A DNA stretch of 64,000 nucleotides. Origin: an uncultured Spirochaetaceae bacterium (GTDB lineage: Bacteria > Spirochaetota > Spirochaetia > DSM-27196 > PWMO01). The notes under the pieces were generated by a model, which made no database searches, was not told the DNA's origin, and was given only the letters and a program-made list of their open reading frames with translations. The translations under genes were made by a program, and so were the position numbers. The stretch spans positions 4,994-68,993 of the forward strand of contig CAZZIE010000004.1 of NCBI GenBank assembly GCA_964654185.1, given 5' to 3'. Below are positions 1-64,000 of the stretch, in pieces; positions within the stretch are counted from its first letter, which is position 1; each line of letters opens with the position of its first letter.

Positions 1-220
1 AATCGGTGTACTGGCCGTAGCCCTTGTCGGGCTCGACCTTCGCCTCAACGCTCTCCCCGGGGGTTTTCCCCTCGAGAGCCTCCTCCAGGCCTTCAACAAT
101 GTTGTCGTGCCCGTGGAGATAGGCGAGCTCGCCGTTGTTCTGAGAAGTGTCGAGAACCTCGCCGGCCTCATCCTTCAGTTCATAGTCGATGGTTACGACT
201 GCGTCTTTCTGTACGTTCAC
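1..220 (-). CDS. slyD: FKBP-type peptidyl-prolyl cis-trans isomerase (SlyD-like). Only the N-terminal part lies in the window.
   Basis: Own translation from GTG (complement of 218-220): VNVQKDAVVTIDYELKDEAGEVLDTSQNNGELAYLHGHDNIVEGLEEALEGKTPGESVEAKVEPDKGYGQY. This is a typical SlyD/FKBP N-terminus. A GGAGG lies just upstream (complement of 228-232). The gene is absent from the ORF track because it runs off the window edge. Confidence 0.75.
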   Translation of the reverse strand, partial: MNVQKDAVVTIDYELKDEAGEVLDTSQNNGELAYLHGHDNIVEGLEEALEGKTPGESVEAKVEPDKGYGQYTD

Positions 221-426
221 TGGATTACCTCCGAAAAATGGTCGTTCGACCAGGCAGGACACACCAGTAGCGTTACGGCGTGACGAGATATCGCCGCCCG
301 GCCGTCTCTAACGTACGATGCAGCGGCGGAAAACCTCAAGGATTGCGGGCGAATTCCCGGACTTTCCGGGGGGAGATCTCAGGGGAATGGCCGCAACCGG
401 GCCGTGGGCGCGGGACATCCGGGGGC

Positions 427-496
427 CACCGGCGCGGGACCGCCGGTGCGGGGGCCATGGGCGGGCGCGGGACCGCCGGTGCGCCGGGCACCGGCG
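427..496. repeat. GC-rich intergenic repeat: a 20-bp direct repeat, each copy part of an 8-bp-stem hairpin
   Basis: GGCGCGGGACCGCCGGTGCG occurs at 431-450 and 464-483. Inverted repeats CACCGGCG/CGCCGGTG lie at 427-448 and 474-496. The region sits between the cyclase stop (503) and the slyD start (220). Confidence 0.7.
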
Positions 497-502
497 GCAT
501 CC

Positions 503-3214
503 CTACTTCGAGCTGAGGTTGAACACACCGTCCCAGTTGGCCGGCGGCGCCTTCTTCTGAAACTCGGCGCAGCGCTTCGCGAAGAAGGTCGCGGGGCCGT
601 CGCCGGGTCGAGCCGAGAGCACATCCTGGAAGCGCTTCCGCGCCTGCTCCCAATCACGATTCTCGAATAGATCTAATCCCTCGTGAAAGGTGTCAAGGGC
701 CTCCTTGACCAGAGGATCGAGCTGATTCGCTTCCTCCACCACCTCGAAGAGGCGAACCGGCGTTTCAATACCGACAACGCGGACGCGGTCGAGCTTCCGA
801 TACGCAAAGTGGTCTCCTGCCTCGTTGCGGGTTGCCTCACTGGCAAGGACCCAGGTGCCGTACTGCTTGTTCACTCCCTCGAGCCGCGCCGCCAGGTTCA
901 CAGCGTTGCCCATCATGGTGTAATCCATTTTCTGCAGCGTACCCATATTGCCGACTACCATCTCGCCGGTGTTAATCCCGATCCGCGTCAGCAAAGGCCC
1001 CGGGGTGCGCTCTTCCTCGACAAGCCGCTCGTTCAGCTCCTGCTCCACCCGTTTCATCCGCACCGCCGATAGACAGGCTCGTCGCGCGTGGTCAGGGAGG
1101 TCGATCGGAGCGCCGAAAAAGGAGATGATGGCGTCGCCCTCGTACTTGTCGATTGTGCCGCGCATCTCCAGGATGGTGTCGCTCATGGCGGTCAGGTACT
1201 CGTTGAGGAGCGCGACCAGCGCCTCCGGATCGAGTTTCTCAGAAATCGTTGAGAACCCTTTCACGTCGGTGAAGAAGGCGGTGAGATGCTTCTTTTCGCC
1301 ACCCAACCGCAGCTTGTCCGGGTCGTTCATGAGATCACTGATGACGTCGGACGAGAGATAGTGAGAAAAGGCGTTCCGGATGTACGAGCGCTCCTGGGCT
1401 GTCTGAATGAACTTGAACGCCGTCAGCCCTATGAAGGTGAGACCTCCCGAGATCAACGGTGCGATCATGGGCGGATAGTTCCGGGTGAGCAGAAAGTAGG
1501 CCCCCGCCGCAACGGCAAAGACCACCACGTACCCGACACCGACGATGAGTGAAGGCACCGGGTCGAGGCGGCGAATCGTCAATGCGATTGCGAGAGCCAG
1601 CACCGCAGCGAGAAAGATGCCGTACCAGTGCGGCAGGAAGTCCAGGAACCGCCGTTGCAGGATGGTGTTGGTCACCGATGCGTGGGTTCCAACGTTTGCG
1701 TATTCCGGCGAGAAGGGGTTCACCCCGATATCCGTCGTACCTGTGCCGGTATAACCGATGTAGGCGTAGGAGCCGTCCAGCTCCTCCTTCAGCCTCTCCC
1801 GGTTCTCGGCGTAGGTGCCGTATATCTCCCGGGTGGCGTTGAAGATGTCGGGGACCTCCTCCAGAAGCGGTTCGTACTGGTTGCGCAGATCATCCGGCAG
1901 ATCGTCACGGTCCAGGATGCGCTGCACTTCCCCGAGAATTGCCTGTTCGGCATTACCGTTCACGAAGGTCCCCGTCTGCTGAGCAAACTGCTCCCGGACC
2001 TCCCGGTACTCCTCAATATCCACGTCCCGTCCGTTCTCTACTATGTCGCGCCGCAGGCCGTCAGCGTAGTCGAAGAGCTGCAACGGGTTGGTACCGTCGT
2101 GGAAGTTGAGGTACCCGGCGTCCGACATGGTCCGCAGGTTAGCGACGAGGCGCTCCTCAAGACGCTGATTGCGAACCAGTTCGAAGAATGAAAGATGCCG
2201 AAGCGTGCCCTCGAAGGTACCCTTGGGCCAGTTGATGAGGAACTCGCCATCCGGTGTCAAAGGAATCACAATGTCTTCGGGCTCGTCCTCACCGGGAATC
2301 TGCGCCTGCCGCAGGATAACGCGGTCCGCGTAGGCTTCCACCTCCGGCCTGCCCAGAAGATCGAGCGTCGGCGTAAATGCAAGCTGGCCGAAGAAGTGGT
2401 CCTCGTACTGCGCAAGGATGTCGACCCGTCGACGAACTCCATCCGGATCAATGATAACGTTCGGAAACCCGGCTCCGTCACCACCTCGCAGAATGGTGGA
2501 AATCGTCGGCCGGATACCGGCGGCGGTGAATGGCCAGGTTCCTTCTGTGTTGTCCTCGACATGCTCGAGGGAAAACTCGTTCATGGCGAGCTCGAGGGCC
2601 TCCTGGGGCACCTCCCGTTCAACCTCCGGCGCCATCCCTATGGTGAAGAAGGTGTTGCCGTGAAAGGCGGCGGCGCGCCCGAAGTAGGCATCGTTATCTC
2701 TGGCAATGCTCTGGACCTCGTCCATGAGTTGCTGCCGCGCCTGGTCGGTGAGACCGGCGAGATCCTGAACAAATCCTTCCGCCTCCGAAAGCGGGATCTG
2801 TCCCTGCTGGAGCGCCGTAAAGAGGTCCACGATATTCTGGCGTATCTGTCCGAACTGGTTCTGAAGGACCTCCGGAAACTCCTGATTCAATACCTCTGAG
2901 TTGACCCCTCGGGGGCTCGCCTCGGTGTACTCGATGTCGAGCATGGTAAAGCGGTTGCCGAACTCGGCCAGCATTATCAGCCCGTCGGCTATGATGTGTC
3001 GGCTCCAGGGCCAGACGCCCACCTGGGCAATGGCGGTGTCATCGATTTCGAGAAGGAGGAGGTTCTCATCCTCAGGGATGGGTTCCTTGATCCGGAGCAG
3101 GGTGTCGTAGAGGCGCAGATCCGCCGTCTCGAAGAGCTCGACGAAGGACGCGGCGCCGATGACACCGGCGACAACCAACGGAATGAGCACGTAAAGAACC
3201 GTTGTACGCTTCAC
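503..3214 (-). CDS. CHASE2 sensor-domain adenylate/guanylate cyclase (class III), membrane-bound
   Basis: The ORF has one N-terminal TM segment, a large extracytoplasmic region, a cluster of TM segments (LPHWYGIFLAAVLALAIAL...), then a class-III cyclase core (HLTAFFTDVKGFSTISEKL...YEGDAIISFFGAP...GINTGEMVVGNMG). The preferred start is GTG at 3214 (VKRTTVLYVLIP) with GGAGG 8 nt upstream; ATG at 3259 is an alternative. The track ORF up to 3589 overlaps the divergent gene and is not credible. Confidence 0.85.
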   Translation of the reverse strand: MKRTTVLYVLIPLVVAGVIGAASFVELFETADLRLYDTLLRIKEPIPEDENLLLLEIDDTAIAQVGVWPWSRHIIADGLIMLAEFGNRFTMLDIEYTEASPRGVNSEVLNQEFPEVLQNQFGQIRQNIVDLFTALQQGQIPLSEAEGFVQDLAGLTDQARQQLMDEVQSIARDNDAYFGRAAAFHGNTFFTIGMAPEVEREVPQEALELAMNEFSLEHVEDNTEGTWPFTAAGIRPTISTILRGGDGAGFPNVIIDPDGVRRRVDILAQYEDHFFGQLAFTPTLDLLGRPEVEAYADRVILRQAQIPGEDEPEDIVIPLTPDGEFLINWPKGTFEGTLRHLSFFELVRNQRLEERLVANLRTMSDAGYLNFHDGTNPLQLFDYADGLRRDIVENGRDVDIEEYREVREQFAQQTGTFVNGNAEQAILGEVQRILDRDDLPDDLRNQYEPLLEEVPDIFNATREIYGTYAENRERLKEELDGSYAYIGYTGTGTTDIGVNPFSPEYANVGTHASVTNTILQRRFLDFLPHWYGIFLAAVLALAIALTIRRLDPVPSLIVGVGYVVVFAVAAGAYFLLTRNYPPMIAPLISGGLTFIGLTAFKFIQTAQERSYIRNAFSHYLSSDVISDLMNDPDKLRLGGEKKHLTAFFTDVKGFSTISEKLDPEALVALLNEYLTAMSDTILEMRGTIDKYEGDAIISFFGAPIDLPDHARRACLSAVRMKRVEQELNERLVEEERTPGPLLTRIGINTGEMVVGNMGTLQKMDYTMMGNAVNLAARLEGVNKQYGTWVLASEATRNEAGDHFAYRKLDRVRVVGIETPVRLFEVVEEANQLDPLVKEALDTFHEGLDLFENRDWEQARKRFQDVLSARPGDGPATFFAKRCAEFQKKAPPANWDGVFNLSSK

Positions 3215-3347
3215 GGGATACACCTCCCTCTTTGGGATCACTATAGTTTGCTCCCGCATTGAATTGCAACGAAACGGCGCTGTTGAATCCGTGCTCGACG
3301 GCAACGTATACTGCAAGAATAGAAACGTCTCCACCGGGGAGGGAGAG

Positions 3348-3800
3348 ATGAAACGAATCGTCATTCTGGCGTTGCTGCTTGCCCTGACGGCCGGCTTCGC
3401 CGTGGCACAATCGAACGAGCTCATAGATGAGCTACTAGCTACGGAGGAAGCGCCCTTCGCGGCTGCGGTGTATCTGGTCATGCTCGCCGGCGGCGAGATC
3501 GACGAGGACACCTCGGTCCAGGAGGCGTACAGTGAGTTCGACTTCTCCAACTGGAGGATCGCGGAGAAAGGAGCGGATGCTCCGGTCACCCTCGGCGAGC
3601 TCGCCTACCTCAGTATGGAGACCCTTGGCATTTCGGGCGGCATCATGTACAGCCTGATACCGTCACCGCGGTACGCCGCACGAGAGTTCAGTTATCTACG
3701 GCTCGTCCCGGGCAAGGCGTATCCGGGGCGCGTCCTCTCGGGGCGTGAAGTGGTCGACGTGATTGGCCGCGCCACGCGATACGCGGACCAGCAAGGTTGA
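3348..3800 (+). CDS. hypothetical exported protein (signal peptide)
   Basis: MKRIVILALLLALTAGFAVAQS signal peptide with GGGAGAG just upstream. It is the first gene of a tightly spaced four-gene plus-strand operon divergent from the cyclase. Confidence 0.7.
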   Translation: MKRIVILALLLALTAGFAVAQSNELIDELLATEEAPFAAAVYLVMLAGGEIDEDTSVQEAYSEFDFSNWRIAEKGADAPVTLGELAYLSMETLGISGGIMYSLIPSPRYAAREFSYLRLVPGKAYPGRVLSGREVVDVIGRATRYADQQG

Positions 3801-3811
3801 GGAGGGTAGAC

Positions 3812-5158
3812 ATGCAACGCGTAACAATACTGATTGCAGCGCTTCTGCTGCTTGCGGCGCCTTTTGCCCTCAGCTTCGACTTCGGCGCCGACGTAACAAC
3901 CACTTCCCGTTACACAACCGGCGAGGAGTTCTTCAACAAGGATGCCCTCATCGTGTGGACCGAAGCTCCCCTCGGGGAGAACCACCTCTTCCAGCTCCGC
4001 GGTGGATACGCCTTTTCGACGCTGCTGCCGGTCGAACTTGTCCTGAACCGCTTCGTCATTCAGGGTGATTACAGCCCTACGGCGAATACCAGGCTTGTGA
4101 CACAGCTGGGGCGAATCGGGCTCCAGACACCGTCCGGCATGGTGTTCAACCACGACGTTGACGGCGGCTCACTTCGCATTCAGGCGCCCGGAGCAACGAC
4201 CCGATTCGGCATGGGCTACACGGGATTTCTGTTCGGACCGGCTTCTCAGATTCTGGTGTCCATTGCAGATACGCAGGTTTCTACAACGGACACCTTCGCA
4301 CTGGCCACTCCCAGGGTAGTCGGCACCGCCGCGGTAACCTTTACCGATCTGATTCCCCGACAGGAGATCACCCTGGCCGGGGCGTTTCAGGAGGATCTGC
4401 GGCCGGTCATGAAGCCCGGCAATCTCGACACGCCCCTCATAGGCCCCAACGATACGGATGTTCCCACAGATGCCAGCGGACCGGTTGATACCCAGTACGT
4501 CAGCCTGGGCATCAACGGCGGTATCACCTCCGGCCTCTTCTATCAGGTGTGGGGCACCTACAACGCAGGGAGCATGCTCACGCTGACACAGGACCCCGAC
4601 ACCAACGTTGAGTCCTACCAGCCCACGCCCATCCGCGCATTCGCGGCATCACTCGGCCTTACCTACTTCCGGCCGCAGCTTCTCTCGCTGCGCGTGAACG
4701 GCAAGTTCACCTACACCAGCGGGGACGCGGATCACAGCACCTACTTCGAAGGCAACACCGAGGATGCCTCCACCCTCTACCAGCCCATTAACGCAGCAGC
4801 GGCTTCAATCGCATTTGCCCCGCGTCTTGGGAATATTATGTATGGCGAGTTACATTTAGGAGTGAGGCCCTTCGGCTCGGTGCAGAGTCGATTCTTGCGC
4901 AACCTCGGAGTCAGTTCCGGGGTATATGTGTTTGCACGGAGCACCGAAGGAGCGGTCTCGGCAACCGGCGTCGGAACAGGCGCCGGAAGCAACTATCTGG
5001 GAACGGAGGTGGACTTGAATGTGACGTACCGGCCGTTCTCCGATCTTGGATTGGGAGTTGGCGTGGGAATGTTCTTCCCGAACGGAGGGAGTGGCAGCCC
5101 CATGACCAGCCAGAAACCTGTAACCCGCGCGCGTCTTTCTACGTCGTTTAGCTTCTGA
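3812..5158 (+). CDS. putative outer-membrane beta-barrel protein
   Basis: MQRVTILIAALLLLAAPFALS signal peptide, GGAGGG upstream, alternating beta-strand-like sequence and a C-terminal ...STSFSF ending in Phe, which is OMP-like. Confidence 0.65.
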   Translation: MQRVTILIAALLLLAAPFALSFDFGADVTTTSRYTTGEEFFNKDALIVWTEAPLGENHLFQLRGGYAFSTLLPVELVLNRFVIQGDYSPTANTRLVTQLGRIGLQTPSGMVFNHDVDGGSLRIQAPGATTRFGMGYTGFLFGPASQILVSIADTQVSTTDTFALATPRVVGTAAVTFTDLIPRQEITLAGAFQEDLRPVMKPGNLDTPLIGPNDTDVPTDASGPVDTQYVSLGINGGITSGLFYQVWGTYNAGSMLTLTQDPDTNVESYQPTPIRAFAASLGLTYFRPQLLSLRVNGKFTYTSGDADHSTYFEGNTEDASTLYQPINAAAASIAFAPRLGNIMYGELHLGVRPFGSVQSRFLRNLGVSSGVYVFARSTEGAVSATGVGTGAGSNYLGTEVDLNVTYRPFSDLGLGVGVGMFFPNGGSGSPMTSQKPVTRARLSTSFSF

Positions 5159-5184
5159 AGACGCGGAAGAATAAGGAGAGGGAC

Positions 5185-5868
5185 ATGAAACGCATTGCAC
5201 TGATACTTCTGCTTCTTGCCCTTGCCACACTACCTGCGCTCGCCCAGATAACGGCGGTCGTAGAGGAGACAAGCGGCAAAGTTGAGATACGCCTGCCCGG
5301 CAGTAATTGGGCGACCGCCCGAGTCGGCATGGAAGTGCCGACAGGGGCCACGATCTCCACCGGATTCAACTCCGAGGCGATTCTGGCAATCGGCGACTCC
5401 GTGCTGACGGTTGATCCCCTCACCCGCATGGGTGTTGAGGAGCTCCTACAGAGTGAGGGCGTGGTCAAGTCCAGCCTTCGACTCAACGTTGGTCGCGTAT
5501 CGGCCGACGTCCAGACTGCCGAGGGACTCCAGTCGGACTTCCAGGTGAAGAGCCCGCTCTCGACAGCATCCGTTCGCGGCACCGTTTTCAGCTTCGACGG
5601 CACGACCATTGAAGTCAGTGAAGGTGTCGTGACCATCACCAACAGCCTCGGCCAGACTCGTCGGATCGTCGCGGGCAACCAGTCCACAACGGATGGAGAG
5701 TCCACACCGAGCGGCGAAGAGGAAGAGCTCGAAAACACCACGACCATCGTATTCTCCACCTCCTCCTTCGACGATGAGGCAGGCGAAGGCGACGGGACCG
5801 ACGACGCGCCGGAGGTTACGACGACCGGGACGCTGCCGATCACCATCCAGACAAGCACCGGCCAATAA
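5185..5868 (+). CDS. FecR-domain exported protein
   Basis: Signal peptide MKRIALILLLLALATLPALAQ, then a FecR-like pattern (GKVEIRLPGSNWATARVGMEVPTGATISTGFNSEAILAIGDSVLTV ... ASVRGTVFSF). Confidence 0.7.
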   Translation: MKRIALILLLLALATLPALAQITAVVEETSGKVEIRLPGSNWATARVGMEVPTGATISTGFNSEAILAIGDSVLTVDPLTRMGVEELLQSEGVVKSSLRLNVGRVSADVQTAEGLQSDFQVKSPLSTASVRGTVFSFDGTTIEVSEGVVTITNSLGQTRRIVAGNQSTTDGESTPSGEEEELENTTTIVFSTSSFDDEAGEGDGTDDAPEVTTTGTLPITIQTSTGQ

Positions 5869-5882
5869 AGGAGGGTACCAGA

Positions 5883-7358
5883 ATGAGATTACGAACTACC
5901 CGCCATCTATTCAGAAGCGCCATTGTACTTGTGGGCATTATCTTGCTTGGCGCCTGCTATCTCGGCGGCACGCCTCAAAGCGGTGACATAACCGTGACAC
6001 TTCCTTCGGCCCGGCAGCTTGCCGACGCCGGCCTGCAACCTCAGGTGACTGGAAGCGAAATAGATACGGCACGCATCTATCTGTCCAGAACGCGTGGCGC
6101 GGGGTCGACACTGATCGACCTCAACACGGAAGACGAAGACGTCGACTACCGTGAAGTGGATACGACCGGAGAGGCCACGGACGTGACTCTCTCGGACGTA
6201 CCGACCGGGAGCGGATATCGCCTCTACGTCAGCGTCTGGGACGGATCCACCCTCGCGGGCTACGCCTGGACGGAGACTTCGTTTGAGGTGATTGCCGGCG
6301 AGAATCCCGGCCAGACATTGACGCTGCAAGATGCAGACTTCACTGCGCCGGCACAGCTCGCAACCGAGGCGATTAACGGGCTGACCACCAAGGATGGCAC
6401 GATCTACGCCTCAAGCAGTGAGGCCGTCTTCGCCGTTTCTCCGACGGACGCAACCAGCACGCTCACGCTCGGGGATGCCGGTGGGATCAACTCCGTGACC
6501 GGTGGTGGCGCGGATACTGATGTCTTTGTGAATGCTGCCCAGGGGATCTACCGGGTGGCCGGCACCTCATTGACGGCGTTCGCCGGATATGATGCAGATG
6601 AGTACGGTGCCGCCTTGACGTCCACCGGCTTCACCACTGACACCGGGGAGATCATCATAGCGTTCCAGACTGCGACCGGCCTGGGATTCAGCGCCGACGC
6701 AACCAGCTCCGCTGACGACGATTGGTTTTTCTTTCCCACCGCGGACCTTGTCGGAGACACCGACATAAACCTGTCCATATTCGACCTGGTTGTTGACACA
6801 TCAGGCGACGAGGGTCGCGCCTTTCTGGCGACCTCCGTGGGAGGCTTCATTGTCACGCCCTCCGCTGTCGACGATCTCGCCGGAGAGACAGAGGACGTTG
6901 TGCAGGCAATCGAAGTCTTCGACTTCTACGATGAAGCCATTGACAGCCGTATAGCTACGTCGATCGCCTTCGATGCGGATAACGCCATTCTCTACGTCGC
7001 AGCCCGCGGCGCCGGAGGAGCATGGGCCGTCCAGCTCGGCGAAGACGCGGAAGGAAACACGACCTTCGACGGGACCTCTCTCTCTGAGAACGAGCCCCTT
7101 ATTCCGAACAGGGTCGAGAACGTCGCAGTCCAGTCCGGCGTGAGCAACCCCTTTGTGGCTCTTCTCACCAAGGACGCCGTAGTCCTCTACAGGGATGGTG
7201 ACGGCGTCGTTGAGGTGTATCCCTTCGTCGCGTACGATGTACAGCCGGGTCAGTCGGATCTGGTCGCGTTCCGCGACAAGGATGACGACGGCACCGACGA
7301 ACAACTCGTGGTTGCCGGAAGCAACGGAGTACGCATTCTCGGGAGCCTTCCGGAATAG
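5883..7358 (+). CDS. hypothetical lipoprotein
   Basis: The N-terminus ...IVLVGIILLGAC YLGG has a lipobox-like LGAC. The rest is Thr/Asp/Gly-rich and repeat-like. No family recognised. Confidence 0.6.
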   Translation: MRLRTTRHLFRSAIVLVGIILLGACYLGGTPQSGDITVTLPSARQLADAGLQPQVTGSEIDTARIYLSRTRGAGSTLIDLNTEDEDVDYREVDTTGEATDVTLSDVPTGSGYRLYVSVWDGSTLAGYAWTETSFEVIAGENPGQTLTLQDADFTAPAQLATEAINGLTTKDGTIYASSSEAVFAVSPTDATSTLTLGDAGGINSVTGGGADTDVFVNAAQGIYRVAGTSLTAFAGYDADEYGAALTSTGFTTDTGEIIIAFQTATGLGFSADATSSADDDWFFFPTADLVGDTDINLSIFDLVVDTSGDEGRAFLATSVGGFIVTPSAVDDLAGETEDVVQAIEVFDFYDEAIDSRIATSIAFDADNAILYVAARGAGGAWAVQLGEDAEGNTTFDGTSLSENEPLIPNRVENVAVQSGVSNPFVALLTKDAVVLYRDGDGVVEVYPFVAYDVQPGQSDLVAFRDKDDDGTDEQLVVAGSNGVRILGSLPE

Positions 7359-7394
7359 CAGCGGAAGGCCGTGGACGACGGCAGCTTCCGCTGC
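7358..7394 (+). other. strong GC hairpin overlapping the stop codon of the lipoprotein gene
   Basis: GCAGCGGAAGGCCGT-ggacg-ACGGC(ag)CTTCCGCTGC: about 15 bp of stem with a 2-nt bulge and no U-tract. Confidence 0.5.
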
Positions 7395-7433
7395 GCGTCG
7401 TCCCACGGCACAAAGCCAATTGGACCACACGAA

Positions 7434-7465
7434 GGCGGGTACCGTAACGGTGCCCGCCTTTTTTG
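7434..7465 (+). terminator. Rho-independent terminator
   Basis: GGCGGGTACCG-taa-CGGTGCCCGCC stem followed by TTTTTTGT. Confidence 0.75.
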
Positions 7466-7490
7466 TGTTCGCCCTTCGGTACCGGCCATT

Positions 7491-7525
7491 CTTTTCGTGC
7501 GCCCTCCCGGGCGCACACGAAAAAG
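7491..7525. other. hairpin in the convergent intergenic region (possible terminator for the minus-strand OMP gene)
   Basis: CTTTTCGTGCGCC-ctcccg-GGCGCACACGAAAAAG, an imperfect stem. The A/T runs are part of the stem, so there is no free U-tract. Confidence 0.35.
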
Positions 7526-7620
7526 GGCAGCCAACGCCCTGGTGGACGCCGACTGCCTGTCTGAACTCTGAATCTGTAACGGCGTGCCGCCGCTTCCGCC
7601 TTACCGGACCGGTCCCACCC

Positions 7621-8649
7621 CTAGAAGCTCAGCCTCATACCGGTGGTTACGGCCGGCGCCATGGTGGTAAGGCTGTACTGACCGTGCAGGAAGAGCCCGA
7701 ACCCGCCGAAGACCAGATCGAATCCGCCGCGCGCGGCCAGTGCAAAGTCATAGAGATTGACTGTCGCGCCAGGCTCACTCCCCCCGGACTGCTCTTGGTA
7801 GGAGGTACCTCCAACTGTCAGATCGAAGTTCTTGATACCCGCGCTGAATGTGCTCTGTTGGAAGTACGGAGTCACCGCAATGAACGGAACAAAAAACGCC
7901 AGCTTCTTCGATATGGCGAGCTCCAGCCCGGCCGTGTGGATGGTCGTGTCCACAAAGAGACTCATGCTGTCGGGCACTTCGGCACCGGGCACGACATTCG
8001 TGATCTGGCTGGTTATGTCATCCGTTAATGGAAAAGCGAAGTCGAAACCGGCATACGTGTACCCCAGGCCGGCGGTAATTGCGGGAAAACCCGGAGCGTC
8101 CTCTACGAGGGTCTTTCTAACCTGGCCACCGAGGTTGAGAATGCTGAACTCGAGGCCGCTGAAGTTCGCTGTGGCTTCTCCTCCAAGACTCAGGCCCCAA
8201 CCGGCCAGCGCGTTCGGCACCCACGCGGCCGTGCCGAGAATCTGCCAGCCGGCAATTGTCCCTCCAAGGGTCAGACGAGATAGCGGATAAGGGATGAAAC
8301 CCTCATAGATTGTCTGTACCGTTCCCCCGGCTTCTTCAATGAGGGGGTTCACGATCTCGTTCAAGGGCAGCAACTCGTACTCCGGAGGGGGATCGATCGC
8401 CTCGTCCCAACCCTGCAAGTCGAGAACCGCACCAAGAGACGTACCAATCGTGAAGGATCGATAGGCCGGCACGGATGCATCCCCGGTGGAGATGCCGTTC
8501 ACGGCGGTCTGCTGGAGATGGGGCAGCAGGTGCTCTCCGAGCGATCCCAGAAAGATATTGAAGTCGTCGTCCAGGACGGTGAGGTTCTGGGAGAACCCTG
8601 CGCCAGCTGCAACAACGATAACCATGACAATCAGAAGAAGACGTTTCAT
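7621..8649 (-). CDS. putative outer-membrane beta-barrel protein
   Basis: Start at MKRLLLIVMVIVVAAGAGFSQ (ATG at 8649, GGAGG upstream). Gly/aromatic-rich alternating sequence with a C-terminal ...GMRLSF ending in Phe. Confidence 0.65.
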   Translation of the reverse strand: MKRLLLIVMVIVVAAGAGFSQNLTVLDDDFNIFLGSLGEHLLPHLQQTAVNGISTGDASVPAYRSFTIGTSLGAVLDLQGWDEAIDPPPEYELLPLNEIVNPLIEEAGGTVQTIYEGFIPYPLSRLTLGGTIAGWQILGTAAWVPNALAGWGLSLGGEATANFSGLEFSILNLGGQVRKTLVEDAPGFPAITAGLGYTYAGFDFAFPLTDDITSQITNVVPGAEVPDSMSLFVDTTIHTAGLELAISKKLAFFVPFIAVTPYFQQSTFSAGIKNFDLTVGGTSYQEQSGGSEPGATVNLYDFALAARGGFDLVFGGFGLFLHGQYSLTTMAPAVTTGMRLSF

Positions 8650-8782
8650 CAGCCGACCTCCGGCAGAGTGATCTTTCTCTATTGTCACGCAAACGAAGGT
8701 GTTTTGCAATTGCCGGGCGCGACGGTGTCAACAGGAGCGGATGGGCCGCCCCCGGCCGGGACGCTGAACCGGCGTCGCACCC

Positions 8783-10273
8783 CTACGCGGTTTCGGCCAG
8801 CCGTTTGTTGATTGCCGCGGCCGCCTGTCTCCCCTGCCCCATGGCAAGGATCACCGTGGCTGCTCCCAGGACGATGTCGCCGCCGGCGAAGACGCCGGGG
8901 ATGGAGGTCTCGCCATTATCGTCGGTGATGATGTTTCCGCGGCGGTTCACCTTCAGTTCGGGAGTGGTTGTAACCAGGAGCGGGTTGGATTCGTTGCCGA
9001 TCGAGACGATGACCGTATCCACGTCAATGACGTTCTCGCTGTCGGGTATGGCGACGGGACGGCGGCGGCCGGAGTCGTCCGGTTCGCCGAGCTCATAGTC
9101 CAGGCACTCAATGCCGACAACGCGCTCGTCCTCATTCCCGAGAATGCGCTTCGGGCTCTTGAGGAAGTGGAAGCGGATCCCCTCCTCCTCGGCGTGATCC
9201 ACCTCTTCGGCCCGGGCGGGCATCTCCGTGCGGGTACGCCGATACACGACATTCACCTCTTCGGCGCCCAGGCGCACCGCCGTCCGGGCGGCGTCCATGG
9301 CGACATTGCCGCCGCCGAGAACCGCCACCTTCCGGGGCTGGAAGATCGGCGTGTCGGCCCTGTCACGGTCGTAGGCCTTCATCAGATTGCTCCGGGTGAG
9401 GTACTCGTTCGCCGCGAAGACACCGACGAGGTTCTCCCCGGGAATGCTCATGAACTTCGGCAGTCCCGCACCGGTGCCGATGAAGATGGCGTCGTAGCCG
9501 TCCTTCTCAACCAGATCCCGGAGCTTGCGCGTCCGGCCGACCAGAAAGTTCGTCTTGATCTCGACACCCATGGCTTCCAGGGTCTTGATCTCGTCTCCGA
9601 CGATGCGCTTGGGAAGCCGAAACTCCGGAATGCCGTAGATCATGACCCCGCCGGGCTTGTGGAACGCCTCGAAGAGGGTGACCTCGTGACCCTCCCGGCG
9701 AATGTCCGCGGCGGCGGTGATGGAAGCGGGACCGCTGCCGATCACGCCGACCTTCTTACCGGTCGCCGGCTTCACCGTCGGCGAGGCGCCGTCGGCGTGC
9801 TCTGCGCCCCAGTCAGCCACGTAGCGCTCGAGCCGCCCGATCGATACGGACTTGAAGATGTCCTTCAGCGACTTACCTACGGTGCAGTACTCCTGACACT
9901 GATTCTCCTGGGGGCACACGCGACCGCAGATCGCCGGGAGAAGACTGGTCTCCTTGATGACTGCAAGCGACTTTGCGTAGTCGCGCTCGGCTATCGCCTT
10001 AATGAATCCTGGAATGTCGATGGCAACGGGACAGCCCTTGATGCAGGGTGCATTCTTGCACTGGAGGCAGCGTTCCGCTTCGACGAGGGCCTGCTCCTCG
10101 AAGTAGCCGTAGGTTACTTCTTCCATATTGCCGCGACGCTCCCGCGGATCCTGGCTCGGCATGTCCTGCTGGGGTATCTTCAAGCGATCCTTGTTCTTCA
10201 TGGTCGCCGGGTCAATGCTCTTGAGAACGTCCTGCGCTTCCGCCTGCAACTCTTCCGCTGATCGAAAACTCAC
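8783..10273 (-). CDS. nfnB: GltD/NfnB-type NADPH-dependent FAD/[4Fe-4S] oxidoreductase. This is the large subunit of an NfnAB/SudAB-like pair, often annotated as homotetrameric glutamate synthase.
   Basis: EAERCLQCKNAPCIKGCPVAIDIPGFI...LPAICGRVCPQENQCQEYC, then two Rossmann motifs (VGVIGSGPASI, VAVLGGGNVAMDAART) and FAGGD. GTG start with GGAAGGGAG upstream. Confidence 0.8.
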   Translation of the reverse strand: MSFRSAEELQAEAQDVLKSIDPATMKNKDRLKIPQQDMPSQDPRERRGNMEEVTYGYFEEQALVEAERCLQCKNAPCIKGCPVAIDIPGFIKAIAERDYAKSLAVIKETSLLPAICGRVCPQENQCQEYCTVGKSLKDIFKSVSIGRLERYVADWGAEHADGASPTVKPATGKKVGVIGSGPASITAAADIRREGHEVTLFEAFHKPGGVMIYGIPEFRLPKRIVGDEIKTLEAMGVEIKTNFLVGRTRKLRDLVEKDGYDAIFIGTGAGLPKFMSIPGENLVGVFAANEYLTRSNLMKAYDRDRADTPIFQPRKVAVLGGGNVAMDAARTAVRLGAEEVNVVYRRTRTEMPARAEEVDHAEEEGIRFHFLKSPKRILGNEDERVVGIECLDYELGEPDDSGRRRPVAIPDSENVIDVDTVIVSIGNESNPLLVTTTPELKVNRRGNIITDDNGETSIPGVFAGGDIVLGAATVILAMGQGRQAAAAINKRLAETA

Positions 10274-10359
10274 TATCTACTCCCTTCCTTGATGATACGG
10301 GCTCCTGTAAGATATGGCGCCGGCCGCGCCGATCCGGCATGACCGGTGCCGCGGTTGCG

Positions 10360-11226
10360 CTACTTCTGGGCAGCCTGCCGCTCCTCCGCGTCTGCCACGG
10401 CGTCGAGCCTGCACGCCTTGCTGGCTTCCGTTTCCTGGTCCTTGTAGGCGGCGAGACGCCGCAACATGTTGTCGAAGTCCACGGCATGCCCGTCGAACTC
10501 CGGGCCGTCCACGCAGACGAACTTCGTCTCACCCCCGACGGTGACCCGGCATCCCCCGCACATGCCGGTACCATCGACCATGATGGTATTGAGGGATACC
10601 ACCGTATGCACCTCGTAGGGACGGGTCGTTTCGGCGGCGAACTTCATCATGATCGGCGGCCCGATTGCCACGGCGAGATCCGGGGGCGGGTCCTGCTCGC
10701 ACTGCTCCTTCAGGGGCTCGGTCACGAGGGCCTTCCGTCCGTAGGAGCCGTCGTCGGTCACCACGATGAGCTCATCCGCAATGGCGCCCATCTCCTCTTC
10801 CAGGATGACGAGCTCCTTCGTCCGCGCCCCAATGATGATGGTAACGTGATTGCCCGCCTCCTTGAGCGCCTGGGCGATCGGATGCAGCGGTGCCACACCG
10901 ATTCCGCCACCGACGCAGACGACCCGGCCGAAGTTCTCAATGTGGGTGGGCTGCCCCAGAGGTCCGAGGACGTTCGCAATGGCGTCCCCCGCCTGATACG
11001 TGGCGAGCACCCTGGTGGTCTTGCCCACCGCCTGGAAGATGAGAGTGATCGACCCCTCGTCGGGGTCCGCATCCGCAATGGTCAGAGGAATGCGTTCGCC
11101 GAAGTTGTCGTCGAGCTGCAGGATGACGAACTGCCCGGGGTGTCGCTCCCGGGAAATCTCGGGAGCGCGAATGCGCATCTTGAAGACGTTTTCCGAAAGC
11201 TGCGTTCGTTCCAGTATTTCCTTCAT
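10360..11226 (-). CDS. nfnA: NfnA/SudB-type ferredoxin-NADP-reductase-like FAD/[2Fe-2S] subunit
   Basis: Start at MKEILERTQLSENVFKMRIRAPEI (ATG at 11226). FNR-like fold motifs are present (RIPLTIAD, VCVGGGIGVAPL) with a C-terminal Cys cluster (GTGMCGGCRV...FVCVDGPEF). Confidence 0.8.
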   Translation of the reverse strand: MKEILERTQLSENVFKMRIRAPEISRERHPGQFVILQLDDNFGERIPLTIADADPDEGSITLIFQAVGKTTRVLATYQAGDAIANVLGPLGQPTHIENFGRVVCVGGGIGVAPLHPIAQALKEAGNHVTIIIGARTKELVILEEEMGAIADELIVVTDDGSYGRKALVTEPLKEQCEQDPPPDLAVAIGPPIMMKFAAETTRPYEVHTVVSLNTIMVDGTGMCGGCRVTVGGETKFVCVDGPEFDGHAVDFDNMLRRLAAYKDQETEASKACRLDAVADAEERQAAQK

Positions 11227-11364
11227 GCCGGTGTTTCCTTCATGGTACAGAGTCCTCGCACAAGCTTTGCGGCGGGGCCTCCGCGGTCCGGCGCGCATGT
11301 GCGTGCCACTGCGGTCACCCCGCACTGCTGCAGCCGACGGGACGCCTCACGCCCGCCCGTCGGC

Positions 11365-11394
11365 ATCGATATAAATCCTATATTATCTATAAAA
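11365..11394. promoter_or_regulatory. AT-rich island upstream of nfnA holding ATCGATAT and TTATCTATAAAA boxes
   Basis: ATCGATAT at 11365-11372 and TTATCTATAAAA at 11383-11394. The same 12-mer recurs at 23180-23191, and ATCGATAT recurs at 37872 and 37900. Confidence 0.45.
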
Positions 11395-11517
11395 AAGAGT
11401 CCATATTGCTCTGATCATACGGCGGCAGGTCGTCCGTGTAAAGGGTCTGGTTGAAACATCCTACCTTTCCCGATCACCATTCGCGCCTTCCGGGGCTTTC
11501 CGCCCGGCCGCTGCCGA

Positions 11518-13320
11518 TCAGATTCTTCGACGCTGTGCATTCAGCCCCAGGAGCGTGGCATCAATGCCCTTGGCGGCCTGGTGGCCGTTGGCAATTGCAC
11601 TGATCGCGTCGCGCTTGGTGTTGGTAATGTCGCCACCGGCGAATACCTTAGGATCGCCGGTTGCCCCGAACTTGTCTACCGTCACCCGGCCGCGGTCGAC
11701 GGTGATCTTTGCCAGCGCCTCCTCCGGCAGGAAGGAGTAGTCCGCATCCTGGCCGATCGCCGAGATAACGGAGTCGAAGACCTCCCGGTGCTCGGAGCCC
11801 TCGATCAAGACGGGCTTCGGACGCTTCCCCTCCCCCTGGTCGACCATCTCCGCCTCGCCCCAGACGAAGGTCGCCTGGGTACTCCGGGACGCATCCTCCA
11901 CGGCAATCGGAACGGCCTGGGGAACGATCCGCACGCCCTCGTCGATGGCCTCATCGATCTCCTCCTCGTCGGCGGGCATGTCCTGGATGCGGCGCCGGTA
12001 GAGCACCGTGACCTCCGCCCCCAGGCGGCGGGCGGTCCGGGCGGCGTCCATGGCGACGTTGCCGCCGCCGATGACGGCGACCTTCTCTCCCATACCGGGA
12101 TCGCGCCCGGCGGTAACGTCGTCGAGAACCGTGATTCCCGACAGTACCCGCGGGTGGTCCTCTCCGGGAATGCCCATCTGATAGGCGTTGGGAAGACCGG
12201 TGGAGATGAAGACCGCGTCGTAGTCCCGATAGATGTCTTCGAAGGTGAGGTCGCGGCCAACCTGGAACTCCTGCTTGATCTCGACCCCGAGGGAGCGGAT
12301 GTAGTCGATGTCCTTGTTGATCTGATCGTAGGGAAGCCGGTACTCCGGGATTCCGTAACGAAGCATGCCGCCGGGGAGGTCCCGGGAGTCGTACACGGTG
12401 ATCTCGTAACCCAGGAGACGCAGATAGTAGGCGGCGCTCAGGCCGCCGGGGCCGGAGCCGACGACTGCCACGCGCTTGCCGTTGGACTCTTCCGCGCTGC
12501 CCAGGATCATCTCGTAGTCCCGGGAGTAGATCTGGTCCGCAATGTAGCGCTTGAGCCAGCGGATCGAGATGGCCTCCCCCTCGCCGTGGCGCTTTGCACA
12601 GACGCTCTCACAGGTGTGCGTACACACCCGCCCGCACGATGCCGGAAGCGGGTTGGATTCATAGACGATGCGCAGGCCTTCTCCGAGATCATCGTCGCGG
12701 ATGGCGCGAATGTAGCCGGGCACGTCCATGTGCGCCGGGCAGGTGGCAATGCAGATGCCGCAGGCGACGCAGCGGTCCGCCTCTTTCCGGGCCTGCTCCT
12801 CGGAATAGCCCTGCACGAGCTCCCGGAAGCTGGTCAGACCCTCCTCGGGAGCGAGCGTCTCCATCTTCACGCGCTCCTTCTCCAGGAGCTCGTACCCCGG
12901 GGCGCGCTCGTACCCGAGGTCGCTCTCGTCCCAGGCCTTCCGGTCCTCTCCGGGAACGTAGCGGAAGACGTCCGGGTCGATGTCGACCCAGATGTACTCG
13001 TTGCTCATGCCCAGAGAGCCGGTGGGGCAGATGTCGACGCAGAGGGCGCACCAGCAGCAGCGGCCGTAGTCCACCATGGGGCGCAGACCGCTGTCGCCGT
13101 GACGCGGCTTGTGCCGGACCGACTCCACCAGATCGATGGCCTCGTTCTGGCACACGGTCTCGCAGGTCCCGCATCCAATGCACATCTCGCCGTCGTTGGT
13201 GTGAAAGCCCCGGTACCGGGGCGCCCCGGGCCGATCATCAATGGGGTTCTTCGTCGTATAGGGCTTCTCGAAGGCGCGCTTCCACACCGAAAAGGGTGCA
13301 ATCAGGTCTTTGACACTCAT
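11518..13320 (-). CDS. fusion protein: NuoI/MbxN-like 2x[4Fe-4S] ferredoxin subunit (N-terminal, about 170 aa) joined to a GltD/NfnB-like FAD-NAD(P)H oxidoreductase (C-terminal, about 430 aa)
   Basis: N-terminal part: CIGCGTCETVCQNEAI ... CCWCALCVDICPTGSL (NuoI-type). C-terminal part: EADRCVACGICIATCPAHMDVPGYI...ASCGRVCTHTCESVC, VAVVGSGPGGLSAAYYL, VAVIGGGNVAMDAART, FAGGD. It is the last gene of the coupled operon. Confidence 0.85.
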   Translation of the reverse strand: MSVKDLIAPFSVWKRAFEKPYTTKNPIDDRPGAPRYRGFHTNDGEMCIGCGTCETVCQNEAIDLVESVRHKPRHGDSGLRPMVDYGRCCWCALCVDICPTGSLGMSNEYIWVDIDPDVFRYVPGEDRKAWDESDLGYERAPGYELLEKERVKMETLAPEEGLTSFRELVQGYSEEQARKEADRCVACGICIATCPAHMDVPGYIRAIRDDDLGEGLRIVYESNPLPASCGRVCTHTCESVCAKRHGEGEAISIRWLKRYIADQIYSRDYEMILGSAEESNGKRVAVVGSGPGGLSAAYYLRLLGYEITVYDSRDLPGGMLRYGIPEYRLPYDQINKDIDYIRSLGVEIKQEFQVGRDLTFEDIYRDYDAVFISTGLPNAYQMGIPGEDHPRVLSGITVLDDVTAGRDPGMGEKVAVIGGGNVAMDAARTARRLGAEVTVLYRRRIQDMPADEEEIDEAIDEGVRIVPQAVPIAVEDASRSTQATFVWGEAEMVDQGEGKRPKPVLIEGSEHREVFDSVISAIGQDADYSFLPEEALAKITVDRGRVTVDKFGATGDPKVFAGGDITNTKRDAISAIANGHQAAKGIDATLLGLNAQRRRI

Positions 13321-13323
13321 GAT

Positions 13324-14559
13324 CTACCTCTCGATCTCCGGCGGATAGGTGTGGAGGCTGACCATGAGCCCCGCAACGTCGGCGATATTTGTTCCCACCG
13401 CCAGCTTTTCCAGCACCACCATGGCGTGGGTGTATGAGGGGCCGCGCACATACACGCGCCGGGGGTATCCGGTACCGTCGGCAACAAGGAAGTACCCGTA
13501 TTCGCCCCGGGTACACTCCGCGCGACGGTAGGTCTGCCCGGGTGGGATCTTCCAGTGCAGGACGTTCGGCAGCCTAGTGTGAATGGCGCCCTCCGCGGGA
13601 ATGCGGTCGGCGATCTGTCTGATCAGTGAGATCGCCTGGTACATCTCCCGAAAGCGCACCCGGGCGCGGGCGTAGGCATCCGACTCTGTCTCAGTGACGA
13701 TGTCAAAGTCCAACTGATCGTAGCCGAGATACGGCGCATCCTTGCGGATGTCCCGGGCGACGCCGGCGGCTCGCGCATTCGGACCGGTAATGCCGTAGCG
13801 GTCGATCATGTCCGGGGTGATCACGCCGAGCCCCTTTGCCCGGGACTTGAAGACGGCGTTGGAGAACATGGCAAGGTCGATCTCCCCGAGGAGCTTCTCC
13901 ACTGTGGCCAGGACCGCCTCGAGACGATCCCGGAAGCCCTCCGGAAGATCCGCGCGAACTCCGCCGGGGATGATGTACATGTGGTAGATGCGGCCACCCG
14001 AGAGCTCCTCGAAGAGATCGAGGATGTAGTCGCGGTGGACCATGGTCCACTGGCCGATGGTGCCCATGCCGAAGGAGCCCGCCTGGCCGCCGATCCACTG
14101 AAGGAAGCTCGTCAGCCGCGCCATCTCCAGCGTCAGGAGGCGGATCCAGTTGGCCTTCTCCGGCACCTCGATCCCGGCGAGCTCCTCCACGGTGGCGGCG
14201 TAGAGATACTCGTTGAAATCGGGTTCCGGCACGCAGATCCGGCACACTAACGGGAAGTTCTGAATGAAGGTGCGCCGCTCCATGAGCTTCTCGAAGCCCC
14301 GGTGGAGATATCCCACGTGGGTCCGGCACTCCACGACGGTGTCTCCTTCCACGGTGAGCTCCAGGGACATGTTGCCGGTAATGCCGGGATGGTTCGGGCC
14401 CTGCCAGAGCTTGAGATACTTCCCGCTCTCGAGATCGATCCGCGGCGCGCCGGTGTCGGAGCCCTCATTCCGGTCCGGGGCGTCGAACTCGCGATAGGTC
14501 GGCTTCTCGTAGATCTCCCGGGAGTCGATGTCCCGGAACAGATGGGTGTACGTGCTCAT
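13324..14559 (-). CDS. NuoD / [NiFe]-hydrogenase large-subunit homologue lacking the C-terminal NiFe ligands (MbxL/MbsL-like)
   Basis: WQGPNHPGITG...HVGYLHRGFEKL is typical of the family. The N-terminal motif reads VCRICVPEP where RICGIC is expected. The C-terminus reads SLHTYPPEIER where DPCxxCxxR is expected. Confidence 0.85.
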   Translation of the reverse strand: MSTYTHLFRDIDSREIYEKPTYREFDAPDRNEGSDTGAPRIDLESGKYLKLWQGPNHPGITGNMSLELTVEGDTVVECRTHVGYLHRGFEKLMERRTFIQNFPLVCRICVPEPDFNEYLYAATVEELAGIEVPEKANWIRLLTLEMARLTSFLQWIGGQAGSFGMGTIGQWTMVHRDYILDLFEELSGGRIYHMYIIPGGVRADLPEGFRDRLEAVLATVEKLLGEIDLAMFSNAVFKSRAKGLGVITPDMIDRYGITGPNARAAGVARDIRKDAPYLGYDQLDFDIVTETESDAYARARVRFREMYQAISLIRQIADRIPAEGAIHTRLPNVLHWKIPPGQTYRRAECTRGEYGYFLVADGTGYPRRVYVRGPSYTHAMVVLEKLAVGTNIADVAGLMVSLHTYPPEIER

Positions 14560-15173
14560 GACGTGCTCTCCCCGTCGGTGCCGGCACCGCCCGCCTCCGG
14601 AGAGGCCGGGTGCGGTCCGTCGATCTCCGCGTAGAGGGCGCGCTTCATGTGCTCCCGGACTACGGTTTTCTTGCGCCCGGGGCGCGGGAAGTAGCGCGCC
14701 TCCGAATAGGCGCGGGTATCGAACTCCCGGCGCATGGGGGGAATGTCGTTCCAGCTCTCCAGGATGAAGGGCTCATCCACCCGGGGGCTCCCGGGGAAGT
14801 CGATGCCGAACATCTCCTTGAGCTCCCGCTGGTAGGTGCTTGCCTGCGCCCAGAGGAGGTGGATCGACTCCATCTCCGCGGCGTCCCGGGGAACCTCCAC
14901 CTCGACGCCCACGTCCCGTCGGCCGGTGTAGTCGTGGAGCAGATAGGTGAGACGAAAGGTCCCCTGCTCGATCACGTCGACCGCCGTCAGGAAGACCAGA
15001 TGGGTGAACCCCTCGACGTCGCGAAGGTGGCGGATCATGGGAACGGCGTGCGACCGGGAGATCCGGATGAACGCCTGACCGGCGTGACTGATCCGCCCGT
15101 TGTCGGTCTCGAAACGCTGAGCAAGGTCCTGGAGAAGCTCCTCAAGGGGGCGAGTGGCCGTATGCATCGTCAT
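14556..15173 (-). CDS. NuoC/MbxK-like 30-kDa subunit
   Basis: HLVFLTAVD...YQRELKEMFGIDFPG pattern. The start overlaps neighbouring genes by 4 nt. Confidence 0.8.
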   Translation of the reverse strand: MTMHTATRPLEELLQDLAQRFETDNGRISHAGQAFIRISRSHAVPMIRHLRDVEGFTHLVFLTAVDVIEQGTFRLTYLLHDYTGRRDVGVEVEVPRDAAEMESIHLLWAQASTYQRELKEMFGIDFPGSPRVDEPFILESWNDIPPMRREFDTRAYSEARYFPRPGRKKTVVREHMKRALYAEIDGPHPASPEAGGAGTDGESTS

Positions 15174-15191
15174 AAATGATCTCCTCCGGCC

Positions 15192-15962
15192 CTACCAGTT
15201 GTAGTCCGGCATGTTCCAGTCGGTGATGACCCTCTTCTGATTCGCCTTGTACCAGTCGAAGTTCTCGGCGTAGTAGTTGGCCCCTTCGGCTTCGCCGGCG
15301 CGGATCAGTTGCTTCAGCTTCTGGAATCCCGCGAGGATGGCTTCAGGGCGCGGCATGCAGCCGGCGACGTAGACATCCACGGGGATGTAGTGATCGAGGC
15401 GGTTGATGGTGTTGTAGCTGTCCCAGTACATGCCGCCGTTGATGGTGCAGCTCCCGAGGCCGATCACGAACTTCGGGTTCTGCATCTGCTCGTAGCTCCG
15501 GACGATACGCTTGAGGGTCTTCAGGGAGACGTAACCCCCAATGATGAAGACGCTCGACTGCCGCGGCGTGGGGCGTCCCTGAATGCCGTAGCGGTAGGCG
15601 TCGAACCGGGCGGTCATGAGGGGACGGAGCTCGATTGCGCCGCAGCCGGTGCCGAAGCCGAGGATCCAGAGGCTCTGGGAGCGGGCCCAGTTGAGGAATT
15701 TCTCAATGATGCCGCGGAAGGGGGCGACCGCCTCGGGGCGGGCGTCACAGAAGCAGGCACGGTCCTGGATCGGCATGTCGAGGTTGGGAAGGCGCACGCC
15801 GTCTCCCGTGATGGGCAGGGTGCGCTTCTCTTCCGGGTCCGACGCGGCGCTTGTGTCCGGGGCCGTTGCCCGCGCCGCTGCCGTGCCCGGCGCGCCGCCC
15901 GGCGCATTGGCCGACGCGTTGGCCGCCGCCTCCGCAGAGGTGCCGTCTGTGTGGTCGCTCAT
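15192..15962 (-). CDS. NuoB/MbxJ-like [4Fe-4S] subunit with an Ala/Pro-rich N-terminal extension of about 60 aa
   Basis: SLWILGFGTGCGAIE, VIGLGSCTINGG and VAGCMPRPE. Only one Cys sits where complex I has CC. The ATG at 15962 overlaps the TGA of the upstream gene (ATGA), which supports the long form. Confidence 0.8.
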   Translation of the reverse strand: MSDHTDGTSAEAAANASANAPGGAPGTAAARATAPDTSAASDPEEKRTLPITGDGVRLPNLDMPIQDRACFCDARPEAVAPFRGIIEKFLNWARSQSLWILGFGTGCGAIELRPLMTARFDAYRYGIQGRPTPRQSSVFIIGGYVSLKTLKRIVRSYEQMQNPKFVIGLGSCTINGGMYWDSYNTINRLDHYIPVDVYVAGCMPRPEAILAGFQKLKQLIRAGEAEGANYYAENFDWYKANQKRVITDWNMPDYNW

Positions 15963-16885
15963 GCAACGCTCCTTATGATCTGCAGCGCGACGGCGATAAC
16001 GCCGATCGCTGCGGGGATCTTCAAGAAGAAGGTGATCGAATCCTGAACGCGGAAGCGTGGGAAGGAGACTCCCACGAAAACCGTGAACAGATAGATGAGA
16101 AAGGTCTTGATGACCATGGCAAAGATGTTGGTCGCTCCACCGAAGAAGAGGTTCATGTAGAGGATCAGCTTTGCGCCGTTGAAGATGGCGCGGTTGGACT
16201 GGAGCATGCCCATGTAGGAGCCCTGATACTCCGTCGGCGGGCCCATGGGGATCTCCTGCGGTGCGGTGACGACACTGAAGGGGTTACCCATGGTCATACC
16301 CAGGAAGGCGACCATTCCGGCAATGGTGGCCAGAGGATTGGCAAAGAGGTTCCAGCTGAGAATCCCTCCCTGCTGGACCGCGACGATTTCGGTTATCGAC
16401 AGGGTGTTGTGCTGGATTGCCAGGGACACGATCGCCAGGGTGAAGGGCACCTCGAAGGCGGTCATCTGCGCAAGGCCCCGGGCAACGCCGATGGCGCTGT
16501 ACGGGTGCCCGCCCTCACCGGCTCCGAGGGCCATGCCGAGCTGGCCGAAGAAGATGAAGTACACCACCAGGAGCAGGTCGCCGGCGAAGTGGAAGTTCCC
16601 GAACACCGTGGAGCCGAAGATGACGGGAATAAACATGAGCGTGCCGATGCCGCCGGCGAGGCGGAAGACCGGCCCCAGATAGAACATGATCCCGTGGCTT
16701 ATGGTTGTCCGCTTGGCGTTGTTCTTGATGATGTCGATGTACGGCTGCCACACGGGGATGCCGATCCGACCTTGGACCCGGGCGCGGATGCGGGCGGTGG
16801 TTCCCATGAGAAGAATCCCGTAGTTGAAGACCACGAAGAGGGTAATGGCGGCGTACAGGACGTGGAGCAAGATCGGCTCGGTCAT
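15959..16885 (-). CDS. NuoH/HycD/MbxM-like membrane subunit
   Basis: A polytopic membrane protein with RIRARVQGRIGIPVWQPYIDIIK at the N-terminus, which is the NuoH/HycD signature region. Confidence 0.8.
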   Translation of the reverse strand: MTEPILLHVLYAAITLFVVFNYGILLMGTTARIRARVQGRIGIPVWQPYIDIIKNNAKRTTISHGIMFYLGPVFRLAGGIGTLMFIPVIFGSTVFGNFHFAGDLLLVVYFIFFGQLGMALGAGEGGHPYSAIGVARGLAQMTAFEVPFTLAIVSLAIQHNTLSITEIVAVQQGGILSWNLFANPLATIAGMVAFLGMTMGNPFSVVTAPQEIPMGPPTEYQGSYMGMLQSNRAIFNGAKLILYMNLFFGGATNIFAMVIKTFLIYLFTVFVGVSFPRFRVQDSITFFLKIPAAIGVIAVALQIIRSVA

Positions 16886-19800
16886 GAGAGACCTCCTGCA
16901 ATGACGTAGAGAGCGACAACAAAGAGGAGAATGTGGAGCGCGTAGGTCTGGCCGTTGCCGGAGTAGATGCGCCGCATGGCGGAGCCCGCGGCGTTCACCC
17001 CGTCACGGACCCCCGCCCAGAAGGCGATCACGCCGGGTCGTGAGAGAAAGCCCAACGCCTTGTCGTAGTGGGCGAAGAAGTGATGGGCGAAGTGGGTGGT
17101 TTCCGGGCGATCCGGGCGCTCCGCAGCGTAGACAATGTTGAACTGTCCGACCGCCTGGGGACGGCGCATGACGACCATGAGCCACACGAGGGGCACAATG
17201 AACACCACCATGGTGACGTACATGACCAGGTTGCCGTTCCAGTATCCCAGCGTCGAAAGCACCGTGTAGCGCTCCATGACCGTAGCCGTACCGAGGTAGG
17301 CGCCGGTGGTCGAGAGGAGTGGCTGCACGAGCAGATTCGGATACATGGAGACGCCCATGAGCCCCCCGGCCAGAAGCAACTGCGGCAGGATGAGCCAGAA
17401 GGGCGCCTCCCGCACCTCGCGATGCGTGTCCTTCAGCTGTCCCAGAAAGATCGTGTGGATGAACTTGAAGAGGTAGAGAAACGCAATGGTGCTGGCAAAG
17501 AAGGCAAGGGCCGCCTGGAAGTACCACCCGCGCTCGAGCAGCGCGGTGTAGAGCATCCATTTGCCGCCGAACCCTGCCAGGGGCGGAACCCCCGACACCG
17601 CAATGATGGCCATGAGCGACGATATGAAAGTCAGGGGCATCTTCTTGATGAGCCCGCCGAGCTCGTGCATCCGGCTCGTTCCGGTCCTGAAGATGACTCC
17701 GGCCACGGCCAGGAAGAGCATTCCCTTGAAGATCAGGTGGAGCACCGAGAGATAGAGCCCCGTGGTCCATCCGAGCTGACTCGCCATGGCGACGGCCATG
17801 ATGATGTAGCCGAGCTGGCTCATGGAGGAGTACGCCAGGAGATACTTCACATCGCTCTGGTACACCGCGAGGAGCGCACCGAAGAGGGCCGTGAGTGCGC
17901 CGATCCAGCCGACGATTGCCAGCAAGAGATCCGCAGCGCCGGCGGTCGTAACGAGGAGCATGCCGACAACCAGGAGTCCCGCAACGGGCACCTTGCTCAG
18001 AATGCCGGAGAAAACCGGAGACAGGTCGTCCTCCGCCTCGGCGTAGGCGCCGGGAAGCCAGATCTGCACCCCGACGGCACCGGCTTTGACCAGAAATCCC
18101 GCAACAATGAGGATGAGCGCGGCCAGCGAGGCGCCGGCACTCACGCCCCCGGCCGCGCCGGTGCCGGCGTTGAGGGCCCCGGCGGTCGCGCCGGACAACG
18201 CGGAAACCGCGAGCCCCGCCACGGCCGGTCCCAGCAGAGCCGCTGCATCCGGAGCCAGGGTCGCGGAGACGACGTGGGGAAAGCCGAAGGCGACGCCGGT
18301 GAGCCCCAGGTAGACCAGCCCCACCATGAGAAGGAACGCCCCGCCGACGGAGAAGACAAGATAGCGAAGGGCCGCCCGGGCGGCGCCGTGTCGCCTCAAC
18401 AAGAGAAGGTAGGACGCCAGCGTAACCGACTCGAAGGCGAGAAAGAATCCCGCCGAGCTCTCGGCGGCAAGGAGGGAAACCATGCTCAAGGTGAGTGCGG
18501 CAACCAGGGGAAAGAGCCCCGTTGCGCGCTTCCTCCGGTTCAGCAGCGCAAGAGTGGCAATCACGCCGCCTCCCGCGAAGATTCCCAGAAAAACAACCCC
18601 CATGCCTTCGAGCATCGGATAGACCACCCAGCCGAACCCGGCAATCGCCGCCACGGTGAGCAGGGCCTTCACCCGGGCCGGCAACCAGTCGAGAACCCAC
18701 AACGCCACAGCCGCGGCAAAGGGCACGAAGAGGAGCACCTCCCGGAAGCCGAACAGCCAGGCCGACAGAGGGCCCAGGACGAGCAGGATCACCGCAAACA
18801 CCCCGGGAGGATCGTCGGCCACGCCGGTCCGGGTCGCGCCGGTGCGGGCCTCGCCGGTGCGGGCCTCGCCGGTCCGTACCGGTGCGGCCGCCGCGGCGGC
18901 GTGGGCAGTCGCCGTGACACCGCGGGCACCCGCCGCAGGCAGCGCGTCGTCAGCGGCCGCCGCGGATCGCGCCCTCTCGTCCGCGACGGGTTCACCAGCG
19001 TCCTCCCCGAGCACCTGCGGAGTCAGCGCCGCCCCGAGAAAGCGGAAGAGATACGTCGCCTCGAGGAGGGAGCCCAGGAGGATCACGACGATCCAGAGAA
19101 CTGAGCCCGCCCCGGCAAGCTGAGTAATGAGCGTCCACTTTGCCCAGAATGCCGGAAAGGGAGGAAGGCCTGCGAGGGCGATTACGAAGAGTCCCGCGGC
19201 AATCAGCAGACCGCGGCGAACTCGTGACCCGTCACCGCCACGGCGCAGCCGGCTTGCCAGACCGGCCAATCCCTCGAAGCCCAGGGAGGAGGCGATCCAG
19301 AAGAGGCCGCCCTTTGCCAGGAGATGATTCACCAGGAGACCGCCGCCTACCAGAAGGGACGTGCCGACGCTCCAGTCCTGCAGATGTGCCAGCGAGACTG
19401 TCGCCACGACCAGACCGAGTTGCGCCACCGAGGAGTATCCGAGCATTCGCCGGACCTGACGCTGCCGGAGTCCCATCAGGTTGGAAAGACCGAATGTCAG
19501 TACACCGACACCAACGAGGACACTCAGCTGTGGGCCAGGAATCATCGGCACAATCTTGTAGAGGGCAGCAACAATGCCGCCGGAGGTGCCCACGGAGATG
19601 ATTGATGCAACTGCCGGCTCGGAGGCTTCATATACATCGAGCGCCCATCCGTTCGCCGGGAAGGGCTTCAGCTCAATCAACAGCGCAGCGACCACCAGGA
19701 ACACGGCGACGAATCCCGCGCCGCCGGTAAGAACCTCGCTCCCCTGGGCCGTCAGGATCATGCCGTCAATGTTCAGGGTTCCGGTCACGCGATAGAGGTA

Positions 19801-20331
19801 GATCGTGCCAATCAGAAACAGTGCCGATGCCAGACCTCCCGCTATGACATACTTGAAGCCCGCACTGAGACCGCGTTGATCGTCGTGCAGGGCAATCATG
19901 CCGTACGTGGCAATGGCGGTGATCTCCAGGAACACGAACACGTTGAAGAGGTCCCGGGTGAGGATCAATCCGTTGGTCCCCATGGCCATCATGAGCAAGA
20001 GGATCTGCGCGCCCAGATGACCGTGAAGGAATCGCCTCGTGAGAAGAACGCCCGATCCGAGGAAGGCCAGATTCACTGCAAGGGCGAGCCCGGCCTCGAG
20101 GGTCCCCATGCGCAGGTTGATCGAAAAGGGCGGCGCAAACCCCGCCGTCAGCACCTCCGGAGCGGCCGCGCCGCCCAGGAGCGCAACGAGCCACGCACCG
20201 GAGAGCCCGACCATCCAGGCAAGGGTTCCAAGGGTCAGCCCGAGGGAGAGACCCCGGCCGAGCCGGTCGGCAAGTCCGAGAAGAAATGCAACCAGGAGCG
20301 CGATTGCCGGCAGAAAGATCGGGCTTACCAT
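16882..20331 (-). CDS. fused double NuoN/MrpD-type antiporter-like subunit (MbxH'-MbxH equivalents in one 1149-aa polypeptide)
   Basis: Two complete Proton_antipo_M-like modules (about residues 1-450 and 520-1149) are joined by an Ala/Arg/Thr/Gly low-complexity linker (...RTGEARTGEARTGATRTG...). Confidence 0.8.
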   Translation of the reverse strand: MVSPIFLPAIALLVAFLLGLADRLGRGLSLGLTLGTLAWMVGLSGAWLVALLGGAAAPEVLTAGFAPPFSINLRMGTLEAGLALAVNLAFLGSGVLLTRRFLHGHLGAQILLLMMAMGTNGLILTRDLFNVFVFLEITAIATYGMIALHDDQRGLSAGFKYVIAGGLASALFLIGTIYLYRVTGTLNIDGMILTAQGSEVLTGGAGFVAVFLVVAALLIELKPFPANGWALDVYEASEPAVASIISVGTSGGIVAALYKIVPMIPGPQLSVLVGVGVLTFGLSNLMGLRQRQVRRMLGYSSVAQLGLVVATVSLAHLQDWSVGTSLLVGGGLLVNHLLAKGGLFWIASSLGFEGLAGLASRLRRGGDGSRVRRGLLIAAGLFVIALAGLPPFPAFWAKWTLITQLAGAGSVLWIVVILLGSLLEATYLFRFLGAALTPQVLGEDAGEPVADERARSAAAADDALPAAGARGVTATAHAAAAAAPVRTGEARTGEARTGATRTGVADDPPGVFAVILLVLGPLSAWLFGFREVLLFVPFAAAVALWVLDWLPARVKALLTVAAIAGFGWVVYPMLEGMGVVFLGIFAGGGVIATLALLNRRKRATGLFPLVAALTLSMVSLLAAESSAGFFLAFESVTLASYLLLLRRHGAARAALRYLVFSVGGAFLLMVGLVYLGLTGVAFGFPHVVSATLAPDAAALLGPAVAGLAVSALSGATAGALNAGTGAAGGVSAGASLAALILIVAGFLVKAGAVGVQIWLPGAYAEAEDDLSPVFSGILSKVPVAGLLVVGMLLVTTAGAADLLLAIVGWIGALTALFGALLAVYQSDVKYLLAYSSMSQLGYIIMAVAMASQLGWTTGLYLSVLHLIFKGMLFLAVAGVIFRTGTSRMHELGGLIKKMPLTFISSLMAIIAVSGVPPLAGFGGKWMLYTALLERGWYFQAALAFFASTIAFLYLFKFIHTIFLGQLKDTHREVREAPFWLILPQLLLAGGLMGVSMYPNLLVQPLLSTTGAYLGTATVMERYTVLSTLGYWNGNLVMYVTMVVFIVPLVWLMVVMRRPQAVGQFNIVYAAERPDRPETTHFAHHFFAHYDKALGFLSRPGVIAFWAGVRDGVNAAGSAMRRIYSGNGQTYALHILLFVVALYVIAGGLS
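18823..18882. repeat. 15-bp tandem repeat (about 4 degenerate copies) encoding the inter-module linker
   Basis: GCCGGTGCGGGCCTC at 18838-18852 and 18853-18867, with degenerate copies on both sides. It encodes (RTGEA)n on the minus strand. Confidence 0.8.
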
Positions 20332-20750
20332 TTCAGCTCCTTGAAGTCGTCGATCTGGAGCGATCCCCGGCGATCGTGCAGCTGCACGGCGTAGACGAGC
20401 ATGAGGGCGGTGACAGCCAGCCCGATTACAATGGCGGTGAGCACCAGCGCCGACGGCACAGGATCAACCACCTGGGCGGCGGCCCCCTGAGCGGCGGTGG
20501 CCTGCGCGGCGCCGGCCTGAGCGGCGGCGGCCTGCGCGGCGCCCCGGCCGGCGGTGCCGAGGACGGCAACGGCTTCGTCCAGAATCGGGGCGGTGCGCCC
20601 GCGGATGTAGCCGATCGACACCATGACGAGGTGGATCCCGGTGTCGACGATCGAGAAGCCAATGATCATCTTCACGATGTTGCGCTGCGTGAGCATGCCC
20701 CACAGTCCAATGAGAATCAGCAGAAAGCCGAAGGCGGATACGATGGTCAT
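20325..20750 (-). CDS. MrpC/NuoK/MbxG-like small membrane subunit with a low-complexity loop insertion
   Basis: FGFLLILIGLWGMLTQRNIVKMIIGFSIVDTGIHL is MnhC/NuoK-like. It carries an inserted AAQAAAAQAGAAQATAAQGAAAQ stretch. Confidence 0.75.
   Translation of the reverse strand: MTIVSAFGFLLILIGLWGMLTQRNIVKMIIGFSIVDTGIHLVMVSIGYIRGRTAPILDEAVAVLGTAGRGAAQAAAAQAGAAQATAAQGAAAQVVDPVPSALVLTAIVIGLAVTALMLVYAVQLHDRRGSLQIDDFKELKW
20486..20545. repeat. 30-bp tandem duplication inside the MrpC-like gene
   Basis: CCTGAGCGGCGG(T/C)GGCCTGCGCGGCGCC at 20486-20513 and 20516-20543. Confidence 0.8.
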
Positions 20751-21598
20751 GGCGCCTCCCGATTGGGTTCGTGGGTATGCGCGGCTGCGGGATTTGCCCT
20801 CATACGGTCGAGAATGCCGGTGAGCTCCGCCCCGACTTTGAGACCGACCAGCGAGTAGATCACGGGAATTGCGCCGGCACTCAGGAGCATCCCGTATCGA
20901 CCGGGCGGCAACAGCCGTGCATCCAGAAAACCTGCAGCCAGCACGATGCCGAGAATGCCGATTATCACGTAGGCTCCGCCGGACATCGACTCGATGAAGG
21001 TCAGTATCCCGTGGCCGATGCGAGCGCGGCTCGCCGAGAGGAAGTGCAGGAGCGCCGCCGCGGCAACAAGGACTCCTCCCTGGAATCCTCCGCCCGGAGT
21101 CAGGTGGCCGTGAAGGAATATGTACACACCGAAGACGAGCACCAGGGGCATGAGAATCCGCGCCCCGCTGGTGAGAATCTCCGATGGCTCGGATCGCGAG
21201 GCGCTTTCGCGGTCCAGTCCCGACCCGACCTCGTCTCCGGGGAGTCCGTGCAGGGGCCGCCCGCGACCCGGGGCAATTGACCGCTCCGGGGAAGCGGGCC
21301 CCGGCACGGCGCCGGTGAGCGGTCCGTGAGCATCGGGCCCAAAGCTGCGGCGCAACAGGAACCCGATCCCCGCGGTAGCGATGAAGAGAACCGCAACTTC
21401 CCCGAGTGTATCGAGTCCCCGATACGTGACTACCACCGCGGTGACGACGTTCTGGGCTCCGAGCTCATCCGGCGTGCGAGTTACGTAGCCCTCGGCAACG
21501 CGGGAGAGCTCGGCAGTCGGCGGCACGTCCCGGAGGAGCGGAAAGAGCAGCACTGCCACACCGGCGACCGCGACGATGGCAAACAATCTGGCGATCAT
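20747..21598 (-). CDS. MnhB/MrpB-family membrane subunit (MbxF-like, with a MbhE-like N-terminal part)
   Basis: NVVTAVVVTYRGLDTLGEVAVLF and FLHGHLTPGGGFQGG are MnhB-family signatures. They are separated by a Pro/Gly/Ser-rich insertion. Confidence 0.75.
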   Translation of the reverse strand: MIARLFAIVAVAGVAVLLFPLLRDVPPTAELSRVAEGYVTRTPDELGAQNVVTAVVVTYRGLDTLGEVAVLFIATAGIGFLLRRSFGPDAHGPLTGAVPGPASPERSIAPGRGRPLHGLPGDEVGSGLDRESASRSEPSEILTSGARILMPLVLVFGVYIFLHGHLTPGGGFQGGVLVAAAALLHFLSASRARIGHGILTFIESMSGGAYVIIGILGIVLAAGFLDARLLPPGRYGMLLSAGAIPVIYSLVGLKVGAELTGILDRMRANPAAAHTHEPNREAP

Positions 21599-21930
21599 GA
21601 GTCGGTGCCCTCCCCTGCTGGACCGTCGGTTCCCGTGGCGGTTTCAGTGGCGGCCCCGGTGGCGCGTCCAGCCTCGGCGCCGTGTCCGCCGCTGCGGGTC
21701 AGCCGGATTCGGTTCAGCGCCAGGAGGAAGACCACCGTGGTCAGAGCTGAGCCTATGGCGGCCTCCGTCATGGCGACGTCCGGTGCTGCCAGCACCAGAA
21801 AGACAATGCTCGCCAGAAGACTGACAACCCCTGCGGAGATGATCGCTGCCACCAGACTCTTCTGATACAGCGCAAATACCGCAGAGATCACCATGACGAT
21901 TCCCAGCACGATCAGTAATGCATCGATCAT
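21595..21930 (-). CDS. MbhD/DUF4040-like small membrane subunit (MrpA C-terminal-like)
   Basis: Three TM helices (...AAPDVAMTEAAIGSALTTVVFLLAL...) plus a Gly/Ala/Thr-rich tail. The 4-nt overlaps on both sides place it in the operon. Confidence 0.6.
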   Translation of the reverse strand: MIDALLIVLGIVMVISAVFALYQKSLVAAIISAGVVSLLASIVFLVLAAPDVAMTEAAIGSALTTVVFLLALNRIRLTRSGGHGAEAGRATGAATETATGTDGPAGEGTDS

Positions 21931-22340
21931 GGCGACTCCTTTCTGGACCCGCCGGCGCTCGGCCCGGCCACGCTCGACGTGCCCCCGGCGCTCGGGGCGG
22001 CGTCGGCGTCAGCGTCAGCGCCGCTGCCCGCCAGGTCGTCCTGTACCGTTTGCGACGCGAGCGGGATGCCCGCCGCGTGAGCCGCCCGTATGAGGGCGTG
22101 CGAAGATATCGGATTGGTGAATACAATGAACACGATCAGCAGGGCCAGGCGCGGAAGCCAGCTCGGAAAGGCAATACCGACGCCCGCGAGGAACAGGATG
22201 GACCCGAGCGTCGTTGCCTTGGTGCCCGCCTGCATGCGGTTGTACACGTCCGGCATGCGAACAAGACCGAGGGCAGCCAGCAGCAGGAAGATCGCCCCTG
22301 CAATGCTCACCAGACCTCCGATTACGCCAAGAAGATCCAT
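21927..22340 (-). CDS. MnhG/MrpG-like subunit (MbxC-like)
   Basis: Start at MDLLGVIGGLVSIAGAIFLLLAALGLVRMPDVYNRMQAGTKATTLG (MnhG signature). The ATG at 22340 abuts the stop of the upstream gene (22342-22344). Confidence 0.8.
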   Translation of the reverse strand: MDLLGVIGGLVSIAGAIFLLLAALGLVRMPDVYNRMQAGTKATTLGSILFLAGVGIAFPSWLPRLALLIVFIVFTNPISSHALIRAAHAAGIPLASQTVQDDLAGSGADADADAAPSAGGTSSVAGPSAGGSRKESP

Positions 22341-22341
22341 G

Positions 22342-22602
22342 CTAGAGCCCCCTTTCCAGGTAGCGGGCAACCGCCACAACGCCGAGGAAACTGACGAGCC
22401 CGTAGACCAGGGCGACATCAATGTAGATTACTCGCCCGCTCACCACCGCAATGAAGGCAATGATCGATATGGAGATGATGGTCATTCCATCCAGACCGAC
22501 GGTGCGGTCCGCAGCGGATGGACCCGCCAGCACTCGCGCAAACGCCAGGACGGCGGCCACGACGGCAATGCCCCCGGCAACCCAGAACAGGGTCTCAACC
22601 AC
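22342..22602 (-). CDS. MnhF/MrpF-like subunit (MbxB-like)
   Basis: 86 aa with three TM helices (RVLAGPSAADRTVGLDGMTII...ARYLERG), which is the MrpF pattern. Confidence 0.75.
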   Translation of the reverse strand: MVETLFWVAGGIAVVAAVLAFARVLAGPSAADRTVGLDGMTIISISIIAFIAVVSGRVIYIDVALVYGLVSFLGVVAVARYLERGL

Positions 22603-23092
22603 AGATCACCTCCAGGTAGCGTTCGAACTTCTCGACAATGCGTTGCGTGGTTGCCTCGATATCGTCGCCTTCAACATTGATCCAGTGGATGTAGAGGATT
22701 TCGCCCCGGCTCTCAACGGTTATGGTCCCCGGTGTCAGCGTGATGGAGTTGGCAAGAATCAGCCGTCCCAGACGACTCTTGAGTCTGGTGCGGACCCTGA
22801 CGATACCTGGACGAATCGGAAGCTGCGGGGCAAGCACCCGGAACGCCACGTCGAGATTGGCGCGGATCAGCTCGCCGAAGAAGACAAAGGCGTAGGCGAT
22901 CGCGAACAGGACGGATCTCGGGGAAATGCGAAAATCACCGAGCACTTCCGCCGCCCCCAGGGGCAACAGCATAACCAGCAGCGTGACAATGCCGGCGGCT
23001 CCCAACTCCTGAAGGTTCAGCGGGTACGCAAGGGCGGACCACACGACCATCAGGAGCAGGGCCAACAACACTCTTCCTCGCACGAGTGTCAC
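22595..23092 (-). CDS. MnhE/MrpE-like subunit (MbxA-like), first gene of the operon
   Basis: ANLDVAFRVL...ANSITLTPGTITV...LYIHWINV is the MnhE pattern. The preferred start is GTG at 23092 (GGGGAG 5 nt upstream). The track start at 23131 has no RBS. Confidence 0.75.
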   Translation of the reverse strand: MTLVRGRVLLALLLMVVWSALAYPLNLQELGAAGIVTLLVMLLPLGAAEVLGDFRISPRSVLFAIAYAFVFFGELIRANLDVAFRVLAPQLPIRPGIVRVRTRLKSRLGRLILANSITLTPGTITVESRGEILYIHWINVEGDDIEATTQRIVEKFERYLEVICG

Positions 23093-23179
23093 AGGCGCTC
23101 CCCATACCCGTCTGCAACTCGGTCGGCACACTCAAGGGTCAGGCGACGAAACGCACAGGCCGGCCGCTTCGATGGGCAC

Positions 23180-23191
23180 TTATCTATAAAA
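23180..23191. promoter_or_regulatory. TTATCTATAAAA box in the AT-rich region upstream of the Mbx-like operon
   Basis: This 12-mer is identical to 11383-11394. It is embedded in an AT-rich island (23178-23220) within an otherwise GC-rich sequence. Confidence 0.45.
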
Positions 23192-23298
23192 GGATTTCTA
23201 TATACGAATGATTGTATATGAGCGCGCCGGTTCTGTAAAGGAGAATCTACGGCGAAGCTACCGGTAAGAAGCGAAGATGTGGGCCGGCCCGGATGAGG

Positions 23299-23604
23299 TC
23301 ATACTCCGTCGGATCGCAGCAGGGACGACCAGACCTCGCCATCGAAGCCGAAGTAGAGCTCCCCGTCGATCTCCAGCACTGGGTAGATCGGTTTGGCACC
23401 GTACGCAATCTCGAAGTCTTCCTGGATCTGATGCCGCCTTTCCGCGGGTAATCGATCGAGGAGAATCGCCTGGACCGAGAGCCCTTCCCTGGTCAGGAAC
23501 TCTCTGGCGCGGCCACAGTGCGAGCAGAACGAAAGCCCGTACACGTATGCGTTGGACACAACGTGTTCGCCGGGCAACTGGACATAGGGGACATCCGGGT
23601 ACAC
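23299..23604 (-). CDS. glutaredoxin/NrdH-like thioredoxin-fold protein (CSHC motif)
   Basis: VYGLSFCSHCGRAREFL...PVLEIDGELYFGF. GTG start at 23604 with AGGAGGG 4 nt upstream. The gene directly abuts the stop (23606) of the upstream gene. Confidence 0.7.
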   Translation of the reverse strand: MYPDVPYVQLPGEHVVSNAYVYGLSFCSHCGRAREFLTREGLSVQAILLDRLPAERRHQIQEDFEIAYGAKPIYPVLEIDGELYFGFDGEVWSSLLRSDGV

Positions 23605-23605
23605 T

Positions 23606-24451
23606 TCACCCTCCTTTCGTCTCTCCTCGCCATGAGTAATCCGGTTCGTAGCCGAGCTCGGCGCGGGCGCGATCAATCGAGAGGAGTGTTTCGTAGGTCT
23701 GCAACTCCTTTCGAATGGGAACTTCAGGAAAGTACTCTTTCATGAGATCCGCGCTGGGCCGATCCATGACGGTGTCCGCGGCGGCGATGACGTAGTGCGG
23801 CGCTCCCTCTATGACCGCCTCCAGGGCACGTCGACAGCTCTGCGCAACATCCCGGACGTCCACGTAGCCCCACAGGTTCCACTTCCGGAGATTTGGATCC
23901 TTCTGGTACTCCTCGAATGCGTCATACTCGTCCGGCAGAATGATGTTCGAAAAGCGCAGGCCGATGATGGGAATGCCGGTCCACCTGTGGAACTGGCGAG
24001 CCATCTCCTCCGAAACGACCTTGGAGAGCGCGTAGTGGAACTCCGGATAGGTGTGGTTCTCGTCAACCGGCGCGTAGTCGGGGTGTCGTTCGAAGGGAAG
24101 CCCCAACGCCGTCTCACTCGACGCCCAGACAATGCGCTCCAGCCCGAGTGTGGCCGCCGCGTGGAAGACGTTGTACGTCGAGATTGTGTTCGTCTTGAAC
24201 GTCTCCCCGTCGGTGACCATGTACGGAGCCGGAATCGCCGCAAGATGCACCACCGCATCGGCACCCCTCAGAACCTCTACAGTCTGGCCCAGATCAGTGA
24301 GATCAGCCCGCCGAATCGAGTGATCCGCAGGATCAAGAGGTGCGGCAACGTCAACCTTGAGAACGTCGTACCCGCGCGCCTGCAGGGTGTCGACGGTGAA
24401 GCGCCCCGCCTTTCCCTCGCTGCCGGTAACTACCACTTTGCGAATTGCCAT
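23606..24451 (-). CDS. NAD-dependent epimerase/dehydratase family (extended SDR) protein
   Basis: VVVTGSEGKAG (Gly-rich NAD motif)...ASSETALG...YALSK (catalytic YxxxK). Confidence 0.8.
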   Translation of the reverse strand: MAIRKVVVTGSEGKAGRFTVDTLQARGYDVLKVDVAAPLDPADHSIRRADLTDLGQTVEVLRGADAVVHLAAIPAPYMVTDGETFKTNTISTYNVFHAAATLGLERIVWASSETALGLPFERHPDYAPVDENHTYPEFHYALSKVVSEEMARQFHRWTGIPIIGLRFSNIILPDEYDAFEEYQKDPNLRKWNLWGYVDVRDVAQSCRRALEAVIEGAPHYVIAAADTVMDRPSADLMKEYFPEVPIRKELQTYETLLSIDRARAELGYEPDYSWRGETKGG

Positions 24452-24525
24452 AGACTCCCCCTGTCGACATCTGCCCCGGACCGCATCTTGATTGTTCTCA
24501 TTGAGTCCGCGATCTTCTGTCTGTC

Positions 24526-25176
24526 ATGCAAGGTAGGATACGGCGTCTACCGTACAGTCGCAACCGGAATCACCAGGCGGAGACGCACCCTGAGCTACAT
24601 GAAGTCGATGAAGCCATTCGTGACTTCAAACGCACTGAAGCACGAGTCTCAGGTACCGCCGGTGATTCTGCAGGGGGCAGGCGGCGACGGAAGATCGTGG
24701 TGCGCTTGGTCGCCGCCGCGACGGTCGTCCTCATTTTCCTCATTGCGGTGCCGCCATTTCGGTACCCCGTCGAGGGAGTGGTATCATCCAGCTTCTTCCT
24801 TCGGCGTCGCCCCGAGAGCAGACTCTTCTTTGACATTGAGATGCATCGCGGCCTGGACCTGGCAGCGCCAGCCGGTACCCCGGTGATTGCCACTCGAAGC
24901 GGCCGGATCGTACGAGTGAGCGAGCACCCTGCCTACGGGAACCTCGTCGTCGTTCGGCACCTCTTCGGCCTCGAGACCTACTATGCACATCTGTCTCGAG
25001 TTCGAGTTCGAGAAGGGGCACTGGTGCTTCGAGGCCGGCCGCTCGGCGCGGTGGGAGAAACCGGACGGGCCACCGGACCTCATCTGCACTTCGAGGTTCG
25101 TGCCGCCGATCGCAGCCTTCCCCCGGGTCTGTTTCTGTTATTCCACGATGTGCGCCGCCTGGTCATCGGTCGCTGA
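24526..25176 (+). CDS. M23 family metallopeptidase
   Basis: HRGLDLAAPAGTPV...GNLVVVRH...YAHL...GETGRATGPHLHFEV, preceded by one TM segment. Confidence 0.8.
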   Translation: MQGRIRRLPYSRNRNHQAETHPELHEVDEAIRDFKRTEARVSGTAGDSAGGRRRRKIVVRLVAAATVVLIFLIAVPPFRYPVEGVVSSSFFLRRRPESRLFFDIEMHRGLDLAAPAGTPVIATRSGRIVRVSEHPAYGNLVVVRHLFGLETYYAHLSRVRVREGALVLRGRPLGAVGETGRATGPHLHFEVRAADRSLPPGLFLLFHDVRRLVIGR

Positions 25177-25239
25177 GAGCGCACCCGCAGCCCACGGGGC
25201 CGGCATCCTCCGCGTGGAACACATGCCTGACCACGTGAT

Positions 25240-25959
25240 ATGATCCCTCCCATGCGGATACGCGAATCGATCATTCTTGCCGTGGGCGTTGTCGGCGCGG
25301 CCCTGGTTTTCGGGCTCTTCTTTCATGCCGCGCGAGACAACGACGACACCATCCAGGTTGTCGGCAGCGCCTCGAGCCGGTTCACTGCGGACACGCTGAA
25401 GTGGAGCCTGACACTGACCCGTGCAACCGACGGGACAACACCGGCCGAAGGGTACGCTCTCATACAGGATGATGTGGCCAGGTTGCGTAACGTCCTGGTT
25501 AATGAGGGCATCCAGGAGGACGCCATTACCGTTCAGCCCGCAACGAGTCATCCCATGCATGACCGTGAGGGGAGCATTTCCGGGTACCGCGTACAACAGG
25601 CGGTGCAGATCATCACCGTGCAGCTCGATGCCGCCGAGAACCTTGCGTTTGCTCCCGGACAGTTCCTTGAGTCCGGAATGATCCTGGAGCGCTCGCAGCT
25701 GGAATACTTCTACTCGGAGATCGACAGCCTGAAGCACGACCTCCTCGCGGAGGCCACGAGGGACGCCCGGGAGCGGGCAAACCGCATCGCCGGCGCCGCC
25801 GAAGTAAGCGTCGGACCGATTCGGGAAGCACGGGCCGGTGTTTTTCAGATCAGAGAGCCGTACTCGACCGAGGTGACCGCCTACGGAGTCTATAACACCG
25901 CATCCCGGGATAAAGAGATAACCGTCACCGTTCACGCCAGGTTTGCCGCGGAACGATGA
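25240..25959 (+). CDS. SIMPL-domain (DUF541) protein
   Basis: An N-terminal TM segment, then the SIMPL pattern (...WSLTLT..., GYRVQQAVQIIT, DLLAEATRDARERANRIA, ITVTVHARF). The start could instead be the ATG at 25252. Confidence 0.7.
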   Translation: MIPPMRIRESIILAVGVVGAALVFGLFFHAARDNDDTIQVVGSASSRFTADTLKWSLTLTRATDGTTPAEGYALIQDDVARLRNVLVNEGIQEDAITVQPATSHPMHDREGSISGYRVQQAVQIITVQLDAAENLAFAPGQFLESGMILERSQLEYFYSEIDSLKHDLLAEATRDARERANRIAGAAEVSVGPIREARAGVFQIREPYSTEVTAYGVYNTASRDKEITVTVHARFAAER

Positions 25960-25998
25960 CGGCCTCGGAAGCTTCGCCGAAGGGTGAAGCTTCTTTCC

Positions 25999-26790
25999 CT
26001 ACTTCGCGATCATGCCGCTGATTGTCCCGCCCGTCACTTCAATACACGTCGCGTTAATCGCTTCGTTGGAAATGACGTGGCGAATCGTGTCCGCAATCTC
26101 TTCCGGCTCGATCAGGCGTCCCAGGTTCACGTTGCTCAGGATCTTCTCGAGAGCCTTCTGATCCATGCCGCGGACCATTGGCGTTCCCACGTACCCGGGC
26201 GCGATCGAGACCACGCGAATACTGTTGATGTTTCGCATCTGGAACTCGCCGACCAGTACCTTCGGCCACATGGCCAGGGCGGCCTTGGTCGAAGAGTAGT
26301 TCAACTGACCGACGCCGCCGGCCTTCTGAATGGACGAGATCGTGAAGAGAACGCCCTGATACCCGTTGTCGATCATTCGTACCGCGGCCTCTCGCAGCGT
26401 TATGAAGGATCCCGTGAGGTTCACCTCCACGACCTTTCGGAAGTCGTCCGTGGACATGACCTTCTTGACCTTGCCGGTTTCCTTGTCGGTCGAAATGACC
26501 AGCTTGTCCCGAATGATGCCCGCACAGGGCACGACGACGTTGATCTCCCCGAAACTCTCGATCGCCGCATCCATGAGGCGTGCGGTGTCTTCGTCCTTCG
26601 TGACGTCCACCACCTGTGATGCCGCCTCACCACCTGCGTCCCGGATTTCCTTCTCTACACGATCCAGTCCTTCCTGACTCATATCGCCAAGCATGATCCG
26701 CAGGCCGCTACCGGCCAGACTCTTTGCCACGGCTTCGCCAATGCCGCTTCCGCCACCGGTAATGACGGCGACCTTTCCCTTGAGTTCCAT
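25999..26790 (-). CDS. short-chain dehydrogenase/reductase (classical SDR, FabG-like)
   Basis: KVAVITGGGSGIGEA ... NYSSTKAAL (YxxxK variant). Confidence 0.8.
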   Translation of the reverse strand: MELKGKVAVITGGGSGIGEAVAKSLAGSGLRIMLGDMSQEGLDRVEKEIRDAGGEAASQVVDVTKDEDTARLMDAAIESFGEINVVVPCAGIIRDKLVISTDKETGKVKKVMSTDDFRKVVEVNLTGSFITLREAAVRMIDNGYQGVLFTISSIQKAGGVGQLNYSSTKAALAMWPKVLVGEFQMRNINSIRVVSIAPGYVGTPMVRGMDQKALEKILSNVNLGRLIEPEEIADTIRHVISNEAINATCIEVTGGTISGMIAK

Positions 26791-26813
26791 TACTCATCCT
26801 CCACGTAGCTTAT

Positions 26814-26851
26814 TGACCGTGGTCATTGACTTTATACATTGACCACAGTCA
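26814..26851. promoter_or_regulatory. candidate TetR operators in the divergent SDR/TetR intergenic region
   Basis: TGACCGTGGTCA (26814-26825; arms TGACC/GGTCA) and TGACCACAGTCA (26840-26851). CATTGAC occurs as a direct repeat. Confidence 0.5.
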
Positions 26852-26982
26852 GTGTATTCGCTATAGTTGGAACTGTCAAAGGGTTCGCTCGACGGACGAC
26901 CCTGGTTGTACAAACAGGGGTGCGTCCCAAACAGACACGGGCGTGTTCCCGGATCGTCGGCTCCCATTACACGAGACCTGAA

Positions 26983-27624
26983 ATGACCAACCGCAAGGCA
27001 CAGGCCATACGCACCAAGAAGGCACTTTTCGACAGCGCTCTCGCTCTGTTCAAGGAGAAGGGCTTCGACGCGGTAACGATCGAAGAGATTGCGCAGCGCG
27101 CCGGGACGGCAAAGGGCACTTTCTATACCTACTTTTCCACGAAGAGCGCGATCATCATCGAAGAGTTCCAGGCAATCGACGACCACTATCGCAGGTACGC
27201 ACGAAACCTTCGCAGGTACGATTCGGCCAGACAGCAACTTGTCGCCTTCACACGAACGCAGCTCCGGTATGTCAGGGACAAGATCGGCCTCGAGATGCTC
27301 AAGCTGCTCTACTCTAACCAGCTCGTTCATCCTCAAACCGAAAAGGTCCTCATCGACACGAAGCGCTATTTGCATGCCCTTGTACGGGATATCGTCCACT
27401 CGGGCCAGGAGCGGGGTGAGTTCCGGACGGACGTCGAGGCCGATCGTCTTGCACAGCTGTTCAATCGGTCAATGCGGTCAATCTTCCTGGATTGGGCGAT
27501 CTCGGACAGCGCGTTCGATCTCGTTCGCGAAGGCCTGGACTACTGTGAGGTCGTCCTGCTCCCGGCGCTGGACGGCCGGGCATCTGAAGAGACGCCGGGG
27601 CGGCCTCCCTTTCCCGGCGCGTAG
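26983..27624 (+). CDS. TetR/AcrR family transcriptional regulator
   Basis: Start at MTNRKAQAIRTKKALFDSALALFKEKGFDAVTIEEIAQRAGTAKGTFYTYF (TetR HTH). Confidence 0.85.
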   Translation: MTNRKAQAIRTKKALFDSALALFKEKGFDAVTIEEIAQRAGTAKGTFYTYFSTKSAIIIEEFQAIDDHYRRYARNLRRYDSARQQLVAFTRTQLRYVRDKIGLEMLKLLYSNQLVHPQTEKVLIDTKRYLHALVRDIVHSGQERGEFRTDVEADRLAQLFNRSMRSIFLDWAISDSAFDLVREGLDYCEVVLLPALDGRASEETPGRPPFPGA

Positions 27625-27694
27625 CGCCCCCCACCCTCAAGCCTCAAGCCGTGCCACCGGGGCCAACCGTCCCGGCGCGAGACTGAGTTTATCC

Positions 27695-27740
27695 TTGACA
27701 ACAAAGGTGGGCCGCGGGTATCATTCACTCACCGTGGTTA
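27695..27740 (+). promoter_or_regulatory. sigma70-like promoter of the thiolase gene with an overlapping TetR-operator-like site
   Basis: TTGACA (27695-27700), 18 nt, TATCAT (27719-27724), then TCACCGTGGTTA (27729-27740). That last site matches TGACCGTGGTCA at 10 of 12 positions. Confidence 0.5.
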
Positions 27741-27834
27741 TTGAGAGTTGATTCATATCTCACTTCCTCTACAGACCTCGTTGCCGTTGGTGGCGGCGTC
27801 GGGAAGATGAGAAACCCACCTAACGGAGCACGCC

Positions 27835-29094
27835 ATGAGTCAGGTAAGCATTATCGGCGCATACAACTCGAAGTTCGGCGCCTTTGTCGAGAAGAACAAA
27901 GAGACCGGCGAGGTTACCGATCGGAAGTCCATCTATGAGCTTCTGAATGAGGCCGTCAAAGGTGCCGTCGAAGACGCACAGATAGATCCGCAGGAGATTG
28001 ACGGGGTGTGGGTAACCTCCTTCACGCCGGGCCTCTTCACGGAGCAGGACCATCTCGGACCGTTGCCGATTGAGGCATTTCCGGAGGCACTTCGCTTCAA
28101 GCCCTCCCAGCGCGTCGAAGGAGCCTGCGCCAGTGGGAGTATGGGGATCTACAACGCGGTCTACGGGATTGAATCTGGTCGCTACAAGAAGGCCCTTGTC
28201 GTCGGGGTGGAGAAGATGAATCTCCTGAAGACGAAGGGAGTCACCCACGCCCTGGCGACGGCCTCCTACTGGCCGACCGAAGGTGCGCAGGGAATGACCT
28301 TCCCGGGCCTCTTTGCCGAGTACGCCAGGGGTTACAAGGAACACTACAATCTCACGGATGAGGACCTCCGAAAGATGCTCGCTTACGTGAGTGCCCTCAT
28401 GTATAAGAACGGCCTTGAGAACCCCTCTGCTCACTTCTCCAAAGGGAGTCCACCCGACCGGCATGGTCTGGTCACGCCACAGGCTATCATGGAGCTCCCT
28501 GACGACAAGAACCCCATGATTGCGGAGCCTCTGCGCCTGCACGACTGCTCCCTCATTACCGACGGCGCCGCCGGTGTGGTGCTTGCTCACAACGACGTGG
28601 TTGGGTCAGGCACACCCCGGGCGGTGGAGATTGCCGGCATCGGTCACTCTTCCGAGCGGCTCCCAATCGAACGGCGAGATAACATGTACGAGCTGATTGC
28701 CGGAAAGAAGGCGGTGACCCAGGCGTACCGTGAAGCCGGGATCTCCGTCGACGATCTCGACCTCGCCGAGGTTCACGACTGCTTCACCATCAATCAGCTT
28801 CTGTCGACGGAAGCACTTGGCCTGTCAAAGGATGGTCGTGCCGGGCACGACTACATGGAAGGGCGCTTCACCCGGGATGATCGCTGTCCCGTCAATCTTT
28901 CGGGAGGACTCAAGGCGAAGGGACACCCCGTTGGCGCAACCGGCGTATCCATGCACGCTCTCGTGTACAAGCAGCTTGTAGGAGAGCCGATCGGTGCAAC
29001 ACCGACCACGGGATCACCGGAAGTGGGCGTAACCCTGAACGTCGGCGGATCCGCTGCAACGAATGCGGTCACGGTGTTGCGCCGCACCAGGTAA
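27835..29094 (+). CDS. thiolase-family protein (SCP-x/acetyl-CoA acetyltransferase-like)
   Basis: VEGACASGSMG (active-site Cys), ...HDCF...NLSGGLKAKGHPVGATG. Confidence 0.8.
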   Translation: MSQVSIIGAYNSKFGAFVEKNKETGEVTDRKSIYELLNEAVKGAVEDAQIDPQEIDGVWVTSFTPGLFTEQDHLGPLPIEAFPEALRFKPSQRVEGACASGSMGIYNAVYGIESGRYKKALVVGVEKMNLLKTKGVTHALATASYWPTEGAQGMTFPGLFAEYARGYKEHYNLTDEDLRKMLAYVSALMYKNGLENPSAHFSKGSPPDRHGLVTPQAIMELPDDKNPMIAEPLRLHDCSLITDGAAGVVLAHNDVVGSGTPRAVEIAGIGHSSERLPIERRDNMYELIAGKKAVTQAYREAGISVDDLDLAEVHDCFTINQLLSTEALGLSKDGRAGHDYMEGRFTRDDRCPVNLSGGLKAKGHPVGATGVSMHALVYKQLVGEPIGATPTTGSPEVGVTLNVGGSAATNAVTVLRRTR

Positions 29095-29109
29095 CGTTTC
29101 ACGGAACCT

Positions 29110-29172
29110 GTGGATGTGGCGGCCGGTGGCGGACCCGCGGCGGGCCGCAAGGGCCCGTCGCGACACATCCAC
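29110..29172. terminator. nested GC hairpin between convergent genes (candidate bidirectional terminator)
   Basis: Outer stem GTGGATGTG (29110-29118) pairs with CACATCCAC (29164-29172). The inner stem of about 11 bp is capped by a GCAA tetraloop. No U-tract. Confidence 0.45.
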
Positions 29173-29198
29173 CGGCAGGCCGCCGCAAAATCACATGC

Positions 29199-29753
29199 TC
29201 AGGAGCCCGAGCCTCCCGATTGAGACTGACCCTGCTGGGCCTGCATCTCCGAGCGGACGCGCTCCTGTATCTCGGGACTCTGAGAGAGTGCCGAGTAGAT
29301 CTCGTTGAACCGGGCAACTTCCATGTCCTCTTCAGAGATGACGTCCTGCACTCTGTTCTGGAGGCCGTCCTGGATCTCGGTAATCTCCGACATCGTCTGT
29401 TGATATGCCTGCTGCTCCTCATCGGAGAGCTCGACGTTTGATCCCTGGTTGCCGGACTGCTGCCTGGCCTGATAGATCTCGATGAAGCGCTGCCGACTGA
29501 AGCTGCTGTCCTGGATGACCTCTCCAATCTCCGCCTGAGCGTTCTGCTGAATCGACTGGATGGCCACCAATGCCGCCGTGAACTGCTCGATCTCAGCGTC
29601 GGACACCGATACACTGGGCGAGCTCGGTGGCTGTGGACCCGTTTCACCCCCGGGGGAACCGGAGGATTGGCCGAATGCGATCATTGCCGGCGCCACAAGG
29701 GCAACCACCAATGCCAAAAAGAGACGGTTAATGTGTGGTGTAAATTGTACCAT
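29199..29753 (-). CDS. DUF4168-like exported protein
   Basis: Signal peptide, then two repeats of the pattern seen in DUF4168 (EIEQFTAALVAIQSIQQ...; ...RFNEIYSALSQSPEIQERV). Gln/Ser-rich. Confidence 0.55.
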   Translation of the reverse strand: MVQFTPHINRLFLALVVALVAPAMIAFGQSSGSPGGETGPQPPSSPSVSVSDAEIEQFTAALVAIQSIQQNAQAEIGEVIQDSSFSRQRFIEIYQARQQSGNQGSNVELSDEEQQAYQQTMSEITEIQDGLQNRVQDVISEEDMEVARFNEIYSALSQSPEIQERVRSEMQAQQGQSQSGGSGS

Positions 29754-29810
29754 TAAGGGGACGGTAACAACCCGCCCCCTCCTGCGTCAAAGTCGGCGAG
29801 CGATCGTGAG

Positions 29811-30569
29811 TTAGAGCGTTTCCAACTCCCGCACGAGGGCGCGGGAGAGTTGTTGGTGTACAAAGCGTCGCACCCGTGCCCGGAACGCATTCCCCTGGCG
29901 CGGATCGAACATCACGACGTGCACGTGTTTACCCTCCGCACGCACCCCGGAAACGACACCCGATACTTTCACGGCCTGCCCGCGCAGTCGGAGCTGGATA
30001 TCGGTGAGATAGCTTCTGACCGGTACTTCCATGTCGGGCTCGAAGGAGCACGCCATGCCGACTGAGCTGATGTCGTGTACCACGCCGTTGCACAGCATGT
30101 CGTGGATCTTCACATTGAAGGTCGCCACCTTCGGATCATCTATCCGGGCCCGCACGTACCGCCGGCGCCCTCGCGCCTCATTTGCTTCGAGCATGCGCAG
30201 CACAATCCCGGAGCTTTCCTCGAGTCCCAGCGAGAGCGTGACGAACCCGGCCTGAACCCCAATGTCCATGAGATACTTCCGCGCAAGCTCCTCGTTCTTG
30301 TTGTACGTGAGGATCCCGACCCGCACGTTCGTCGTCTCGGGAGACTCGCTGATCTCACGGACGTACTCTTCCCAGCGCTCCTCGGACAGTCCCGCATCAA
30401 TGTTCACAAAGAGGATGGAGTCGTCGTACCGGGGCAGCAACTTTCGCAGACGCTGATGGTCCTTGAGCAGATACACTTCATACTCGTTGCGAACCACTTC
30501 CCAAACAAGCTCTTCGGTGACTACGCTCGGGGGATACAGGAAGAATACTTTCTTGCCAAATTCCGGCAT
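29811..30569 (-). CDS. PilZ-domain protein (putative c-di-GMP receptor)
   Basis: The C-terminal half has RRRYVR (RxxxR) and HDISSVGMA (DxSxxG). The N-terminal domain of about 130 aa is not recognised. Confidence 0.7.
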   Translation of the reverse strand: MPEFGKKVFFLYPPSVVTEELVWEVVRNEYEVYLLKDHQRLRKLLPRYDDSILFVNIDAGLSEERWEEYVREISESPETTNVRVGILTYNKNEELARKYLMDIGVQAGFVTLSLGLEESSGIVLRMLEANEARGRRRYVRARIDDPKVATFNVKIHDMLCNGVVHDISSVGMACSFEPDMEVPVRSYLTDIQLRLRGQAVKVSGVVSGVRAEGKHVHVVMFDPRQGNAFRARVRRFVHQQLSRALVRELETL

Positions 30570-30622
30570 GTCATGTCCATTGTACTAGAAGTCGTGCAGG
30601 GTAACACAACGGAGTAAATATC

Positions 30623-31267
30623 ATGCAATTCCTTGAGTTGGCGAAGCGGCGATACAGTGTTCGCGCTTACACGGACGCCTCGGTCCCCCGGAAGCTGGTG
30701 GAGCGCGCGCTGGAGGCTGCACGCCTCGCCCCCTCCGCAAGCAACTCCCAGCCCTGGCACTTTGTAGTCGTTGACGAGCCGGAACAGTGTGCAGAGCTGG
30801 GGGCGGCGTGTCGCGGGCCGGCGGGAACGTTTAACAAGTTCGCCGTCTCGGTTTCCACTTTCGTTGTAATCCTCGAGAGCTGGGGCGCTGCTCACACGGC
30901 CCTGGCGGGCCTCCTGAAGGGTCGCCGCTACAGTTCCTACGATGTCGGCATGGCCGCGGAGCACCTCTGTCTCCAGGCGGCGGAAGATGGCCTCGGCACC
31001 TGCATGCTGGGCTGGTTTGACGAACGCCGCGTCCGTCGACTGGTCGGCGCACCCCGGGGGTACCGGCCCACACTGGTCATCACCGTCGGCTATCCTCGCA
31101 AGGATTCGCCGCCTCCGAAGAAGAGGAAGGCGCTATCCGAGGTCGTGAGCTGGAACAGACACGACGGGCGGGGGACGCCCTCCGCTCTCGCAGACCACAG
31201 CGCCGCCCCCGCACACCACGCCGCGGCCCCCGCTACCGGGGCGCTGCGGCCAGGACCCGCGCAGTGA
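30623..31267 (+). CDS. nitroreductase family protein
   Basis: RRYSVRAYTD...LEAARLAPSASNSQPWHFVVV. Confidence 0.8.
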   Translation: MQFLELAKRRYSVRAYTDASVPRKLVERALEAARLAPSASNSQPWHFVVVDEPEQCAELGAACRGPAGTFNKFAVSVSTFVVILESWGAAHTALAGLLKGRRYSSYDVGMAAEHLCLQAAEDGLGTCMLGWFDERRVRRLVGAPRGYRPTLVITVGYPRKDSPPPKKRKALSEVVSWNRHDGRGTPSALADHSAAPAHHAAAPATGALRPGPAQ

Positions 31268-32106
31268 AACAGCGTCATCTCAGGCGGGGACTCCTCGGGT
31301 TCGTGCGGCACGTCGTGGACATTGTGCGGGAGAACGAGCTCGGCCTCCTGGCAACCTCCATGGCCTTCGCCACGGTACTCGCGGTCATGCCGCTTCTGGC
31401 AGTGAGCCTGTCGGTCTTCCTCTTCATCGAGCCTCTCGAGCCCTACCTGCGCGCCCTCGAGCAGATCATGCTGCAGTACCTGCTCAGCGGTCCAGGCAAC
31501 CAGCTCGTAACTCAGGTTCAGGACACGATCTCCCAGATGCGGAGCAGCGTGATCGGCGGTGCGGGACTCGTCTTCCTCGTCGCTGTGGCCATGAAGCTCC
31601 TCAACGACGTCGACACAGCCGTACAACGCGTCTGGGGCGTACGCGACCGGCGGCACGCCGTGCGCTCCCTCCTGTCATACCTCGCGATAATCGTTCTGGG
31701 GCCGGTGGTGCTTGCGCTGCTGGTGGCAGCCCTCTCGGTGGATGTCCTGCCCTACTTCGGCCGCATTCCCACCCGCGTCGTCGCCTACCTGGTCCTCGCC
31801 ACCATCCTCTTCGCGGTGTACCACTTCGTCCCGCGCCATCCCGTGAAGTTCCGCGCCTCTCTCGTCTCAACGGCCGGGTCCGTCCTCCTGCTGGCCCTCG
31901 TCCAGCGCGGATACGGCTGGATCACGGCGAACGTCCTGAACTACAACCGCATCTACGGCTCCCTGGCGGTCATCCCCCTCTTCCTCATCTGGGTGCTGCT
32001 CTTCTGGATCGTCTTTCTCCTCGGAAACGCCGCCTGCGCAGCCCTCACCCACCGCGCCGAGCACGCCGCAGAGCGCAGGGCACGCCACACCACCTCAGAA
32101 GAGTAA
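31264..32106 (+). CDS. YihY/BrkB family membrane protein
   Basis: LLATSMAFATVLAVMPLLAV..., polytopic, ...YGSLAVIPLFLIWVLLFWIVFLLG. Confidence 0.75.
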   Translation: MKQRHLRRGLLGFVRHVVDIVRENELGLLATSMAFATVLAVMPLLAVSLSVFLFIEPLEPYLRALEQIMLQYLLSGPGNQLVTQVQDTISQMRSSVIGGAGLVFLVAVAMKLLNDVDTAVQRVWGVRDRRHAVRSLLSYLAIIVLGPVVLALLVAALSVDVLPYFGRIPTRVVAYLVLATILFAVYHFVPRHPVKFRASLVSTAGSVLLLALVQRGYGWITANVLNYNRIYGSLAVIPLFLIWVLLFWIVFLLGNAACAALTHRAEHAAERRARHTTSEE

Positions 32107-32166
32107 GAAGATTCTGGGGACGATGCGTACGGCGCCCCGCCCCACCCGGGACCGACCGAAGGGCCG

Positions 32167-32233
32167 GGCGCGAACCGCCGCGTCAGCGGGGGGTCGGCGT
32201 GGCCGGTCCCGGCGCGAACCACCGCGTCGGCGG
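32167..32233. repeat. 23-bp imperfect direct repeat in a GC-rich intergenic region
   Basis: GGCGCGAACCGCCGCGTCAGCGG (32167-32189) and GGCGCGAACCACCGCGTCGGCGG (32211-32233). Confidence 0.7.
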
Positions 32234-32259
32234 CGCGCGTGGGTGCCGGAGCCCGCGGG

Positions 32260-32287
32260 GGGCCGTGCGCCGTCATGCGCACGGCCC
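32260..32287. terminator. perfect 11-bp GC hairpin 8 nt downstream of the hydA stop
   Basis: GGGCCGTGCGC-cgtcat-GCGCACGGCCC. There is no U-tract. It lies between convergent yihY-like and hydA genes. Confidence 0.5.
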
Positions 32288-32294
32288 GTACCCG

Positions 32295-34139
32295 TCAGGC
32301 CGGCTCGACGGGCACCTTTACCGCGTGGGCGGCTCCGGCGACGCCGGCACGCAGCGCCTCAATGTCCCGCAGGGAGGCGCGGCCGGCGTAGTGGGTGTGG
32401 AGGAGATGATGTGAGCGCTCGCCGAGGGGCGCCCCGAGGAACTCCGTGTAGAGCTCCTGCACCGCCGGGTTCTCGTGAGACATGCGGATGGGGCGCGATT
32501 CGTCCTCTTCGTAAATGGCGCGGATCCGCGCCTCCCGCACCTCATTGGTGGTGAAACGGGGCTGGCCTCCGCCGCCGATGCATCCGCCCGGACAGGTCAT
32601 GATCTCGACGAAGTGGTACTCCTTCTCACCCCGGGCAATGAGGTCCAGCACGTCCCGGGCGTTGGAGAGGCCGTGGGCAACCGCCACACGGAGGGTCGCC
32701 CCCTCAAGGAAGCTCCACTCCGGCAGGGCACCCTTCACGGTGAGCTCCGCCTCCTTCACGCCCTGCAGGCCCGCAAGGGGCTCCACATGGAGGGCCGGGG
32801 TACCGAGGGGCTTGCCCGTCACGACGGCGTGGGCCGTCCGGAGGGCCGCCTCCATGACACCCCCGGTGTTGGCGAAGATGTCCGCCGCTCCCGTCGAGAT
32901 GCCCAGCGGCGCATCCATTTCGGAGTCCTCGAGGTTGGGAAAGTCGATCCCCGCCTCGCGGATGATCTCGCCGAGTTCCCGGGTGGTAAGCACCCAGTCG
33001 ACGTCGCGGACACCGCTGTCGGTCATCTCCGGGCGCGCCGCCTCGAACTTCTTGGCCGTGCAGGGCATGACCGACACGACCGAGATGTCCTCGGGACTCG
33101 TGCCGAGTTGTTCCGCGTAGTAGCTCTTCGCCAGGGCGCCGAACATCTGCTGCGGGCTCTTGCAGCTCGATATGTTGGGCAGGAACTGCGGGTAGAAGTG
33201 CTCGGCGTAGTTGATCCACCCGGGAGAGCAGCTCGTGAACTGCGGCAGGGCCACCTCCTCGCCGTCGACGAGGGCACGCTTCAGCCGCATGAGCAACTCG
33301 CTCGCCTCTTCCATGATCGTGAGATCCGCCGTGAAGTTGGTGTCGAATACGGCGTCGAAACCGAGTTGCCGAAGCGCCGAGACCATCTTGCCGGTGACCC
33401 GACTCCCGGGAGGATACCCGAAGCACTCTCCGATCGAGGCGCGGATTGCCGGCGCAGTCTGTACCACCACCGTCTTATCGGGATTGCCCAGGTCACGCCA
33501 GACACCGTCGACGTGACGCACCTCCGTAATTGCCCCGACCGGGCAAACCGCCGCGCATTGACCGCACTGCACGCAGGGCGTACCGTCCAGGTCGTTCGCG
33601 AAGGCCGGTCCGACCACCGTGGCAAAACCGCGGTTCTGCGCTCCCAGAGCGCCGACCGCCTGAATGGAGTTGCACACCGTCACGCAGCGGCGGCACTTGA
33701 TGCACTTCGCCGTCTCGCGAATGAGCGCCTCCGTGCTCAGGTCGACGAGCTTGCTCGCCCGCTCGCCCTCGTAGGGAATCTCCCGGATCCCCAGGTCGTA
33801 GGCGAGCGCCTTGAGCTCACAATCCTCGCTGCGGGCGCAGGTCTTGCAGTCGCCGTCGTGCTCGCTCAGAAGGAGCTCGACCACGGCGCGTCGCGCCTCC
33901 CGGACCCGGGGAGAGTTGGTCTTGACCTTCATCCCGTCGCGCACCGGGGTGGCGCACGCCGCCAGAGTGGTCCGGGCGCCTTCGACCTCCACCATGCACA
34001 CCCGACACGCGCCGGTTGGCTCGAGTCCCTGGAGGTTGCACAGCGTCGGAATCGTCACGCCGGCTCGTCGCGCCGCGGTAAGAATCGTATCGTCAGCTTC
34101 TGCCGGTACCGGCACACCGTTAATCGTCAGTTCAGCCAC
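32295..34139 (-). CDS. hydA: [FeFe]-hydrogenase catalytic subunit (M3-type: 2Fe-2S, His-ligated 4Fe-4S, 2x4Fe-4S, H-domain) with an atypical P1 motif
   Basis: H-cluster motifs are FTSCSPGW (P1, atypical), MPCTAKKFE (P2) and EIMTCPGGCIGGGGQP (P3). The N-terminal region LTINGVPV...CRVCMVEV is a 2Fe-2S domain. GTG start at 34139 (AAGGAGG 6 nt upstream) overlaps the hydB stop by 8 nt. Confidence 0.9.
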   Translation of the reverse strand: MAELTINGVPVPAEADDTILTAARRAGVTIPTLCNLQGLEPTGACRVCMVEVEGARTTLAACATPVRDGMKVKTNSPRVREARRAVVELLLSEHDGDCKTCARSEDCELKALAYDLGIREIPYEGERASKLVDLSTEALIRETAKCIKCRRCVTVCNSIQAVGALGAQNRGFATVVGPAFANDLDGTPCVQCGQCAAVCPVGAITEVRHVDGVWRDLGNPDKTVVVQTAPAIRASIGECFGYPPGSRVTGKMVSALRQLGFDAVFDTNFTADLTIMEEASELLMRLKRALVDGEEVALPQFTSCSPGWINYAEHFYPQFLPNISSCKSPQQMFGALAKSYYAEQLGTSPEDISVVSVMPCTAKKFEAARPEMTDSGVRDVDWVLTTRELGEIIREAGIDFPNLEDSEMDAPLGISTGAADIFANTGGVMEAALRTAHAVVTGKPLGTPALHVEPLAGLQGVKEAELTVKGALPEWSFLEGATLRVAVAHGLSNARDVLDLIARGEKEYHFVEIMTCPGGCIGGGGQPRFTTNEVREARIRAIYEEDESRPIRMSHENPAVQELYTEFLGAPLGERSHHLLHTHYAGRASLRDIEALRAGVAGAAHAVKVPVEPA

Positions 34140-37100
34140 GAGCTGCCTCCTTTTCCACTGTCCGGGCTTCCAGGCACTTGCCGAAGTCACAGCGCAGACA
34201 TCTCGACGCCTGGCGCAACGCCACAACCTCCGACCAGGACTTCTCGACCTCGCTGAAGTTGTGCCGCCGCCGCTCTACGGGAATGGTCTCCAGTGCCTCT
34301 CGTTCGAAGGGCACCGGATCCGCATCCGGGTCGAAGGCCACATCCACCGGCTTGTCCTCCCGCCAGAAGGCGTGATTCTCACCGGTCAGATAGAGATCGA
34401 TGCCGACGGCCGCCCGTTCGCCCGCCCCGATCGCTTCCACGACCGACGCAGGCCCCAGGACGGCGTCACCCCCGGAGAAGATCCAGGGCACACTTGTCTG
34501 ACCCGTCTGATGGTCCGCGCGGATGAAACCGTCCCGGCTCACGGCAACCCCGACGTCGGCGATCAGGGGCGCCGCATCCAGCTTCTGGCCGATTGCGACG
34601 ATCACCTGATCCGCGGGGATCTCAATGATCTCCTTGCCCCGCCGCGTCGGCCGGCGCCGTCCGCTCCGGTCGAAGTCACCCAGGGTGAGCTCCGCGCACT
34701 GCATGCCGGTCACCGCGCCGTTCTCGTCGCGCTCAATGCCCACCGGCTGCGTGAGGGTCCGCAGGTCGACGCCCTCGGCGACGGCCTCTTCGATCTCCTC
34801 CGCGTACGCCGGCATCTGGTCCCGGGTCCGCCGATAGACGACGGTAACTTCCGCGCCCAGACGGATCGCTGTTCGCGCCGCGTCGATAGCCGCATTCCCG
34901 CCGCCGACGACGACCACGCGGTCGCCCACCGGCGCGGAACCCCGAACGTTGTACTCCCGGAGGAAGTCACCGGCCCGGACCACGCCGTCACCGGCGCTTC
35001 CGGGAATGTCGAGATCGACACAGGCGGGGGACCCCGGGCCCAGGAAGACAGCGTCGTATCCATCGTCCTGAAGCTGCTTGAGGGTGAAGTCCCGGCCGAG
35101 GCGTTTCTCCGGATGGATGGTCACCCCGAGCTGCTCGATCATGCGGATCTCCCGCGCCAGGGTTTCCCGGGGCAGGCGGTATTCCGGAATGGCCTGAACC
35201 AGCATGCCGCCGGGTCGCGGCTGCGCCTCGAAGACCTCCGGACGGTAACCGAGCCGCGCCAGGAAGTAGCCGCAGGAGAGCCCCGCCGGCCCGGCGCCGA
35301 TGATCGCGACTTTCCGGTCGGCATTGGCCGGATCCTCCCGGACCTCCGGCGTCTGTACGACGATCTCCTGATCCACCATGAAGCGCTTCACCGCGCGGAT
35401 AGCTACCGGTGAATCGAGACTCGACCGGCGACACTTCTCCTCGCAGGTGTGGAAGCACACACGGGCGCACACCGCAGCGAAGGGATTCCGCTCCCGATGG
35501 AGGCGCAGCGCCTCGGCGTAGCGTTTCTCCTTGACCAGGCTGACAAAGCCGGGAACATCGACCCCGGCGGGACAAGCGGACTGACAGGGCGCCCGCACGA
35601 GGGATGGGCACACACCGGCGCTGCAGTGACGATCGCGGATGTGTTCGACGTACTCGTGCCGGAAGTGGCGGAGTGTCGAGAGCACGGGATTCGGCGCGGT
35701 CTGCCCCAATCCGCAGAGAGCGGTGTCCTTGATCGACCGACCGAGTCGCTCCAGCCGGTCGATGTCTTCCATCTCGCCCCGGCCCTCGCAGATCCGGTCC
35801 AGGATCTCCAGCATGCGCTTCGTCCCGACGCGGCAGGAGGTGCACTTGCCGCAGGATTCCTCCTGCACGAACTCCAGGAAGAAGCGCGCCACGTCGACCA
35901 TACAGGCGTCATCGTCCATGACAATGAGACCGCCCGACCCCATGATGGCGCCGAGCTCGTTCAGCGACGCGTAGTCGAGAGGAACGTTGAGGTGCTCCTT
36001 GGGGATGCACCCGCCGGAGGGTCCGCCGATCTGGGCGGCCTTGAAGGGCTTGTCGTTCTTGATGCCGCCACCGATGTCGTAGATCACCTCGCCCAGAGTC
36101 GTCCCAATGGGAACCTCCACCAGGCCGGCGTTTCGGATCGATCCCGCCAGGGCGAAAACCTTGGTGCCGGGACTGTCCTCGGTACCGCTCTTCTCGTAGG
36201 TGGCGGGGCCGAGGGAGAAGACCGCCGGGACGTTGGCGTAGGTCTCCACGTTGTTCAGGAGGGTCGGCTGCCCCCAGAGTCCCTTCTGCGCGGGAAAGGG
36301 TGGCCGTGGTCGCGGCTCGCCGCGCTTGCCCTCGATCGAATGGATCAGGGCGGTCTCCTCGCCGCACACGAAAGCACCGGAGCCCTTCCGGTACCCCAGG
36401 GTGAAGGAGAAGCCCGTTCCCATGATGTCGTCACCCAGGAGACCGTACTCGGTAGCCTGCTTGATGGCGTTGTCCAGGCGTGCAACCGCCAGGGGATACT
36501 CCGCCCGGACGTAGACGTACCCGGCGGAGGCACCGATGGCGAAGGCGGCAATGGCCATGCCCTCAATGACGCTGTGTGGATCGCCCTCGAGGAGACTCCG
36601 ATCCATGAAGGCGCCGGGGTCGCCTTCGTCGGCGTTGCAGAGCACGTACTTCGGGGTGCCCTCGGCAATGCGGGTGGCGTCCCACTTGAGCCAGGTCGGG
36701 AACCCGGCGCCCCCGCGACCGCGCAGGCCCGAGGTCTTCACGCCCTTGATCACGGCGGCAGGATCATTGGCCGCGAGGATGGTGGCCAGGCTCTGGTAGC
36801 CGCCGGCGGCAATGTAGTCATCTATGCTCGTGGGATCTATATTGCCGCAGTTTCTGAGCACCACCTTCTGCTGCCGACTGAAGAACTCAATGGCGTCGCG
36901 GTGATCCGCTGCCGCCTGTTCCTCCGAGACGTCGCGGTGGAAGAGCCGCTTGACGGGGTTGCCCGCGACAATGTGGCTCTCGACGATCTCCTTCGCGTCC
37001 TCGGGCCGTACGCCCTGGTAGAAGACGCCGTCCGGTTCCACCACGACCACCGGACCTTCGGCGCAGGGCCCCATGCATCCGGTACTCTTCAGCTCGACCT

Positions 37101-37296
37101 TTCCGAGAGCGCCGTCCTCTCCATCGGCGCCTCTCGCCGCGTCGAGGGCGCTCTCCAGGGCGGTGCGAATCTCGTCCGCACCCGACGCAAGACATCCACC
37201 ACCGGCGCAGACGAGAATCTTCCGGGGCTTCCGGGAGGAGGACTTCTTCAGTTTGGCCCGCAGGTTTGCAAGAGAGTCCGTAGATTTGACGTTCAT
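34132..37296 (-). CDS. hydB: HydB-type flavoprotein (Trx-like 2Fe-2S plus NuoF-like FMN/NADH/4Fe-4S) fused C-terminally to a GltD/NfnB-like FAD-NAD(P)H module
   Basis: ILVCAGGGC...GCMGPC, GLRGRGGAGFPTWLKW, NADEGDPGAF, ESCGKCTSCRVG, then CQSACPAGVDVPGFV...AAVCARVCFHTCEEKC, VAIIGAGPAGLSCGYFL, VVVVGGGNAAIDAART, FSGGD. ATG at 37296 overlaps the hydC stop (ATGA) and has GGAGG upstream. Confidence 0.88.
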   Translation of the reverse strand: MNVKSTDSLANLRAKLKKSSSRKPRKILVCAGGGCLASGADEIRTALESALDAARGADGEDGALGKVELKSTGCMGPCAEGPVVVVEPDGVFYQGVRPEDAKEIVESHIVAGNPVKRLFHRDVSEEQAAADHRDAIEFFSRQQKVVLRNCGNIDPTSIDDYIAAGGYQSLATILAANDPAAVIKGVKTSGLRGRGGAGFPTWLKWDATRIAEGTPKYVLCNADEGDPGAFMDRSLLEGDPHSVIEGMAIAAFAIGASAGYVYVRAEYPLAVARLDNAIKQATEYGLLGDDIMGTGFSFTLGYRKGSGAFVCGEETALIHSIEGKRGEPRPRPPFPAQKGLWGQPTLLNNVETYANVPAVFSLGPATYEKSGTEDSPGTKVFALAGSIRNAGLVEVPIGTTLGEVIYDIGGGIKNDKPFKAAQIGGPSGGCIPKEHLNVPLDYASLNELGAIMGSGGLIVMDDDACMVDVARFFLEFVQEESCGKCTSCRVGTKRMLEILDRICEGRGEMEDIDRLERLGRSIKDTALCGLGQTAPNPVLSTLRHFRHEYVEHIRDRHCSAGVCPSLVRAPCQSACPAGVDVPGFVSLVKEKRYAEALRLHRERNPFAAVCARVCFHTCEEKCRRSSLDSPVAIRAVKRFMVDQEIVVQTPEVREDPANADRKVAIIGAGPAGLSCGYFLARLGYRPEVFEAQPRPGGMLVQAIPEYRLPRETLAREIRMIEQLGVTIHPEKRLGRDFTLKQLQDDGYDAVFLGPGSPACVDLDIPGSAGDGVVRAGDFLREYNVRGSAPVGDRVVVVGGGNAAIDAARTAIRLGAEVTVVYRRTRDQMPAYAEEIEEAVAEGVDLRTLTQPVGIERDENGAVTGMQCAELTLGDFDRSGRRRPTRRGKEIIEIPADQVIVAIGQKLDAAPLIADVGVAVSRDGFIRADHQTGQTSVPWIFSGGDAVLGPASVVEAIGAGERAAVGIDLYLTGENHAFWREDKPVDVAFDPDADPVPFEREALETIPVERRRHNFSEVEKSWSEVVALRQASRCLRCDFGKCLEARTVEKEAARG

Positions 37297-37796
37297 TCCG
37301 CTGCCTCCGTCCCTCGATACTGATCGAGAAGGTCCGCCGCCCGGGCGGGCTTCACCTGCTGGTGAACGTCCTCGTCGATCACGACGACCGGTGCCAGCCC
37401 ACATGCGCCGAAGCACCTGCCGATCTCCAGGGTGAACTCTCCGTCTCCCGTGGTATCCCCTACCGAGACGCCCAGGCAGTCGCACAGGCGTTCCACCAGC
37501 TGTTTACCGCCGCGGACGTAGCACGCCGTTCCCAGACACGCGCGAACGGTGTGGCGTCCTCGCGGTTGCGTCGAGAAGAGGGAGTAGAAGGAAACCACTC
37601 CCGCCACTTCGCTGTAGGGAATCTTCAGAGTCCCCGAGATGTGCTGCAACACCTCCTCGGGCAGATACCCGAGCCACTCCTGCACGTCCTGCAGGACCGG
37701 TATGAGGGCACCGCGCTCCTCGATGTGCGTTTCGATGATCGAATCCAGCTGTTCGTAGGAGAAGGTTGCGGGAAGCGGGTGGACGGAGTTCGACAT
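37293..37796 (-). CDS. hydC: NuoE-like [2Fe-2S] subunit of the hydrogenase
   Basis: ALIPVLQDVQEWLGYLP...CLGTACYVRG...IGRCFGACGLAPVV. AGGAGG upstream. Confidence 0.88.
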   Translation of the reverse strand: MSNSVHPLPATFSYEQLDSIIETHIEERGALIPVLQDVQEWLGYLPEEVLQHISGTLKIPYSEVAGVVSFYSLFSTQPRGRHTVRACLGTACYVRGGKQLVERLCDCLGVSVGDTTGDGEFTLEIGRCFGACGLAPVVVIDEDVHQQVKPARAADLLDQYRGTEAAE

Positions 37797-37869
37797 GCGG
37801 ACCTCCTGATATATGTGGGCGGGAAGATCCAGCCGGGAAGCGCCTTCACGCCCAAGTTAAGGGGAAATC

Positions 37870-37908
37870 ATATCGATATTTCCCAATAGATATCTTAGCA
37901 TCGATATC
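37870..37908. promoter_or_regulatory. array of three ATMGATAT boxes spaced exactly 14 bp apart (candidate operator)
   Basis: ATCGATAT at 37872-37879 (within the perfect palindrome ATATCGATAT, 37870-37879), ATAGATAT at 37886-37893 (within AGATATCT), and ATCGATAT at 37900-37907. Confidence 0.5.
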
Positions 37909-37919
37909 TGACCTGTCAA
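37892..37919 (-). promoter_or_regulatory. sigma70-like promoter for hydCBA
   Basis: On the minus strand: TTGACA (complement of 37914-37919), 16 nt, TAAGAT (complement of 37892-37897). The boxes above overlap the spacer, the -10 element and the early transcribed region. Confidence 0.55.
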
Positions 37920-37960
37920 GTGTAATTTGTAGTCAACATTACAGGGTTGCTCAGGAAATA

Positions 37961-38377
37961 ATGGCTGCCGGAGGTTCTGTTTCTCGTGCTCCGGCGGTTG
38001 CCTCCAGGCCCGGAAGCGAAGTATGCTCCCTGTGCCCAATGCGAGTTCGTGAATCCCATTCTGAAGTACTGACGCGGCTGGTTCGGTCGCTGCCGAAAGT
38101 GGTCGTACAGAACCGCCTCATGGCAACGAGTGACCGGGACGTTGCCCTGGCACTGCTCTACGTTCCCAAAGAGGATCGTCGGCCCGTTCTCGAGGCAATA
38201 TCAAAGGCCAAGCGCACGCGTGTGGAGGAGGAGATCCTCCTCCACGAACGCCTGCAGATTTCGTGGAAGCATTATGAAACGGCGGTCTCGCAGCTGATCC
38301 GCGCCCTGCAGGAGAACAGCGCGCAGAAGGGCGCCCGAAGCTATCTGCGACCGCTCAGGCCCCGCCCTTCCGAATAA
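37961..38377 (+). CDS. small protein with a FliG-C/MgtE-N-like helical repeat (hypothetical)
   Basis: ATG at 37961 with AGGAAA upstream. [36 protein letters not shown]...[13 protein letters not shown] resembles the FliG C-terminal/ARM-like motif (..DRD.alALk....e.r..il..mSkRaa..l.eem). Confidence 0.45.
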
Positions 38378-40898
38378 AGGCGTCCCGGTAACCTTTGGCG
38401 CGAATCCAGTACAGGACGCTACCCCGCTCGTCCTCATTCAACGGTCCAACAAAGAGGCGGTACAGCTCACGATCTTCGCCTGCCGCGGAGAGGACCGCGA
38501 CGGGATAGGTACCGCGAAGATTGTCCACCGCGCTCTTTGCACTCTGGGGATCCGAGAAGGCCCCGACCTGGAGGTAGAAAGACTCCGGCGATAGCGTGTT
38601 GATGAGCGGCAGATTCTCCCTGGCCCAGCTCCGCCCAACCCGGACCGGTTCCTCCGGCGCCGGCTCCTCGGGCTCGGCTTCCTCGGGGGGTTCCTCTTCC
38701 GGCGCTTCGGCGACGCGTTCCTCGGGCTCTTCCGCAGCGGGCTCTTCCGGAGCGGGCTCTTCCGGAGCCGGCGCCTCCTCCGGGGCTTCCTCGGCGGGCG
38801 GCCGCTCGGTCACCCGGGGAGGACGCTCTTCCGCGGGCTCGAGCCTCGGTTCTGCGACGGTAGCCTCCGGTGGCTCCATCTCCTCGTCCTGGGGCGGTTC
38901 CGCCCGCTCAATCGGCGGTTCCGGCTCCGTGGCTGCAAGGCTCGGCGCCTCCGCACCGTCGGCAAACTCCTCCGCCGGCGGCTCGACCTGCCCGAGTGTT
39001 GCCTCAGGCTCGGTCACTTCCGCAACGGCGGTCGGCTCCTCGGGCTCCGCCTCCTCCGCAACGGGAGGTTCCAGTTCCTCTTCTGCGCGATCCTCCGCCT
39101 CAGCCACGGTCGGCGCCGGCGTGCGCGCCGCGATCTCCGAGGGCTCCTCGTCGCTGTCAGGGGTCTCCAGGCTCTCCTCTGAGGGATCCGCGAGCTCCGG
39201 CGGCCGCAACTCGGCGGGCTCCAGCGAGATGACCGCGTCTTCGGGAATCGTCGGCGTTATGGTCTCTTCGGCCTCGGCCTCCGGCTCTTCCGCAACAGCT
39301 TCGTCCCCCTCCGCCGGCGGGCCGGGCTCCGCCTTTGCGAGGCGCTCGGGAAGCTCGTCATCCGGCGCAGCGATCCGCCCGAGGCCCTCGGCGATCGGCC
39401 TCTTCGGGGTCGGACTTGCAAGCACAGCGGCCGGACCGAGCCCTTCGACGGGAGGAGACACGACGGGGAGCCCGTCGGCATCGACCTCAGGAGCCTCTGC
39501 CGGAGCCTCTTCATCAGGCGCCTCTTCCGCCGGTGCCGCCTCGGCCGGTGCGTCCTCGGCAATGCGCGGCTCGTCGGTTACGTCGGGTCGCGCCATGGAA
39601 GTGCCGGCCAGGGCCTCCGCCTCGTCCGGAGGTACCGGCGTGGCGAGATAGGTCCCAACATCGTCGGGCTGCGGCGCAGGAAAGAGGTTCTTCCGGGGAA
39701 ACCGGTCGCTCAGGGCGCGCAGAGATTCCGCCAGAACGCTCGGTGCCGCCTCCGCGGGCTCTACCGGCTCCGCAGGCTCAGCCGGTTCCTCGGCGGGTTC
39801 CGCCACCTCGGGTTCCGCAGCGGGTTCAGGCTCCGCGGGCGGACTCGGCGGGAGGACTTCCGCGACGGGAGGCTCCTCCGGCGTCGGCTCGGGGACCGCA
39901 AGAGTGTCCGTCGTTGCCGGCGTCTCTGCCGGCTCCTCCGCGGGTTCCGCCTCGGCGCGGCGCAGACCCTCCGAAGCTTCGCGAATGCCCGCGCCCAGGC
40001 CGCGGCCTGCACGAGAAGCGGCCTCAGCCTCGGGTTGCTCTTCCGGCTCGGGCTCCTCCTCGGGCTCGGGCTCCTCAGCCGCCTCGGCTACCGGAGCCTC
40101 CTCGTCCTCGGGACGGATGGCTTCCTGCACCTCGGGGGTCGGAATCCCGTTACCGGGCTCCTCCCGGGGAGGGGCGGGGGTCATGGGAAGGCTCTCATCC
40201 GGCGCTTCGGCTACGCGCGGCGCAGCCTCTTCGGCCGGCTCCGGTTCCGGTTCAGGTTCAGGCTCCGGTTCAGGTTCAGGTTCAGGTTCCGGCTCCGGTT
40301 CAGGTTCAGGTTCCGGTTCAGGTTCGGGTTCGGGTTCGGGCTCCGGTTCGGGTTCGGGTTCCGGCTCCGGCTCCGGCGCGGGTTCGGGTTCAGGTTCGGG
40401 TTCAGGTTCCGGCTCCGGCTCCGGCTCAGGTTCGGGCTCGGCCTGGGCAACGGATTCCGGGACCTCACGCTGCCGGAGGATCTCGCGGTTCGGGTCGGAG
40501 AGGCTCGCAGAGGGGTTCACCTCGGGATCCCGGCTGTACGCGGCTTCGGGGCCGGCGGGAACGGCCGCGAGTCCGCCGGTGGTAGCCGGCTGTACGCGCA
40601 CCTGGGCGGGATCGTCCGCGTCGAGACCGAGTTGATCGGCGGCATCCTGGGACACCGTCAGGAAGATTCCCGGCTGAGATACGCGCCCCACCACAATGAC
40701 CTCGACGGTACGGCCGTTCTCCGGGTTGGTCACCTCGATCACGGTGTTCCGCTCAAAGCTGTTGGAAGCGGCGTAGAGACCTTCCCGGGGGAACTGGTTA
40801 TATCCGCCGACGGCGGCGGTGCCTTCCCAGACGTTCTGCCCGAACAGAAAGCCTGCGCAGACCACGAGAAAGATGAGACTTAATGCGAACCGCTTCAT
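38355..40898 (-). CDS. RlpA-like (DPBB) lipoprotein-type protein with a long acidic Glu/Pro/Ala-rich spacer and a C-terminal SPOR domain
   Basis: Start at [20 protein letters not shown] (ATG at 40898, GGAGGAG upstream). DPBB-like segment: [23 protein letters not shown]...[13 protein letters not shown]. About 600 aa are low-complexity, including about 34 EP dipeptides. SPOR-like segment: [21 protein letters not shown]...YRLFVGPL. Confidence 0.8.
40236..40440. repeat. hexanucleotide (GGYTCN) tandem repeat of about 34 units encoding (Glu-Pro)n
   Basis: An uninterrupted run of GGCTCC/GGTTCC/GGTTCA/GGTTCG units, read directly from the sequence. Confidence 0.9.
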
Positions 40899-40949
40899 GT
40901 CGAGACTCCTCCACCTTTTATGTTCGGCGCGCCGGGAAAAGAGTTGAGT

Positions 40950-40982
40950 GCGGTTGCAGCCGCTCCGTGATCGAGCAACCGC
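40950..40982 (-). terminator. candidate intrinsic terminator between the hypothetical gene and the RlpA/SPOR gene
   Basis: GCGGTTGC (40950-40957) pairs with GCAACCGC (40975-40982). On the minus strand it is followed by ...CTCTTTTCC. The 13-bp direct repeat CCGCTCCGTGATC (40960-40972 and 40979-40991) overlaps it. Confidence 0.4.
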
Positions 40983-41004
40983 TCCGTGATCAAAGGACGT
41001 TTCT

Positions 41005-41508
41005 CTATCGCATCTTCTCCGAAAACGCCGATCCGACGCGCCGTCCGAGGTTGTAGCCGGCCCGCTCAATGCTTCCGGCCTCCTCGTCACTGAGGACTTC
41101 CACCGGCAGGGTCTCGCTCCGGGGAGCCCGGCCGCCGCCGATCTGCATCCACGCGTACTCCACCTCGCGGAGTACGAGAGCGTCCCGCCCGCGATCGAAG
41201 GTGACGACGGCGTCCACGACGTACCCGGCGCCCCCATCGCTCGCAATCTCCACGACCTGTGCGGTGCTGGAGACTGCGTCATGCCGGGACCGGTTGAAGA
41301 CGATGTGCCCCATGTCGAAGAGCACGTCCATGATGCCCGCCTCGACGCTGCTCAAGTAGAATCCGACGTGGTCGGAGCCGGTATACTCTTCATTCGCTCG
41401 CACGGAGACCATGACGGTCTCCGCGAAGCCGGCGCCGGCAACGAACACTGCAAGGATCACAATCAACGCGACGCGGCGGCAGGTGATTAAGCCAAGGGGT
41501 AATCTCAT
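41005..41508 (-). CDS. hypothetical exported protein
   Basis: Start at [29 protein letters not shown] (signal/TM). No family recognised. The start is uncertain; ATG at 41553 is an alternative. Confidence 0.5.
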
Positions 41509-41762
41509 ACTGATTCCGTCTATCCTCTCCAGGTGATCGAAGACACGTGACATTGCGGATGCGACGTCGGAAAGGAGTGCCGCTCCGCGAATCCACGCCC
41601 ATCCCGGTCTCGCGGTGTCCCGGTTTCGCGGTATAGCGCTTTCGCGCTCTCGCGCTCTCGGCGCGCTCACTTCATTGTCGGTGCCGAAGCGCCGTCAGTT
41701 GACGCTTCAAGCAGCCCGCCGGACGCTCAAGCAAGAGAAAGGACGAGCTGCACGTCGCTTTC

Positions 41763-41791
41763 TTGCTTTGAAGGTGCTCCTGTCGTAGAAT
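41763..41791 (+). promoter_or_regulatory. sigma70-like promoter of the NusG-paralogue operon
   Basis: TTGCTT (41763-41768), 17 nt, TAGAAT (41786-41791). An imperfect inverted repeat AAGCAAGAGAAAG...CTTTCTTGCTT (41738-41768) overlaps the -35 element. Confidence 0.55.
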
Positions 41792-41811
41792 GCCCCGCAC
41801 CTGTGAGTCCT

Positions 41812-42348
41812 ATGGAGTACTTCGTCGCGCAAGTACGGACCCGAAAGGAGTCCGCGTACATACGGTTGGCAAACAACCTCGAGCTCCCCGGAGTGCACCG
41901 GCTCATGTGGCCGCGCCGTGTGTTGAAAATACGAAGAAGAGGGATGGTCAAGAAGGCCGATGTGCCGGTCTTCCCCGGATACGTCTTCATTGAGGCCGAT
42001 GAGATTACCCCGGAGACGTACCAGCGCCTGCGCCGGTTGCCCTACTTCCTTCGCTTCCTCCCGGAGAACGAGGATATCAAACCCCTCAGTGATGAGGACA
42101 AGCGGGTGATCGCGCATCTCATTTCGTACGGCGAGGTCGTGCAGCCTTCCCGGGTGACCTTTGACGAGAACTCGCGCATTCTGGTGCTGGAAGGACCGTT
42201 GAAGGGACTTGAAGGACGCATTACGAAGATCGATCGTCGAAAGGGGCGCGCCAGAGTGCGCCTCGACCTCTACGACAACGCCTTCGAGGTGGACTTTGCA
42301 TTTGAGTCGCTGGAAAAGCTGAAGTCGACGGAACATGAGCGGACATGA
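41812..42348 (+). CDS. NusG-family specialised paralogue (RfaH/LoaP/UpxY-like antiterminator)
   Basis: YFVAQVRTRKESAY...VFPGYVFIEAD (NGN domain) and a C-terminal KOW-like segment (VLEGPLKGLEGRITKIDRRKGRARVRL). It sits first in a polysaccharide-type operon. GTG at 41803 is an alternative start. Confidence 0.75.
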   Translation: MEYFVAQVRTRKESAYIRLANNLELPGVHRLMWPRRVLKIRRRGMVKKADVPVFPGYVFIEADEITPETYQRLRRLPYFLRFLPENEDIKPLSDEDKRVIAHLISYGEVVQPSRVTFDENSRILVLEGPLKGLEGRITKIDRRKGRARVRLDLYDNAFEVDFAFESLEKLKSTEHERT

Positions 42349-43823
42349 GCGGTAAGAGACGCAATCGCATCTACATCATTGGCGCCGGTTTCGCCGGGAT
42401 GTCCATTGCGCGGGATATTCGCGCCAAGGAGATCCTTGGGGAGGTCGTCGCTTTCCTTGACGACGACCCGCAGAAGATCGGAACGCGTGTCGACGGGGTT
42501 CCCGTCCTCGGTCCGATCGATGCGGTTGCGGAGATCGTCGACAAGACCCCCGCGGACGAGGCGCTGATTGCCATTCCCAGTGCCGGCCGGGAGAAACTGC
42601 GACAGCTCTATCAGCTCCTGGAGAACGCGGACTTCGCGAAGATTCGAATTCTCCCGGCGGTCTCACAGATTATTGAGGGAGATGCCCATTTCATTCAGAC
42701 CCGCGAGCTCAATCCCGAAGACCTTCTGGGCCGCAACCCCGTGAAGATCGGGCTGCGCGAGAGCCTCCGGTACCTCCGGGGCAAACGCGTCGTCATCACC
42801 GGCGCCGGCGGCAGCATTGGAAGCGAGTTGGCCCGGCAGCTCCTCTCCGGCGGGGCGCAGCGCCTCTACCTCTTTGGTCACGGTGAAAACAGCATCTACG
42901 AGATCGACCGGGAACTGCGGCTCCTTCAGGAAGAGGGCGTCGGCGAGAGGGCAACCATTGTGCCGGTCATCGGGGAGCTCCAGGACCGCGACTACATGCG
43001 CTTCATCCTGAAGAGACTGAAGGCCGATGTCATCTTCCACGCCGCCGCGTACAAACACGTACCCATGGTGGAGGCCAACCCGGTAGTCGCGGTGAAGAAC
43101 AACGTCCTCGGCACGCAGAACCTGGTTGACGCGGCGCTGGAAGCGGGCACCGAGCGCTTTGTGCTCATTTCGACCGACAAGGTCGTGGAGCCGACCTGCG
43201 TCTACGGCGCCTCCAAGAAACTCGCCGAGGAGATCGTGCTGGCGGCGCGGAGCAATCACGGCTCCTACATGGTCGTCCGGTTCGGCAACGTCCTGGGCTC
43301 CCGGGGAAGCATTGTGCCCCTCTTCCATCAGCAGATCGCCAAGGGCGGCCCCGTAACCATTACTCACCCTGAAGTTTCCCGCTTCTTCATGACCATACCG
43401 GAGGCGTCCAGTCTGGTGCTCAAGGCGGGGGGCGTCGGCGATCCCGGCGCGCTCTACGTCCTCGACATGGGCGAGCCGGTGCGCATTCAGGATCTTGCAG
43501 AGCAGATGATCCGCTTCTACGGCTACGAGCCCCACAGTGAGATCGGCGTCTCCTACATCGGGTTGCGCACCGGAGAGAAGCTCACGGAAAGCCCCATCGG
43601 TCCCGGTGAGAGCCCCTGCGACACGCCGTACCCGCGCATCAAGCGCCTGGAGCGTAACGAGCCTGCGGCCGGGTGGCTTACCGAGGTGATCGAGGAGCTG
43701 CGGCCGGTTTGTCAGTTCGATTCGGAGCGGCCGGACGTGTTCAGAAACCGCCGCGCCCTGCGACAGGCTCTGGCACGGCACTTCCCGACCCTGGAGACGA
43801 AGCCCGATGAGCCGGAGTACTGA
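42345..43823 (+). CDS. CapD/PglF/WbpM-type nucleotide-sugar 4,6-dehydratase/epimerase (soluble form)
   Basis: IYIIGAGFAG...VVITGAGGSIGSEL...FHAAAYKHVPMVE...STDKVVEPTCVYGASKKLAE. The ATG overlaps the upstream stop (ATGA). Confidence 0.85.
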   Translation: MSGKRRNRIYIIGAGFAGMSIARDIRAKEILGEVVAFLDDDPQKIGTRVDGVPVLGPIDAVAEIVDKTPADEALIAIPSAGREKLRQLYQLLENADFAKIRILPAVSQIIEGDAHFIQTRELNPEDLLGRNPVKIGLRESLRYLRGKRVVITGAGGSIGSELARQLLSGGAQRLYLFGHGENSIYEIDRELRLLQEEGVGERATIVPVIGELQDRDYMRFILKRLKADVIFHAAAYKHVPMVEANPVVAVKNNVLGTQNLVDAALEAGTERFVLISTDKVVEPTCVYGASKKLAEEIVLAARSNHGSYMVVRFGNVLGSRGSIVPLFHQQIAKGGPVTITHPEVSRFFMTIPEASSLVLKAGGVGDPGALYVLDMGEPVRIQDLAEQMIRFYGYEPHSEIGVSYIGLRTGEKLTESPIGPGESPCDTPYPRIKRLERNEPAAGWLTEVIEELRPVCQFDSERPDVFRNRRALRQALARHFPTLETKPDEPEY

Positions 43824-44991
43824 GTACATTCCCTTTGCGCGCCCGGCAACCGGCGCGGAGGAGGAGGCTGCGGTCCTTCGGGTTCTCAGGAGCGGATGGC
43901 TCACTACCGGAACGGAGGCGCAGCAGCTGGAGCGCTCCTACGCGCTGGCGGCGGGACGACGCCACGCTGTCGCGGTTTCCTCCGCCACGGCGGGGCTGCA
44001 CCTGGTCTGTGAGGCGCTCTCCCTCCGGAAGGGCGCCCGCGTGGCCATGAGCCCGTACACCTTCACGGCCTCCGCGGAGATTCTGCGCTATCTCGACCTG
44101 CACCCGACCTTCGTAGACATCGACCCTGAAACTCTTCAGATGGATCCGCGCGCCCTGGAGGCGGAGCTCGCGGCCGGTGAAGGAATCGCCGCGGTCATGG
44201 CGATTCACATTGCCGGGTTGCCGAGCGACATGGCTGCGATCCGGAGCATTGCGCAGCGACATGAGATTCCGGTGGTGGAGGACGCGGCGCACTGCCTGCC
44301 GAAGAGCGGAGACGCCGCCGTTCCGGACGGGGGATCCGCCGCAGCGATCTTCTCCCTCTACGCGACGAAGCCGGTCACCGCCGGGGAGGGGGGCATTGTT
44401 GTCACCGACCGCGACGACCTGGCCGAGCGCACCCGGGTCATGCGGCTTCACGGAATCGACCGGGACGTCTGGCGGCGCTACACCGACCGCGCGGCGACCT
44501 GGCGGTACGACGTCGTTGACGCGGGATACAAGTACAACCTCCCGGACCTGCTGGCGGCGGTCGGCCGCGTCCAACTCGAGAGCGCCGAGGCGCGGCGCGC
44601 CCGACGGCGAGAGATTGCCCGGCGCTACCACGACGCCCTTCGGGATCGCGATTATCTGAAGCTCCCGCAGGATCACCCCGATCACGACTGGCATCTCTAC
44701 ATCGTCCGGGTGACGCCGGCGGCGCTTCGGGACCCCTTCGTCGCCGGTCTCGCCGAGGCTGGGGTCGGGACGTCGGTCCACTACATTCCCCTGCACCACT
44801 TCAGCTACTACCGCAGCACCTACGGCCTCTCCCCGGAGGACTTTCCCGCGGCAACCCGCGCCTTCCAGGCGGCGGTGAGTCTGCCCCTCTACGCGGGCCT
44901 CACCGACGGAGAGGTCGACCGGGTGATTGCCGCCGTGCTGGACGTGGGAGACACTCTCTCCAGGAGGTTCGAGCGTGTCTCAGGAGAGTAG
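43807..44991 (+). CDS. DegT/DnrJ/EryC1/StrS family PLP-dependent sugar aminotransferase
   Basis: YIPFARPATGAEEEAAVLRVLRSGWLTTG...SLYATKPVTAGEGG... Confidence 0.85.
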   Translation: MSRSTEYIPFARPATGAEEEAAVLRVLRSGWLTTGTEAQQLERSYALAAGRRHAVAVSSATAGLHLVCEALSLRKGARVAMSPYTFTASAEILRYLDLHPTFVDIDPETLQMDPRALEAELAAGEGIAAVMAIHIAGLPSDMAAIRSIAQRHEIPVVEDAAHCLPKSGDAAVPDGGSAAAIFSLYATKPVTAGEGGIVVTDRDDLAERTRVMRLHGIDRDVWRRYTDRAATWRYDVVDAGYKYNLPDLLAAVGRVQLESAEARRARRREIARRYHDALRDRDYLKLPQDHPDHDWHLYIVRVTPAALRDPFVAGLAEAGVGTSVHYIPLHHFSYYRSTYGLSPEDFPAATRAFQAAVSLPLYAGLTDGEVDRVIAAVLDVGDTLSRRFERVSGE

Positions 44992-47086
44992 TCTCCCCCG
45001 GCTCTTCCGCCGCCCCACCGTTTTTGCCAGCGATCTGACCGCGCCGGACATGCTCCACGCCGTGACGCTCCGGTCGACGCGCCCACGCGGAAGCATTGGG
45101 GATCTCCCGCGCCTGCGCGTGCCCACGGACATCCATCTCTTCGGTGCCGACGACGTGCCCGGCGCGAACCTCGTCACGATCGGCGGCGGCAGTCACCCCG
45201 TCCTGGCGGATGACCGGGTGAGTTACGTGGGGCAGCCGATTGCCGTGCTCGCCGGGCCGGACATCCGGAGGGTGCATCAGTCGCTGGATCTCCTTCAGCC
45301 GGAGTACGGCGACGAGGAGGCGGTGCTGGACGAGGACTCGGATAGCGCCGAGATCGCCGGGGAACGTTTCGCCGAGCGGGGCAATCCCGACGGGGAACTC
45401 CGCGACGCCTTCCAGATTGTCCAGGGAACCTACCGTACGGGGCCTCAGGAGCACCTCTACAGCGAGCCCCAGGCCGTTTTCGCCACACCGGAAGGGACCG
45501 AGTCGGTTACCGTGTACACTTCAACCCAGTGGCCGCACCACGTGCAGCGCTCCATTGCCCGGGCGCTGGGCGTGCCTCTCAAACGCGTCCGGGTCATTGC
45601 AACGGAGACGGGAGTCCACCTCGACGGGAAGCTCTGGATTCCCTCCCTCATCTCGGTACACGCCGCCCTGGCGGCACTCCGAACGGGCCGACCGGTGAAG
45701 CTGGTCTACACGCGTCAGGAGGACTTCCGCTTTACCTCGAAGCGGGCACCGGTTCGGGTGCGCTACACGACCGCCCTGGATTCGAGCGGCGATCTCCGGG
45801 CGGTGATCGTCTTCATTCGCGTGAATGTGGGAGCCTTCCCCATCTACCTGGACGAGCTCCTCGATCACCTGGTGATTTCGGCCACCGGTGACTACCGGTG
45901 CGACAACATCCGCGTCCACGCCGTGGCACTCAAGACCAACCTCCCCCCTTTCGACGCTTTCTCGGGCCTCGGAAGCGCCCAGGCCTTCTTTGCCTGCGAG
46001 AGCCACACCACCCGGGTGGCGGAGGTGGCGCAGGAGTCCCCGCTTGCGTGGAAGGCGGCGCACCTCCTCCGCAAGGGTGACACGCACCCCCTCGGCGGGA
46101 AGGAGCAGGAAGACCGGGAGGCGTACAAGCTCTTCGACCGTGTCGATGAGGCTTCCGACTTCTCCCGGAAGCACGCCGCCTTCGAGCTCCAGAAGAAGCG
46201 GCGAACCACCTTTCTCGGCGCCACGGAAGAGCAGCGGGGAATCGGCATTGCCTTCGCATCTCAAGGGAGCGGCTTCGTCGGCCGGGGCGAGGAGGAGATC
46301 TCCGCGTCGGTGCGCATTCGGCTAGATCAGGAGGGTGTCGCAACGGTGTACAACTCCGCGGTGTCCGAGGGAGAGTCCCTCCGCGCCATCTGGACCGACC
46401 GGATAGCCGCCGCGCTCAACCTCAACCGCGAGAATGTGCATTTTGCCGACACCGACACGGCGGTCGTCCCGGACTCGGGGCCGTCCTTCCTGTCACGGAA
46501 CATTACGGCGGTCACTCGCGCCCTGGACCTTTCCTGCGCGGCCATCCAGAAGCGCCGCTTCCGTGATCCCCTGCCCATTGAGGTGTCCCGAAGCTACCGC
46601 GTGCCCCGGGTCCTCACCTGGAACCGCGAAACCGTATCGGGAAAGCCCTACGCCAACCTCTCCCGGGCCGCCGCGGTGGTAGAGCTCTCCGCCAACCCGT
46701 CCACCCTGGAGATGCATGTCCGGGGGATCTGGCTCGCGGTGTTCGCCGGCAACATACTTGATCCGAACGGCGCCCGGAAGAAGCTCGAGATGTCGGTCTA
46801 CCAGGCAATGGGGTGGGCCGCATCCGAAGCGCTGGACTACCAGTCCGGGCTCCTGGCGGCCCACGCCTATGAGCAGTACGCACCGGATCTCTGGTCGCAG
46901 TATCCGCCCATTTCCATTGACTTCGCCGGCGATCTGGAGAAGCTTCCCTCCCTCGGGCTGGAGGAGCTACCATTCAACTGCGTGCCGGCGGCCTACGCGG
47001 CGGCGGTGACCCAGGCGACAGGGCACTACATTGACCGGATACCTGCGACGGCGGCACTCCTGCGCTCTTATCTGGAGGAAGAGTGA
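44975..47086 (+). CDS. xanthine dehydrogenase/aldehyde oxidase family large (molybdopterin-binding-like) subunit, divergent
   Basis: LHAVTLRS...SYVGQPIAVLAG, QEHLYSEPQA, TQWPHHVQRSIARALGVPLKRVRV, GRPVKLVYTRQEDF. GTG at 44975 has AGGAGG 7 nt upstream and overlaps the degT-like gene by 17 nt. The canonical GGGFGGK motif is replaced (see findings). Confidence 0.7.
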   Translation: MSQESSLPRLFRRPTVFASDLTAPDMLHAVTLRSTRPRGSIGDLPRLRVPTDIHLFGADDVPGANLVTIGGGSHPVLADDRVSYVGQPIAVLAGPDIRRVHQSLDLLQPEYGDEEAVLDEDSDSAEIAGERFAERGNPDGELRDAFQIVQGTYRTGPQEHLYSEPQAVFATPEGTESVTVYTSTQWPHHVQRSIARALGVPLKRVRVIATETGVHLDGKLWIPSLISVHAALAALRTGRPVKLVYTRQEDFRFTSKRAPVRVRYTTALDSSGDLRAVIVFIRVNVGAFPIYLDELLDHLVISATGDYRCDNIRVHAVALKTNLPPFDAFSGLGSAQAFFACESHTTRVAEVAQESPLAWKAAHLLRKGDTHPLGGKEQEDREAYKLFDRVDEASDFSRKHAAFELQKKRRTTFLGATEEQRGIGIAFASQGSGFVGRGEEEISASVRIRLDQEGVATVYNSAVSEGESLRAIWTDRIAAALNLNRENVHFADTDTAVVPDSGPSFLSRNITAVTRALDLSCAAIQKRRFRDPLPIEVSRSYRVPRVLTWNRETVSGKPYANLSRAAAVVELSANPSTLEMHVRGIWLAVFAGNILDPNGARKKLEMSVYQAMGWAASEALDYQSGLLAAHAYEQYAPDLWSQYPPISIDFAGDLEKLPSLGLEELPFNCVPAAYAAAVTQATGHYIDRIPATAALLRSYLEEE

Positions 47087-47571
47087 GAATCAGCTTCGTC
47101 CTGAACCGACAGCGCGTCTCTCTGGATACACATCCCGAGACTCTTCTGATCGATGTGCTCCGGGAGAGCTTCGATCAGATCGGGGCGCGGCCGGGGTGCA
47201 TTCAGGGAGAGTGCGGATTCTGCTCGGTTCTCCTGGACGACAACCTGGCGCTCTCATGCATGCTTCCCATGTTTCTGGTCCGGGGGCGCCGGGTCACCAC
47301 AATCGATGCCTTCCTCCAGAGCCCGGAGTACCGCGACATTGAGCTCGGGTTTCGCCGTGCCGGGATCGAGCCGTGCCGCTTCTGCGTGGCCGGCAAGGTC
47401 CTCACCACCTACGAGGTGATTCGCCACGCCCGTCGACCGAGTGTAGAGGAGCTCGACCGAGCCGCCGCGGCGGTGCAGTGCCGCTGCACCAGCTACTCGC
47501 GCTATCGCACGGCCATCCGTTACGCCGCGGAGTTCCGCAGGAAGAGAGAGAATGTCAAACGACGCTCTTAG
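47083..47571 (+). CDS. [2Fe-2S]-binding small subunit of the xanthine dehydrogenase family
   Basis: GCIQGECGFCSVLLD...SCM (first cluster) and PCRFCVAG...CRCTSY (second cluster). The GTGA start overlaps the upstream stop. Confidence 0.8.
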   Translation: MRISFVLNRQRVSLDTHPETLLIDVLRESFDQIGARPGCIQGECGFCSVLLDDNLALSCMLPMFLVRGRRVTTIDAFLQSPEYRDIELGFRRAGIEPCRFCVAGKVLTTYEVIRHARRPSVEELDRAAAAVQCRCTSYSRYRTAIRYAAEFRRKRENVKRRS

Positions 47572-48442
47572 CACCTATATCCACTACCCGCGCAACCTCG
47601 CCGAGCTCATAAACATCTACCACCGTCGCCCCCACGCCCTCCTCTACGCCGGGGGCAACTACATTCTGAAGACGCAACGTCAGCGCTACCTCGACTTCGG
47701 CACGGACATAATCTACGTTGCGAATGTGGGCGAGCTGACGCGGATCACCCGGAGTGAGCGCACCGTCGAGATCGGCGCCGCGGTCCCCGTGGCGGAGGTG
47801 CTGGAGCTCGGCCGCAACGTCCTTCCCGGCCCCTTTCTCTCGGCGCTCCGCCGACTAGGTCCGGTCGGAGTGCAGCACAGTGCCACCCTGGGCGGCAACC
47901 TCGGGGTCCGCGACGAGATCCTCACGGTCGAGCCCATTCTGCATCTCCTGGACGCCCGGATAGAGCTGCGCAGACACGGCAACTCCCGGTGGATTCCGGT
48001 TACCCGGCTCCGCGATGAGGACGGCTCCCTGTCACTGCGGCCGGGTGAGCTGATCACCCGGATCCGGGTGCCCATCAACGCCTGGAACCACTTCGACTTC
48101 CGGCAGTTCGGGAAGCCCTACCTTGCCGACTCGGAGCCCGTGGTTTTCGGAGCGCTGGCGCGGACGACCAAGGAGGTCCTGGAGGATCTCCGGGTCGCCG
48201 CCAGTGCCGGGGGCGGAAGCGTCTTTCGCAACCGGGAGCTGGAGGCGGAGCTGGTGGGCCGGCGGATCCCCTTCCCCGCCCGGGAGCTCCAGGGCTTTCT
48301 CCGGGACGCGCTCAGCTACATCTCTTCGACGGGAATGCCCTTGACCGGGCTGCAGCGGCACCGGCTGATATCACTCCTTCGGGACTTCGTCACCGCCCTG
48401 CCGCGACAGACCGCCTCCCGCAGCAGCGTCGAGATGCCGTGA
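47552..48442 (+). CDS. FAD-binding (CoxM/XdhB-like) medium subunit of the xanthine dehydrogenase family
   Basis: LLYAGGNYIL...ATLGGNLG... Size and position fit the FAD-binding subunit. Confidence 0.7.
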   Translation: MSNDALSTYIHYPRNLAELINIYHRRPHALLYAGGNYILKTQRQRYLDFGTDIIYVANVGELTRITRSERTVEIGAAVPVAEVLELGRNVLPGPFLSALRRLGPVGVQHSATLGGNLGVRDEILTVEPILHLLDARIELRRHGNSRWIPVTRLRDEDGSLSLRPGELITRIRVPINAWNHFDFRQFGKPYLADSEPVVFGALARTTKEVLEDLRVAASAGGGSVFRNRELEAELVGRRIPFPARELQGFLRDALSYISSTGMPLTGLQRHRLISLLRDFVTALPRQTASRSSVEMP

Positions 48443-48564
48443 CGGGTGGCGACGCAGCGTGTGCGCCGGGACGGGGCCGCGCGCACCGGGGCGCCGGCGC
48501 GGTCCCGTTGCGAAGCGCGCGGGGCCATATTATGATTGACCAACTTCACAAGGGGTAATCCTGG

Positions 48565-51500
48565 GTGCAGGAGTTCGTTCACCTCCACAACCATTCCGAC
48601 TATAGCCTGTTGAAGGGCGCCGCCCGCATCTCCGACATGGTTGCACGGGCCGCCGAGATGGGCATGCGCCACCTGGCCATCACCGACGACGGGAACATGT
48701 TCGGCGCCCTGGAGTTCTACCAGGCGTGCAAAGCCGCCGACATCAATCCGGTAGTCGGCTGCGACTTCTACGTTGCCGGTGAGTCCCGGCACGTCAAGAC
48801 GCCGGGGAACGCCGGGAACCGGTCGAACCGCCTGGTCCTCCTTGCCCGGGACAACCAGGGCTATCGGAACCTCATTGAGCTCAGCTCGCTCGGCTACACC
48901 GAGGGTTTCTACTACAAGCCCCGGATCGACAGGGAGCTCCTTCAGCAGTACGCCGGCGGCCTGATCGCCCTGACCGGCAGCCTCTCCGGCGAGATCCCCT
49001 CCTATATCCGTCGCAACCGCATGGACGACGCCGCCGAGGCGGCGCGCTGGCTCGTCCGGGTCTACGGCGCAGGGAACGTCTATCTGGAGCTGCAGGACCA
49101 CAAGCTCCCGGAGCAGCGCATCGTGAATCAGGGGCTCCTTCAGCTTTCAAAGGAGCTCGACCTTCCCCTCGTCGCCACGAACGACACCCATTATGTCAAT
49201 AAGGACGATGCCAAAGCGCAGGATGTGTTGCTCTGCATTGGATCCAACAAGAAACGCCACGAGACCAACAGGTTCAAGTTCTCCACGGAGGAGTTCTACC
49301 TGAAGCCCCCGGAGGAGATGGCGGCACTCTTCGCGGAAACCCCGGAGGCGCTTTCCAACTCGGTGCGAATCGCCGAGCAGTGCAACCTGGAGATCGATCT
49401 CCCGGGCCCCATGTTCCCGGACTACACCATCCCGGAGGAGTTCGCCTCCCCGGACGACTATCTTCGCCACCTCACCTTCGAGGGGCTGAAGGATCGCTAC
49501 GAACCGGTGACGCAGGAGCACCGGGAACGCGCCACTTACGAGCTCGATACGATCATCGACATGGGGTTCACCGGGTACTTCCTCATTGTCTGGGACTTCA
49601 TCAAGTTCGCCCGGGACAACGGGATCCCCGTGGGCCCGGGGCGCGGCTCCGGCGCCGGCAGCATTGTCGCCTACGCCCTGAAGATCACCGACATTGAGCC
49701 CCTCAAGTACGGTCTTCTCTTCGAACGCTTTCTCAACCCCGACCGCGTTTCAATGCCCGACTTCGACATTGACTTCTGCTACGAGCGGCGGGGAGAGGTC
49801 ATTGACTACGTCACCCGGAAGTACGGAAGCGACAAGGTCGGTCAGATCATCACCTTCGGGACCCTGAAGGCGAAGGCGGTCATCCGGGATGTCGCGCGGG
49901 TCCTGGACTACTCCTTTGCCGAGGCGGACCAGATTGCCAAGAAGATACCCGCGGGCCCCGGGGTCAAGCTGAAAGAGGCGATCGAGGCGGACCCGGAGCT
50001 TCAGGAGATGGCGGAGCCCGGGAGCCCGCACCACGAGCTGATCGCCATTGCCCTCAAACTCGAAGGACTCCACCGCCACGCCTCGACCCACGCCGCAGGC
50101 ATCGTCATAGGTCAGAAACCGCTGACCGAGTACGTTCCCCTCTACCGCGACCCGAAGACCGGCAGCATCTCGACGCAGTTCACCATGGATCAGCTCGAGG
50201 CGTGCGGCCTGGTGAAGATGGACTTTCTGGGACTCAAGACGCTCACCCTGATCGAGAATACCCAGGCGCTCATTCGCGAGCGCGGTGTGGACTTCGATCA
50301 TGAGAAGATCCCCGAGGAGGATCAGCCTACCTTCAAGCTCCTCGGCGAGGGAAAGAGCGCGGCAATCTTCCAGTTCGAGAGTCAGGGCATGCAGGCGGTC
50401 CTCGCGAAGGCGAAGCCCACCCGGATCGAGGATCTCATTGCCTTGAACGCCCTCTATCGGCCGGGGCCCATGGAGAACATCGATCAGTTCGTGGAGTCGA
50501 AGCACGGGCGCACCCCGATCCGATACCCCCTGAAGGAGCTCGAGCCGGTCCTGAAGGAGACCTACGGCGTCATTGTCTACCAGGAACAGGTCATGGAGAT
50601 CGTCCGGATTGTCGGCGGCTTCTCCCTGGGACAGGCGGACATTCTCCGACGCGCCATGGGCAAGAAGAAGATCGCCGAAATGGAGAAGATGAAGGCGGAG
50701 TTCCTGGATGGGGCGGTGAGCAAGGGCTTCACCCGGGCCCAGGCCGAAGGTATCTTCGATCTACTGAAGCCCTTTGCCGGGTATGGCTTCAACAAGTCCC
50801 ACGCCGCGGCGTACTCCATCCTGGCCTACAAGACCGCCTACCTGAAGGCGAACTACACCGTCGAGTTCATGGCGGCCAACCTCACGAATGAGATCAACAA
50901 CCCCGACACCTTCGCGTGGTACCTCAACGAGACACGGACCATGGGGATCACGGTGCACCCGCCGGACCTCAACCGAAGCGAGAAGTACTTCACCGTTTCG
51001 GGAAACGACATACTCTACGGCCTGGTGGGGATCAAGAACGTCGGCTCCGGAGCGGTGGACGAGATCCTCCGGGAGCGCCGTGAAGGTGGGGAGTTCACAT
51101 CGGTCCAGGACTTCCTGGAGCGGGTGGATCTGCGCACGGTCAACCGCAAGATGCTGGAGGTGGGCATCCAGTGCGGCCTCTTCGACAGCCTGGACGGACG
51201 TCGCCGCACCCTCATGGAGAACCTGGACGTCCTCATGGACCACGCCTCCAAGACCCAGGAGTTGCGACGAAGCGGCCAGACGTCTCTCTTCGAAGCGGAG
51301 GAAGCGGCGGTTACGTCCACCCTGGATACGGTCGAGGAGACCGACCCGGTCGAGTGGCTCGAGTACGAGCGGGACTACCTGGGCGCCTACTTCTCCGGCC
51401 ATCCCATGGACAGCTACCGCCGCAGATGGGAGCGCTGCGTCCACGTGAATCTCTCCCAACTCGGGGGCATCTCCCCGGAGCGAACCCACCAGCTACTGGG

Positions 51501-51984
51501 CCTGCTCACGGACACCCGGGTGATCTTCACGAAGAACGGCAGGCCCATGGCCTTCGGCAAGCTCGAAGACTTCAACGGCCAGGTGGAGCTCGTGCTCTTC
51601 GAGAACGCCTATGAGGAGAGCCGGGAACTCTTGCACGATCGCAAGGTCGTCGGCGCGTTCGGCACCTTCGAGGAGCGCCGGGGACGCATGCAGTTCGTCG
51701 TGGAAAAGCTGGTCGGGCCCGAGGATCTCGAGGAGACGGCACCGGTGCCGATTCACATTCGCCTGAAGGTATGCGACAACAATCACGACGAGATGGAGCG
51801 CCTCCGAGGACTCCGCGCCTTCCTCTACGAACGGCGGGGCAATTGCCCCGTGTACCTCCACGTGGGAGAGAACGGCCGGGAGACCGTCGTCAAGGCGTCG
51901 TCCCAACTGACGGTGTCAGGCAAAGAGAGTATCTTGGAGGAGATTCGGCGCTACGAGCCGGTGGAAGCGGTCTGGACCGGGTAG
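48565..51984 (+). CDS. dnaE: DNA polymerase III alpha subunit
   Basis: FVHLHNHSDYSLLKGA (PHP domain), ...GPGRGSGAGSIVAYAL..PDFDIDF.., 1139 aa. Confidence 0.95.
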   Translation: MQEFVHLHNHSDYSLLKGAARISDMVARAAEMGMRHLAITDDGNMFGALEFYQACKAADINPVVGCDFYVAGESRHVKTPGNAGNRSNRLVLLARDNQGYRNLIELSSLGYTEGFYYKPRIDRELLQQYAGGLIALTGSLSGEIPSYIRRNRMDDAAEAARWLVRVYGAGNVYLELQDHKLPEQRIVNQGLLQLSKELDLPLVATNDTHYVNKDDAKAQDVLLCIGSNKKRHETNRFKFSTEEFYLKPPEEMAALFAETPEALSNSVRIAEQCNLEIDLPGPMFPDYTIPEEFASPDDYLRHLTFEGLKDRYEPVTQEHRERATYELDTIIDMGFTGYFLIVWDFIKFARDNGIPVGPGRGSGAGSIVAYALKITDIEPLKYGLLFERFLNPDRVSMPDFDIDFCYERRGEVIDYVTRKYGSDKVGQIITFGTLKAKAVIRDVARVLDYSFAEADQIAKKIPAGPGVKLKEAIEADPELQEMAEPGSPHHELIAIALKLEGLHRHASTHAAGIVIGQKPLTEYVPLYRDPKTGSISTQFTMDQLEACGLVKMDFLGLKTLTLIENTQALIRERGVDFDHEKIPEEDQPTFKLLGEGKSAAIFQFESQGMQAVLAKAKPTRIEDLIALNALYRPGPMENIDQFVESKHGRTPIRYPLKELEPVLKETYGVIVYQEQVMEIVRIVGGFSLGQADILRRAMGKKKIAEMEKMKAEFLDGAVSKGFTRAQAEGIFDLLKPFAGYGFNKSHAAAYSILAYKTAYLKANYTVEFMAANLTNEINNPDTFAWYLNETRTMGITVHPPDLNRSEKYFTVSGNDILYGLVGIKNVGSGAVDEILRERREGGEFTSVQDFLERVDLRTVNRKMLEVGIQCGLFDSLDGRRRTLMENLDVLMDHASKTQELRRSGQTSLFEAEEAAVTSTLDTVEETDPVEWLEYERDYLGAYFSGHPMDSYRRRWERCVHVNLSQLGGISPERTHQLLGLLTDTRVIFTKNGRPMAFGKLEDFNGQVELVLFENAYEESRELLHDRKVVGAFGTFEERRGRMQFVVEKLVGPEDLEETAPVPIHIRLKVCDNNHDEMERLRGLRAFLYERRGNCPVYLHVGENGRETVVKASSQLTVSGKESILEEIRRYEPVEAVWTG

Positions 51985-52118
51985 CCGACGCACGCCCGAG
52001 CGCCAAAGCGCCGCAGGCGCCGCGACGGGCCGGACCCCGAACAGAGGCGAACGGTCCCGACGGGCCGGGCGGCCCCGCGCGCCGGCCGCCGCACCGCTTC
52101 GCGACTGAGGAGGACTGA

Positions 52119-52709
52119 ATGCTGCAGATGATCATGCGATTCGTGAGCACACTCATTTCCATTTACATGCTCATCATCTTCATCCGCATTGTGCTGAGCT
52201 GGTTCAGCGGCGGCTACTACGGGCGCGTCATGGACTGGCTTCGCGCCATTACGGACCCCTACCTCAACATCTTTCGCGGATCGAGGTGGACGCAGATCGG
52301 CCGCATGGACTTCTCCCCGGTCGTCGCCATCATTGCCCTGGGCATTGTGAGCAACCTGGCGAGCAGGATCGCCTTCGCCGGCACAATCAGCTTCGGGATC
52401 GTAGTGGCCATGACGCTCCAGGCTCTGGCATCCGCCATATCATTCTTCATCATTCTCTTCCTCGTCCTCGCCGGCATCCGGCTGATCTCGACCTTCTTCA
52501 ACGTCGACATGACGAGCCGCTTCTGGTACGCCCTCGACGAGATCCTCCGTCCCCTGACTGCGCGCCTCACCGACAAGATTGCCCGCGGACGGGAGATGTC
52601 CTACAAGCAGGAGCTCATGGTCTTCGGCGTGATCCTCATTGCCGTGCTTATACTGGGCAACCTCGGCGTGGACCTGCTGTCGGGAGGTCTTCGACGGCTG
52701 CCCTTCTAA
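52119..52709 (+). CDS. yggT: YggT family membrane protein (two YggT repeats)
   Basis: YMLIIFIRIVLSWF... and a second repeat FLVLAGIRLISTFF. GAGGAGG upstream. Confidence 0.7.
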   Translation: MLQMIMRFVSTLISIYMLIIFIRIVLSWFSGGYYGRVMDWLRAITDPYLNIFRGSRWTQIGRMDFSPVVAIIALGIVSNLASRIAFAGTISFGIVVAMTLQALASAISFFIILFLVLAGIRLISTFFNVDMTSRFWYALDEILRPLTARLTDKIARGREMSYKQELMVFGVILIAVLILGNLGVDLLSGGLRRLPF

Positions 52710-52770
52710 TCGTGCCGATGCCGACGGCCGGACCGCCACGCCCTTCGCAGCGGCGGCGCGCCCTGATTCC

Positions 52771-54867
52771 ATGACCCTCGAAGAGCTGCAGCTGCCCGTA
52801 ACGCGTCTCACCGGTGTCGGCCCCGCCGTAGCGGGCCTCCTGCACAACCTCGGCGTCGCAACCGTCGGTGATCTCCTCCTCCACGCCCCGCGCAGCTACG
52901 AGGATCGCTCCGAGCACCGTCCCTTCTCGGTGGCCATGCACGGTGAAAGCGTCAACACCGAGGCGGAGGTCATTGCCCACGACTACGTCGGCCGCCATCC
53001 CCGGCGCACCCTGCGCGTCTACCTGCGGGATGAGAGCGGCGTCGCCGCCCTTCTCTGCTTCGGCCGCAACTTCCTGGCAAACAAGCTCCCTCCGGGAACG
53101 CGAATCCGCGTTGCCGGCACCTTCCAGTACCGCCGGGGAGAGCTCCAGGCCTCCGCCTTCGACTTTGCCCCGGCGGACAATCCCGGCAACGAGTTCGGGG
53201 TGATTCTCCCGATCTATCCCGCCACCGAAGGCCTGGGCCAGCGCCAGCTCCGCAAGCTCGTGGCGACGGCGCTTCGCCACTACGGCAAACACGTTCAGGA
53301 GACGCTCCCTGAGCGCCTCCGGATGGAGCACGAGTTTCCGGAGGCGCCGACGGCCCTTCGGGCGCTGCACTTCCCGAAGACCCTCGACGAGGCGGAGACC
53401 GCCCGGCGCACCCTCGCCTTCACGGAGCTCTTCGAGCTCCAGCTCCAGGTGGCCCACCGCGCGGTCACCCGGGCGGCGCAACGGGTGAAGGTGCTGCGTG
53501 CCCCGGACCGTCTGCAGCGCAGCCTCATCGACTCACTGCCCTTCGAGCTCACCGAAGACCAGCAGAGTGCCCTCAGGGACCTGCGAAACGACATGGAGAC
53601 GGCGAGCCCCGCCGCCCGGCTCCTCCAGGGGGATGTCGGCAGCGGCAAGACCCTGGTCGCCTTCCTGGCGGCGGCGCCCTACCTGGAGTCCGGACACCAG
53701 GCGGTCTTCCTGGCGCCGACGGAGCTCCTGGCACAGCAGCATTTCCGTAACGCCCGACGCCTCTTCGAGCCCGCCGGCGTCGACGTGGTCCTGCTCTCTG
53801 GAGCGAGCCGCGGCGAGGAGCGCGCCGCCGCGGAGGAGGCGGTGAGCTCCGGATCGGCGCGGCTCATTGTCGGGACCCACGCCACCTTCACCGAGCGGGT
53901 GCGCTTCCACGCCCTGCGCTTCGTCATTGTGGACGAGCAGCACCGCTTCGGCGTGCTCCAGCGGCAGGCCCTCGTGGCGAAGGGCGACAACCCGGATGTT
54001 CTCTACATGACGGCCACTCCGATCCCGCGAACCCTCGCCCTCACCGCCTTCGGGGACATGGACACCTCGGTGATCCGGCAGATGCCGGCGGGACGGAAGC
54101 CGGTGAAGACGCATCTCGCCCGGACCGACCACGCCGAGCGCGTGTACGACCGCGTCCGCCGGGAGCTGGCCGCCGGCAGGCAGGCGTACTTCGTCTACCC
54201 GATCATCGAGCGCACCGCCAGGAGCGACCTCCACGACGCGGAATCCATGGCGGCGCGCCTTGCGGACGAGGTGTTCCCGGAGTACGCGGTGGACCTGATT
54301 CATTCGCGCATCCCCGAGGAGGAGAAGGAGACGCGCATGGCGCGCTTCGTGGAGGGGTCCCTCCAGGTCCTCGTGGCGACGAGCGTCGTGGAGGTCGGGG
54401 TGGACGTGGCCAACGCTACCTGCATGGTCATTACTCACGCCGAGCGCTTCGGCCTTGCATCCCTCCATCAGCTCCGCGGGCGTGTCGGCCGGGGGAGCGA
54501 TCAGTCCTACTGCTTCCTGGTCTACGACGAGCCCCTCACCGACGACGCCCGAGCGCGCCTGAAGGTCATGAAGGAGCGCAGCGACGGCTTCGAGGTTGCC
54601 GAGGAGGATCTGCGCATCCGCGGCCCCGGCGACCTTGCCGGCACGCGCCAGGCGGGGTACCTGCGTTTCAGCGTCGCCGACCTCTCCCGGGACATGGAGC
54701 TCATGCTCACGGCGCGCCGCCACGCCTTCGACATCCTCCATGCCGACCCGGGGCTCCTGGCACCGGAACACGCCCCCCTCCGCCGCCTCATTACCGATCG
54801 GACCGGCCGAACTACCGGAGACGCGATCTCGCCCGAGGGAGCGCAGGAAGAGGTCACAGAATCATGA
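52771..54867 (+). CDS. recG: ATP-dependent DNA helicase RecG
   Basis: LTGVGPAVAGLL, FELTEDQQSAL, LLQGDVGSGKT, VIVDEQHRFGV, TATPIPRTL, QLRGRVGRG. Start at ATG 52771 (MTLEELQLPV). Confidence 0.92.
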   Translation: MTLEELQLPVTRLTGVGPAVAGLLHNLGVATVGDLLLHAPRSYEDRSEHRPFSVAMHGESVNTEAEVIAHDYVGRHPRRTLRVYLRDESGVAALLCFGRNFLANKLPPGTRIRVAGTFQYRRGELQASAFDFAPADNPGNEFGVILPIYPATEGLGQRQLRKLVATALRHYGKHVQETLPERLRMEHEFPEAPTALRALHFPKTLDEAETARRTLAFTELFELQLQVAHRAVTRAAQRVKVLRAPDRLQRSLIDSLPFELTEDQQSALRDLRNDMETASPAARLLQGDVGSGKTLVAFLAAAPYLESGHQAVFLAPTELLAQQHFRNARRLFEPAGVDVVLLSGASRGEERAAAEEAVSSGSARLIVGTHATFTERVRFHALRFVIVDEQHRFGVLQRQALVAKGDNPDVLYMTATPIPRTLALTAFGDMDTSVIRQMPAGRKPVKTHLARTDHAERVYDRVRRELAAGRQAYFVYPIIERTARSDLHDAESMAARLADEVFPEYAVDLIHSRIPEEEKETRMARFVEGSLQVLVATSVVEVGVDVANATCMVITHAERFGLASLHQLRGRVGRGSDQSYCFLVYDEPLTDDARARLKVMKERSDGFEVAEEDLRIRGPGDLAGTRQAGYLRFSVADLSRDMELMLTARRHAFDILHADPGLLAPEHAPLRRLITDRTGRTTGDAISPEGAQEEVTES

Positions 54868-54979
54868 CGATGCCTACGGTGCCTCGCCCCACCTTGCCCT
54901 ACCGCCACTGCCCGTGCCGGAGGCGAGATCGGCGCGGGCCGACCGCGCGCCGCCGGGCCACACGCTCGACGGAGGCGAC

Positions 54980-55669
54980 ATGCGGATAATCGCGGGCCGC
55001 TACGGCGGTCGCCGCCTCAAGGTACCGCCGGGCATTATCCGCCCGGCCATGGATCAGATGCGCGAGAGCGTCTTCGCCAGTTTGGGCAACCTGGAGGGTG
55101 CGCGCTTCCTCGACCTCTTCGCCGGCTCCGGGGCGGTAGGCCTGGAGGCGGCCTCCCGGGGCGCCGCCCTGGTAGTCTTCGTGGAGTCGGACCGCAAGAA
55201 GATCGCCACCCTCCAGGAGAACATCACCGCACTGGGACTGGAGCTGCGCCGCGGCGCCCCGACGAACCCCGCCGAAACCGGCGCGGCTGGGCCGGAGGAC
55301 GCGGCGACGGCTCACGTGGTGGCATGGCCGGTCGAGCGCTACCTGGCATCCGGGCGCGCGGACAGGCTGCAGGCGGACACGACGGGCCCGGGCGGGGAGC
55401 GTATCGCCGCGATGCACGGCGACGGGGAGCGCACCGCGTCGGAGACCTTCGACTGCGTCTTTGCCGATCCGCCCTTTCCCTATCAGAAGCGCGCGAAGGT
55501 GCTCTACAGCCTCGGCACCTCCCCCCGCATCGTCGAAGGGGCCGTGGTCATGATCCACTATCCAGCCGAGTCGCCGCTGCCGGATGCGGTTCCCGGCCTG
55601 GAACACCTGCGAGACCGCCGTTTCGGCCGCTCCGTGGTCACCTTCTTCCGGCGGTCCTCGGTTTCCTAA
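54980..55669 (+). CDS. rsmD: 16S rRNA (guanine966-N2)-methyltransferase RsmD, with an internal insertion
   Basis: MRIIAGRYGGRRLKVPPG..RP..D..RESVF..L, LDLFAGSGAVGLEAASRGA, FADPPF. GGAGG lies 4 nt upstream of ATG 54980. Confidence 0.85.
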   Translation: MRIIAGRYGGRRLKVPPGIIRPAMDQMRESVFASLGNLEGARFLDLFAGSGAVGLEAASRGAALVVFVESDRKKIATLQENITALGLELRRGAPTNPAETGAAGPEDAATAHVVAWPVERYLASGRADRLQADTTGPGGERIAAMHGDGERTASETFDCVFADPPFPYQKRAKVLYSLGTSPRIVEGAVVMIHYPAESPLPDAVPGLEHLRDRRFGRSVVTFFRRSSVS

Positions 55670-55739
55670 CGGACGGGGATTTGGTACGCTGTCGGCTCCA
55701 CATCTCGACAGGAACAGCGAGTTCCGCAGGACCGGAGAG

Positions 55740-56855
55740 TTGACGGCGCAACGACGTAACATACTGCGACTCCCCCAGGGGACGGAGTCTTTCCACCTCA
55801 GTGAAGCCCTTCGGCATCGCCGCCGTCTGCGGCGGCTCGAGGATCTGTATTCCTCCTGGGGCTACCTGCCGGTGGAGACACCGGTATTCGATTTCTACGA
55901 TGTCTACGCCCCGCTCATGCAGGCGAAGGCGGTGGGCGAGGTCTATCGCCTCATCGACCGGGAGGGGGAGCTTCTCATGCTCAGGTCGGATGCCACGCTC
56001 TTCCTGGCCAAGCAGCTCGGGCTCATTCTGCAGGACGAGGACCTGCCGGTACGGGTCTATTACGCCGACACGATTCTGCGCCATCAGGACCCGGAAGATA
56101 TCTCCAAGAACGAGTTCATCCAGACCGGTGTGGAGCTGATCGGTGAGGCCGGTGCCGATGCGGAGGCGGAGGTGCTCCTGCTGCTGTGGGAAACCCTGGC
56201 CGAGACCGGCGCAACCGACGCCGTGATCCATCTGGGTTCGCGCCGCGTGATCAACGCGGTAACCGCGGGCATGACCGAGGGGGATGCGGAGGAGCTCCGG
56301 AGCGCCGTGACGCTTCGCGACGTCGAGCGGATCCGCACCGTCCTGGGCGCCACGTCGACAAGCGAGGGCACATTCCGCGCCGCCGGCAAAGAGCTCGTTG
56401 AGCTGCTGTCCTTCATCGGGACGGGGACGGAGCTGGCGGATCTGCGCACGAGACTCGCCGGAGGAGTGAGCACGGAGATGCTCTCCGGACTCGATCACCT
56501 GGCACGCCTTGCGGATGAGCTCTCCCAGATCATTCCGGCCGGGCGCCTGCGCATTGATCTCTCGGAAGTCGGAGGGCAGCCCTATTACACGGGTATCGTC
56601 TTCCGGGCATACATTCCCGGCACCGATTCGGAGATAGCCTCGGGAGGGCGGTACGACGAACTCCTCGGCCGCTACGGATTCAATGCACCCTCCGTGGGTT
56701 TCTCCCTGCTCCCGGGAAAGGTCGAGTCGGCGCGATCCCGGACGCCGCGGCCCGAAGAGCTGCCGATACCCGCCCGGGCTCAGGGCGCAACCGTGAAGGA
56801 GCGGTATGAGGATGCCCGCCGACGCCGCGCTGCCGGGGAGAGGGTGCAACTATGA
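55740..56855 (+). CDS. hisZ: ATP phosphoribosyltransferase regulatory subunit HisZ
   Basis: LPQGTESFHLSEA....LEDLYSSWGYLPVETPVFDFYD..., LRSDATL (HisRS-like core without an anticodon domain). The probable TTG start at 55740 is uncertain. Confidence 0.8.
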   Translation: MTAQRRNILRLPQGTESFHLSEALRHRRRLRRLEDLYSSWGYLPVETPVFDFYDVYAPLMQAKAVGEVYRLIDREGELLMLRSDATLFLAKQLGLILQDEDLPVRVYYADTILRHQDPEDISKNEFIQTGVELIGEAGADAEAEVLLLLWETLAETGATDAVIHLGSRRVINAVTAGMTEGDAEELRSAVTLRDVERIRTVLGATSTSEGTFRAAGKELVELLSFIGTGTELADLRTRLAGGVSTEMLSGLDHLARLADELSQIIPAGRLRIDLSEVGGQPYYTGIVFRAYIPGTDSEIASGGRYDELLGRYGFNAPSVGFSLLPGKVESARSRTPRPEELPIPARAQGATVKERYEDARRRRAAGERVQL

Positions 56856-57586
56856 GCGCCGGTGGTTTTCGTGATCTGCACGACGACGCCGGCAAGGACC
56901 CGGAAGCGGGAGCCGACGCACGGGACGGCAGGGAGGCGGATGCCTCGAAGGCGCCGCTCACCGTAGCGCTGCCGAAGGGGCGCCTCCTGGAACAGACACA
57001 GGAGTTCTTCGAGGGCGCCGGTCTCGGTTTCGACATAGAGCAGCGCCGCCTCGTGGCGAAGGACCGTGAGGGCGGACTCCGCATCATGTTCGTGAAGAAC
57101 AGCGACGTTCCCACCTACCTCCACCACGGAATAGCCGGCCTGGCGATCTGCGGTGAGGACGTCGTCTACGAGTCGGGCCACCCCTTCTTCCGCCTTCTGG
57201 AGATGCCCTTCGGTGGTACCCGTATCTGCCTGGCGACGCGGGAAGACTTCGACCCCGAGCGCGACACCTCCGGGCGCATGCGCGTAGCGACAAAGTTCAC
57301 CCGATTCACCCGGGACTTCTTCCATCGCCGAGGCCTGCCTGTCGAGGTGATTCGTCTCAACGGCTCGGTGGAACTTGCGCCGATTCTCGGCCTTGCGCCG
57401 TACATCGTCGACCTGGTGGAGACCGGCTCCACCCTCAAGGCGAACAACCTGGTGGTTCGTGAGGAGTTGACGCAGATCAAGGTGCACCTCCTTGCAAACC
57501 CCGCCTACTACAAGTATTACTTTCGTCAGATCGATGCCCTCGTCGCGCGCCTTCGCGCTGCAATGAGCGGCGCTGAGGGGCAGTGA
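56852..57586 (+). CDS. hisG: ATP phosphoribosyltransferase (short form) HisG, with an N-terminal extension of about 35 aa
   Basis: LTVALPKGRLLEQT...LRIMFVKNSDVPTYLHHGIAGLAICGED...DLVETGSTLKAN. ATGA overlap with hisZ. Confidence 0.9.
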   Translation: MSAGGFRDLHDDAGKDPEAGADARDGREADASKAPLTVALPKGRLLEQTQEFFEGAGLGFDIEQRRLVAKDREGGLRIMFVKNSDVPTYLHHGIAGLAICGEDVVYESGHPFFRLLEMPFGGTRICLATREDFDPERDTSGRMRVATKFTRFTRDFFHRRGLPVEVIRLNGSVELAPILGLAPYIVDLVETGSTLKANNLVVREELTQIKVHLLANPAYYKYYFRQIDALVARLRAAMSGAEGQ

Positions 57587-57614
57587 GGGGCAGTGAGGGG
57601 CAGTGAGGGGCGAC
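57575..57614. repeat. 10-bp tandem repeat (GAGGGGCAGT, 3 copies plus 1 partial) spanning the hisG stop codon
   Basis: Read directly: GAGGGGCAGT at 57575, 57585 and 57595, then GAGGGGCGAC at 57605. Confidence 0.9.
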
Positions 57615-57636
57615 GCGGCAACATTCACCATGCGGG

Positions 57637-57666
57637 GCGGCACATGACACGGAGCGGCACATGACA
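57637..57666. repeat. 13-bp direct repeat GCGGCACATGACA (2 copies); the second copy contains the hisB start codon
   Basis: Copies at 57637-57649 and 57654-57666. Confidence 0.85.
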
Positions 57667-58239
57667 AGCAAACAGGAACGGACCACCAGAGAAACCTCGA
57701 TAACCCTTTCTGTGGACATGGCGCAGGCGCCTGAGCCGGAGATCGACACGGGTCTTCCCTTCTTCGATCACATGCTCCGGGCCATGTCCTTCCACGGATG
57801 CCTGGGCCTGAAGGTGTCCGCCCGGGGCGACCTGGAGGTGGATGCGCACCATACCGTCGAGGACATTGGGATTGTGCTCGGTGACGCCCTGCGGGAGATC
57901 CGCGACGCGAATCCGACCATTCGCCGCTTCGGCCACGCCGCCGTGCCCATGGACGACGCCCTGGCGGAGGCCACGGTGGACTTCGGCGGCCGGGGCTACC
58001 TGGTCTACAACCTCACCTTTCCCCAGGCCTACGCCGGCACCTTTCAGCTGGCGCTGCTCCGGGAGTTCTTCCACGGGCTCTCGGCGCGCGGGCTCTGCAA
58101 CCTCCACCTCAACGGCCGCTACGGGGAGAACGGGCACCACCTGGCGGAAGCGGCATTCAAAGCTCTGGGCCTGGCCGTTCAGAGCGCCTTCGCCCCCGGT
58201 CCGTACCGGAGCAAGGCATCGACGAAGGGCAGCTTGTAA
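57661..58239 (+). CDS. hisB: imidazoleglycerol-phosphate dehydratase
   Basis: RTTRETSITLSVD...TGLPFFDHML...DLEVDAHHTVEDIGIVLG...NGHHLAEAAFKALG. Confidence 0.93.
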   Translation: MTSKQERTTRETSITLSVDMAQAPEPEIDTGLPFFDHMLRAMSFHGCLGLKVSARGDLEVDAHHTVEDIGIVLGDALREIRDANPTIRRFGHAAVPMDDALAEATVDFGGRGYLVYNLTFPQAYAGTFQLALLREFFHGLSARGLCNLHLNGRYGENGHHLAEAAFKALGLAVQSAFAPGPYRSKASTKGSL

Positions 58240-58435
58240 ATGTAAAGTGGACATTCACCTCCCAGGTTGATACTCTAGGGAGTACATGCTCGGAGGGTGT
58301 CGTCGGAGGGTCTCGTCGGTGTAGAGAGTATGGCCCGAAGGCAGTACGACCCCGAACCACGTGGCATTTGCAGCCCACGTATTGCATCCTGAGTTGATTT
58401 GTCCGAATACCTACGCTACGGTTCGTTGAAGCACT

Positions 58436-58795
58436 ATGGCGAAGCTGAATACCAGTCACGAGCCGCTTCCCGGCTTCGTGAAGGTTTCGAAAGATAAGCG
58501 ACCGACTCTGACGGGAGAACAACGAACCGCGCTGATCCGCAAGGGCAATGAGCTCTTCAACGCGGGTCGTCTGGACGAGGCGCGGCGGATCTTCCTCACG
58601 GCGAGTTACAGCGACGGACTGATTCGGCTTGGGGATTACTACTACAAGAACAAGCAGCCACTTGAAGCGTTCAAGATGTACTGGCAAGCCTCCGCGACGG
58701 ACCGGAGCGGCAAAATGATCGAGCAGATGGCCGGGGTTGTGCGCCACTGGCTGCAGGAAGATAACGGTGAGCTCTCAGAACCCGATACCAGATAA
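58436..58795 (+). CDS. hypothetical protein (possible single TPR/Sel1-like helical hairpins)
   Basis: ORF with an ATG start and plausible composition (GNELFNAGRLDEARRIF...YYYKNKQPLEAFKMYWQA). No family recognised. Confidence 0.5.
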   Translation: MAKLNTSHEPLPGFVKVSKDKRPTLTGEQRTALIRKGNELFNAGRLDEARRIFLTASYSDGLIRLGDYYYKNKQPLEAFKMYWQASATDRSGKMIEQMAGVVRHWLQEDNGELSEPDTR

Positions 58796-59909
58796 CGCCC
58801 GGAGCACGGAGCAGGACGAACAGTCACGCATCCGCGCCTACATTGCCGAGCTCTCTCAATCCGCCTATCAACTGCTGCGGGAGAACTACGTCCGCGAGGC
58901 GGAAGAGAAGTTCAAGGAGATCCTCTCCTACGATGATACGAACAACTACGCCCTGGTCGGCCTGGGCGACGCCGCGAGGAAGCGCAAGGACTGCAAGACC
59001 GCGGTCGTTTACTACAAGCGCTGTCTGGAGTCCCACCCGAAGAACAATTACGCCCTCTTCGGTCTGGCCGACTGCTACAAAGCAATGCGCCATTTCCACC
59101 GCGCTATTGAGTACTGGGAAGAGTACCTCACCCTCGACGACCGCAACGTTACCGTCCTTACCCGGGTAGCCGACGCCTATCGCAAGGTGAAGAACTTCGA
59201 TCGCTCCAAGGAGCTCTACGACCAGGTTCTCGAGCTGGAACCGGACAACGCCTACGCGCTGATCGGGCTCGGCCATCTCAACTACGACTTCAAGCGCTAC
59301 GACGACGCACTCCGATACTGGCTCCGCATGTACGAGCTCAGCGGGGATCGCGTCGACATCCGCGTGCTCACCTCGATTGGAAACTGCCACCGGAAGCGGA
59401 AGACCTTTGCGGAGGGGATTCCCTACTTTGAGGAGGCTCTCGAGCGGGAGCCGAAAAACTTCTACGCCCTCTTCGGTCTGGCCGACTGCTACCGCGGCCT
59501 GGGACACCCCGAGAAATCCCTCGTCTACTGGAACGGGATTCTCGACCGCGACCCCCGGAACAAAGTGATACTTACCCGCGCCGCCGACGCCTACCGCGCC
59601 ATGGGCGAACACGAGCAGGCGCGGAAGTACTACGAGACGGCTCTCGACATCGAGTACGATACCTACGCCGTCCTCGGGCTGGCACTGCTGAACCGCACCG
59701 AGGGGCGGATTGATCTTGCCATCGAGTCCCTGAAACGTCTTGTGGCGCACGAACCGAAGAACAGCCGGATCTACCTGGAACTGGCGCACACCTACCTGCA
59801 GGATCGGGACGAGCGGAGCGCCATGATGGTGCTCCGGGACTTCTTCGATCAGGGGCTCCAGGATCGGCACGCCACGGAGCTCTACAACCGCCTCAAGGGC
59901 CCGCGCTGA
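58767..59909 (+). CDS. tetratricopeptide-repeat protein
   Basis: At least 8 consecutive TPR units (..NYALVGLGDAARK.., NYALFGLADCYKAM.., AYALIGLGHLNYD.., FYALFGLADCYRGL..). The start is uncertain: GTG at 58767 (AGGAAG upstream) or TTG at 58737. Confidence 0.8.
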   Translation: MSSQNPIPDNARSTEQDEQSRIRAYIAELSQSAYQLLRENYVREAEEKFKEILSYDDTNNYALVGLGDAARKRKDCKTAVVYYKRCLESHPKNNYALFGLADCYKAMRHFHRAIEYWEEYLTLDDRNVTVLTRVADAYRKVKNFDRSKELYDQVLELEPDNAYALIGLGHLNYDFKRYDDALRYWLRMYELSGDRVDIRVLTSIGNCHRKRKTFAEGIPYFEEALEREPKNFYALFGLADCYRGLGHPEKSLVYWNGILDRDPRNKVILTRAADAYRAMGEHEQARKYYETALDIEYDTYAVLGLALLNRTEGRIDLAIESLKRLVAHEPKNSRIYLELAHTYLQDRDERSAMMVLRDFFDQGLQDRHATELYNRLKGPR

Positions 59910-59911
59910 CG

Positions 59912-61117
59912 GTGAATCCGACCGCCCCGACGCACACCTCGACCGCGACGTTCCGCACCCCGGCCGCCACGATATCCTCAGCCGAGCCGCTTCTTGTCAT
60001 CCCGGAAGATGACCCGGCCCTCCTGGGTCTGGACCGTCCGGGTCGCCTGGAGCAGTGCTTCCGCCTGATTCACGGCAGGGACCCGGGAGAGGTCGCCGCC
60101 GGAACGCGTGCTGCCGCACACCGGGCCGGACGCATGGCGTCACAGGTAACACGGACGCTACGGGGCGGCGACGGAACGACGAAGCTCCAGATCACCCTGC
60201 CCGACGGCTCCGTGATAGAGAGCGTGCTTCTTCGGGATGCCAGACCCTCCGGGGCTGCACGGCTCACCGCGTGCCTCTCCACCCAGGTCGGCTGCGCCGT
60301 TGGGTGCAGCTTCTGCCGAACCGGGCGCATGGGACTGCACCGCAATCTCTCCGGCCAGGAAATCCTTGAGCAGTACCTCCACCTGCGCCGCCGCTTCGGC
60401 TCCATCTCCAACGTGGTCTTCATGGGAATGGGCGAGCCCCTGCACAACACCGCTGCGGTGCTCGCGGCGGTTCGCGTCCTGGCTCACCCCCGCGGTCCCG
60501 GGATCTCACTGAATCGCATTACCATCTCGACGTCGGGGGTCGCCCGCGGCATTGAGCGGCTCGCCGAAACGGAACGCTTCTCTCCGCGCGCCGGCGGCCG
60601 TCCGCGCCTCGCCATCTCGCTCATCACCGCGCGACCGGACGTGCGGGGCCGACTCATTCCCGCCGCGCTTCGCCGGAGCGGTGAACCCGTGGCGGCGCTG
60701 GCGGAGCTGCGCGCCGCCGTAGCGGGCTACCAGGCGCGGACCGGACACCCTACCACCTTCGAAGTGGTGCTCATGGACGGTGTCACCGATACCGACGAGG
60801 ACGCCGGCGCCCTCATCGCCTTTCTGCAGGGGGACGGGGGTTCCATGCCCTCGGAGTACACCATAGGCGGCGACTCAGCGGGCCGCGCAGCCAACCACGT
60901 GCCGGATGAGCCCTCCGACGCCCGGCGGCGTCTCCAGGGAGATGTCAATCTGATTACGTGGAATCCCGTCGACGGCGTGCCCTTCCAAACATCGTCACGG
61001 GAACGGGTGGACCGCTTCGCGTACCGACTGCTGAAGGCGGGGATTGCGGTTACCTATCGCTTTCCCCGGGGCACGAAGAACGGCGCAGGGTGCGGTCAGC
61101 TCGGAACGGCGGTGTGA
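59912..61117 (+). CDS. rlmN: radical-SAM 23S rRNA/tRNA (adenine-C2)-methyltransferase RlmN-like
   Basis: ACLSTQVGCAVGCSFCRTG (CxxxCxxC), NVVFMGMGEPL, ITISTSG, NLITWNPV, GAGCGQL. It has long N-terminal and internal insertions, and the start is uncertain. Confidence 0.8.
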   Translation: MNPTAPTHTSTATFRTPAATISSAEPLLVIPEDDPALLGLDRPGRLEQCFRLIHGRDPGEVAAGTRAAAHRAGRMASQVTRTLRGGDGTTKLQITLPDGSVIESVLLRDARPSGAARLTACLSTQVGCAVGCSFCRTGRMGLHRNLSGQEILEQYLHLRRRFGSISNVVFMGMGEPLHNTAAVLAAVRVLAHPRGPGISLNRITISTSGVARGIERLAETERFSPRAGGRPRLAISLITARPDVRGRLIPAALRRSGEPVAALAELRAAVAGYQARTGHPTTFEVVLMDGVTDTDEDAGALIAFLQGDGGSMPSEYTIGGDSAGRAANHVPDEPSDARRRLQGDVNLITWNPVDGVPFQTSSRERVDRFAYRLLKAGIAVTYRFPRGTKNGAGCGQLGTAV

Positions 61118-61337
61118 GCCGACGGTGAGAGACGGACAGGCGGAGCCGCACGGACGCTGCGGCCTCTATCCTTCGCAACCTACTCAGAACCCTGTTGATG
61201 GCCCTGGCAGTAAACCGCTACGGAGCCGTAGGTTGCCGGCGCCCGGCCTGCGAAGAACCCCGTGCCGGTGTAGAAGTCGCCCAAACTTCGCCTGCATCGT
61301 GACTTGACGGGATCCCAACAACAGGGTTCCGGGTACG

Positions 61338-63128
61338 TTACGCCGACTCCAGGACCGCCTTGATCCGCCGAACTCCCTGAGAGGACGACTGCTCCTTCTT
61401 GATCTTGAAGCGCCCGAGACGGCTGGTCCGGTCTACGTGGGGACCGCCGCAGACCTCCCTGGAGTAGTCGCCGATGCTGTACACCTTGACCACCTCGTCG
61501 TAGCGCTCGCCGAAGAGCGCAATCGCGCCGTTTTCCTTGGCATCTTCGAGGGTCATGGTGTCCCAGGAGACCGGCAGGTCCCGCTCGATCTGCTCGTTCA
61601 CGATCCGCTCGACCTCCTGGATCTGCTCCGGGGTCATCTTCTCGGGGTGAGAGAAGTCGAAGCGGAGGCGCTCAGGCGTAATGTTGCTCCCCTTCTGCGC
61701 CACGTGATCGCCGAGAACATCTCGGAGCGCCTGATGGAGCAGATGCGTTGCCGTATGGAGCTTCGTCGTGTGCTCCGAGTGATCCGCCAGACCGCCCTTG
61801 AAGGTCGCCGAGGTATCGCTCTTGGACGCCTCCTGGTGCTTCCGGAAGGCCTCGTCGAAGCCCTCCCGGTCCACCGTGAGGCCGTGCTCCGCAGCGAGCT
61901 CCTCGGTGATCTCCACCGGGAAGCCGAAGGTGTCGTAGAGCTTGAAGGCCACGCGCCCGGGAATCACCCGGTCCGGATTACGCATGAGGTTCGGCAGCAT
62001 CTTCTCGAACTCGTGCTCGCCCTTCTGGAGGGTAATGAGGAACTTCTCCTCCTCCTGGTGAAGCTCTTCGAGAACCTGGTCGCGCTTATCGTAGAGGACC
62101 GGATAGGAGTCTTTGTACATGTCGATGACTGTGGCCGCCGGTTTGTGGAGGAAGCCCGCTTCCAGGCCGAGCTTTCGGCCATGCCGCACGGCGCGCCGAA
62201 TGAGACGCCTGAGGATGTAGCCCTGCCCGACGTTCGACGGCGACACCCCTCTCTCATCGCCAATAATGAAGCTCGCCGCCTTGACGTGGTCGCAGACAAT
62301 GCGGATGGAGCGGTCCGACGCCTCCTCGGCGCTGTAGCGGGCGCCGGTAAGCTCCTCGACGTCGGCGATGATCGGCGTGAACAGCTCGGTCTCGTAGACG
62401 GAGGACTTACCCTGGAGAATGGCAATGGTCCGCTCAATGCCCATGCCGGTATCGACGCAGCGGCGCTCCAGCTCGTCGAAGGTGCCGTCCGCCTTGAGGT
62501 TGTACTGCATGAAGACGTCGTTCCAGATCTCCATGTACTTCCCGTCGGAGACTCCGGGGCGGCTCTTCGGGGTGCCGGGAATGCCGGTGTCGATGAACAT
62601 CTCCGAGTCGGGGCCGCACGGTCCCGTCTGTCCCGCCGGTCCCCACCAGTTGTCGCTCCGCGGCAGCCGGTAAATACGTTCGTCGGGTATGCCGAGACGC
62701 CGCCACACCGCGGCGGACTCTTCATCCGGCGGAACGTCCTCGTCGCCGGCGAAGACCGTGATCGAGAGCTTATCCGGTGAGATGCCGAGCCACTTCGGAT
62801 CGGTGAGAAACTCCCAGCTCAGGAGGATCGCCTCCTCCTTGAAATAGTCCCCGAGGGACCAGTTTCCGAGCATCTCGAAGAAGGTGAGGTGGCTCGAGTC
62901 GCCGACTTCATCAATGTCGATGGTGCGGATGCACTTCTGATAATCCACCAGGCGCGTCCCCGCCGGGTGGGGTTGCCCCAGCAGGTACGGCACCAGCGGG
63001 TGCATCCCCGCCGTCGTGAAGAGGACGGTGGGATCGTTCTCCGGAATCAGGGAGCTCCCGGATATCTCCGCGTGTCCCTTCTCGACGAAGAAGTCGATGT
63101 ATTTTTTGCGCAGTTCGTTGGCGGTCAT
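61338..63128 (-). CDS. alaS: alanine--tRNA ligase, short form (catalytic plus editing domains, no C-Ala/DHHA1 domain)
   Basis: LRKKYIDFFVEKGH...FTTAGM..., FFEMLGNWSLGDYFK, GPCGPDSE, editing-domain HTATHLLH...CGGPHV. The protein ends after ...RRIKAVLESA at 596 aa. Confidence 0.92.
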   Translation of the reverse strand: MTANELRKKYIDFFVEKGHAEISGSSLIPENDPTVLFTTAGMHPLVPYLLGQPHPAGTRLVDYQKCIRTIDIDEVGDSSHLTFFEMLGNWSLGDYFKEEAILLSWEFLTDPKWLGISPDKLSITVFAGDEDVPPDEESAAVWRRLGIPDERIYRLPRSDNWWGPAGQTGPCGPDSEMFIDTGIPGTPKSRPGVSDGKYMEIWNDVFMQYNLKADGTFDELERRCVDTGMGIERTIAILQGKSSVYETELFTPIIADVEELTGARYSAEEASDRSIRIVCDHVKAASFIIGDERGVSPSNVGQGYILRRLIRRAVRHGRKLGLEAGFLHKPAATVIDMYKDSYPVLYDKRDQVLEELHQEEEKFLITLQKGEHEFEKMLPNLMRNPDRVIPGRVAFKLYDTFGFPVEITEELAAEHGLTVDREGFDEAFRKHQEASKSDTSATFKGGLADHSEHTTKLHTATHLLHQALRDVLGDHVAQKGSNITPERLRFDFSHPEKMTPEQIQEVERIVNEQIERDLPVSWDTMTLEDAKENGAIALFGERYDEVVKVYSIGDYSREVCGGPHVDRTSRLGRFKIKKEQSSSQGVRRIKAVLESA

Positions 63129-63227
63129 GAGGCCGTTCCCTTTTGCTCTATCACTGTCGTATTGCTCAGTGTTTTCCTGCTCAGTGTTGTATTGGTCGGC
63201 GCTGTCGTGGTTCGGGTAGCCGCGGGG

Positions 63228-63722
63228 TCAGAAGTCCTCGATATCGGCTTCAGTCTCCGGCGTGAAGAACTCCGGAAAGGCGTAGACCATGTTCCCGGTG
63301 CGTCGACGGACCCGGATCTCGGCGAAGCCGTTCTGGACGAGCTCCTCGAGCTTCTCCCGCGCCTCTCCGGCGGGGATGTTTGCTTCCAGGGCGATCTCCG
63401 ACGGGGTCGTCATGCCGCCGTTCCGCTTTGCGGTCCGCAGGATCACGTGCTCCACGGAAACGTTGTCCGCGGACTCCTGCTCCATGCTGAGAAAGAGGTC
63501 CCGGGCTCCGCCCTGCGGTCCCTCCAGGCGACGCTTCAGATTCTCCTGGCGAACCTGCTCCGGAATGGTGAAGGCGTCATAGATCGTGCCCAGGCCGAAG
63601 ATGCCGCCGGTCAGGAGGTAGATGATACCCGTACCGATCTTGCCCATGTAGATGCGGTGCAGACCGGCCACGCCGAAGAGCGAGGGTATCCAGAAGAGGT
63701 AGGCGTAACGGACCGAGAACAC
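63228..63722 (-). CDS. TM2-domain protein with a C-terminal winged-helix-like domain
   Basis: GTG at 63722 (GAAGGAG 5 nt upstream). [44 protein letters not shown] is the TM2 signature. Confidence 0.7.
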
Positions 63723-63878
63723 AGAAACTCCTTCAATAGTCGCCGACTTGCATGGAATATACCGCGTACGGCCACGGCCGCTCAAGGCCGTCGCGCACCG
63801 CGTAATTGGCCCGTGAGGGCCATGGCGCCGGCGGAACAGTGGCTGTGCCGGCAACCAGAGCGACGACTCCGGCGACTG

Positions 63879-64000
63879 CTAAAGATACTCCTCGTCCGGC
63901 CGGCGGACAACCAGCGCCCCCTCCTCTTCCAGGCGCTGGAGGTAGCGAAGGAACTCCGTCGCCGCCGCGTCGGCATCGCTCTTGCGGACGGGACCGAGGT
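63879..64000 (-). CDS. C-terminal fragment of an unidentified protein (its 5' part lies beyond the window)
   Basis: Own translation of the open minus-strand frame to the window edge: ...GPVRKSDADAAATEFLRYLQRLEEEGALVVRRPDEEYL*. The stop is at 63879-63881. Not in the ORF track. Confidence 0.4.
   Translation of the reverse strand, partial: LGPVRKSDADAAATEFLRYLQRLEEEGALVVRRPDEEYL

Follow-up and report, generated by a model that had tools for sequence, protein, structure and literature searches.

MBS, the membrane-bound sulfane reductase of Pyrococcus furiosus (formerly Mbx; PDB 6u8y), is an archaeal sulfur-reducing, ion-pumping complex whose subunits are encoded in the order A-B-C-D-E-G-H-H'-M-J-K-L-N. 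It combines two antiporter-like pumps with an Mrp Na+/H+ module and has a fused MbsE-type E subunit, an H' subunit with a C-terminal extension, a proximal cluster held by three cysteines, and an L subunit without the NiFe site or the quinone His/Tyr. In 2015 an mbx-like operon in which a gltD-related flavoprotein replaces the plain NuoI was described in Thermotoga and proteobacteria (PMC4758237). In T. maritima (PMC9431562) and Mesotoga (bioRxiv 10.1101/322537) the cluster goes by the name MBX; for the Riftia symbiont, Mrp-Mbx is used (PMC11636981). In T. maritima, mbxA is induced 4.4-fold by S0 (PMC9431562), while Mrp-Mbx of the Riftia symbiont has co-expression neighbours in common with the rTCA cycle and not the CBB cycle, as do the sulfur-globule protein genes (PMC11636981).

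Two other systems are relevant here. StnC (Sporomusa ovata StnABC) and NfnA (Thermococcus sibiricus NfnABC) are GltD-type NADPH-input domains; each binds FAD and two [4Fe-4S] clusters, the FAD-side one with a Lys ligand. In StnC this lysine is part of an experimentally non-bifurcating domain (PMC10482914, PMC12018979). Both feed single electrons to a long Fe-S chain and are fused to a NuoG-like domain in soluble bifurcating enzymes. Complex I (Nuo) and cyanobacterial NDH-1 have a dedicated nucleotide-oxidising module that caps the peripheral arm. Here we describe an operon that brings such parts together in the window, the whole stretch of 64,000 nucleotides analysed from an uncultured Spirochaetaceae bacterium.

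Gene organization

Twelve tightly coupled minus-strand genes, 23131 to 11518, form one operon (Table 1), and all twelve open reading frames lie where a preliminary description of this DNA had placed them. The first six products are, in order, MnhE, MrpF, MnhG, MbhD, an MbsE-type MnhB and MnhC. A fused double antiporter-like protein comes next, then subunits resembling NuoH, NuoB, NuoC and NuoD, and finally a NuoI-like subunit that continues into a flavoprotein of the GltD/NfnB type. The successive junctions measure -8, +1, -4, -4, -4, -7, -4, -4, +18, -4 and +3 nt, the +1 being valid only with the MnhG start at the SD-preceded ATG 22340. Gaps had been put at 18 nt or less, as is the case, and overlaps at 4 or 8 nt, which fits every pair except MnhC/HH' with its 7 nt. 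A mechanical TTG start of MnhG gives an 80-nt overlap with the preceding gene; the PhaG_MnhG_YufB match spans residues 40-115 of this longer frame (21927-22421), and an SD-like AAAGGGGG lies just 5' of ATG 22340. The true start of the MnhE-like gene is probably 23071 or 23050.

Table 1. Features of the operon and of the adjoining nfnAB-like genes in the window
Feature	Position	Strand	Basis and remarks
Sigma-70-like promoter candidate	23211..23239	-	TTTACA-17-TACAAT, 5' of first gene; consensus match only
MbsA/MnhE-like membrane subunit	22595..23131	-	Pfam MNHE, 2.2e-36
MbsB/MrpF-like subunit	22342..22602	-	Pfam MrpF_PhaF, 1.7e-17; 8-nt overlap with MnhE-like gene
MbsC/MnhG-like subunit	21927..22340	-	Pfam PhaG_MnhG_YufB, 2.7e-25; start taken as ATG 22340
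MbsD/MbhD (DUF4040)-like subunit	21595..21930	-	Pfam MbhD, 1.4e-19
MbsE-type subunit (MbhE + MnhB domains)	20747..21598	-	Pfam MbhE + MnhB
MbsG/MnhC (NuoK-like) subunit	20325..20750	-	Pfam Oxidored_q2, 2.6e-23
Fused MbsH-MbsH' double antiporter-like pump subunit, 1149 aa	16882..20331	-	Two Proton_antipo_M stretches
MbsM/NuoH-like peripheral-arm membrane anchor	15959..16885	-	Pfam NADHdh, 9.8e-45
MbsJ/NuoB-like subunit, proximal [4Fe-4S] cluster	15192..15962	-	Pfam Oxidored_q6
MbsK/NuoC-like subunit	14556..15173	-	Pfam Complex1_30kDa, 3.1e-23
MbsL/NuoD-like large subunit	13324..14559	-	Pfam Complex1_49kDa
MbsN-like 2x[4Fe-4S] domain + StnC/NfnA-type GltD flavoprotein	11518..13320	-	Fer4, Fer4_20, Pyr_redox_2
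Second sigma-70-like promoter candidate	11414..11442	-	TTTACA-17-TATGAT, gap before nfnA; consensus match only
nfnA-like (NfnS) FAD/NAD-binding [2Fe-2S] subunit	10360..11226	-	Pfam DHODB_Fe-S_bind + NAD_binding_1; outside operon
nfnB-like (NfnL) subunit	8783..10273	-	Pfam Fer4_20 + Pyr_redox_2; neighbour gene

The nfnAB-like genes already reported next to the operon follow after a gap of 291 nt, nfnA-like (NCBIfam NF004862, 415 bits, cut-off 220; probable start 11226) before nfnB-like (TIGR01316, 624 bits, cut-off 472). Just two promoter-like matches occur in 8000-24500, both on the coding strand and one in each intergenic gap, and the second suggests that nfnAB is a transcription unit of its own.

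Relationship to MBS and the pump subunits

The features of MBS listed above are all found in the window, and the gene order is the same. The earlier assignment to the Mbx/MBS type holds, with an MBS chain far ahead of all other solved homologues for L (6u8y_L 328 bits; Nqo4 220, MbhL 134, HycE 105), J (6u8y_J 224; NdhK ~130, MbhJ 89), M (6u8y_M 144; MbhM 67, NdhA 57), E (6u8y_E 161; MbhF 58), H/H' and the N domain. These scores, well above those of complex I and MBH, also support the earlier exclusion of nuo, hyc and ech. By sequence, then, the complex is a bacterial relative of archaeal MBS/Mbx and is placed in that branch of the complex-I superfamily. Complex I and NDH-1 have homologues of its H, B, C, D, I and antiporter-like subunits. 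The operon differs from theirs in gene order, in lacking NuoE/F/G, NuoA, NuoJ and NuoL, and in containing the Mrp small subunits, and the quinone ligands are missing.

Two antiporter-like pump modules had been recognised, as in MBS, and they lie on one polypeptide here, unlike in P. furiosus. The N-terminal half is MbsH-like (6u8y_H aligns to residues 7-247) and the C-terminal half, with its extension, MbsH'-like (6u8y_X, residues 518-1144), joined by a linker with a 15-nt x4 repeat (18817-18876). Such fused frames, of ~1040-1050 aa, occur in >20 independent loci. The gene described as MnhB-like does carry an MnhB domain, in the MbhE + MnhB arrangement already found in MbsE, together with a low-complexity insert of ~50 aa. 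The MnhC-like subunit has an Ala/Gln-rich insert coded by a 15/30-nt tandem repeat (20471-20545), and the MnhE-like subunit is 41-59% identical across loci.

Peripheral arm and fused flavoprotein

The J subunit, which has an N-terminal extension of ~80 aa relative to MBS, offers exactly three cluster cysteines (C107, C172 and C202), invariant in 69 sequences. The position of the non-ligand MbsJ C25 is Gly104 here and Gly in 26/26 subclade members. In L, only ~41% identical to its P. furiosus counterpart, the NiFe ligand positions read C109/E112/Y405/E408, whereas a true hydrogenase (L076) has CGIC...CIAC. The loss of NiFe ligands noted earlier thus applies to three of the four, Cys109 being kept, and L is not a hydrogenase. 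The canonical quinone-binding residues are missing as well, with Thr and Val at the positions of Nqo4 H38 and Y87; the PGAP model NF004739 would nevertheless name L 'NuoD' (403 bits, cut-off 360), while the NuoD profile TIGR01962 stays below threshold (310 bits, cut-off 459). Cys109 corresponds to MbsL C85, and MbsL C385 is replaced by Tyr. An additional conserved Cys three residues before Cys109 makes a CxxC; co-variation links Cys349 to Tyr405 and to J Cys72. Within the window's subclade, J is 72% and L 64% identical to the window's proteins; for the split-H subclade the values are 58% and 51%. H and H' reach 42% and ~31%. Conservation is highest in J and L, the subunits that make up the catalytic chamber, which speaks for a functional active site.

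The flavoprotein extension of the NuoI-like subunit was correctly recognised. The MbsN-like domain occupies about residues 1-135 (6u8y_N matches 7-131) and the flavoprotein about 150-600, where 9n5u_A (310 bits), 9bov_A (291) and 4ylf_B match residues 149-595; T. maritima NfnB scores 283 bits and P. furiosus NfnL 279. NCBIfam NF010590 is a full-length model spanning the entire fusion. The flavoprotein is predicted to hold two [4Fe-4S] clusters, FAD and an NADPH site. Of the fusion's 17 cysteines, 16 are expected cluster ligands, and all 17 are kept in every or nearly every one of 53 homologues (C89 in 52/53). Lys257, kept in 53/53, corresponds to K170 in the StnC-type chain 9bov_A; the window's own nfnB has at this position the Glu of bifurcating Nfn. 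The NADPH-type motif VLYRRR (YRR) is common to the window and T. sibiricus NfnA (9n5u_A), whereas 34 of the 53 homologues have an NADH-like motif, so the electron donor appears to differ within the family. StnC Cys114 is Val in the window, and the fusion partner is a NuoI/MbsN-type di-cluster domain of a membrane complex rather than a NuoG-like domain. The 450-residue flavoprotein is missing in Thermococcales (L067, L068).

Distribution of the family

About 60 loci in many bacterial phyla have this gene order together with the NuoI-flavoprotein fusion, and the carriers include fermenting Spirochaetota, Bacteroidales and Cloacimonadota as well as sulfur-oxidising symbionts (Thiodiazotropha, Sedimenticola). 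The H-H' fusion marks the window's subclade. In the split-H subclade (Thermotogae L061, gammaproteobacterial symbionts and others) H and H' are separate genes, making 13, and most loci have the NADH-like motif; L061 is among these and has all the parts, but with the J-K-L-N block before the Mrp block. The clusters of T. maritima, Mesotoga prima and the Riftia symbiont belong to the same family and are known from genome-level descriptions only; those of Thermotoga and proteobacteria have the same N-flavoprotein fusion (PMC4758237). The system had been put forward as poorly described or undescribed, which holds in part: its layout, published since 2015, is already known and widespread, but the literature that could be searched yielded no biochemical study of a bacterial form.

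Proposed electron path and alternatives

From these parts we infer that NADPH would pass electrons along a seven-cofactor chain to sulfane sulfur, or a similar hydrophobic acceptor, and so drive ion pumping, a reading we hold tentatively and with slightly less than even confidence. FAD would be reduced by NADPH and, because Lys257 ligates the adjacent cluster, would not bifurcate, as in StnC and NfnA(Bfu). Single electrons would then run through the two flavoprotein clusters and the two N-domain clusters to the [4Fe-4S] cluster of J, where only three Cys ligands would leave one iron open. At this cluster, in the hydrophobic chamber of J, L and M, polysulfide or an organic polysulfane would be cleaved reductively as in Pyrococcus MBS, the acceptor being proposed solely from homology. 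The chemistry would power the proton pumps H and H' as well as the Mrp module (A, B, C, D, E and G), which would exchange Na+ and H+. NADPH is probably the donor rather than, or in addition to, ferredoxin, which may also donate at the N domain.

This reading draws on the closeness of the MBS chains, the invariant J cysteines, the lost NiFe and quinone residues of L, the conserved flavoprotein ligands with Lys257 and YRR, the S0 induction in T. maritima and the co-expression pattern in the Riftia symbiont. In addition, nfnAB adjoins the operon only in NADPH-motif loci (the window, L081, L003 and L035). Against it stand the NADH-like motif in most of the family and the finding of no sulfur-handling genes beside the operon in the window. 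The positions of MbsL C85 and C385 are also variable here, and both residues are dispensable in MBS (PMC7684303). The energetics are a further difficulty. Standard potentials are -320 mV for NADPH and about -260 mV for polysulfide, by our estimate too small a drop for two or three pump modules, so that the reaction would need low sulfide or a high NADPH/NADP+ ratio to be feasible.

The Thermotogae literature mostly takes the reaction as ferredoxin:NADP+, and an Rnf analogue of this kind, the pre-2018 'Mbx' hypothesis, is the main rival, although we regard it as rather unlikely. Reduced ferredoxin would pass electrons through the N domain and the fused flavoprotein to NADP+, with ~130-180 mV available for pumping Na+/H+, as proposed in PMC4758237 and bioRxiv 10.1101/322537. 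N is the ferredoxin entry subunit in MBH and MBS and is here fused straight to an NADP(H) flavoprotein, the adjoining nfnAB is another ferredoxin/NADP(H) link, and Rex repressor genes upstream in 5 loci suggest regulation through the NAD(H) redox state. Yet the chemistry of both substrates would then be confined to the distal end of the peripheral arm, and electrons would bypass the J cluster and the J/L/M chamber, where all characterised superfamily members couple redox chemistry to pumping and where conservation is highest. A soluble N-flavoprotein fusion would suffice for an uncoupled reaction, and T. maritima already has a Na+-Rnf (PMC9431562).

The same wiring with another acceptor or the reverse direction, such as a lipophilic or thiol-based compound of unknown identity accepting electrons in the chamber, or reverse electron flow as in complex I, with an ion gradient driving NAD(P)+ reduction by sulfide/polysulfide in sulfur-oxidising autotrophs, seems unlikely. 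It would suit a family that ranges from fermenters to sulfur-oxidising symbionts and has both NADPH-type and NADH-type variants; the direction in Endoriftia is stated as unknown (PMC11636981), and the CxxC at Cys109 and co-varying Cys349 hint at clade-specific thiol chemistry. These extra cysteines are not universally conserved, however, no candidate acceptor genes were found nearby, and a rubrerythrin-like neighbour in 15 loci gives no substrate clue. Bifurcation or confurcation at the fused flavin, for example with one electron of NADPH going uphill to ferredoxin and one downhill to a membrane acceptor, is very improbable. The scores against NfnB and NfnL and the nearby nfnA-like gene speak for it, but the best structural relatives are non-bifurcating domains, the cluster ligand is the Lys of StnC and NfnA (PMC10482914, PMC12018979) and not the Glu of bifurcating NfnL, and nfnA has its own nfnB partner and promoter-like site.

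If NADPH-driven sulfane reduction is correct, the fused flavoprotein would play a role like that of the NuoEFG module in complex I, and the adjacent NfnAB would use NADH and reduced ferredoxin to make NADPH for the complex.

Operon organization

The twelve open reading frames found in succession on the minus strand between 11518 and 23131 have high third-position GC, and on the evidence of the frames, their Pfam domains and their junctions the single operon proposed in the preliminary description stands with small corrections. The junctions, in order, are -8, +1, -4, -4, -4, -7, -4, -4, +18, -4 and +3 nt, where the +1 value presupposes that the MnhG-like protein starts at ATG 22340, which has a Shine-Dalgarno sequence before it. 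Just two sigma-70-like promoter matches, each a match to the consensus only, were found between 8000 and 24500, and these candidates are compatible with transcription of the twelve genes as one unit and of nfnAB, behind them, as another.

Coordinates and content of the operon genes and other features of the window
Feature	Position	Strand	Content
Gene 1 (A)		-	Pfam MNHE
Gene 2 (B)		-	Pfam MrpF_PhaF
Gene 3 (C)		-	Pfam PhaG_MnhG
Gene 4 (D)		-	Pfam MbhD
Gene 5 (E)		-	Pfam MbhE+MnhB
Gene 6 (G)		-	Pfam Oxidored_q2
Gene 7 (HH')	16882-20331	-	1149 aa; Proton_antipo_M in two stretches (Pfam)
Gene 8 (M)		-	Pfam NADHdh
Gene 9 (J)	15192-15962	-	Pfam Oxidored_q6
Gene 10 (K)		-	Pfam Complex1_30kDa
Gene 11 (L)	13324-14559	-	Pfam Complex1_49kDa
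Gene 12 (N-flavoprotein)	11518-13320	-	600 aa; NuoI-type di-cluster domain, then Fer4_20 + Pyr_redox_2 (Pfam)
Promoter candidate 1	23239-23211	-	Immediately upstream of gene 1; consensus match only
Promoter candidate 2	11442-11414	-	Within the 291-nt gap before nfnA; consensus match only
nfnA	10360-11226	-
nfnB	8783-10273	-
Tandem repeat in gene 7	18817-18876
Tandem repeat in gene 6	20471-20545
Glutaredoxin-like ORF	23299-23676	-	CSHC motif; between the epimerase gene and the promoter-like site of the operon
Multidomain GltD-type protein	34132-37485	-	1117 aa; NuoE-like [2Fe-2S], NuoF-like FMN/[4Fe-4S] and Fer4_20/Pyr_redox_2 (GltD-type) parts
Cyclase	503-3589	-	1028-aa adenylate/guanylate cyclase with a CHASE2 sensor; downstream, on the nfnAB side
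Molybdopterin protein	44927-47086	+	Xanthine-dehydrogenase family

Both tandem repeats are in frame, with a 15-nt (also 30-nt) period. One encodes a TGEAR-type repeat within the linker that joins the H half to the H' half, the other an Ala/Gln-rich insert of the MnhC-like subunit. Ala/Gly/Pro-rich inserts or tails also occur in further operon proteins, namely as an insert in E, at the N-terminus of J and at the C-termini of D and C.

Relationship to MBS, complex I and hydrogenases

The gene order is that of MBS/Mbx, with mrp-like genes A-B-C-D-E-G followed by H, H', M, J, K, L and N, and with H and H' joined in one reading frame. Every subunit compared with the PDB had its Pyrococcus furiosus MBS counterpart (6u8y) as top match, by a wide margin. 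L scored 328 bits against the MBS chain (Nqo4 220, MbhL 134, HycE 105), J 224 bits (NdhK about 130, MbhJ 89), M 144 bits (MbhM 67), E 161 bits (MbhF 58), the N domain at residues 7-131 86 bits (NuoI 50) and H' 185 bits. The MbhE+MnhB arrangement of gene 5 is already present in MbsE and so is not a new fusion. Gene 7 encodes MbsH and MbsH' in tandem, with residues 7-247 aligning to MbsH and residues 518-1144 to full-length MbsH', including its C-terminal extension. The MbsH' alignment also shows the charged residues that are conserved along the pump axis. In MbsH', this extension forms one of three coupling loops. An assembly or frameshift artefact was ruled out as the origin of the HH' fusion, as the same single reading frame occurs in more than 20 independent assemblies.

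Phylogeny of the NuoD-like subunit, L, which had been proposed as a check, placed it with MbsL. In a neighbour-joining tree without support values, window L lies inside the clade that holds the Thermococcales MbsL sequences, themselves nested among bacterial ones, and the whole MBS-type clade is apart from Nuo-, Ehr- and hydrogenase-like sequences. The operon is a member of the MBS/Mbx family, as the preliminary description had it, on three grounds: its gene order, the similarity of its subunits and the three-Cys cluster of J. It differs from the characterised MBS in the fusion of N to a flavoprotein, in the HH' fusion and in the absence of the equivalents of C385 and C25. In MBS, which couples ferredoxin-dependent reduction of polysulfide/DMTS to Na+ export, N is a free-standing di-cluster subunit that takes electrons from ferredoxin, whereas here it is fused to a 450-residue flavoprotein.

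Complex I or NDH-1 was ruled out by the score ranking and by absent quinone residues and subunits: the Nqo4 quinone ligands H38 and Y87 align with Thr and Val in L, and no NuoE, NuoF, NuoG, NuoA, NuoJ or NuoL genes were found by Pfam within the operon. Window L falls below the cut-off of TIGR01962, and NCBIfam NF004739 would label it 'NuoD'. A stand-alone Mrp Na+/H+ antiporter comprises MrpA-G only, without redox subunits, whereas the Mrp-type genes here are translationally coupled to those for M, J, K, L and N. Group 4 [NiFe] hydrogenases (MBH, Ech, Hyc) have four Cys ligands in the large subunit (RxCGxC ... DPCxxC). In an alignment that includes a true hydrogenase from our genome scan (L076; CGIC ... 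CIAC), the same positions of window L are C109, E112, Y405 and E408, a pattern that rules this group out. The loss of the NiFe ligands claimed earlier therefore applies to three of the four; the first is still Cys. By its NiFe and quinone ligand positions, L is not a hydrogenase, and it is not a canonical quinone reductase either.

The active-site region of J and L

J contains C107, C172 and C202, equivalent to the proximal [4Fe-4S] ligands C28, C93 and C123 of MbsJ. All three are invariant in 69 related sequences, and the cluster may have an open iron, as in MBS. The position of MbsJ C25, which is not a ligand and is dispensable for activity (PMC7684303), is Gly in window J and in 26 of 26 members of its subclade. 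MBS L keeps vestigial C85 and C385, whereas window L retains the C85 equivalent (C109) only, with Tyr405 in place of C385. MBS can do without both cysteines and stay active (PMC7684303), so this feature counts little.

No subunits of the family are better conserved than J and L: their identity to the window is 72% and 64% among members of the window's subclade, and 58% and 51% in the second subclade. For H and H', the values are 42% and about 31%. We take this conservation to mean that chemistry still takes place at the J/L/M chamber. In the subclade with fused HH', the N-terminal extension of J also carries, within residues 55-80, a conserved Y-x-C motif containing Cys72, which co-occurs with Cys349 and Tyr405 of L; in sister sequences these three positions hold Ser/Leu, Ser/Ala and Cys. 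An extra Cys106 in L makes a CxxC motif with Cys109. The additional cysteines may reflect clade-specific thiol chemistry near the chamber or neutral drift.

The flavoprotein domain of N

The flavoprotein extension of the NuoI-like subunit was confirmed as a GltD-type domain. Residues ~150-600 match GltD/NfnB-type iron-sulfur flavoproteins, with 310 bits to NfnA of Thermococcus sibiricus NfnABC (9n5u_A), 291 bits to the StnC-type chain 9bov_A, 283 bits to Thermotoga maritima NfnB (4ylf_B) and 196 bits to GltD. The NCBIfam full-length fusion model NF010590 scored 680 bits, below its cut-off of 946. The cysteines of four predicted [4Fe-4S] clusters are all invariant or near-invariant among 53 homologues, and as non-Cys ligand of the cluster next to FAD the window has Lys257 (WLK257RY), with Lys there in 53 of 53. 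This Lys aligns with K170 (ELK170RF) of 9bov_A, and the T. sibiricus NfnA equivalent is K165. According to published structures and mutants, Lys at this position is the mark of the StnC/NfnA GltD domain, which oxidises NADPH without bifurcation and delivers single electrons to an Fe-S chain, and Glu is that of the bifurcating NfnL (PMC10482914, PMC12018979). The fused flavoprotein has the signature of a non-bifurcating GltD domain of the StnC/NfnA(Bfu) type; the separate nfnB of the window has the Glu of the NfnL type, which the fused domain lacks. StnC and NfnA differ from the window protein in carrying a NuoG-like domain.

The nucleotide motif of the window N-flavoprotein, VLYRRR, is shared with 9n5u_A and window nfnB and is of the NADPH type. 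A six-residue insertion and T-x-L-E in place of YRR are found in 34 of the 53 homologues, and T-x-L-E occurs at scan loci L004, L006, L008, L010-L019, L022, L023, L025, L033, L037 and L045-L066. An acidic residue after the second strand of a Rossmann fold usually indicates NADH, and the variant suggests specificity for NADH, not NADPH. Neither motif type follows the division into fused-HH' and split-HH' subclades. In three proteobacterial loci the N-flavoprotein reading frame is much longer (L011, 961 aa; L012, 912 aa; L057, 955 aa), which could reflect an extra domain or an artefact of first-start ORF calling.

Distribution and genomic neighbourhood

Full-length relatives of the N-flavoprotein are numerous, at 60-92% identity. 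Those from named organisms belong to Spirochaetota (Marispirochaeta, Oceanispirochaeta and Pleomorphochaeta), and their annotation goes no further than 'FAD-dependent oxidoreductase' or 'glutamate synthase small chain'. The protein of Marispirochaeta aestuarii is 68% identical. Species-representative genomes were scanned by L alignment, and the loci obtained, at least 80, were annotated by BLASTP with the window proteins. About 60 of those listed share the order A-B-C-D-E-G-H-H'-M-J-K-L-N~flavoprotein, and the synteny survey called for earlier revealed this gene order, in at least about 60 loci, across many bacterial phyla.

The fused-HH' subclade (a protein of ~1040 aa; L at least 55% identical to the window) includes, by MAG labels that may be wrong, Spirochaetota, Cloacimonadota, Bacteroidales, Thermoanaerobaculia and beta- and gammaproteobacteria. 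The subclade with separate H and H' (L 47-56% identical) includes, by labels of the same kind, Bacteroidales, WOR-3, Hydrothermota, Planctomycetota, Thermotogae, and gammaproteobacterial symbionts that oxidise sulfur, such as Thiodiazotropha and Sedimenticola. Nearly all bacterial loci among those listed have the N-flavoprotein fusion; in the Thermococcales loci (L 41% identical) and in one Synergistota locus, N stands without the flavoprotein.

The nfnAB-like neighbours noted in the preliminary description are present and also adjoin the operon in L003, L035 and L081 (GCA_964623865.1), the last being a 92% relative with identical synteny, on a MAG contig, and the closest among those listed. 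No record matched the window L protein exactly. Among the matches listed, this adjacency is confined to loci with the NADPH-type motif. A rubrerythrin-like gene lies downstream of the operon in at least 15 loci, and DHO_dh-like, Rex and Crp/Fnr regulator genes are near it in at least seven, five and five loci, respectively. Because Rex genes precede five related loci, we searched for the Rex operator TTGTGAAnnnnTTCACAA with up to 3 mismatches, and no site was found near 23131-23300, upstream of the operon.

The glutaredoxin-like, epimerase, M23 peptidase, SIMPL, SDR and outer-membrane-like neighbours are not carried along with the operon elsewhere among the listed loci. The glutaredoxin-like ORF overlaps the 3' end of the epimerase gene by ~70 nt, has no room in L081 and is not beside the operon in the other loci examined. 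It is not part of the system, since it is absent even in this 92% relative. The protein at 34132-37485 contains the third GltD/NfnB-type module of the window and looks like Stn/NfnABC-type parts joined in one chain. The cyclase gene has the same position in L081.

Proposed function and alternatives

Electrons would pass from NADPH to FAD, through the two flavoprotein clusters and the two N-domain clusters, and on to the three-Cys cluster of J, which would sit at a hydrophobic chamber with the MBS pump machinery behind it. The NADPH would come from NfnAB, at the expense of NADH and reduced ferredoxin. The enzyme would then be an NADPH-fed relative of MBS that pumps H+/Na+ and has sulfane sulfur, or a similar hydrophobic compound, as its acceptor, a reading to which we give slightly less than an even chance. 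Two published observations support it: induction of T. maritima mbxA by S0 (PMC9431562) and, in the Riftia symbiont, co-expression of both the Mrp-Mbx complex and the genes for sulfur-globule proteins with the rTCA cycle (PMC11636981). Its weak point is energetics, as the span from NADPH to polysulfide is estimated at ~60 mV at standard potentials and, by the Nernst equation, reaches ~200 mV only at micromolar sulfide.

The older idea that Mbx is an Rnf-like ferredoxin:NADP+ oxidoreductase, still used for Thermotogae (PMC4758237; bioRxiv 10.1101/322537), accounts for the fusion and for the nfnAB and Rex neighbours, but gives no role to the J cluster and chamber although these are the best-conserved parts; we consider it the main rival, if somewhat unlikely. 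A different acceptor, or reverse operation in autotrophs, seems quite unlikely, and bifurcation at the fused flavin is rated very improbable because Lys257 is invariant.

Relation to earlier work and significance

The cluster of T. maritima has been called a 13-subunit MBX (PMC9431562), and MBX is listed among complexes of unknown function and direction (PMC11636981). Genome-level descriptions of the bacterial version with the flavoprotein are already published, there are cultured carriers (Marispirochaeta aestuarii, T. maritima, Mesotoga prima and Sedimenticola thiotaurini), and the window provides one more example, not a new kind of system. We found no biochemical or structural study of a bacterial member in the literature, where Schut et al. 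2013 and Wu et al. 2018 were represented through papers citing them. As far as we found, the Lys/Glu signature in the flavoprotein, its split into NADPH and NADH types, the absence of the fourth J cysteine from every member of the fused-HH' subclade and the extent of the family across phyla are apparently new.

A bolder, wider reading is that the bacterial MBS branch consists of widespread NAD(P)H-driven, ion-pumping sulfane-sulfur reductases in at least ten phyla (by MAG label), possibly reversed in sulfur-oxidising autotrophs, with a GltD-type dehydrogenase acquired independently of NuoEFG and with clade-specific NADPH/NADH switches that would tune which redox pool is respired. We hold it tentatively, as possible and not as probable. 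The role of bacterial MBX is a worthwhile question that is now sharply testable, with the Lys-versus-Glu ligand (which speaks against bifurcation), the nucleotide motif split and the three invariant cysteines of the J cluster as experimental handles. Metabolic models omit the step or call it ferredoxin:NADP+ oxidoreductase or 'NuoD'. If the proposed reaction is right, many anaerobes would own a respiratory enzyme that conserves energy while reducing sulfur directly at the expense of the NAD(P)H pool, in carriers including Spirochaetota, Bacteroidales, Cloacimonadota, Thermotogota and sulfur-storing symbionts. The complex-I superfamily would then have gained a pyridine-nucleotide input module twice, from unrelated flavoproteins, in a parallel second invention of the 'N-module'.

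What the first reader, a model, noticed from the sequence alone, without database searches (positions are those of the whole stretch)
11518..13320. NuoI/MbxN-like ferredoxin subunit fused to a GltD/NfnB-like FAD-NAD(P)H oxidoreductase
One 600-aa ORF has two parts. The first about 170 residues carry two CxxCxxCxxxCP motifs of the NuoI/MbhN type (CIGCGTCETVCQ; CCWCALCVDICP). The rest is a complete GltD/NfnB-type module: CVACGICIATCP...CGRVCTHTCESVC, two GxGxxG Rossmann motifs and FAGGD.

In MBH/MBS, the N subunit is where ferredoxin delivers electrons. Here a pyridine-nucleotide flavoprotein is attached covalently at that position. This suggests three possibilities:
- an ion-translocating ferredoxin:NAD(P)+ oxidoreductase (an Rnf-like function built on a different scaffold);
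- an NAD(P)H-driven version of the MBS reaction;
- a flavin-based bifurcating entry module, because NfnB carries the bifurcating FAD in NfnAB.

I recall similar fusions being noted in genome surveys of bacterial Mbx-like clusters, but I cannot verify this or recall any biochemical characterisation.
Basis: partly seen in the sequence, partly recalled or inferred. Interest (0 to 1): 0.75.

Follow-up and report, generated by a model that had tools for sequence, protein, structure and literature searches.

The report
NADPH-flavoprotein fused to sulfur-respiration complex subunit
The fusion is real, but it is the ordinary last gene of a widespread and already noted bacterial "Mbx/MBS-like" membrane complex; it most likely lets NAD(P)H feed electrons into an ion-pumping sulfur reductase, although nobody has tested this biochemically.

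Summary
Window 11518..13320 (-) is one 600-aa ORF. It has an MbsN/NuoI-type 2x[4Fe-4S] domain (res 1-125), a ~20-residue linker and a complete GltD/NfnB-type module with two more [4Fe-4S] clusters, FAD and an NAD(P)H site.

It is not a frameshift: the same gene is a single ORF of 588-634 aa in all 78 complete orthologous loci examined. At least 579 species genomes from many phyla carry the junction.

It is the last gene of a 12-gene operon that is colinear with Pyrococcus MBS (formerly Mbx). The J subunit has only three Cys for its proximal cluster, which is the MBS catalytic signature.

The fusion is not new. Degli Esposti 2015 described it for Thermotoga and proteobacteria, and an NCBIfam model (PRK13984) spans it end to end. 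No biochemical characterisation was found.

Best reading (about 0.45): NADPH -> FAD -> 4x[4Fe-4S] -> three-Cys cluster -> sulfane sulfur, coupled to ion pumping, so the module acts as a built-in input module. An Rnf-like Fd:NAD(P)+ role is less likely, because that electron path bypasses the coupling site.

Bifurcation is weakly supported. The downstream NfnA comes with its own canonical NfnB, most loci have no NfnA, and the fused module lacks NfnB's cluster motif.

The parts
11518..13320 (-). Fusion gene, 600 aa: MbsN/NuoI-like domain + linker + GltD/NfnB-like flavoprotein. It is the last gene of the MBS-like operon.
12946..13320 (-). MbsN/NuoI-type 2x[4Fe-4S] domain (res 1-125). It contains PRYRGFH (res 34-40) and the Cys motifs at nt 13147-13182 and 13024-13059.
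   Evidence: The best PDB match is 6u8y_N, res 7-130 against 21-142. NCBIfam NuoI models also match. The eight Cys are invariant in alignments A1-A3.
12889..12945 (-). Inter-domain linker (about res 126-144). Its length varies among homologues.
   Evidence: Alignment A1 shows insertions here, e.g. in P0019 and P0132. AF2 pLDDT in the linker itself is about 78-82; it falls to 63 and 50 just downstream, at res 151-170, the start of the GltD-type module.
12523..12831 (-). Fer4_20 domain (res 164-266) with two all-Cys [4Fe-4S] motifs: CVACGICIATCP (nt 12736-12771) and CGRVCTHTCESVC (nt 12598-12636).
   Evidence: Pfam PF14691, 101 bits. Conservation is shown.
11587..12474 (-). FAD/NAD(P)H-binding module (res 283-578). 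It contains the FAD GxGxxG (nt 12442-12459), the NAD(P)H GGGNVA (nt 12052-12069), LYRRR after beta-2 (nt 11989-12003; predicted 2'-phosphate site, hence NADPH) and FAGGD (nt 11629-11643).
   Evidence: Pfam PF07992, 123 bits. Foldseek gives TM 0.86 to 5jca_L. The motif comparison across loci is, and the same YRR motif occurs in T. maritima NfnB.
13324..14559 (-). MbsL/NuoD-like subunit (411 aa). It has no NiFe CxxC pairs; the equivalent of MbsL C85 is kept and C385 is Tyr.
   Evidence: It scores 328 bits to 6u8y_L, 220 to Nqo4 and 134 to MbhL; the alignment is shown.
14556..15173 (-). MbsK/NuoC-like subunit.
   Evidence: Pfam PF00329.
15192..15962 (-). MbsJ/NuoB-like subunit carrying the proximal [4Fe-4S] cluster. 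Only three Cys are available (GFGTGCG, GSCTINGG, AGCMPRPE). It has an N-terminal low-complexity extension of about 80 aa.
   Evidence: It scores 224 bits to 6u8y_J; the position of MbsJ C25 is Gly. The same holds in 70 of 71 orthologous loci.
15959..16885 (-). MbsM/NuoH-like membrane anchor.
   Evidence: Pfam PF00146.
16882..20331 (-). Fused double antiporter-like subunit (1149 aa), equivalent to MbsH + MbsH'.
   Evidence: Two Proton_antipo_M stretches; NuoN-like and NuoM/MrpD-like halves.
20325..23131 (-). Mrp-type module: MnhC (20325-20750), MnhB/MbhE (20747-21598), MbhD (21595-21930), MnhG (21927-~22320), MrpF (22342-22602) and MnhE (22595-23131).
10360..11226 (-). NfnA-like gene (288 aa counted from Met34 of the 321-aa ORF). 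It has FAD/NAD domains and an Asp+3Cys [2Fe-2S] motif. It lies 291 nt downstream of the fusion gene.
   Evidence: NF004862, 414 bits, match starting at res 34; Pfam PF10418; orthologues are called at 288 aa.
8783..10273 (-). Separate, canonical NfnB (496 aa), the likely true partner of NfnA.
   Evidence: It scores 523 bits to T. maritima NfnB 4ylf_B and carries the motifs CLQCKNAPCIKGCP and CGRVCPQENQC.
11414..11442 (-). Sigma-70-like promoter match in the gap between the fusion gene and nfnA (a consensus match only).
23299..23676 (-). Glutaredoxin-like ORF (CSHC motif) directly upstream of the operon. Its association with the operon is uncertain.
   Evidence: Pfam PF00462, 26.6 bits. The same gene sits in the same place in L003 and L005.

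Best explanation
The gene encodes the electron-input subunit of a bacterial MBS (Mbx)-type, Mrp-linked, ion-translocating membrane complex.

In the archaeal enzyme, ferredoxin docks on MbsN. In this protein, MbsN is covalently extended by a GltD/NfnB-type module. The wire is therefore NAD(P)H (predicted NADPH in this window) -> FAD -> two [4Fe-4S] (Fer4_20 domain) -> two [4Fe-4S] (MbsN domain) -> the three-Cys proximal [4Fe-4S] of MbsJ. At that last cluster a sulfane-sulfur substrate (polysulfide or a persulfide) is reduced, and the reaction drives ion export through the fused H/H' antiporter and the Mrp module.

The fused module plays the part that NuoEFG plays in complex I, or FpoF in Fpo.

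In this lineage the neighbouring, self-sufficient NfnAB probably converts reduced ferredoxin plus NADH from fermentation into the NADPH that the complex consumes.

Shown: the domain make-up, the cofactor motifs, the operon, the MBS signatures, and conservation of the fusion.
Inferred: the direction of electron flow, the nucleotide specificity, the sulfur substrate, ion coupling, and the link to NfnAB.
For: 1. The operon is colinear with P. furiosus mbsA-N. Its L, J and N parts match the MBS structure 6U8Y far better than complex I or MBH.
2. MbsJ has exactly three Cys for the proximal cluster. MBS C25 is Gly here and in 70 of 71 related loci. Yu et al. 2020 identify the three-Cys cluster with one open Fe as the polysulfide-reducing site (PMC7684303).
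3. The vestigial NiFe cysteines of MbsL vary within the family (C or A; Y or C). This fits their dispensability in P. furiosus MBS.
4. The fused module is complete, with 8 Cys and FAD and NAD(P)H motifs. It folds like NfnB/GltD.
5. In every characterised relative the Fer4_20 clusters carry electrons between the flavin and a partner. Here they sit on the N-terminal side of the GltD-type module, separated from MbsN only by a short linker.
6. From established knowledge of complex I, MBH and MBS, coupling to ion translocation occurs at the chamber under the proximal cluster. Only a path that ends there can use the conserved membrane arm.
7. The LYRRR motif matches the NADPH-binding NfnB of T. maritima. 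All nine loci with nfnAB downstream have the YRRR type. In five of them nfnA overlaps or abuts the stop codon of the fusion gene.
8. The T. maritima mbx operon is induced by S0 (PMC9431562).
Against: - No biochemistry exists for any fused enzyme, as far as the held literature shows.
- The literature annotates bacterial Mbx as a ferredoxin:NAD(P)+ oxidoreductase.
- NADPH -> polysulfide spans only about 60 mV under standard conditions, which leaves little energy for pumping.
- Many carriers of the operon are sulfur- or iron-oxidising or microaerophilic Proteobacteria. Sulfur reduction is not their obvious lifestyle.
- Nucleotide specificity is inferred from a motif only.
Confidence: 0.45

Rival explanations
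1. Ion-translocating ferredoxin:NAD(P)+ oxidoreductase (Rnf-like, the classical 'Mbx' annotation). Ferredoxin reduces the Fe-S chain, and the fused flavoprotein releases the electrons as NAD(P)H.
For: - This is the function assigned in the literature to bacterial Mbx and specifically to the gltD-like subunit (PMC4758237).
- GltD/NfnB modules are reversible.
- It would suit autotrophs and diazotrophs in the family if the enzyme ran backwards.
Against: - The route Fd -> MbsN clusters -> Fer4_20 clusters -> FAD never reaches the MbsJ proximal cluster, which is the only known coupling site in complex-I-type enzymes.
- That cluster and its three-Cys catalytic form are conserved across the family, which would be unexplained.
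- The Fd:NADP+ function once proposed for P. furiosus Mbx was replaced by polysulfide reduction.
Confidence: 0.2
2. Flavin-based bifurcating entry module. NADPH is oxidised at the fused FAD. The high-potential electron goes through NfnA to NAD+, and the low-potential electron goes straight into the MbsN/MbsJ chain without free ferredoxin.
For: - The closest solved relatives of the module are all bifurcating subunits: NfnABC 9n5u and 9bov, NfnB 4ylf, NfnI 5jca and Stn 8oh5.
- In those enzymes the Fer4_20 clusters form the low-potential branch.
- nfnA lies downstream here and in 9 spirochaete loci. In five of these it overlaps or abuts the stop codon of the fusion gene.
Against: - nfnA is always followed by its own canonical nfnB, so it already has a partner.
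- 74 of the 83 distinct comparison loci have no nfnA next to the operon. 35 of them carry a rubrerythrin-like gene, nearly always directly downstream.
- The fused module lacks NfnB's CxxCx4Cx3CP and CPQE..C motifs.
- In this window, 291 nt and a promoter-like site separate the genes.
Confidence: 0.12
3. The same wire operates with two donors (ferredoxin and NAD(P)H both feed the sulfur site). Alternatively it runs in reverse in lithotrophs, using ion-motive force to drive reduction of NAD(P)+ by sulfide or polysulfide.
For: - The operon is common in sulfur-storing or sulfur-oxidising and iron-oxidising bacteria: Thiohalocapsa, Chromatiaceae, Thiodiazotropha, Sedimenticola, Gallionellaceae, Sideroxydans and Magnetococcales.
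- Their modules have a different, acidic (predicted NADH-type) nucleotide site.
- The sulfide/NAD(P)+ gap is small.
Against: - This is purely inferential.
- There are no expression or enzymatic data.
- Fermentative sulfur-reducing hosts such as Spirochaetota and Thermotogota do not need a reverse reaction.
Confidence: 0.15
4. Artefact: two adjacent genes merged by a sequencing frameshift or a lost stop codon.
For: None found.
Against: - The gene is a single ORF of 588-634 aa in 78 of 78 complete loci from independent assemblies and phyla.
- More than 120 full-length homologues exist.
- The junction sequence is conserved.
- The other two reading frames across the junction contain a stop codon or read as Arg/Pro/Gly-rich off-frame sequence with no recognisable motif.
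Confidence: 0.01

Closest known systems
Pyrococcus furiosus membrane-bound sulfane reductase MBS (formerly Mbx), PDB 6U8Y
   Same: - The order of the Mrp-type, H/H', M, J, K, L and N genes is the same.
- The L, J and N parts are each most similar to the MBS chains.
- The proximal cluster has three Cys.
- There is no NiFe site.
   Different: - The N subunit carries a C-terminal GltD-type flavoprotein of about 455 aa, whereas archaeal MbsN is 208 aa and takes electrons from free ferredoxin.
- H and H' are fused into one 1149-aa protein.
- MbsJ C25 is absent outright.
- MbsL C385 is Tyr.
Bacterial 'mbx-like' operons of Thermotoga and proteobacteria with a gltD-related subunit in place of NuoI (Degli Esposti 2015, PMC4758237); NCBIfam NF010590 / PRK13984 'putative oxidoreductase'
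   Same: - The fusion architecture is identical: the 611-position profile matches res 2-590 end to end.
- The operon is the same.
- A Thermosipho homologue (P0130) belongs to the same family.
   Different: - The window protein scores 680 bits, below the equivalog cut-off of 946.
- It has a YRRR (predicted NADPH) nucleotide site, whereas Thermosipho and proteobacteria have the LQK..YG..LE type.
- It lacks the rubrerythrin-like gene that usually ends the operon and is followed by nfnAB instead.
NfnAB large subunit NfnB (T. maritima 4YLF/4YRY; P. furiosus NfnI 5JCA/5JFC)
   Same: - The fold is the same (TM 0.86).
- It has two [4Fe-4S] clusters, FAD and an NADPH-type YRR site.
   Different: - Identity is only 37-38%.
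- The cluster motifs are all-Cys and resemble those of the NfnABC/Stn A subunits.
- It has no dedicated NfnA.
- A true NfnB (523 bits to 4ylf_B) is encoded separately nearby.
GltD of glutamate synthase and the N-terminal module of dihydropyrimidine dehydrogenase
   Same: The logic is the same: NADPH -> FAD -> two [4Fe-4S] -> partner redox centre, acting as a plain, non-bifurcating input wire. This is the behaviour proposed here.
   Different: Sequence similarity is lower (196 and 124 bits). The partner here is a respiratory Fe-S chain, not an FMN site.
N-module of complex I (NuoEFG) and FpoF of F420H2 dehydrogenase
   Same: The concept is the same: a soluble dehydrogenase module is added to the NuoI end of an ancestral ferredoxin-dependent core.
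   Different: The proteins are unrelated, and here the attachment is covalent.
Rnf complex
   Same: A possible overall reaction (Fd:NAD+ coupled to ions), if the rival reading holds.
   Different: No homologous subunits, and a different coupling mechanism.

Membership tests
MBS/Mbx-type membrane complex | Gene set and order: Mrp-like A-G, two antiporter-like H/H', then M, J, K, L, N | tested here: met
   The same order holds in every related locus long enough to show it. H and H' are fused.
MBS/Mbx-type membrane complex | The proximal [4Fe-4S] of the J subunit is held by three Cys only (MbsJ C28, C93, C123), leaving one open Fe | tested here: met
   Only three Cys are available; the C25 position is Gly. 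This holds in 70 of 71 loci. The definition is from PMC7684303.
MBS/Mbx-type membrane complex | The L subunit lacks the NiFe CxxC pairs and keeps two vestigial Cys (C85, C385) | tested here: inconclusive
   There are no CxxC pairs. The C85 equivalent is kept and C385 is Tyr. Both positions vary in the family. Both are dispensable in P. furiosus.
MBS/Mbx-type membrane complex | Polysulfide/DMTS reductase activity with ion translocation | not testable with these tools
   This needs enzyme assays.
MBS/Mbx-type membrane complex | Free ferredoxin as the electron donor at a stand-alone N subunit | tested here: not met
   The N subunit is fused to a flavoprotein. Ferredoxin use itself cannot be tested here.
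NuoI/MbsN 2x[4Fe-4S] subunit | Two CxxCxxCxxxC(P) motifs and the N-terminal PRYRGxH segment | tested here: met
   the residues are invariant in A2.
GltD/NfnB/DPD-type NAD(P)H flavoprotein | Fer4_20 domain with 8 Cys, an FAD GxGxxG, a second NAD(P)H dinucleotide fold, and the GGD motif | tested here: met
   fold TM 0.84-0.86 to 5jca_L, 4ylf_B and 6s6s_E.
NfnB sensu stricto (bifurcating subunit of NfnAB) | Cluster motifs CxxCx4Cx3CP and CGRVCPQE..C as in T. maritima NfnB | tested here: not met
   The fusion has CVACGICIATCP and CGRVCTHTCESVC. The separate NfnB of the window has the canonical motifs.
NfnB sensu stricto (bifurcating subunit of NfnAB) | A dedicated NfnA partner ([2Fe-2S] + FAD) encoded with it | tested here: inconclusive
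   NfnA is present downstream here but is followed by its own NfnB. No NfnA is found next to the operon in 74 of the 83 distinct comparison loci.
NCBIfam NF010590 (PRK13984) equivalog | Whole-protein score at or above the curated cut-off (946 bits) | tested here: not met
   680.5 bits, but the match is end to end (res 2-590 against profile 7-606 of 611). The architecture is the same but the relationship is more distant.
Rnf-type Fd:NAD+ oxidoreductase | RnfABCDEG subunits | tested here: not met
   No Rnf domains occur in the operon.

The most novel reading that the evidence does not exclude
The fused family is a third kind of ion-motive NAD(P)H machine, alongside complex I and Rnf: a reversible NAD(P)H:sulfane-sulfur oxidoreductase.

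In fermenters it would dump NADPH electrons on sulfur and pump ions. In sulfur- and iron-oxidising autotrophs it would run backwards, making NAD(P)H from sulfide or polysulfide at the cost of only about one ion. Where nfnA is translationally coupled to the fusion gene, it might dock NfnA and become a membrane-bound bifurcating Nfn.
Probability: 0.15. Interest if true: 0.8.

Novelty: new member of a known kind. Interest (0 to 1): 0.4.

Why it matters
The enzyme family is abundant. It occurs in at least 579 species genomes, from Thermotogota and Spirochaetota to sulfur- and iron-oxidising Proteobacteria and symbionts. It is routinely annotated only as 'FAD-dependent oxidoreductase' or 'glutamate synthase small chain', and it has never been purified.

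Its donor, acceptor and coupling ratio decide how much ATP these anaerobes gain from sulfur-facilitated fermentation. They also bear on how lithotrophs balance NAD(P)H. The family shows a second, independent way in which evolution attached a pyridine-nucleotide module to the ancestral ferredoxin-dependent core of complex I.

This particular locus adds no new principle. It does offer a useful natural variant: a predicted NADPH-type site with nfnAB in place of the usual rubrerythrin-like gene.

Tried and rejected
- **Frameshift or artefact:** rejected by the orthologue comparison.
- **'NfnA downstream means a whole NfnAB is docked on the complex':** weakened once the next gene proved to be a canonical NfnB and once synteny showed no nfnAB next to most loci.
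- **Literature on biochemical characterisation:** ten full-text searches found only genome-survey mentions and expression data. The last search (MbsN/MbxN) returned only unrelated noise. Schut et al. 2013 (PMID 22713092) and Wu et al. 2018 (PMC6204914) are not held. My memory that Schut 2013 discusses the fused bacterial MbxN is therefore unverified.
- **Fe-S to Fe-S distances:** not measurable, because the structure tool returns no coordinates or PAE. Only pTM 0.77 hints at a defined domain arrangement.
- **Rfam scan of the window:** no RNA elements.
- **Terminator after the fusion gene:** none found.
- **ArsR-type gene downstream of the operon in Marispirochaeta:** it resembles the sulfur-sensing BigR only weakly (52 bits against a cut-off of 155), so it was not used as evidence.
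Full report
**1. The observation**

Window 11518..13320 on the minus strand is a single ATG-initiated ORF of 600 codons. It starts three bases after the stop of the upstream NuoD-like gene.

All 17 cysteines of the protein fall in four Fe-S motifs:
- res 47-57 and 88-98, of the NuoI type;
- res 184-194 and 229-241, in the Fer4_20 domain.

Database and structure evidence for the two halves:
- Pfam gives Fer4_7 (47-101), Fer4_20 (164-266) and Pyr_redox_2 (283-578).
- NCBIfam NuoI models cover res 5-123.
[quoted passage not shown] MbhN gives 43 bits.
- The C-terminal 450 residues match the flavin subunits of NfnABC, NfnAB, Xfn and Stn at 310-258 bits, then GltD at 196 and DPD at 124.
- An AlphaFold2 model built on 79 homologues has mean pLDDT 82 and pTM 0.77. 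Confidence is low only at res 19-23, at 164-171 (the start of the GltD-type module, just after the linker) and at the C-terminal tail.
- Foldseek superposes the model on NfnI-L 5jca_L and NfnB 4ylf_B with TM 0.86 (target-normalised), and on GltD with TM 0.84.

**2. It is not a frameshift, and it is not rare**

- More than 120 full-length proteins of 590-640 aa share 60-92% identity. The named ones are Spirochaetota: Marispirochaeta, Oceanispirochaeta and Pleomorphochaeta.
- A search of 1.84 billion cluster representatives with only the N-terminal 175 residues found that its closest relatives are mostly long fusions of 580-770 aa. These include Thermosipho melanesiensis and Ca. Hydrothermae/WOR-3 proteins.
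- I scanned one genome per species with an alignment that spans the junction (NuoI domain + linker + first Fer4_20 motif).
- The best 80 loci come from Spirochaetota, Cloacimonadota, Bacteroidales, Magnetococcales, Chromatiales (including Thiohalocapsa marina DSM 19078), Sedimenticola, Thiodiazotropha symbionts, Methylococcales, Gallionellaceae/Sideroxydans, Rhodoferax, Chlorobiota and others.
- In all 78 loci not cut by a contig end, the gene is one uninterrupted ORF of 588-634 aa.

**3. Context**

The fusion gene is the last gene of a 12-gene minus-strand operon:

| Gene | Coordinates |
|---|---|
| mnhE | 22595-23131 |
| mrpF | 22342-22602 |
| mnhG | 21927-~22320 |
| mbhD | 21595-21930 |
| mnhB/mbhE | 20747-21598 |
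| mnhC | 20325-20750 |
| fused double antiporter subunit, 1149 aa | 16882-20331 |
| NuoH-like | 15959-16885 |
| NuoB-like | 15192-15962 |
| NuoC-like | 14556-15173 |
| NuoD-like | 13324-14559 |
| fusion gene | 11518-13320 |

This is the gene order of P. furiosus mbsA-N. tblastn of these proteins against 85 related loci shows the same order wherever the contig is long enough. The closest relative is an uncultured Spirochaetaceae MAG, with 92-96% protein identity.

**4. It is an MBS-type complex, not complex I or a hydrogenase**

- The NuoD-like protein scores 328 bits to MbsL (6u8y_L), 220 to T. thermophilus Nqo4 and 134 to MbhL.
- The NuoB-like protein scores 224 bits to MbsJ, about 130 or less to NdhK/NuoB homologues of NDH-1 and complex I, and 89 to MbhJ.
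- Yu et al. 2020 define the MBS active site as a proximal [4Fe-4S] held by only three cysteines of MbsJ (C28, C93, C123). C25 is too far away to ligate. The two vestigial NiFe cysteines of MbsL (C85, C385) are dispensable (PMC7684303).
- In this window the C25 position is glycine (GFGTGCG) and the other three Cys are kept.
- The same holds in 70 of 71 related loci. The bacterial family can therefore only make the three-Cys, open-iron cluster.
- MbsL keeps the C85 equivalent but has Tyr at C385. Across the family these positions are C/A and Y/C, which is consistent with their being non-catalytic.

**5. What is already known**

[quoted passage not shown] He proposes this subunit as the NAD(P)+ reduction site, and notes that the operon 'often terminates with rubrerythrin' (PMC4758237).
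- NCBIfam NF010590 (PRK13984, 'putative oxidoreductase', 611 positions) matches the window protein end to end, though below its equivalog cut-off (680 against 946 bits).
- Genome papers treat bacterial Mbx as a ferredoxin:NAD(P)+ oxidoreductase.
- The T. maritima mbx operon is induced by S0 and is now proposed to be a sulfur reductase (PMC9431562).
- I found no purification or assay of a fused enzyme in the held literature.

**6. The neighbours: NfnAB and rubrerythrin**

Downstream of the fusion gene there is a 291-nt gap containing one sigma-70-like match and no terminator-like site. After the gap lies an NfnA-like gene (10360-11226; 414 bits to NF004862).

The next gene (8783-10273) is a separate, canonical NfnB. 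It scores 523 bits to T. maritima NfnB and carries the motifs CLQCKNAPCIKGCP and CGRVCPQENQC. NfnA therefore already has its proper partner.

The gene after the fusion gene varies among the related loci:
- **nfnA-nfnB:** in 9 loci, all Spirochaetota and all with the YRRR nucleotide site. In five of them nfnA overlaps or abuts the stop codon of the fusion gene (-4 to +1 nt).
- **Rubrerythrin-family gene of 146-171 aa:** in 35 loci, usually overlapping or within about 25 nt. In P0128 it is fused to the C-terminus.
- **ArsR-type regulator:** in 5 loci.
- **CBS protein:** in 4 loci.

The window has no rubrerythrin-like ORF.

**7. Two kinds of nucleotide site**

- After the second dinucleotide-fold glycine motif, the window protein and most Spirochaetota, Cloacimonadota and many Gammaproteobacteria have V-T-(V/I)-L-Y-R-R-R..DMPA. 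NADPH-binding T. maritima NfnB has the same YRR.
- Thermosipho, Bacteroidales-type members and many sulfur- or iron-oxidising Proteobacteria have an inserted LQK..YG and an acidic (T/S)(A/S)LE(D/T).
- By the standard Rossmann-fold rule, Arg binds the 2'-phosphate and an acidic residue at the end of beta-2 favours NAD(H). On that basis I predict NADPH for this window and NADH for the second group. This is an inference, not a measurement.

**8. Mechanism**

Shown by the data:
- a continuous set of cofactor sites: the NAD(P)H site, FAD, 2x[4Fe-4S] (Fer4_20), 2x[4Fe-4S] (MbsN domain) and the three-Cys [4Fe-4S] (MbsJ);
- a complete antiporter/Mrp membrane arm;
- strict conservation of all of these.

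Inferred:
[quoted passage not shown] Only an electron path that ends, or begins, at that cluster can use the membrane arm.
- That favours NAD(P)H -> ... -> MbsJ cluster -> sulfane sulfur. The fused flavoprotein would then be a built-in input module, analogous to NuoEFG or FpoF.
- A pure Fd -> FAD -> NAD(P)+ route would bypass the coupling site. It would also leave the conserved catalytic cluster unexplained.
- The energy span from NADPH to polysulfide is small under standard conditions, about 60 mV. It is larger at physiological NADPH/NADP+ ratios and low sulfide. This is a real weakness of the proposal.
- In this lineage, the adjacent NfnAB could funnel fermentation-derived reduced ferredoxin plus NADH into NADPH for the complex.
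- Bifurcation at the fused flavin remains possible where nfnA is translationally coupled. It is disfavoured by the points in section 6 and by the non-NfnB cluster motifs.
- The wide occurrence in sulfur- and iron-oxidisers suggests that the reaction may be used in reverse there.

**9. Verdict**

It is a new member of an already noted, very widespread but biochemically uncharacterised family. My confidence in the identity (an MBS-type complex with a GltD-fused N subunit) is above 0.95. My confidence in the proposed direction and substrate is about 0.45. Interest is moderate, at 0.4: a specialist would not be surprised by the fusion, but its function is an open and testable question.

Noticed in passing
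window 34132..37485 (-): This 1117-aa ORF fuses a NuoE-like [2Fe-2S] domain, a NuoF/HydB-like FMN/NADH module and another GltD/NfnB-type module. Its best PDB matches are the B and A subunits of the bifurcating NfnABC/Stn complexes and HydB. It looks like a single-chain Stn/NfnABC-type transhydrogenase. It is the third NfnB-type module within 30 kb.
   Followed up: partly
window 23299..23676 (-); also L003 92-403 and L005 82-387: A small glutaredoxin-like ORF (CSHC motif; Pfam PF00462, 26.6 bits) lies directly upstream of the MBS-like operon. It is also present in two related spirochaete loci. It may hint at a thiol or persulfide substrate or carrier.
   Followed up: partly
L011, L013-L015, L024-L026, L029, L030, L032, L037, L041, L042, L045 and others (35 loci), immediately after the fusion gene: A rubrerythrin-family di-iron protein of 146-171 aa is the most common thirteenth gene of the operon. 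It is often translationally coupled, and in P0128 it is fused to the C-terminus. This window has none. Its role (peroxide protection or an electron acceptor) is unknown.
   Followed up: partly
L008, L017, L019, L020, L023 (spirochaete loci): nfnA overlaps or abuts the stop codon of the fusion gene (-4 to +1 nt) and is followed by nfnB. In some lineages NfnAB is therefore probably co-translated with the membrane complex.
   Followed up: partly
window 15192..15962 (-), residues 1-84: The MbsJ/NuoB-like subunit has an N-terminal extension of about 80 residues, rich in Ala, Gly and Pro, that P. furiosus MbsJ lacks. The annotated start may be too far upstream, or the extension may be a real low-complexity tail.
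   Followed up: no
P0206 (668 aa): In another lineage a different fusion joins NuoI-like, NuoB-like and NuoD-like parts in one polypeptide (alignment).
   Followed up: no
L001/L009/L012/L018/L027, gene after the fusion gene: An ArsR/SmtB-type regulator with several Cys lies after the fusion gene. Its second-best NCBIfam match is the sulfur-sensing repressor BigR, but far below the cut-off (52 against 155 bits).
   Followed up: partly
window 503..3589 (-): A 1028-aa CHASE2-adenylate/guanylate cyclase protein is conserved in the same neighbourhood in the closest relative, L004.
   Followed up: no

Follow-up and report, generated by a model that had tools for sequence, protein, structure and literature searches.

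A 12-gene operon on the minus strand of the window, which here means the whole 64,000-nucleotide stretch of DNA analysed, was found to be of the Mrp/MBS type, and it may encode an ion-translocating respiratory complex of the MBS type, derived from Mrp and resembling complex I, that passes electrons from NAD(P)H to sulfane sulfur in a Spirochaetaceae bacterium, a reading that we favour tentatively. The sulfane-sulfur chemistry is suggested by analogy with Pyrococcus furiosus MBS, and for the substrate, direction and nucleotide specificity of the bacterial complex we give what we infer. To our knowledge, MBS is the only enzyme with an open-iron Fe-S cluster shown to cleave S-S bonds directly, and we know of MBS only from hyperthermophilic archaea. 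The wider clade of the present complex has already been described from genomes as Mbx-like or MBX, and the window holds one spirochaete copy of it. The genes of the operon, identified with Pfam on all ORFs and with comparisons to solved structures, and the two genes just downstream of it are as follows.

22595..23131, minus strand: MrpE/MnhE-like membrane subunit (MbsA equivalent), the first gene of the operon (Pfam MNHE, 2e-36)
22342..22602, minus strand: MrpF-like subunit (MbsB equivalent; Pfam MrpF_PhaF, 2e-17)
21927..22421, minus strand: MrpG-like subunit (MbsC equivalent; Pfam PhaG_MnhG_YufB, 3e-25)
21595..21930, minus strand: MbhD-like subunit (MbsD equivalent; Pfam MbhD, 1e-19)
20747..21598, minus strand: MbhE/MnhB-like subunit (MbsE equivalent; Pfam MnhB, 4e-19, and MbhE, 4e-11)
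20325..20750, minus strand: NuoK/MnhC-like subunit (MbsG equivalent; Pfam Oxidored_q2, 3e-23)
16882..20331, minus strand: fusion of MbsH and MbsH', two antiporter-like pump subunits, 1149 aa (Pfam Proton_antipo_M, two stretches)
15959..16885, minus strand: NuoH/MbsM-like membrane anchor of the peripheral arm (Pfam NADHdh, 1e-44)
15192..15962, minus strand: NuoB/MbsJ-like J subunit with a predicted proximal [4Fe-4S] cluster (6u8y_J, 2e-65)
14556..15173, minus strand: NuoC/MbsK-like subunit (Pfam Complex1_30kDa, 3e-23)
13324..14559, minus strand: NuoD/MbsL-like L subunit without a NiFe site (6u8y_L, 6e-97)
11518..13320, minus strand: MbsN (2x[4Fe-4S]) fused to an NfnB/GltD-like domain (Pfam Fer4_7, Fer4_20 and Pyr_redox_2)
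10360..11325, minus strand: NfnA, small subunit of NADH-dependent ferredoxin:NADP+ oxidoreductase (5jca_S, 1e-96; 4ylf_A, 2e-88)
8783..10273, minus strand: NfnB, large subunit (4ylf_B, 4e-156; 5jca_L, 2e-147)

These genes provide a peripheral arm (J-K-L-N) on an M anchor and a complete Mrp-like membrane arm, in which there are two pump modules. Among solved structures, P. furiosus MBS (6U8Y) is the closest, its chains being the best matches of L, J, N and the HH' fusion alike. The C-terminal half of the fusion (residues 518-1144) matched MbsH' (6u8y_X, 1e-53), with MbsH (6u8y_H) matched at 3e-45; separate H and H' genes were observed in Thermotogota, WOR-3 and other lineages, and the MrpE/MnhE-like gene occupies an equal position in all long related loci. 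The initial annotation had overlooked the 12-gene Mrp/MBS-type operon with its MbsH-MbsH' fusion, as well as the fact that the clade is known from genomes.

The J subunit contains the strings GFGTGCGAIELRP, GLGSCTINGG and AGCMPRPE, and its conserved cysteines, whose coordinates were checked by translation, are C107 (15642-15644), C172 (15447-15449) and C202 (15357-15359). Residues 85-248 of J aligned with MbsJ (6u8y_J) free of gaps and with the published residue numbering reproduced, so that C107, C172 and C202 of the window fall on C28, C93 and C123 of MbsJ, and G104 (15651-15653) takes the position of C25. The site-differentiated proximal [4Fe-4S] cluster of P. furiosus MBS has C28, C93 and C123 as its sole ligands, and C25 of MbsJ is a dispensable non-ligand, C85 and C385 of MbsL being dispensable likewise (PMC7684303). 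MBS is further characterised by a polysulfide/DMTS reductase activity that ferricyanide treatment abolishes, with a [3Fe-4S] EPR signal. Judged from the alignment, the cluster cysteines of J are predicted to be exactly the three that ligate the proximal cluster of MBS, and an AlphaFold2 (AF2) model of J likewise found its best fold match in 6u8y_J (target-normalised TM-score 0.79). All strings quoted in the initial annotation lie in minus-strand ORFs between 13324 and 15962; its count of just three remaining cluster cysteines in the NuoB-like subunit held, the missing one being MbsJ C25, and its statement that the cryo-EM work on MBS pointed to a site-differentiated Fe-S cluster and not to a NiFe site was correct (PMC7684303).

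When J was aligned with E. coli NuoB and HycG, GTGCG faced GLSCC of NuoB, so that the first cysteine of the complex I tandem pair is kept and glycine stands at the second, with HycG having CGGCNGC. The J loop GTGCGA[IV]E was present in 72 of the 73 related genome loci, and the tandem CC of cluster N2 was missing in as many; one relative (L048) has a complex-I-like CC pair, which speaks against the favoured reading. Both other cysteine motifs were kept in every J sequence read through them, with GCMPRPE found in 74; the regular expression for the middle motif matched 65 of the 74, the remainder being variants such as CSCAINGG. Judged by these counts across related loci, the motif pattern is not a product of chance. 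Among the 150 best J/NuoB representatives at 50% identity, 119 have CC, five CxxC and six a single cysteine. Across MBS-type lineages, position 25 of J is C, G or V and the three ligand cysteines are invariant.

The L subunit was closest to 6u8y_L and less close to Nqo4 (4e-64), MbhL (5e-38) and HycE (3e-29). It contains FPLVCRICVPEPD, its C-terminus reads ...MVSLHTYPPEIER, and its motif regions CRICVPEP and HTYPPEIER stand where group 4 hydrogenases have RxCGxCxxxH (L1) and DPCxxCxxR/H (L2). In an alignment of L with E. coli HycE and NuoCD, made with MAFFT, C109 (14233-14235), the equivalent of MbsL C85, occupies the first NiFe cysteine position, E112 the second, and Y405 (13345-13347) and E408 (13336-13338) the third and fourth, which agrees with the initial annotation that the first NiFe cysteine alone is kept and that Tyr and Glu replace both C-terminal Ni-binding cysteines. 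Tyrosine occurs at the third position in 78 of the 82 loci; the C/A variation at position 109 and the Y/C variation at 405 are as expected for vestiges. With just one of the four ligands left, and alanine in its place in 28 of 82 relatives, a canonical NiFe site is not possible, as had been claimed. The position of the hydrogenase glutamate is G62, and no hyp maturation genes were detected among the scanned window ORFs, the scan reaching to ~6 kb before the end of the window and passing over some short ORFs. A cryptic hydrogenase with a non-canonical metal site would be in line with the descent of the complex from group 4 [NiFe] hydrogenases, yet the lost cysteines, the replaced catalytic glutamate, the alanine that many relatives have in place of C109 and the lack of hyp genes in the scanned ORFs leave it hardly credible.

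The two quinone-site residues of Nqo4 to which the initial annotation had pointed are both absent from L, with T61 at the position of the histidine (H38) and V110 at that of the tyrosine (Y87). This substitution bears on the idea that the complex is an NAD(P)H:quinone oxidoreductase, in other words a stripped-down complex I with another NAD(P)H input module, for which the parallel architecture of flavin input and Fe-S chain, the J/L/M chamber of MBS that opens as wide as that of complex I, and the quinones that gammaproteobacterial hosts are generally known to possess can be cited. We regard it as very unlikely, since the quinone-binding residues are replaced, the tandem CC of N2 is nearly always missing, many hosts are fermentative spirochaetes and Cloacimonadota, and the sequences are far nearer to MBS than to complex I (328 bits against MBS vs 220 against Nqo4 for L; 224 against MBS vs 112 against Nqo6 for J).

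C106 (14242-14244), a further cysteine of L, is found in all 82 loci and lies immediately N-terminal of R107, the equivalent of the arginine that contacts N2 in complex I; its invariance in the clade and its place beside a cluster-contacting arginine make it a candidate fourth thiol near the cluster, and it could act as a fourth cluster ligand or as a catalytic thiol, which weighs against the favoured reading. About seven lineages were compared, and every lineage without J-C25 has a C106-type cysteine in L. These features speak for an ordinary four-coordinate proximal cluster, with L-C106 or J-C72 as the fourth ligand and with catalysis at a thiol/disulfide as in FTR or Hdr. J-C72 (15747-15749) lies in an N-terminal extension of about 80 residues, whose F-C-D..P motif is well conserved, but it is Ser or Ala in 18 of the 73 loci and so cannot be a ligand throughout the clade; the C106-type cysteine is missing from Thermococcales and Thermotogota, yet these have equal J fold and loop length. 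On balance, a four-coordinate cluster is judged unlikely.

The subunit that sets the complex apart is N, whose residues 7-131 match MbsN (6u8y_N, 2e-23) and residues 149-592 match T. maritima NfnB (4ylf_B, 4e-83). The NfnB/GltD-like domain of about 450 residues carries two further [4Fe-4S] motifs, an FAD motif (GSGPGG) and an NAD(P)H motif (GGGNVA) followed by YRRR, all cofactor motifs being intact, and the fusion was found in all loci long enough to show it, both in the set of 80 genome loci and in Thermotogota, WOR-3 and others. With a flavoprotein domain of this NAD(P)H-oxidising kind joined to MbsN, the electrons probably come from NAD(P)H, and the complex is not a plain ferredoxin-dependent MBS. 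The view in the initial annotation that the pocket fits sulfane-sulfur-type chemistry better than H2 evolution or quinone reduction is thus sustained in part: homology to MBS and the loss of NiFe and quinone sites speak for it, whereas the fusion that removes the complex from plain ferredoxin-dependent MBS had been missed. Adjacent to one another just downstream of the operon, NfnA and NfnB are by sequence a bona fide NfnAB pair with a predicted bifurcating role, and the true start of NfnA is likely the Met at residue 34, at about 11226. Among the 80 related loci, NfnA lies downstream in only four, all of them spirochaetes; since most genomes offer no NfnA partner for the fused domain, a plain NAD(P)H dehydrogenase module is likelier than a bifurcating one.

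In every characterised member of the superfamily known to us, coupling arises from chemistry at the J/L/M pocket. A classical Mbx function would run from ferredoxin through the N clusters and the GltD-like flavin to NAD(P)+ with Rnf-like coupling, and would bypass this pocket, leaving it as a vestige or conformational sensor, which is unexpected given the strong conservation of the three J ligand cysteines and the pocket loops. Such a ferredoxin:NAD(P)+ oxidoreductase role has been proposed where an Mbx-like operon includes a subunit of the gltD type (PMC4758237; also a Mesotoga preprint), and it gains from the universal NAD(P)-binding fusion, from NfnAB adjoining the operon in the window and from the co-expression of complex and ferredoxin-dependent rTCA cycle in Endoriftia (PMC11636981). 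The P. furiosus prototype itself was, however, reassigned from the ferredoxin:NAD(P)+ role to polysulfide reduction (PMC7684303), and we consider the classical function rather unlikely.

In the favoured NAD(P)H-to-sulfane-sulfur reading, the fused flavin of N would oxidise NAD(P)H, and the electrons would reach the J cluster by way of the two GltD-type clusters and then the two of N; one iron of the J cluster would have no cysteine ligand. This open iron would reductively cleave S-S bonds of polysulfide or other sulfane or persulfide species in the hydrophobic J/L/M chamber, as in MBS, and the cleavage would power H+ or Na+ translocation by the Mrp and HH' modules. In the present lineage, NfnAB next to the operon might convert reduced ferredoxin and NADH from fermentation to NADPH that feeds the complex. 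Against this scheme, the step from NAD(P)H to polysulfide yields little energy for two or three pump modules. As NAD(P)H and polysulfide differ little in redox potential, the reaction may run either way, and a more speculative proposal, which we hold to be distinctly improbable, is that the clade comprises reversible, ion-gradient-coupled NAD(P)H:sulfane-sulfur oxidoreductases, with the three-Cys cluster and L-Cys106 performing FTR- or Hdr-like cluster-and-thiol chemistry on persulfides or polysulfides, forward or backward according to the host. Fermentative spirochaetes would then use the forward direction, a sulfur respiration driven by NADPH that NfnAB supplies, and sulfur-storing or sulfur-oxidising Gammaproteobacteria (Thiodiazotropha, Endoriftia, Chromatiaceae) the backward one, in which the ion gradient would raise electrons to NAD(P)+ from the level of sulfide or polysulfide (about -270 mV).

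About 80 genomes, belonging to four or more phyla, conserve all the motifs singled out in the initial annotation, and the clade occurs in at least 576 species. Among its hosts are free-living spirochaetes, Cloacimonadota from digesters, and the sulfur-oxidising bacteria that live in symbiosis with lucinid clams and tubeworms. It is not easy to see one substrate that would serve both Cloacimonadota of anaerobic digesters and sulfur oxidisers living under aerobic or microaerobic conditions, which speaks against the favoured reading. In 24 of the 80 loci the operon is followed by a rubrerythrin-like gene, where the window has NfnAB instead; such a gene would fit an oxidant-labile open cluster. 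In T. maritima, mbxA was induced 4.4-fold by S0 (PMC9431562), which accords with the favoured reading. The three-Cys signature of MBS thus occurs in a bacterial clade, strictly conserved and stripped of the dispensable fourth cysteine, in a complex predicted to be wired to an NAD(P)H-oxidising module throughout. If the inference holds, cluster-catalysed sulfur respiration would be widespread in mesophilic bacteria and would draw on the pyridine-nucleotide pool instead of ferredoxin; were the reversible proposal true, autotrophy would have an unrecognised, cheap route of reverse electron flow. The label "NADH-quinone oxidoreductase subunits B/D" that such genes carry in metabolic models is probably wrong, and the sequence signatures offer J-G104 and L-C106 as targets for mutagenesis.

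Compared with known systems, the window complex shares with P. furiosus MBS the Mrp-type gene order (A-G, H/H', M, J, K, L, N), two antiporter-like pump modules, at sequence level the three ligating J cysteines with an equal loop length that is shorter than that of MBH, and an L subunit without functional NiFe site, hydrogenase Glu or quinone His/Tyr, at identities of 56% for J and 44% for L. It differs in that MbsN is a free ferredoxin-oxidising subunit, whereas N of the window carries the NfnB/GltD-like domain; H and H' are fused, MbsJ C25 and MbsL C385 are replaced by Gly and Tyr, the conserved Arg of L is preceded by a new invariant Cys, J has its N-terminal extension, and the host is bacterial and probably mesophilic. 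What is known of the bacterial Mbx-like/MBX operons of Thermotoga maritima, Mesotoga, Magnetococcus and Endoriftia comes entirely from genomes and transcripts. The Mbx-like clade (Degli Esposti 2015) is defined by a NuoI homologue that carries, or gives way to, a GltD-like NAD(P)-binding flavoprotein; this feature is found in the window, as is a vestigial Cys in the NuoD homologue (PMC4758237), here C109; the rubrerythrin ending, frequent in that clade and not defining, is not in the window. The Thermotogota locus L085 has equal gene content. Thermotogota differ in that J keeps a CTGC pair, L retains the C-terminal Cys and has proline in front of the Arg, the two pump subunits H and H' have a gene each, and rubrerythrin rather than NfnAB follows the operon. 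Group 4 [NiFe] hydrogenases (MBH, 6CFW; E. coli Hyc, 7Z0S) share ancestry of J, K, L, M and N and, in MBH, the Mrp modules, whereas the window lacks NiFe ligands, has a shorter J loop without CxxC(xxC) and has two pump modules against one. The complex I/NDH-1 Q module (Nqo4/Nqo6, NuoCD/NuoB) has the same fold, a J loop of NuoB length, the Arg and His near the proximal cluster and the logic of NAD(P)H flavin input to an Fe-S chain; the window differs by its single Cys against the tandem CC, the missing quinone His/Tyr, another input module and a membrane arm of the Mrp type, which like that of MBS joins from the opposite side. Compared by definition, the window complex also fits Ehr as quoted in PMC6349859 (no Ni/Fe-coordinating residues, antiporter-like subunits), and the two downstream genes are close homologues of NfnAB from T. 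maritima (4YLF) and NfnI from P. furiosus (5JCA), with E-values from 2e-88 to 4e-156.

The subunits L, K and J, named after those of MBS, the sulfur-reducing membrane complex of P. furiosus (structure 6U8Y), are encoded as follows:

13324-14559, minus strand: L, 411 aa, Pfam Complex1_49kDa
14556-15173, minus strand: K, Pfam Complex1_30kDa
15192-15962, minus strand: J, 256 aa, Pfam Oxidored_q6

All the motif strings quoted in the initial annotation were found in the L and J ORFs, and the residue coordinates were confirmed by translation. In the alignments, E. coli HycG/HycE and NuoB/NuoCD took the place of the MbhJ, MbhL, Nqo6 and Ehr sequences, and T. thermophilus Nqo4 was aligned in addition. 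MAFFT alignment of L with HycE and NuoCD places C109 at the first NiFe cysteine position and E112, Y405 and E408 at the second, third and fourth, respectively; with three of the four positions thus replaced, the claim that L has no NiFe site holds. The same alignment puts G62 at the position of the hydrogenase Glu and T61 and V110 at those of the quinone-site His and Tyr, and the latter pair was also obtained residue by residue in the HMMER alignment with Nqo4 (H38 to T61, Y87 to V110), in agreement with the absence of a quinone site. In J, the loop GTGCG aligns with GLSCC of NuoB and CGGCNGC of HycG. Both the hydrogenase reading and the quinone-reductase reading of the complex are disfavoured by this motif evidence from the J and L alignments.

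L matches 6U8Y at 6e-97, compared with 4e-64 for Nqo4, 5e-38 for MbhL and 3e-29 for HycE, and J matches 6U8Y at 2e-65 over 164 residues without gaps. The N portion of N::GltD (11518-13320, minus strand), a gene in which MbsN is fused to an NfnB/GltD-like flavoprotein domain, matches at 2e-23, and the 1149-aa membrane protein at 1e-53 for MbsH' and 3e-45 for MbsH. The AF2 model of J, of moderate quality (pLDDT 66, falling below 50 at residues 1-57 and 173-184), has its best fold match in 6u8y_J with a target-normalised TM-score of 0.79. Position counts along the alignments reproduce the residue numbers of the MBS paper (MbsJ C25, C28, C93 and C123; MbsL C85 and C385), so that the equivalences between window and Mbs residues are secure. 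According to that paper, MbsJ C28, C93 and C123 are the sole holders of the proximal cluster, C25 is too distant for cluster ligation, activity is kept in the C25A mutant as well as in the C85A/C385A mutant, and the open Fe of the cluster is proposed as the catalytic site (PMC7684303). In window J, C107, C172 and C202 correspond to the three ligands and Gly stands in place of C25, which bears out at sequence level the three-cysteine cluster proposed in the initial annotation, and window L retains the MbsL C85 equivalent, with Tyr at the C385 position. With three ligand cysteines, Gly at C25 and Tyr at C385, the window therefore shows a minimal version of the MBS signature.

A scan in which each species was represented by a single genome detected relatives of L in at least 576 species, the best 80 of which comprise Spirochaetia, Cloacimonadota, Magnetococcales, Bacteroidales and sulfur-oxidising Gammaproteobacteria (Thiodiazotropha, Thiogranum, Chromatiaceae, Thiotrichales and Arenicellales), and the nearest L among the matches listed is that of an uncultured Spirochaetaceae MAG with 96% identity. 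All related loci of sufficient length share the same order of genes and the N::GltD fusion. The J loop GTGCGA[IV]E is present in 72 of 73 related loci and the third Cys motif, GCMPRPE, in 74 of 74, while a regular expression for the second Cys motif matches 65 of 74, with variants in the remainder and the cysteine kept in every J that was read through. Across 82 related loci, the L-C109 position is occupied by Cys (54) or Ala (28), and the L-Y405 position by Tyr (78) or Cys (4). The N::GltD fusion was also observed in the distant MBS-type lineages Thermotogota, WOR-3 and a Chitinispirillia-like group, where H and H' are separate genes; at J position 25 these lineages have Cys, Val and Cys, respectively, and the three ligand cysteines are invariant. 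The positions dispensable in P. furiosus thus vary in nature and the three ligands are fixed, which provides the strongest comparative support for the three-cysteine reading. Of the 50%-identity representatives of J/NuoB, the nearest 150 comprise 119 with CC, 5 with CxxC and 6 with a single Cys. The one exceptional loop among the 73 loci, GTGCCSIE, is found in an Arenicellales MAG (L048, J gene at ~8784-9383), whose complex-I-like tandem CC represents a natural four-cysteine variant inside a three-cysteine clade.

Two further cysteines are specific to the clade. The N-terminal extension of J spans ~80 residues (15725-15962), the Ala/Gly/Pro-rich residues 1-57 being predicted as disordered and followed by a conserved D-R-x-x-F-C-D-x-R-P...P-[FY]-[RK]-G, which holds C72 (15747-15749). 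Since 18 of the 73 loci, mostly gammaproteobacterial and many of these with Ser, have Ser or Ala in place of C72 (F-C-D..P), it was rejected as a general fourth ligand. L-C106 (14242-14244) is invariant in 82 of 82 related loci and immediately precedes R107, the equivalent of the complex I Arg in contact with cluster N2. In the ~7 MBS-type lineages compared, a cysteine equivalent to L-C106 is present in every lineage without J-C25, and where C25 is kept, the corresponding L residue is Leu, Pro or Cys. As the L cysteine occurs wherever J-C25 has been lost, this spare thiol near the putative open Fe may play a role in vivo.

The 12-gene minus-strand operon, running from 23131 to 11518, encodes by Pfam MrpE, F and G, MbhD, MnhB/MbhE, a NuoK-like protein, an MbsH-MbsH' fusion, M, J, K, L and N. 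Residues 7-131 of its last gene product form the 2x[4Fe-4S] N module and residues 149-592 the NfnB/GltD-like domain (T. maritima NfnB, 4e-83), in which two more cluster motifs, the FAD motif GSGPGG and the nucleotide site GGGNVA...YRRR are intact. Close homologues of NfnA and NfnB (1e-96 and 4e-156) lie directly downstream of the operon, an arrangement found in only 4 of the best 80 related loci, all of them spirochaete. The gap of 190-290 bp contains one promoter-like match, the sigma-70-like hexamers TTTACA-17-TATGAT (11414-11442, minus strand) between N::GltD and nfnA, from which NfnAB may have its own promoter, such a match being no commoner than in shuffled sequence. Most of the remaining window ORFs (those to ~57.6 kb, several short ones excepted) were scanned with Pfam, and no sulfur, hydrogenase-maturation or quinone genes were detected; no substrate-indicating neighbours (rhodanese, TusA, NSR, Psr) recur in the 80 related loci. 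A rubrerythrin-like gene is found downstream of N::GltD in the same orientation in 24 of 80 loci (e.g., L062, 12185-12694; L085, 11476-11973) and an ArsR-type regulator recurs in 12 of 80, neither of which is present in the window. In the Cloacimonadota operons, a DUF302 gene is located between K and L (L001, 3679-4164; L002, 3938-4423). Other genes observed in the window are:

23299-23676, minus strand: glutaredoxin-like ORF with a CSHC motif, directly upstream of the first operon gene, with a weak counterpart in one related locus (L006)
34132-37485, minus strand: one 1117-aa ORF combining NuoE-like [2Fe-2S], NuoF-like FMN and 4Fe-4S, and GltD/NfnB-like (Fer4_20 + Pyr_redox_2) parts, possibly an NAD(P)H-linked module of the bifurcating type in a single polypeptide
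44927-48442, plus strand: member of the xanthine dehydrogenase / aldehyde oxidase family encoded by three genes (MoCo-binding, [2Fe-2S] and FAD subunits); a similar Mo subunit lies near the operon in Thermotogota locus L085
503-3589, minus strand: large adenylate/guanylate cyclase with a CHASE2 domain

The architecture, the motifs with their conservation, and the MBS homology are observed; we infer a mechanism in which NAD(P)H would reduce the flavin of the fused domain, four [4Fe-4S] clusters would carry the electrons on to the J cluster, the Fe of this cluster without a Cys ligand would reduce S-S bonds in the J/L/M chamber, and this reduction would power ion translocation via the HH' and Mrp modules, with NfnAB possibly converting reduced ferredoxin and NADH to NADPH as a supply for the complex. 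Expression of mbxA in T. maritima is induced by S0 (PMC9431562), which lends this scheme indirect support, and the frequent rubrerythrin-like neighbour is indirectly consistent with it. The main rival, an older model of a ferredoxin:NAD(P)+ oxidoreductase, seems less likely, as it would bypass the coupling site and gives no account of the conserved pocket.

The window complex clearly belongs to the bacterial "Mbx-like with gltD" group, previously described from genomes (PMC4758237), of which a putative MBX has been cited in Thermotoga (PMC9431562) and in Endoriftia (PMC11636981), the latter paper explicitly listing its function and direction as unknown. By the description of Ehr (definition quoted in PMC6349859), its sequence would also place it within the broad Ehr umbrella. 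A literature search on the MbxN fusion found nothing relevant, and a 2026 paper on Cloacimonadota metabolism does not mention the complex. The initial interpretation is supported in part: it stands for the missing NiFe and quinone sites and the three-cysteine cluster, and had covered the electron donor and this prior knowledge incompletely. Modestly new, as judged from the sequences compared, appear to be the clade-wide retention of exactly three ligating cysteines, the natural variation of the vestigial cysteines that matches the mutagenesis prediction, the invariant L cysteine where J-C25 is gone, and the H-H' fusion in the sub-clade of the window. The window complex, in which the sequence-level features of MBS are found, is predicted to work in an MBS-like manner, with the exception that its electron-input subunit is not free: MBS has a free MbsN, whereas N of the window is joined to a GltD-like domain, and archaeal MbsJ, unlike window J, has no ~80-residue N-terminal extension.
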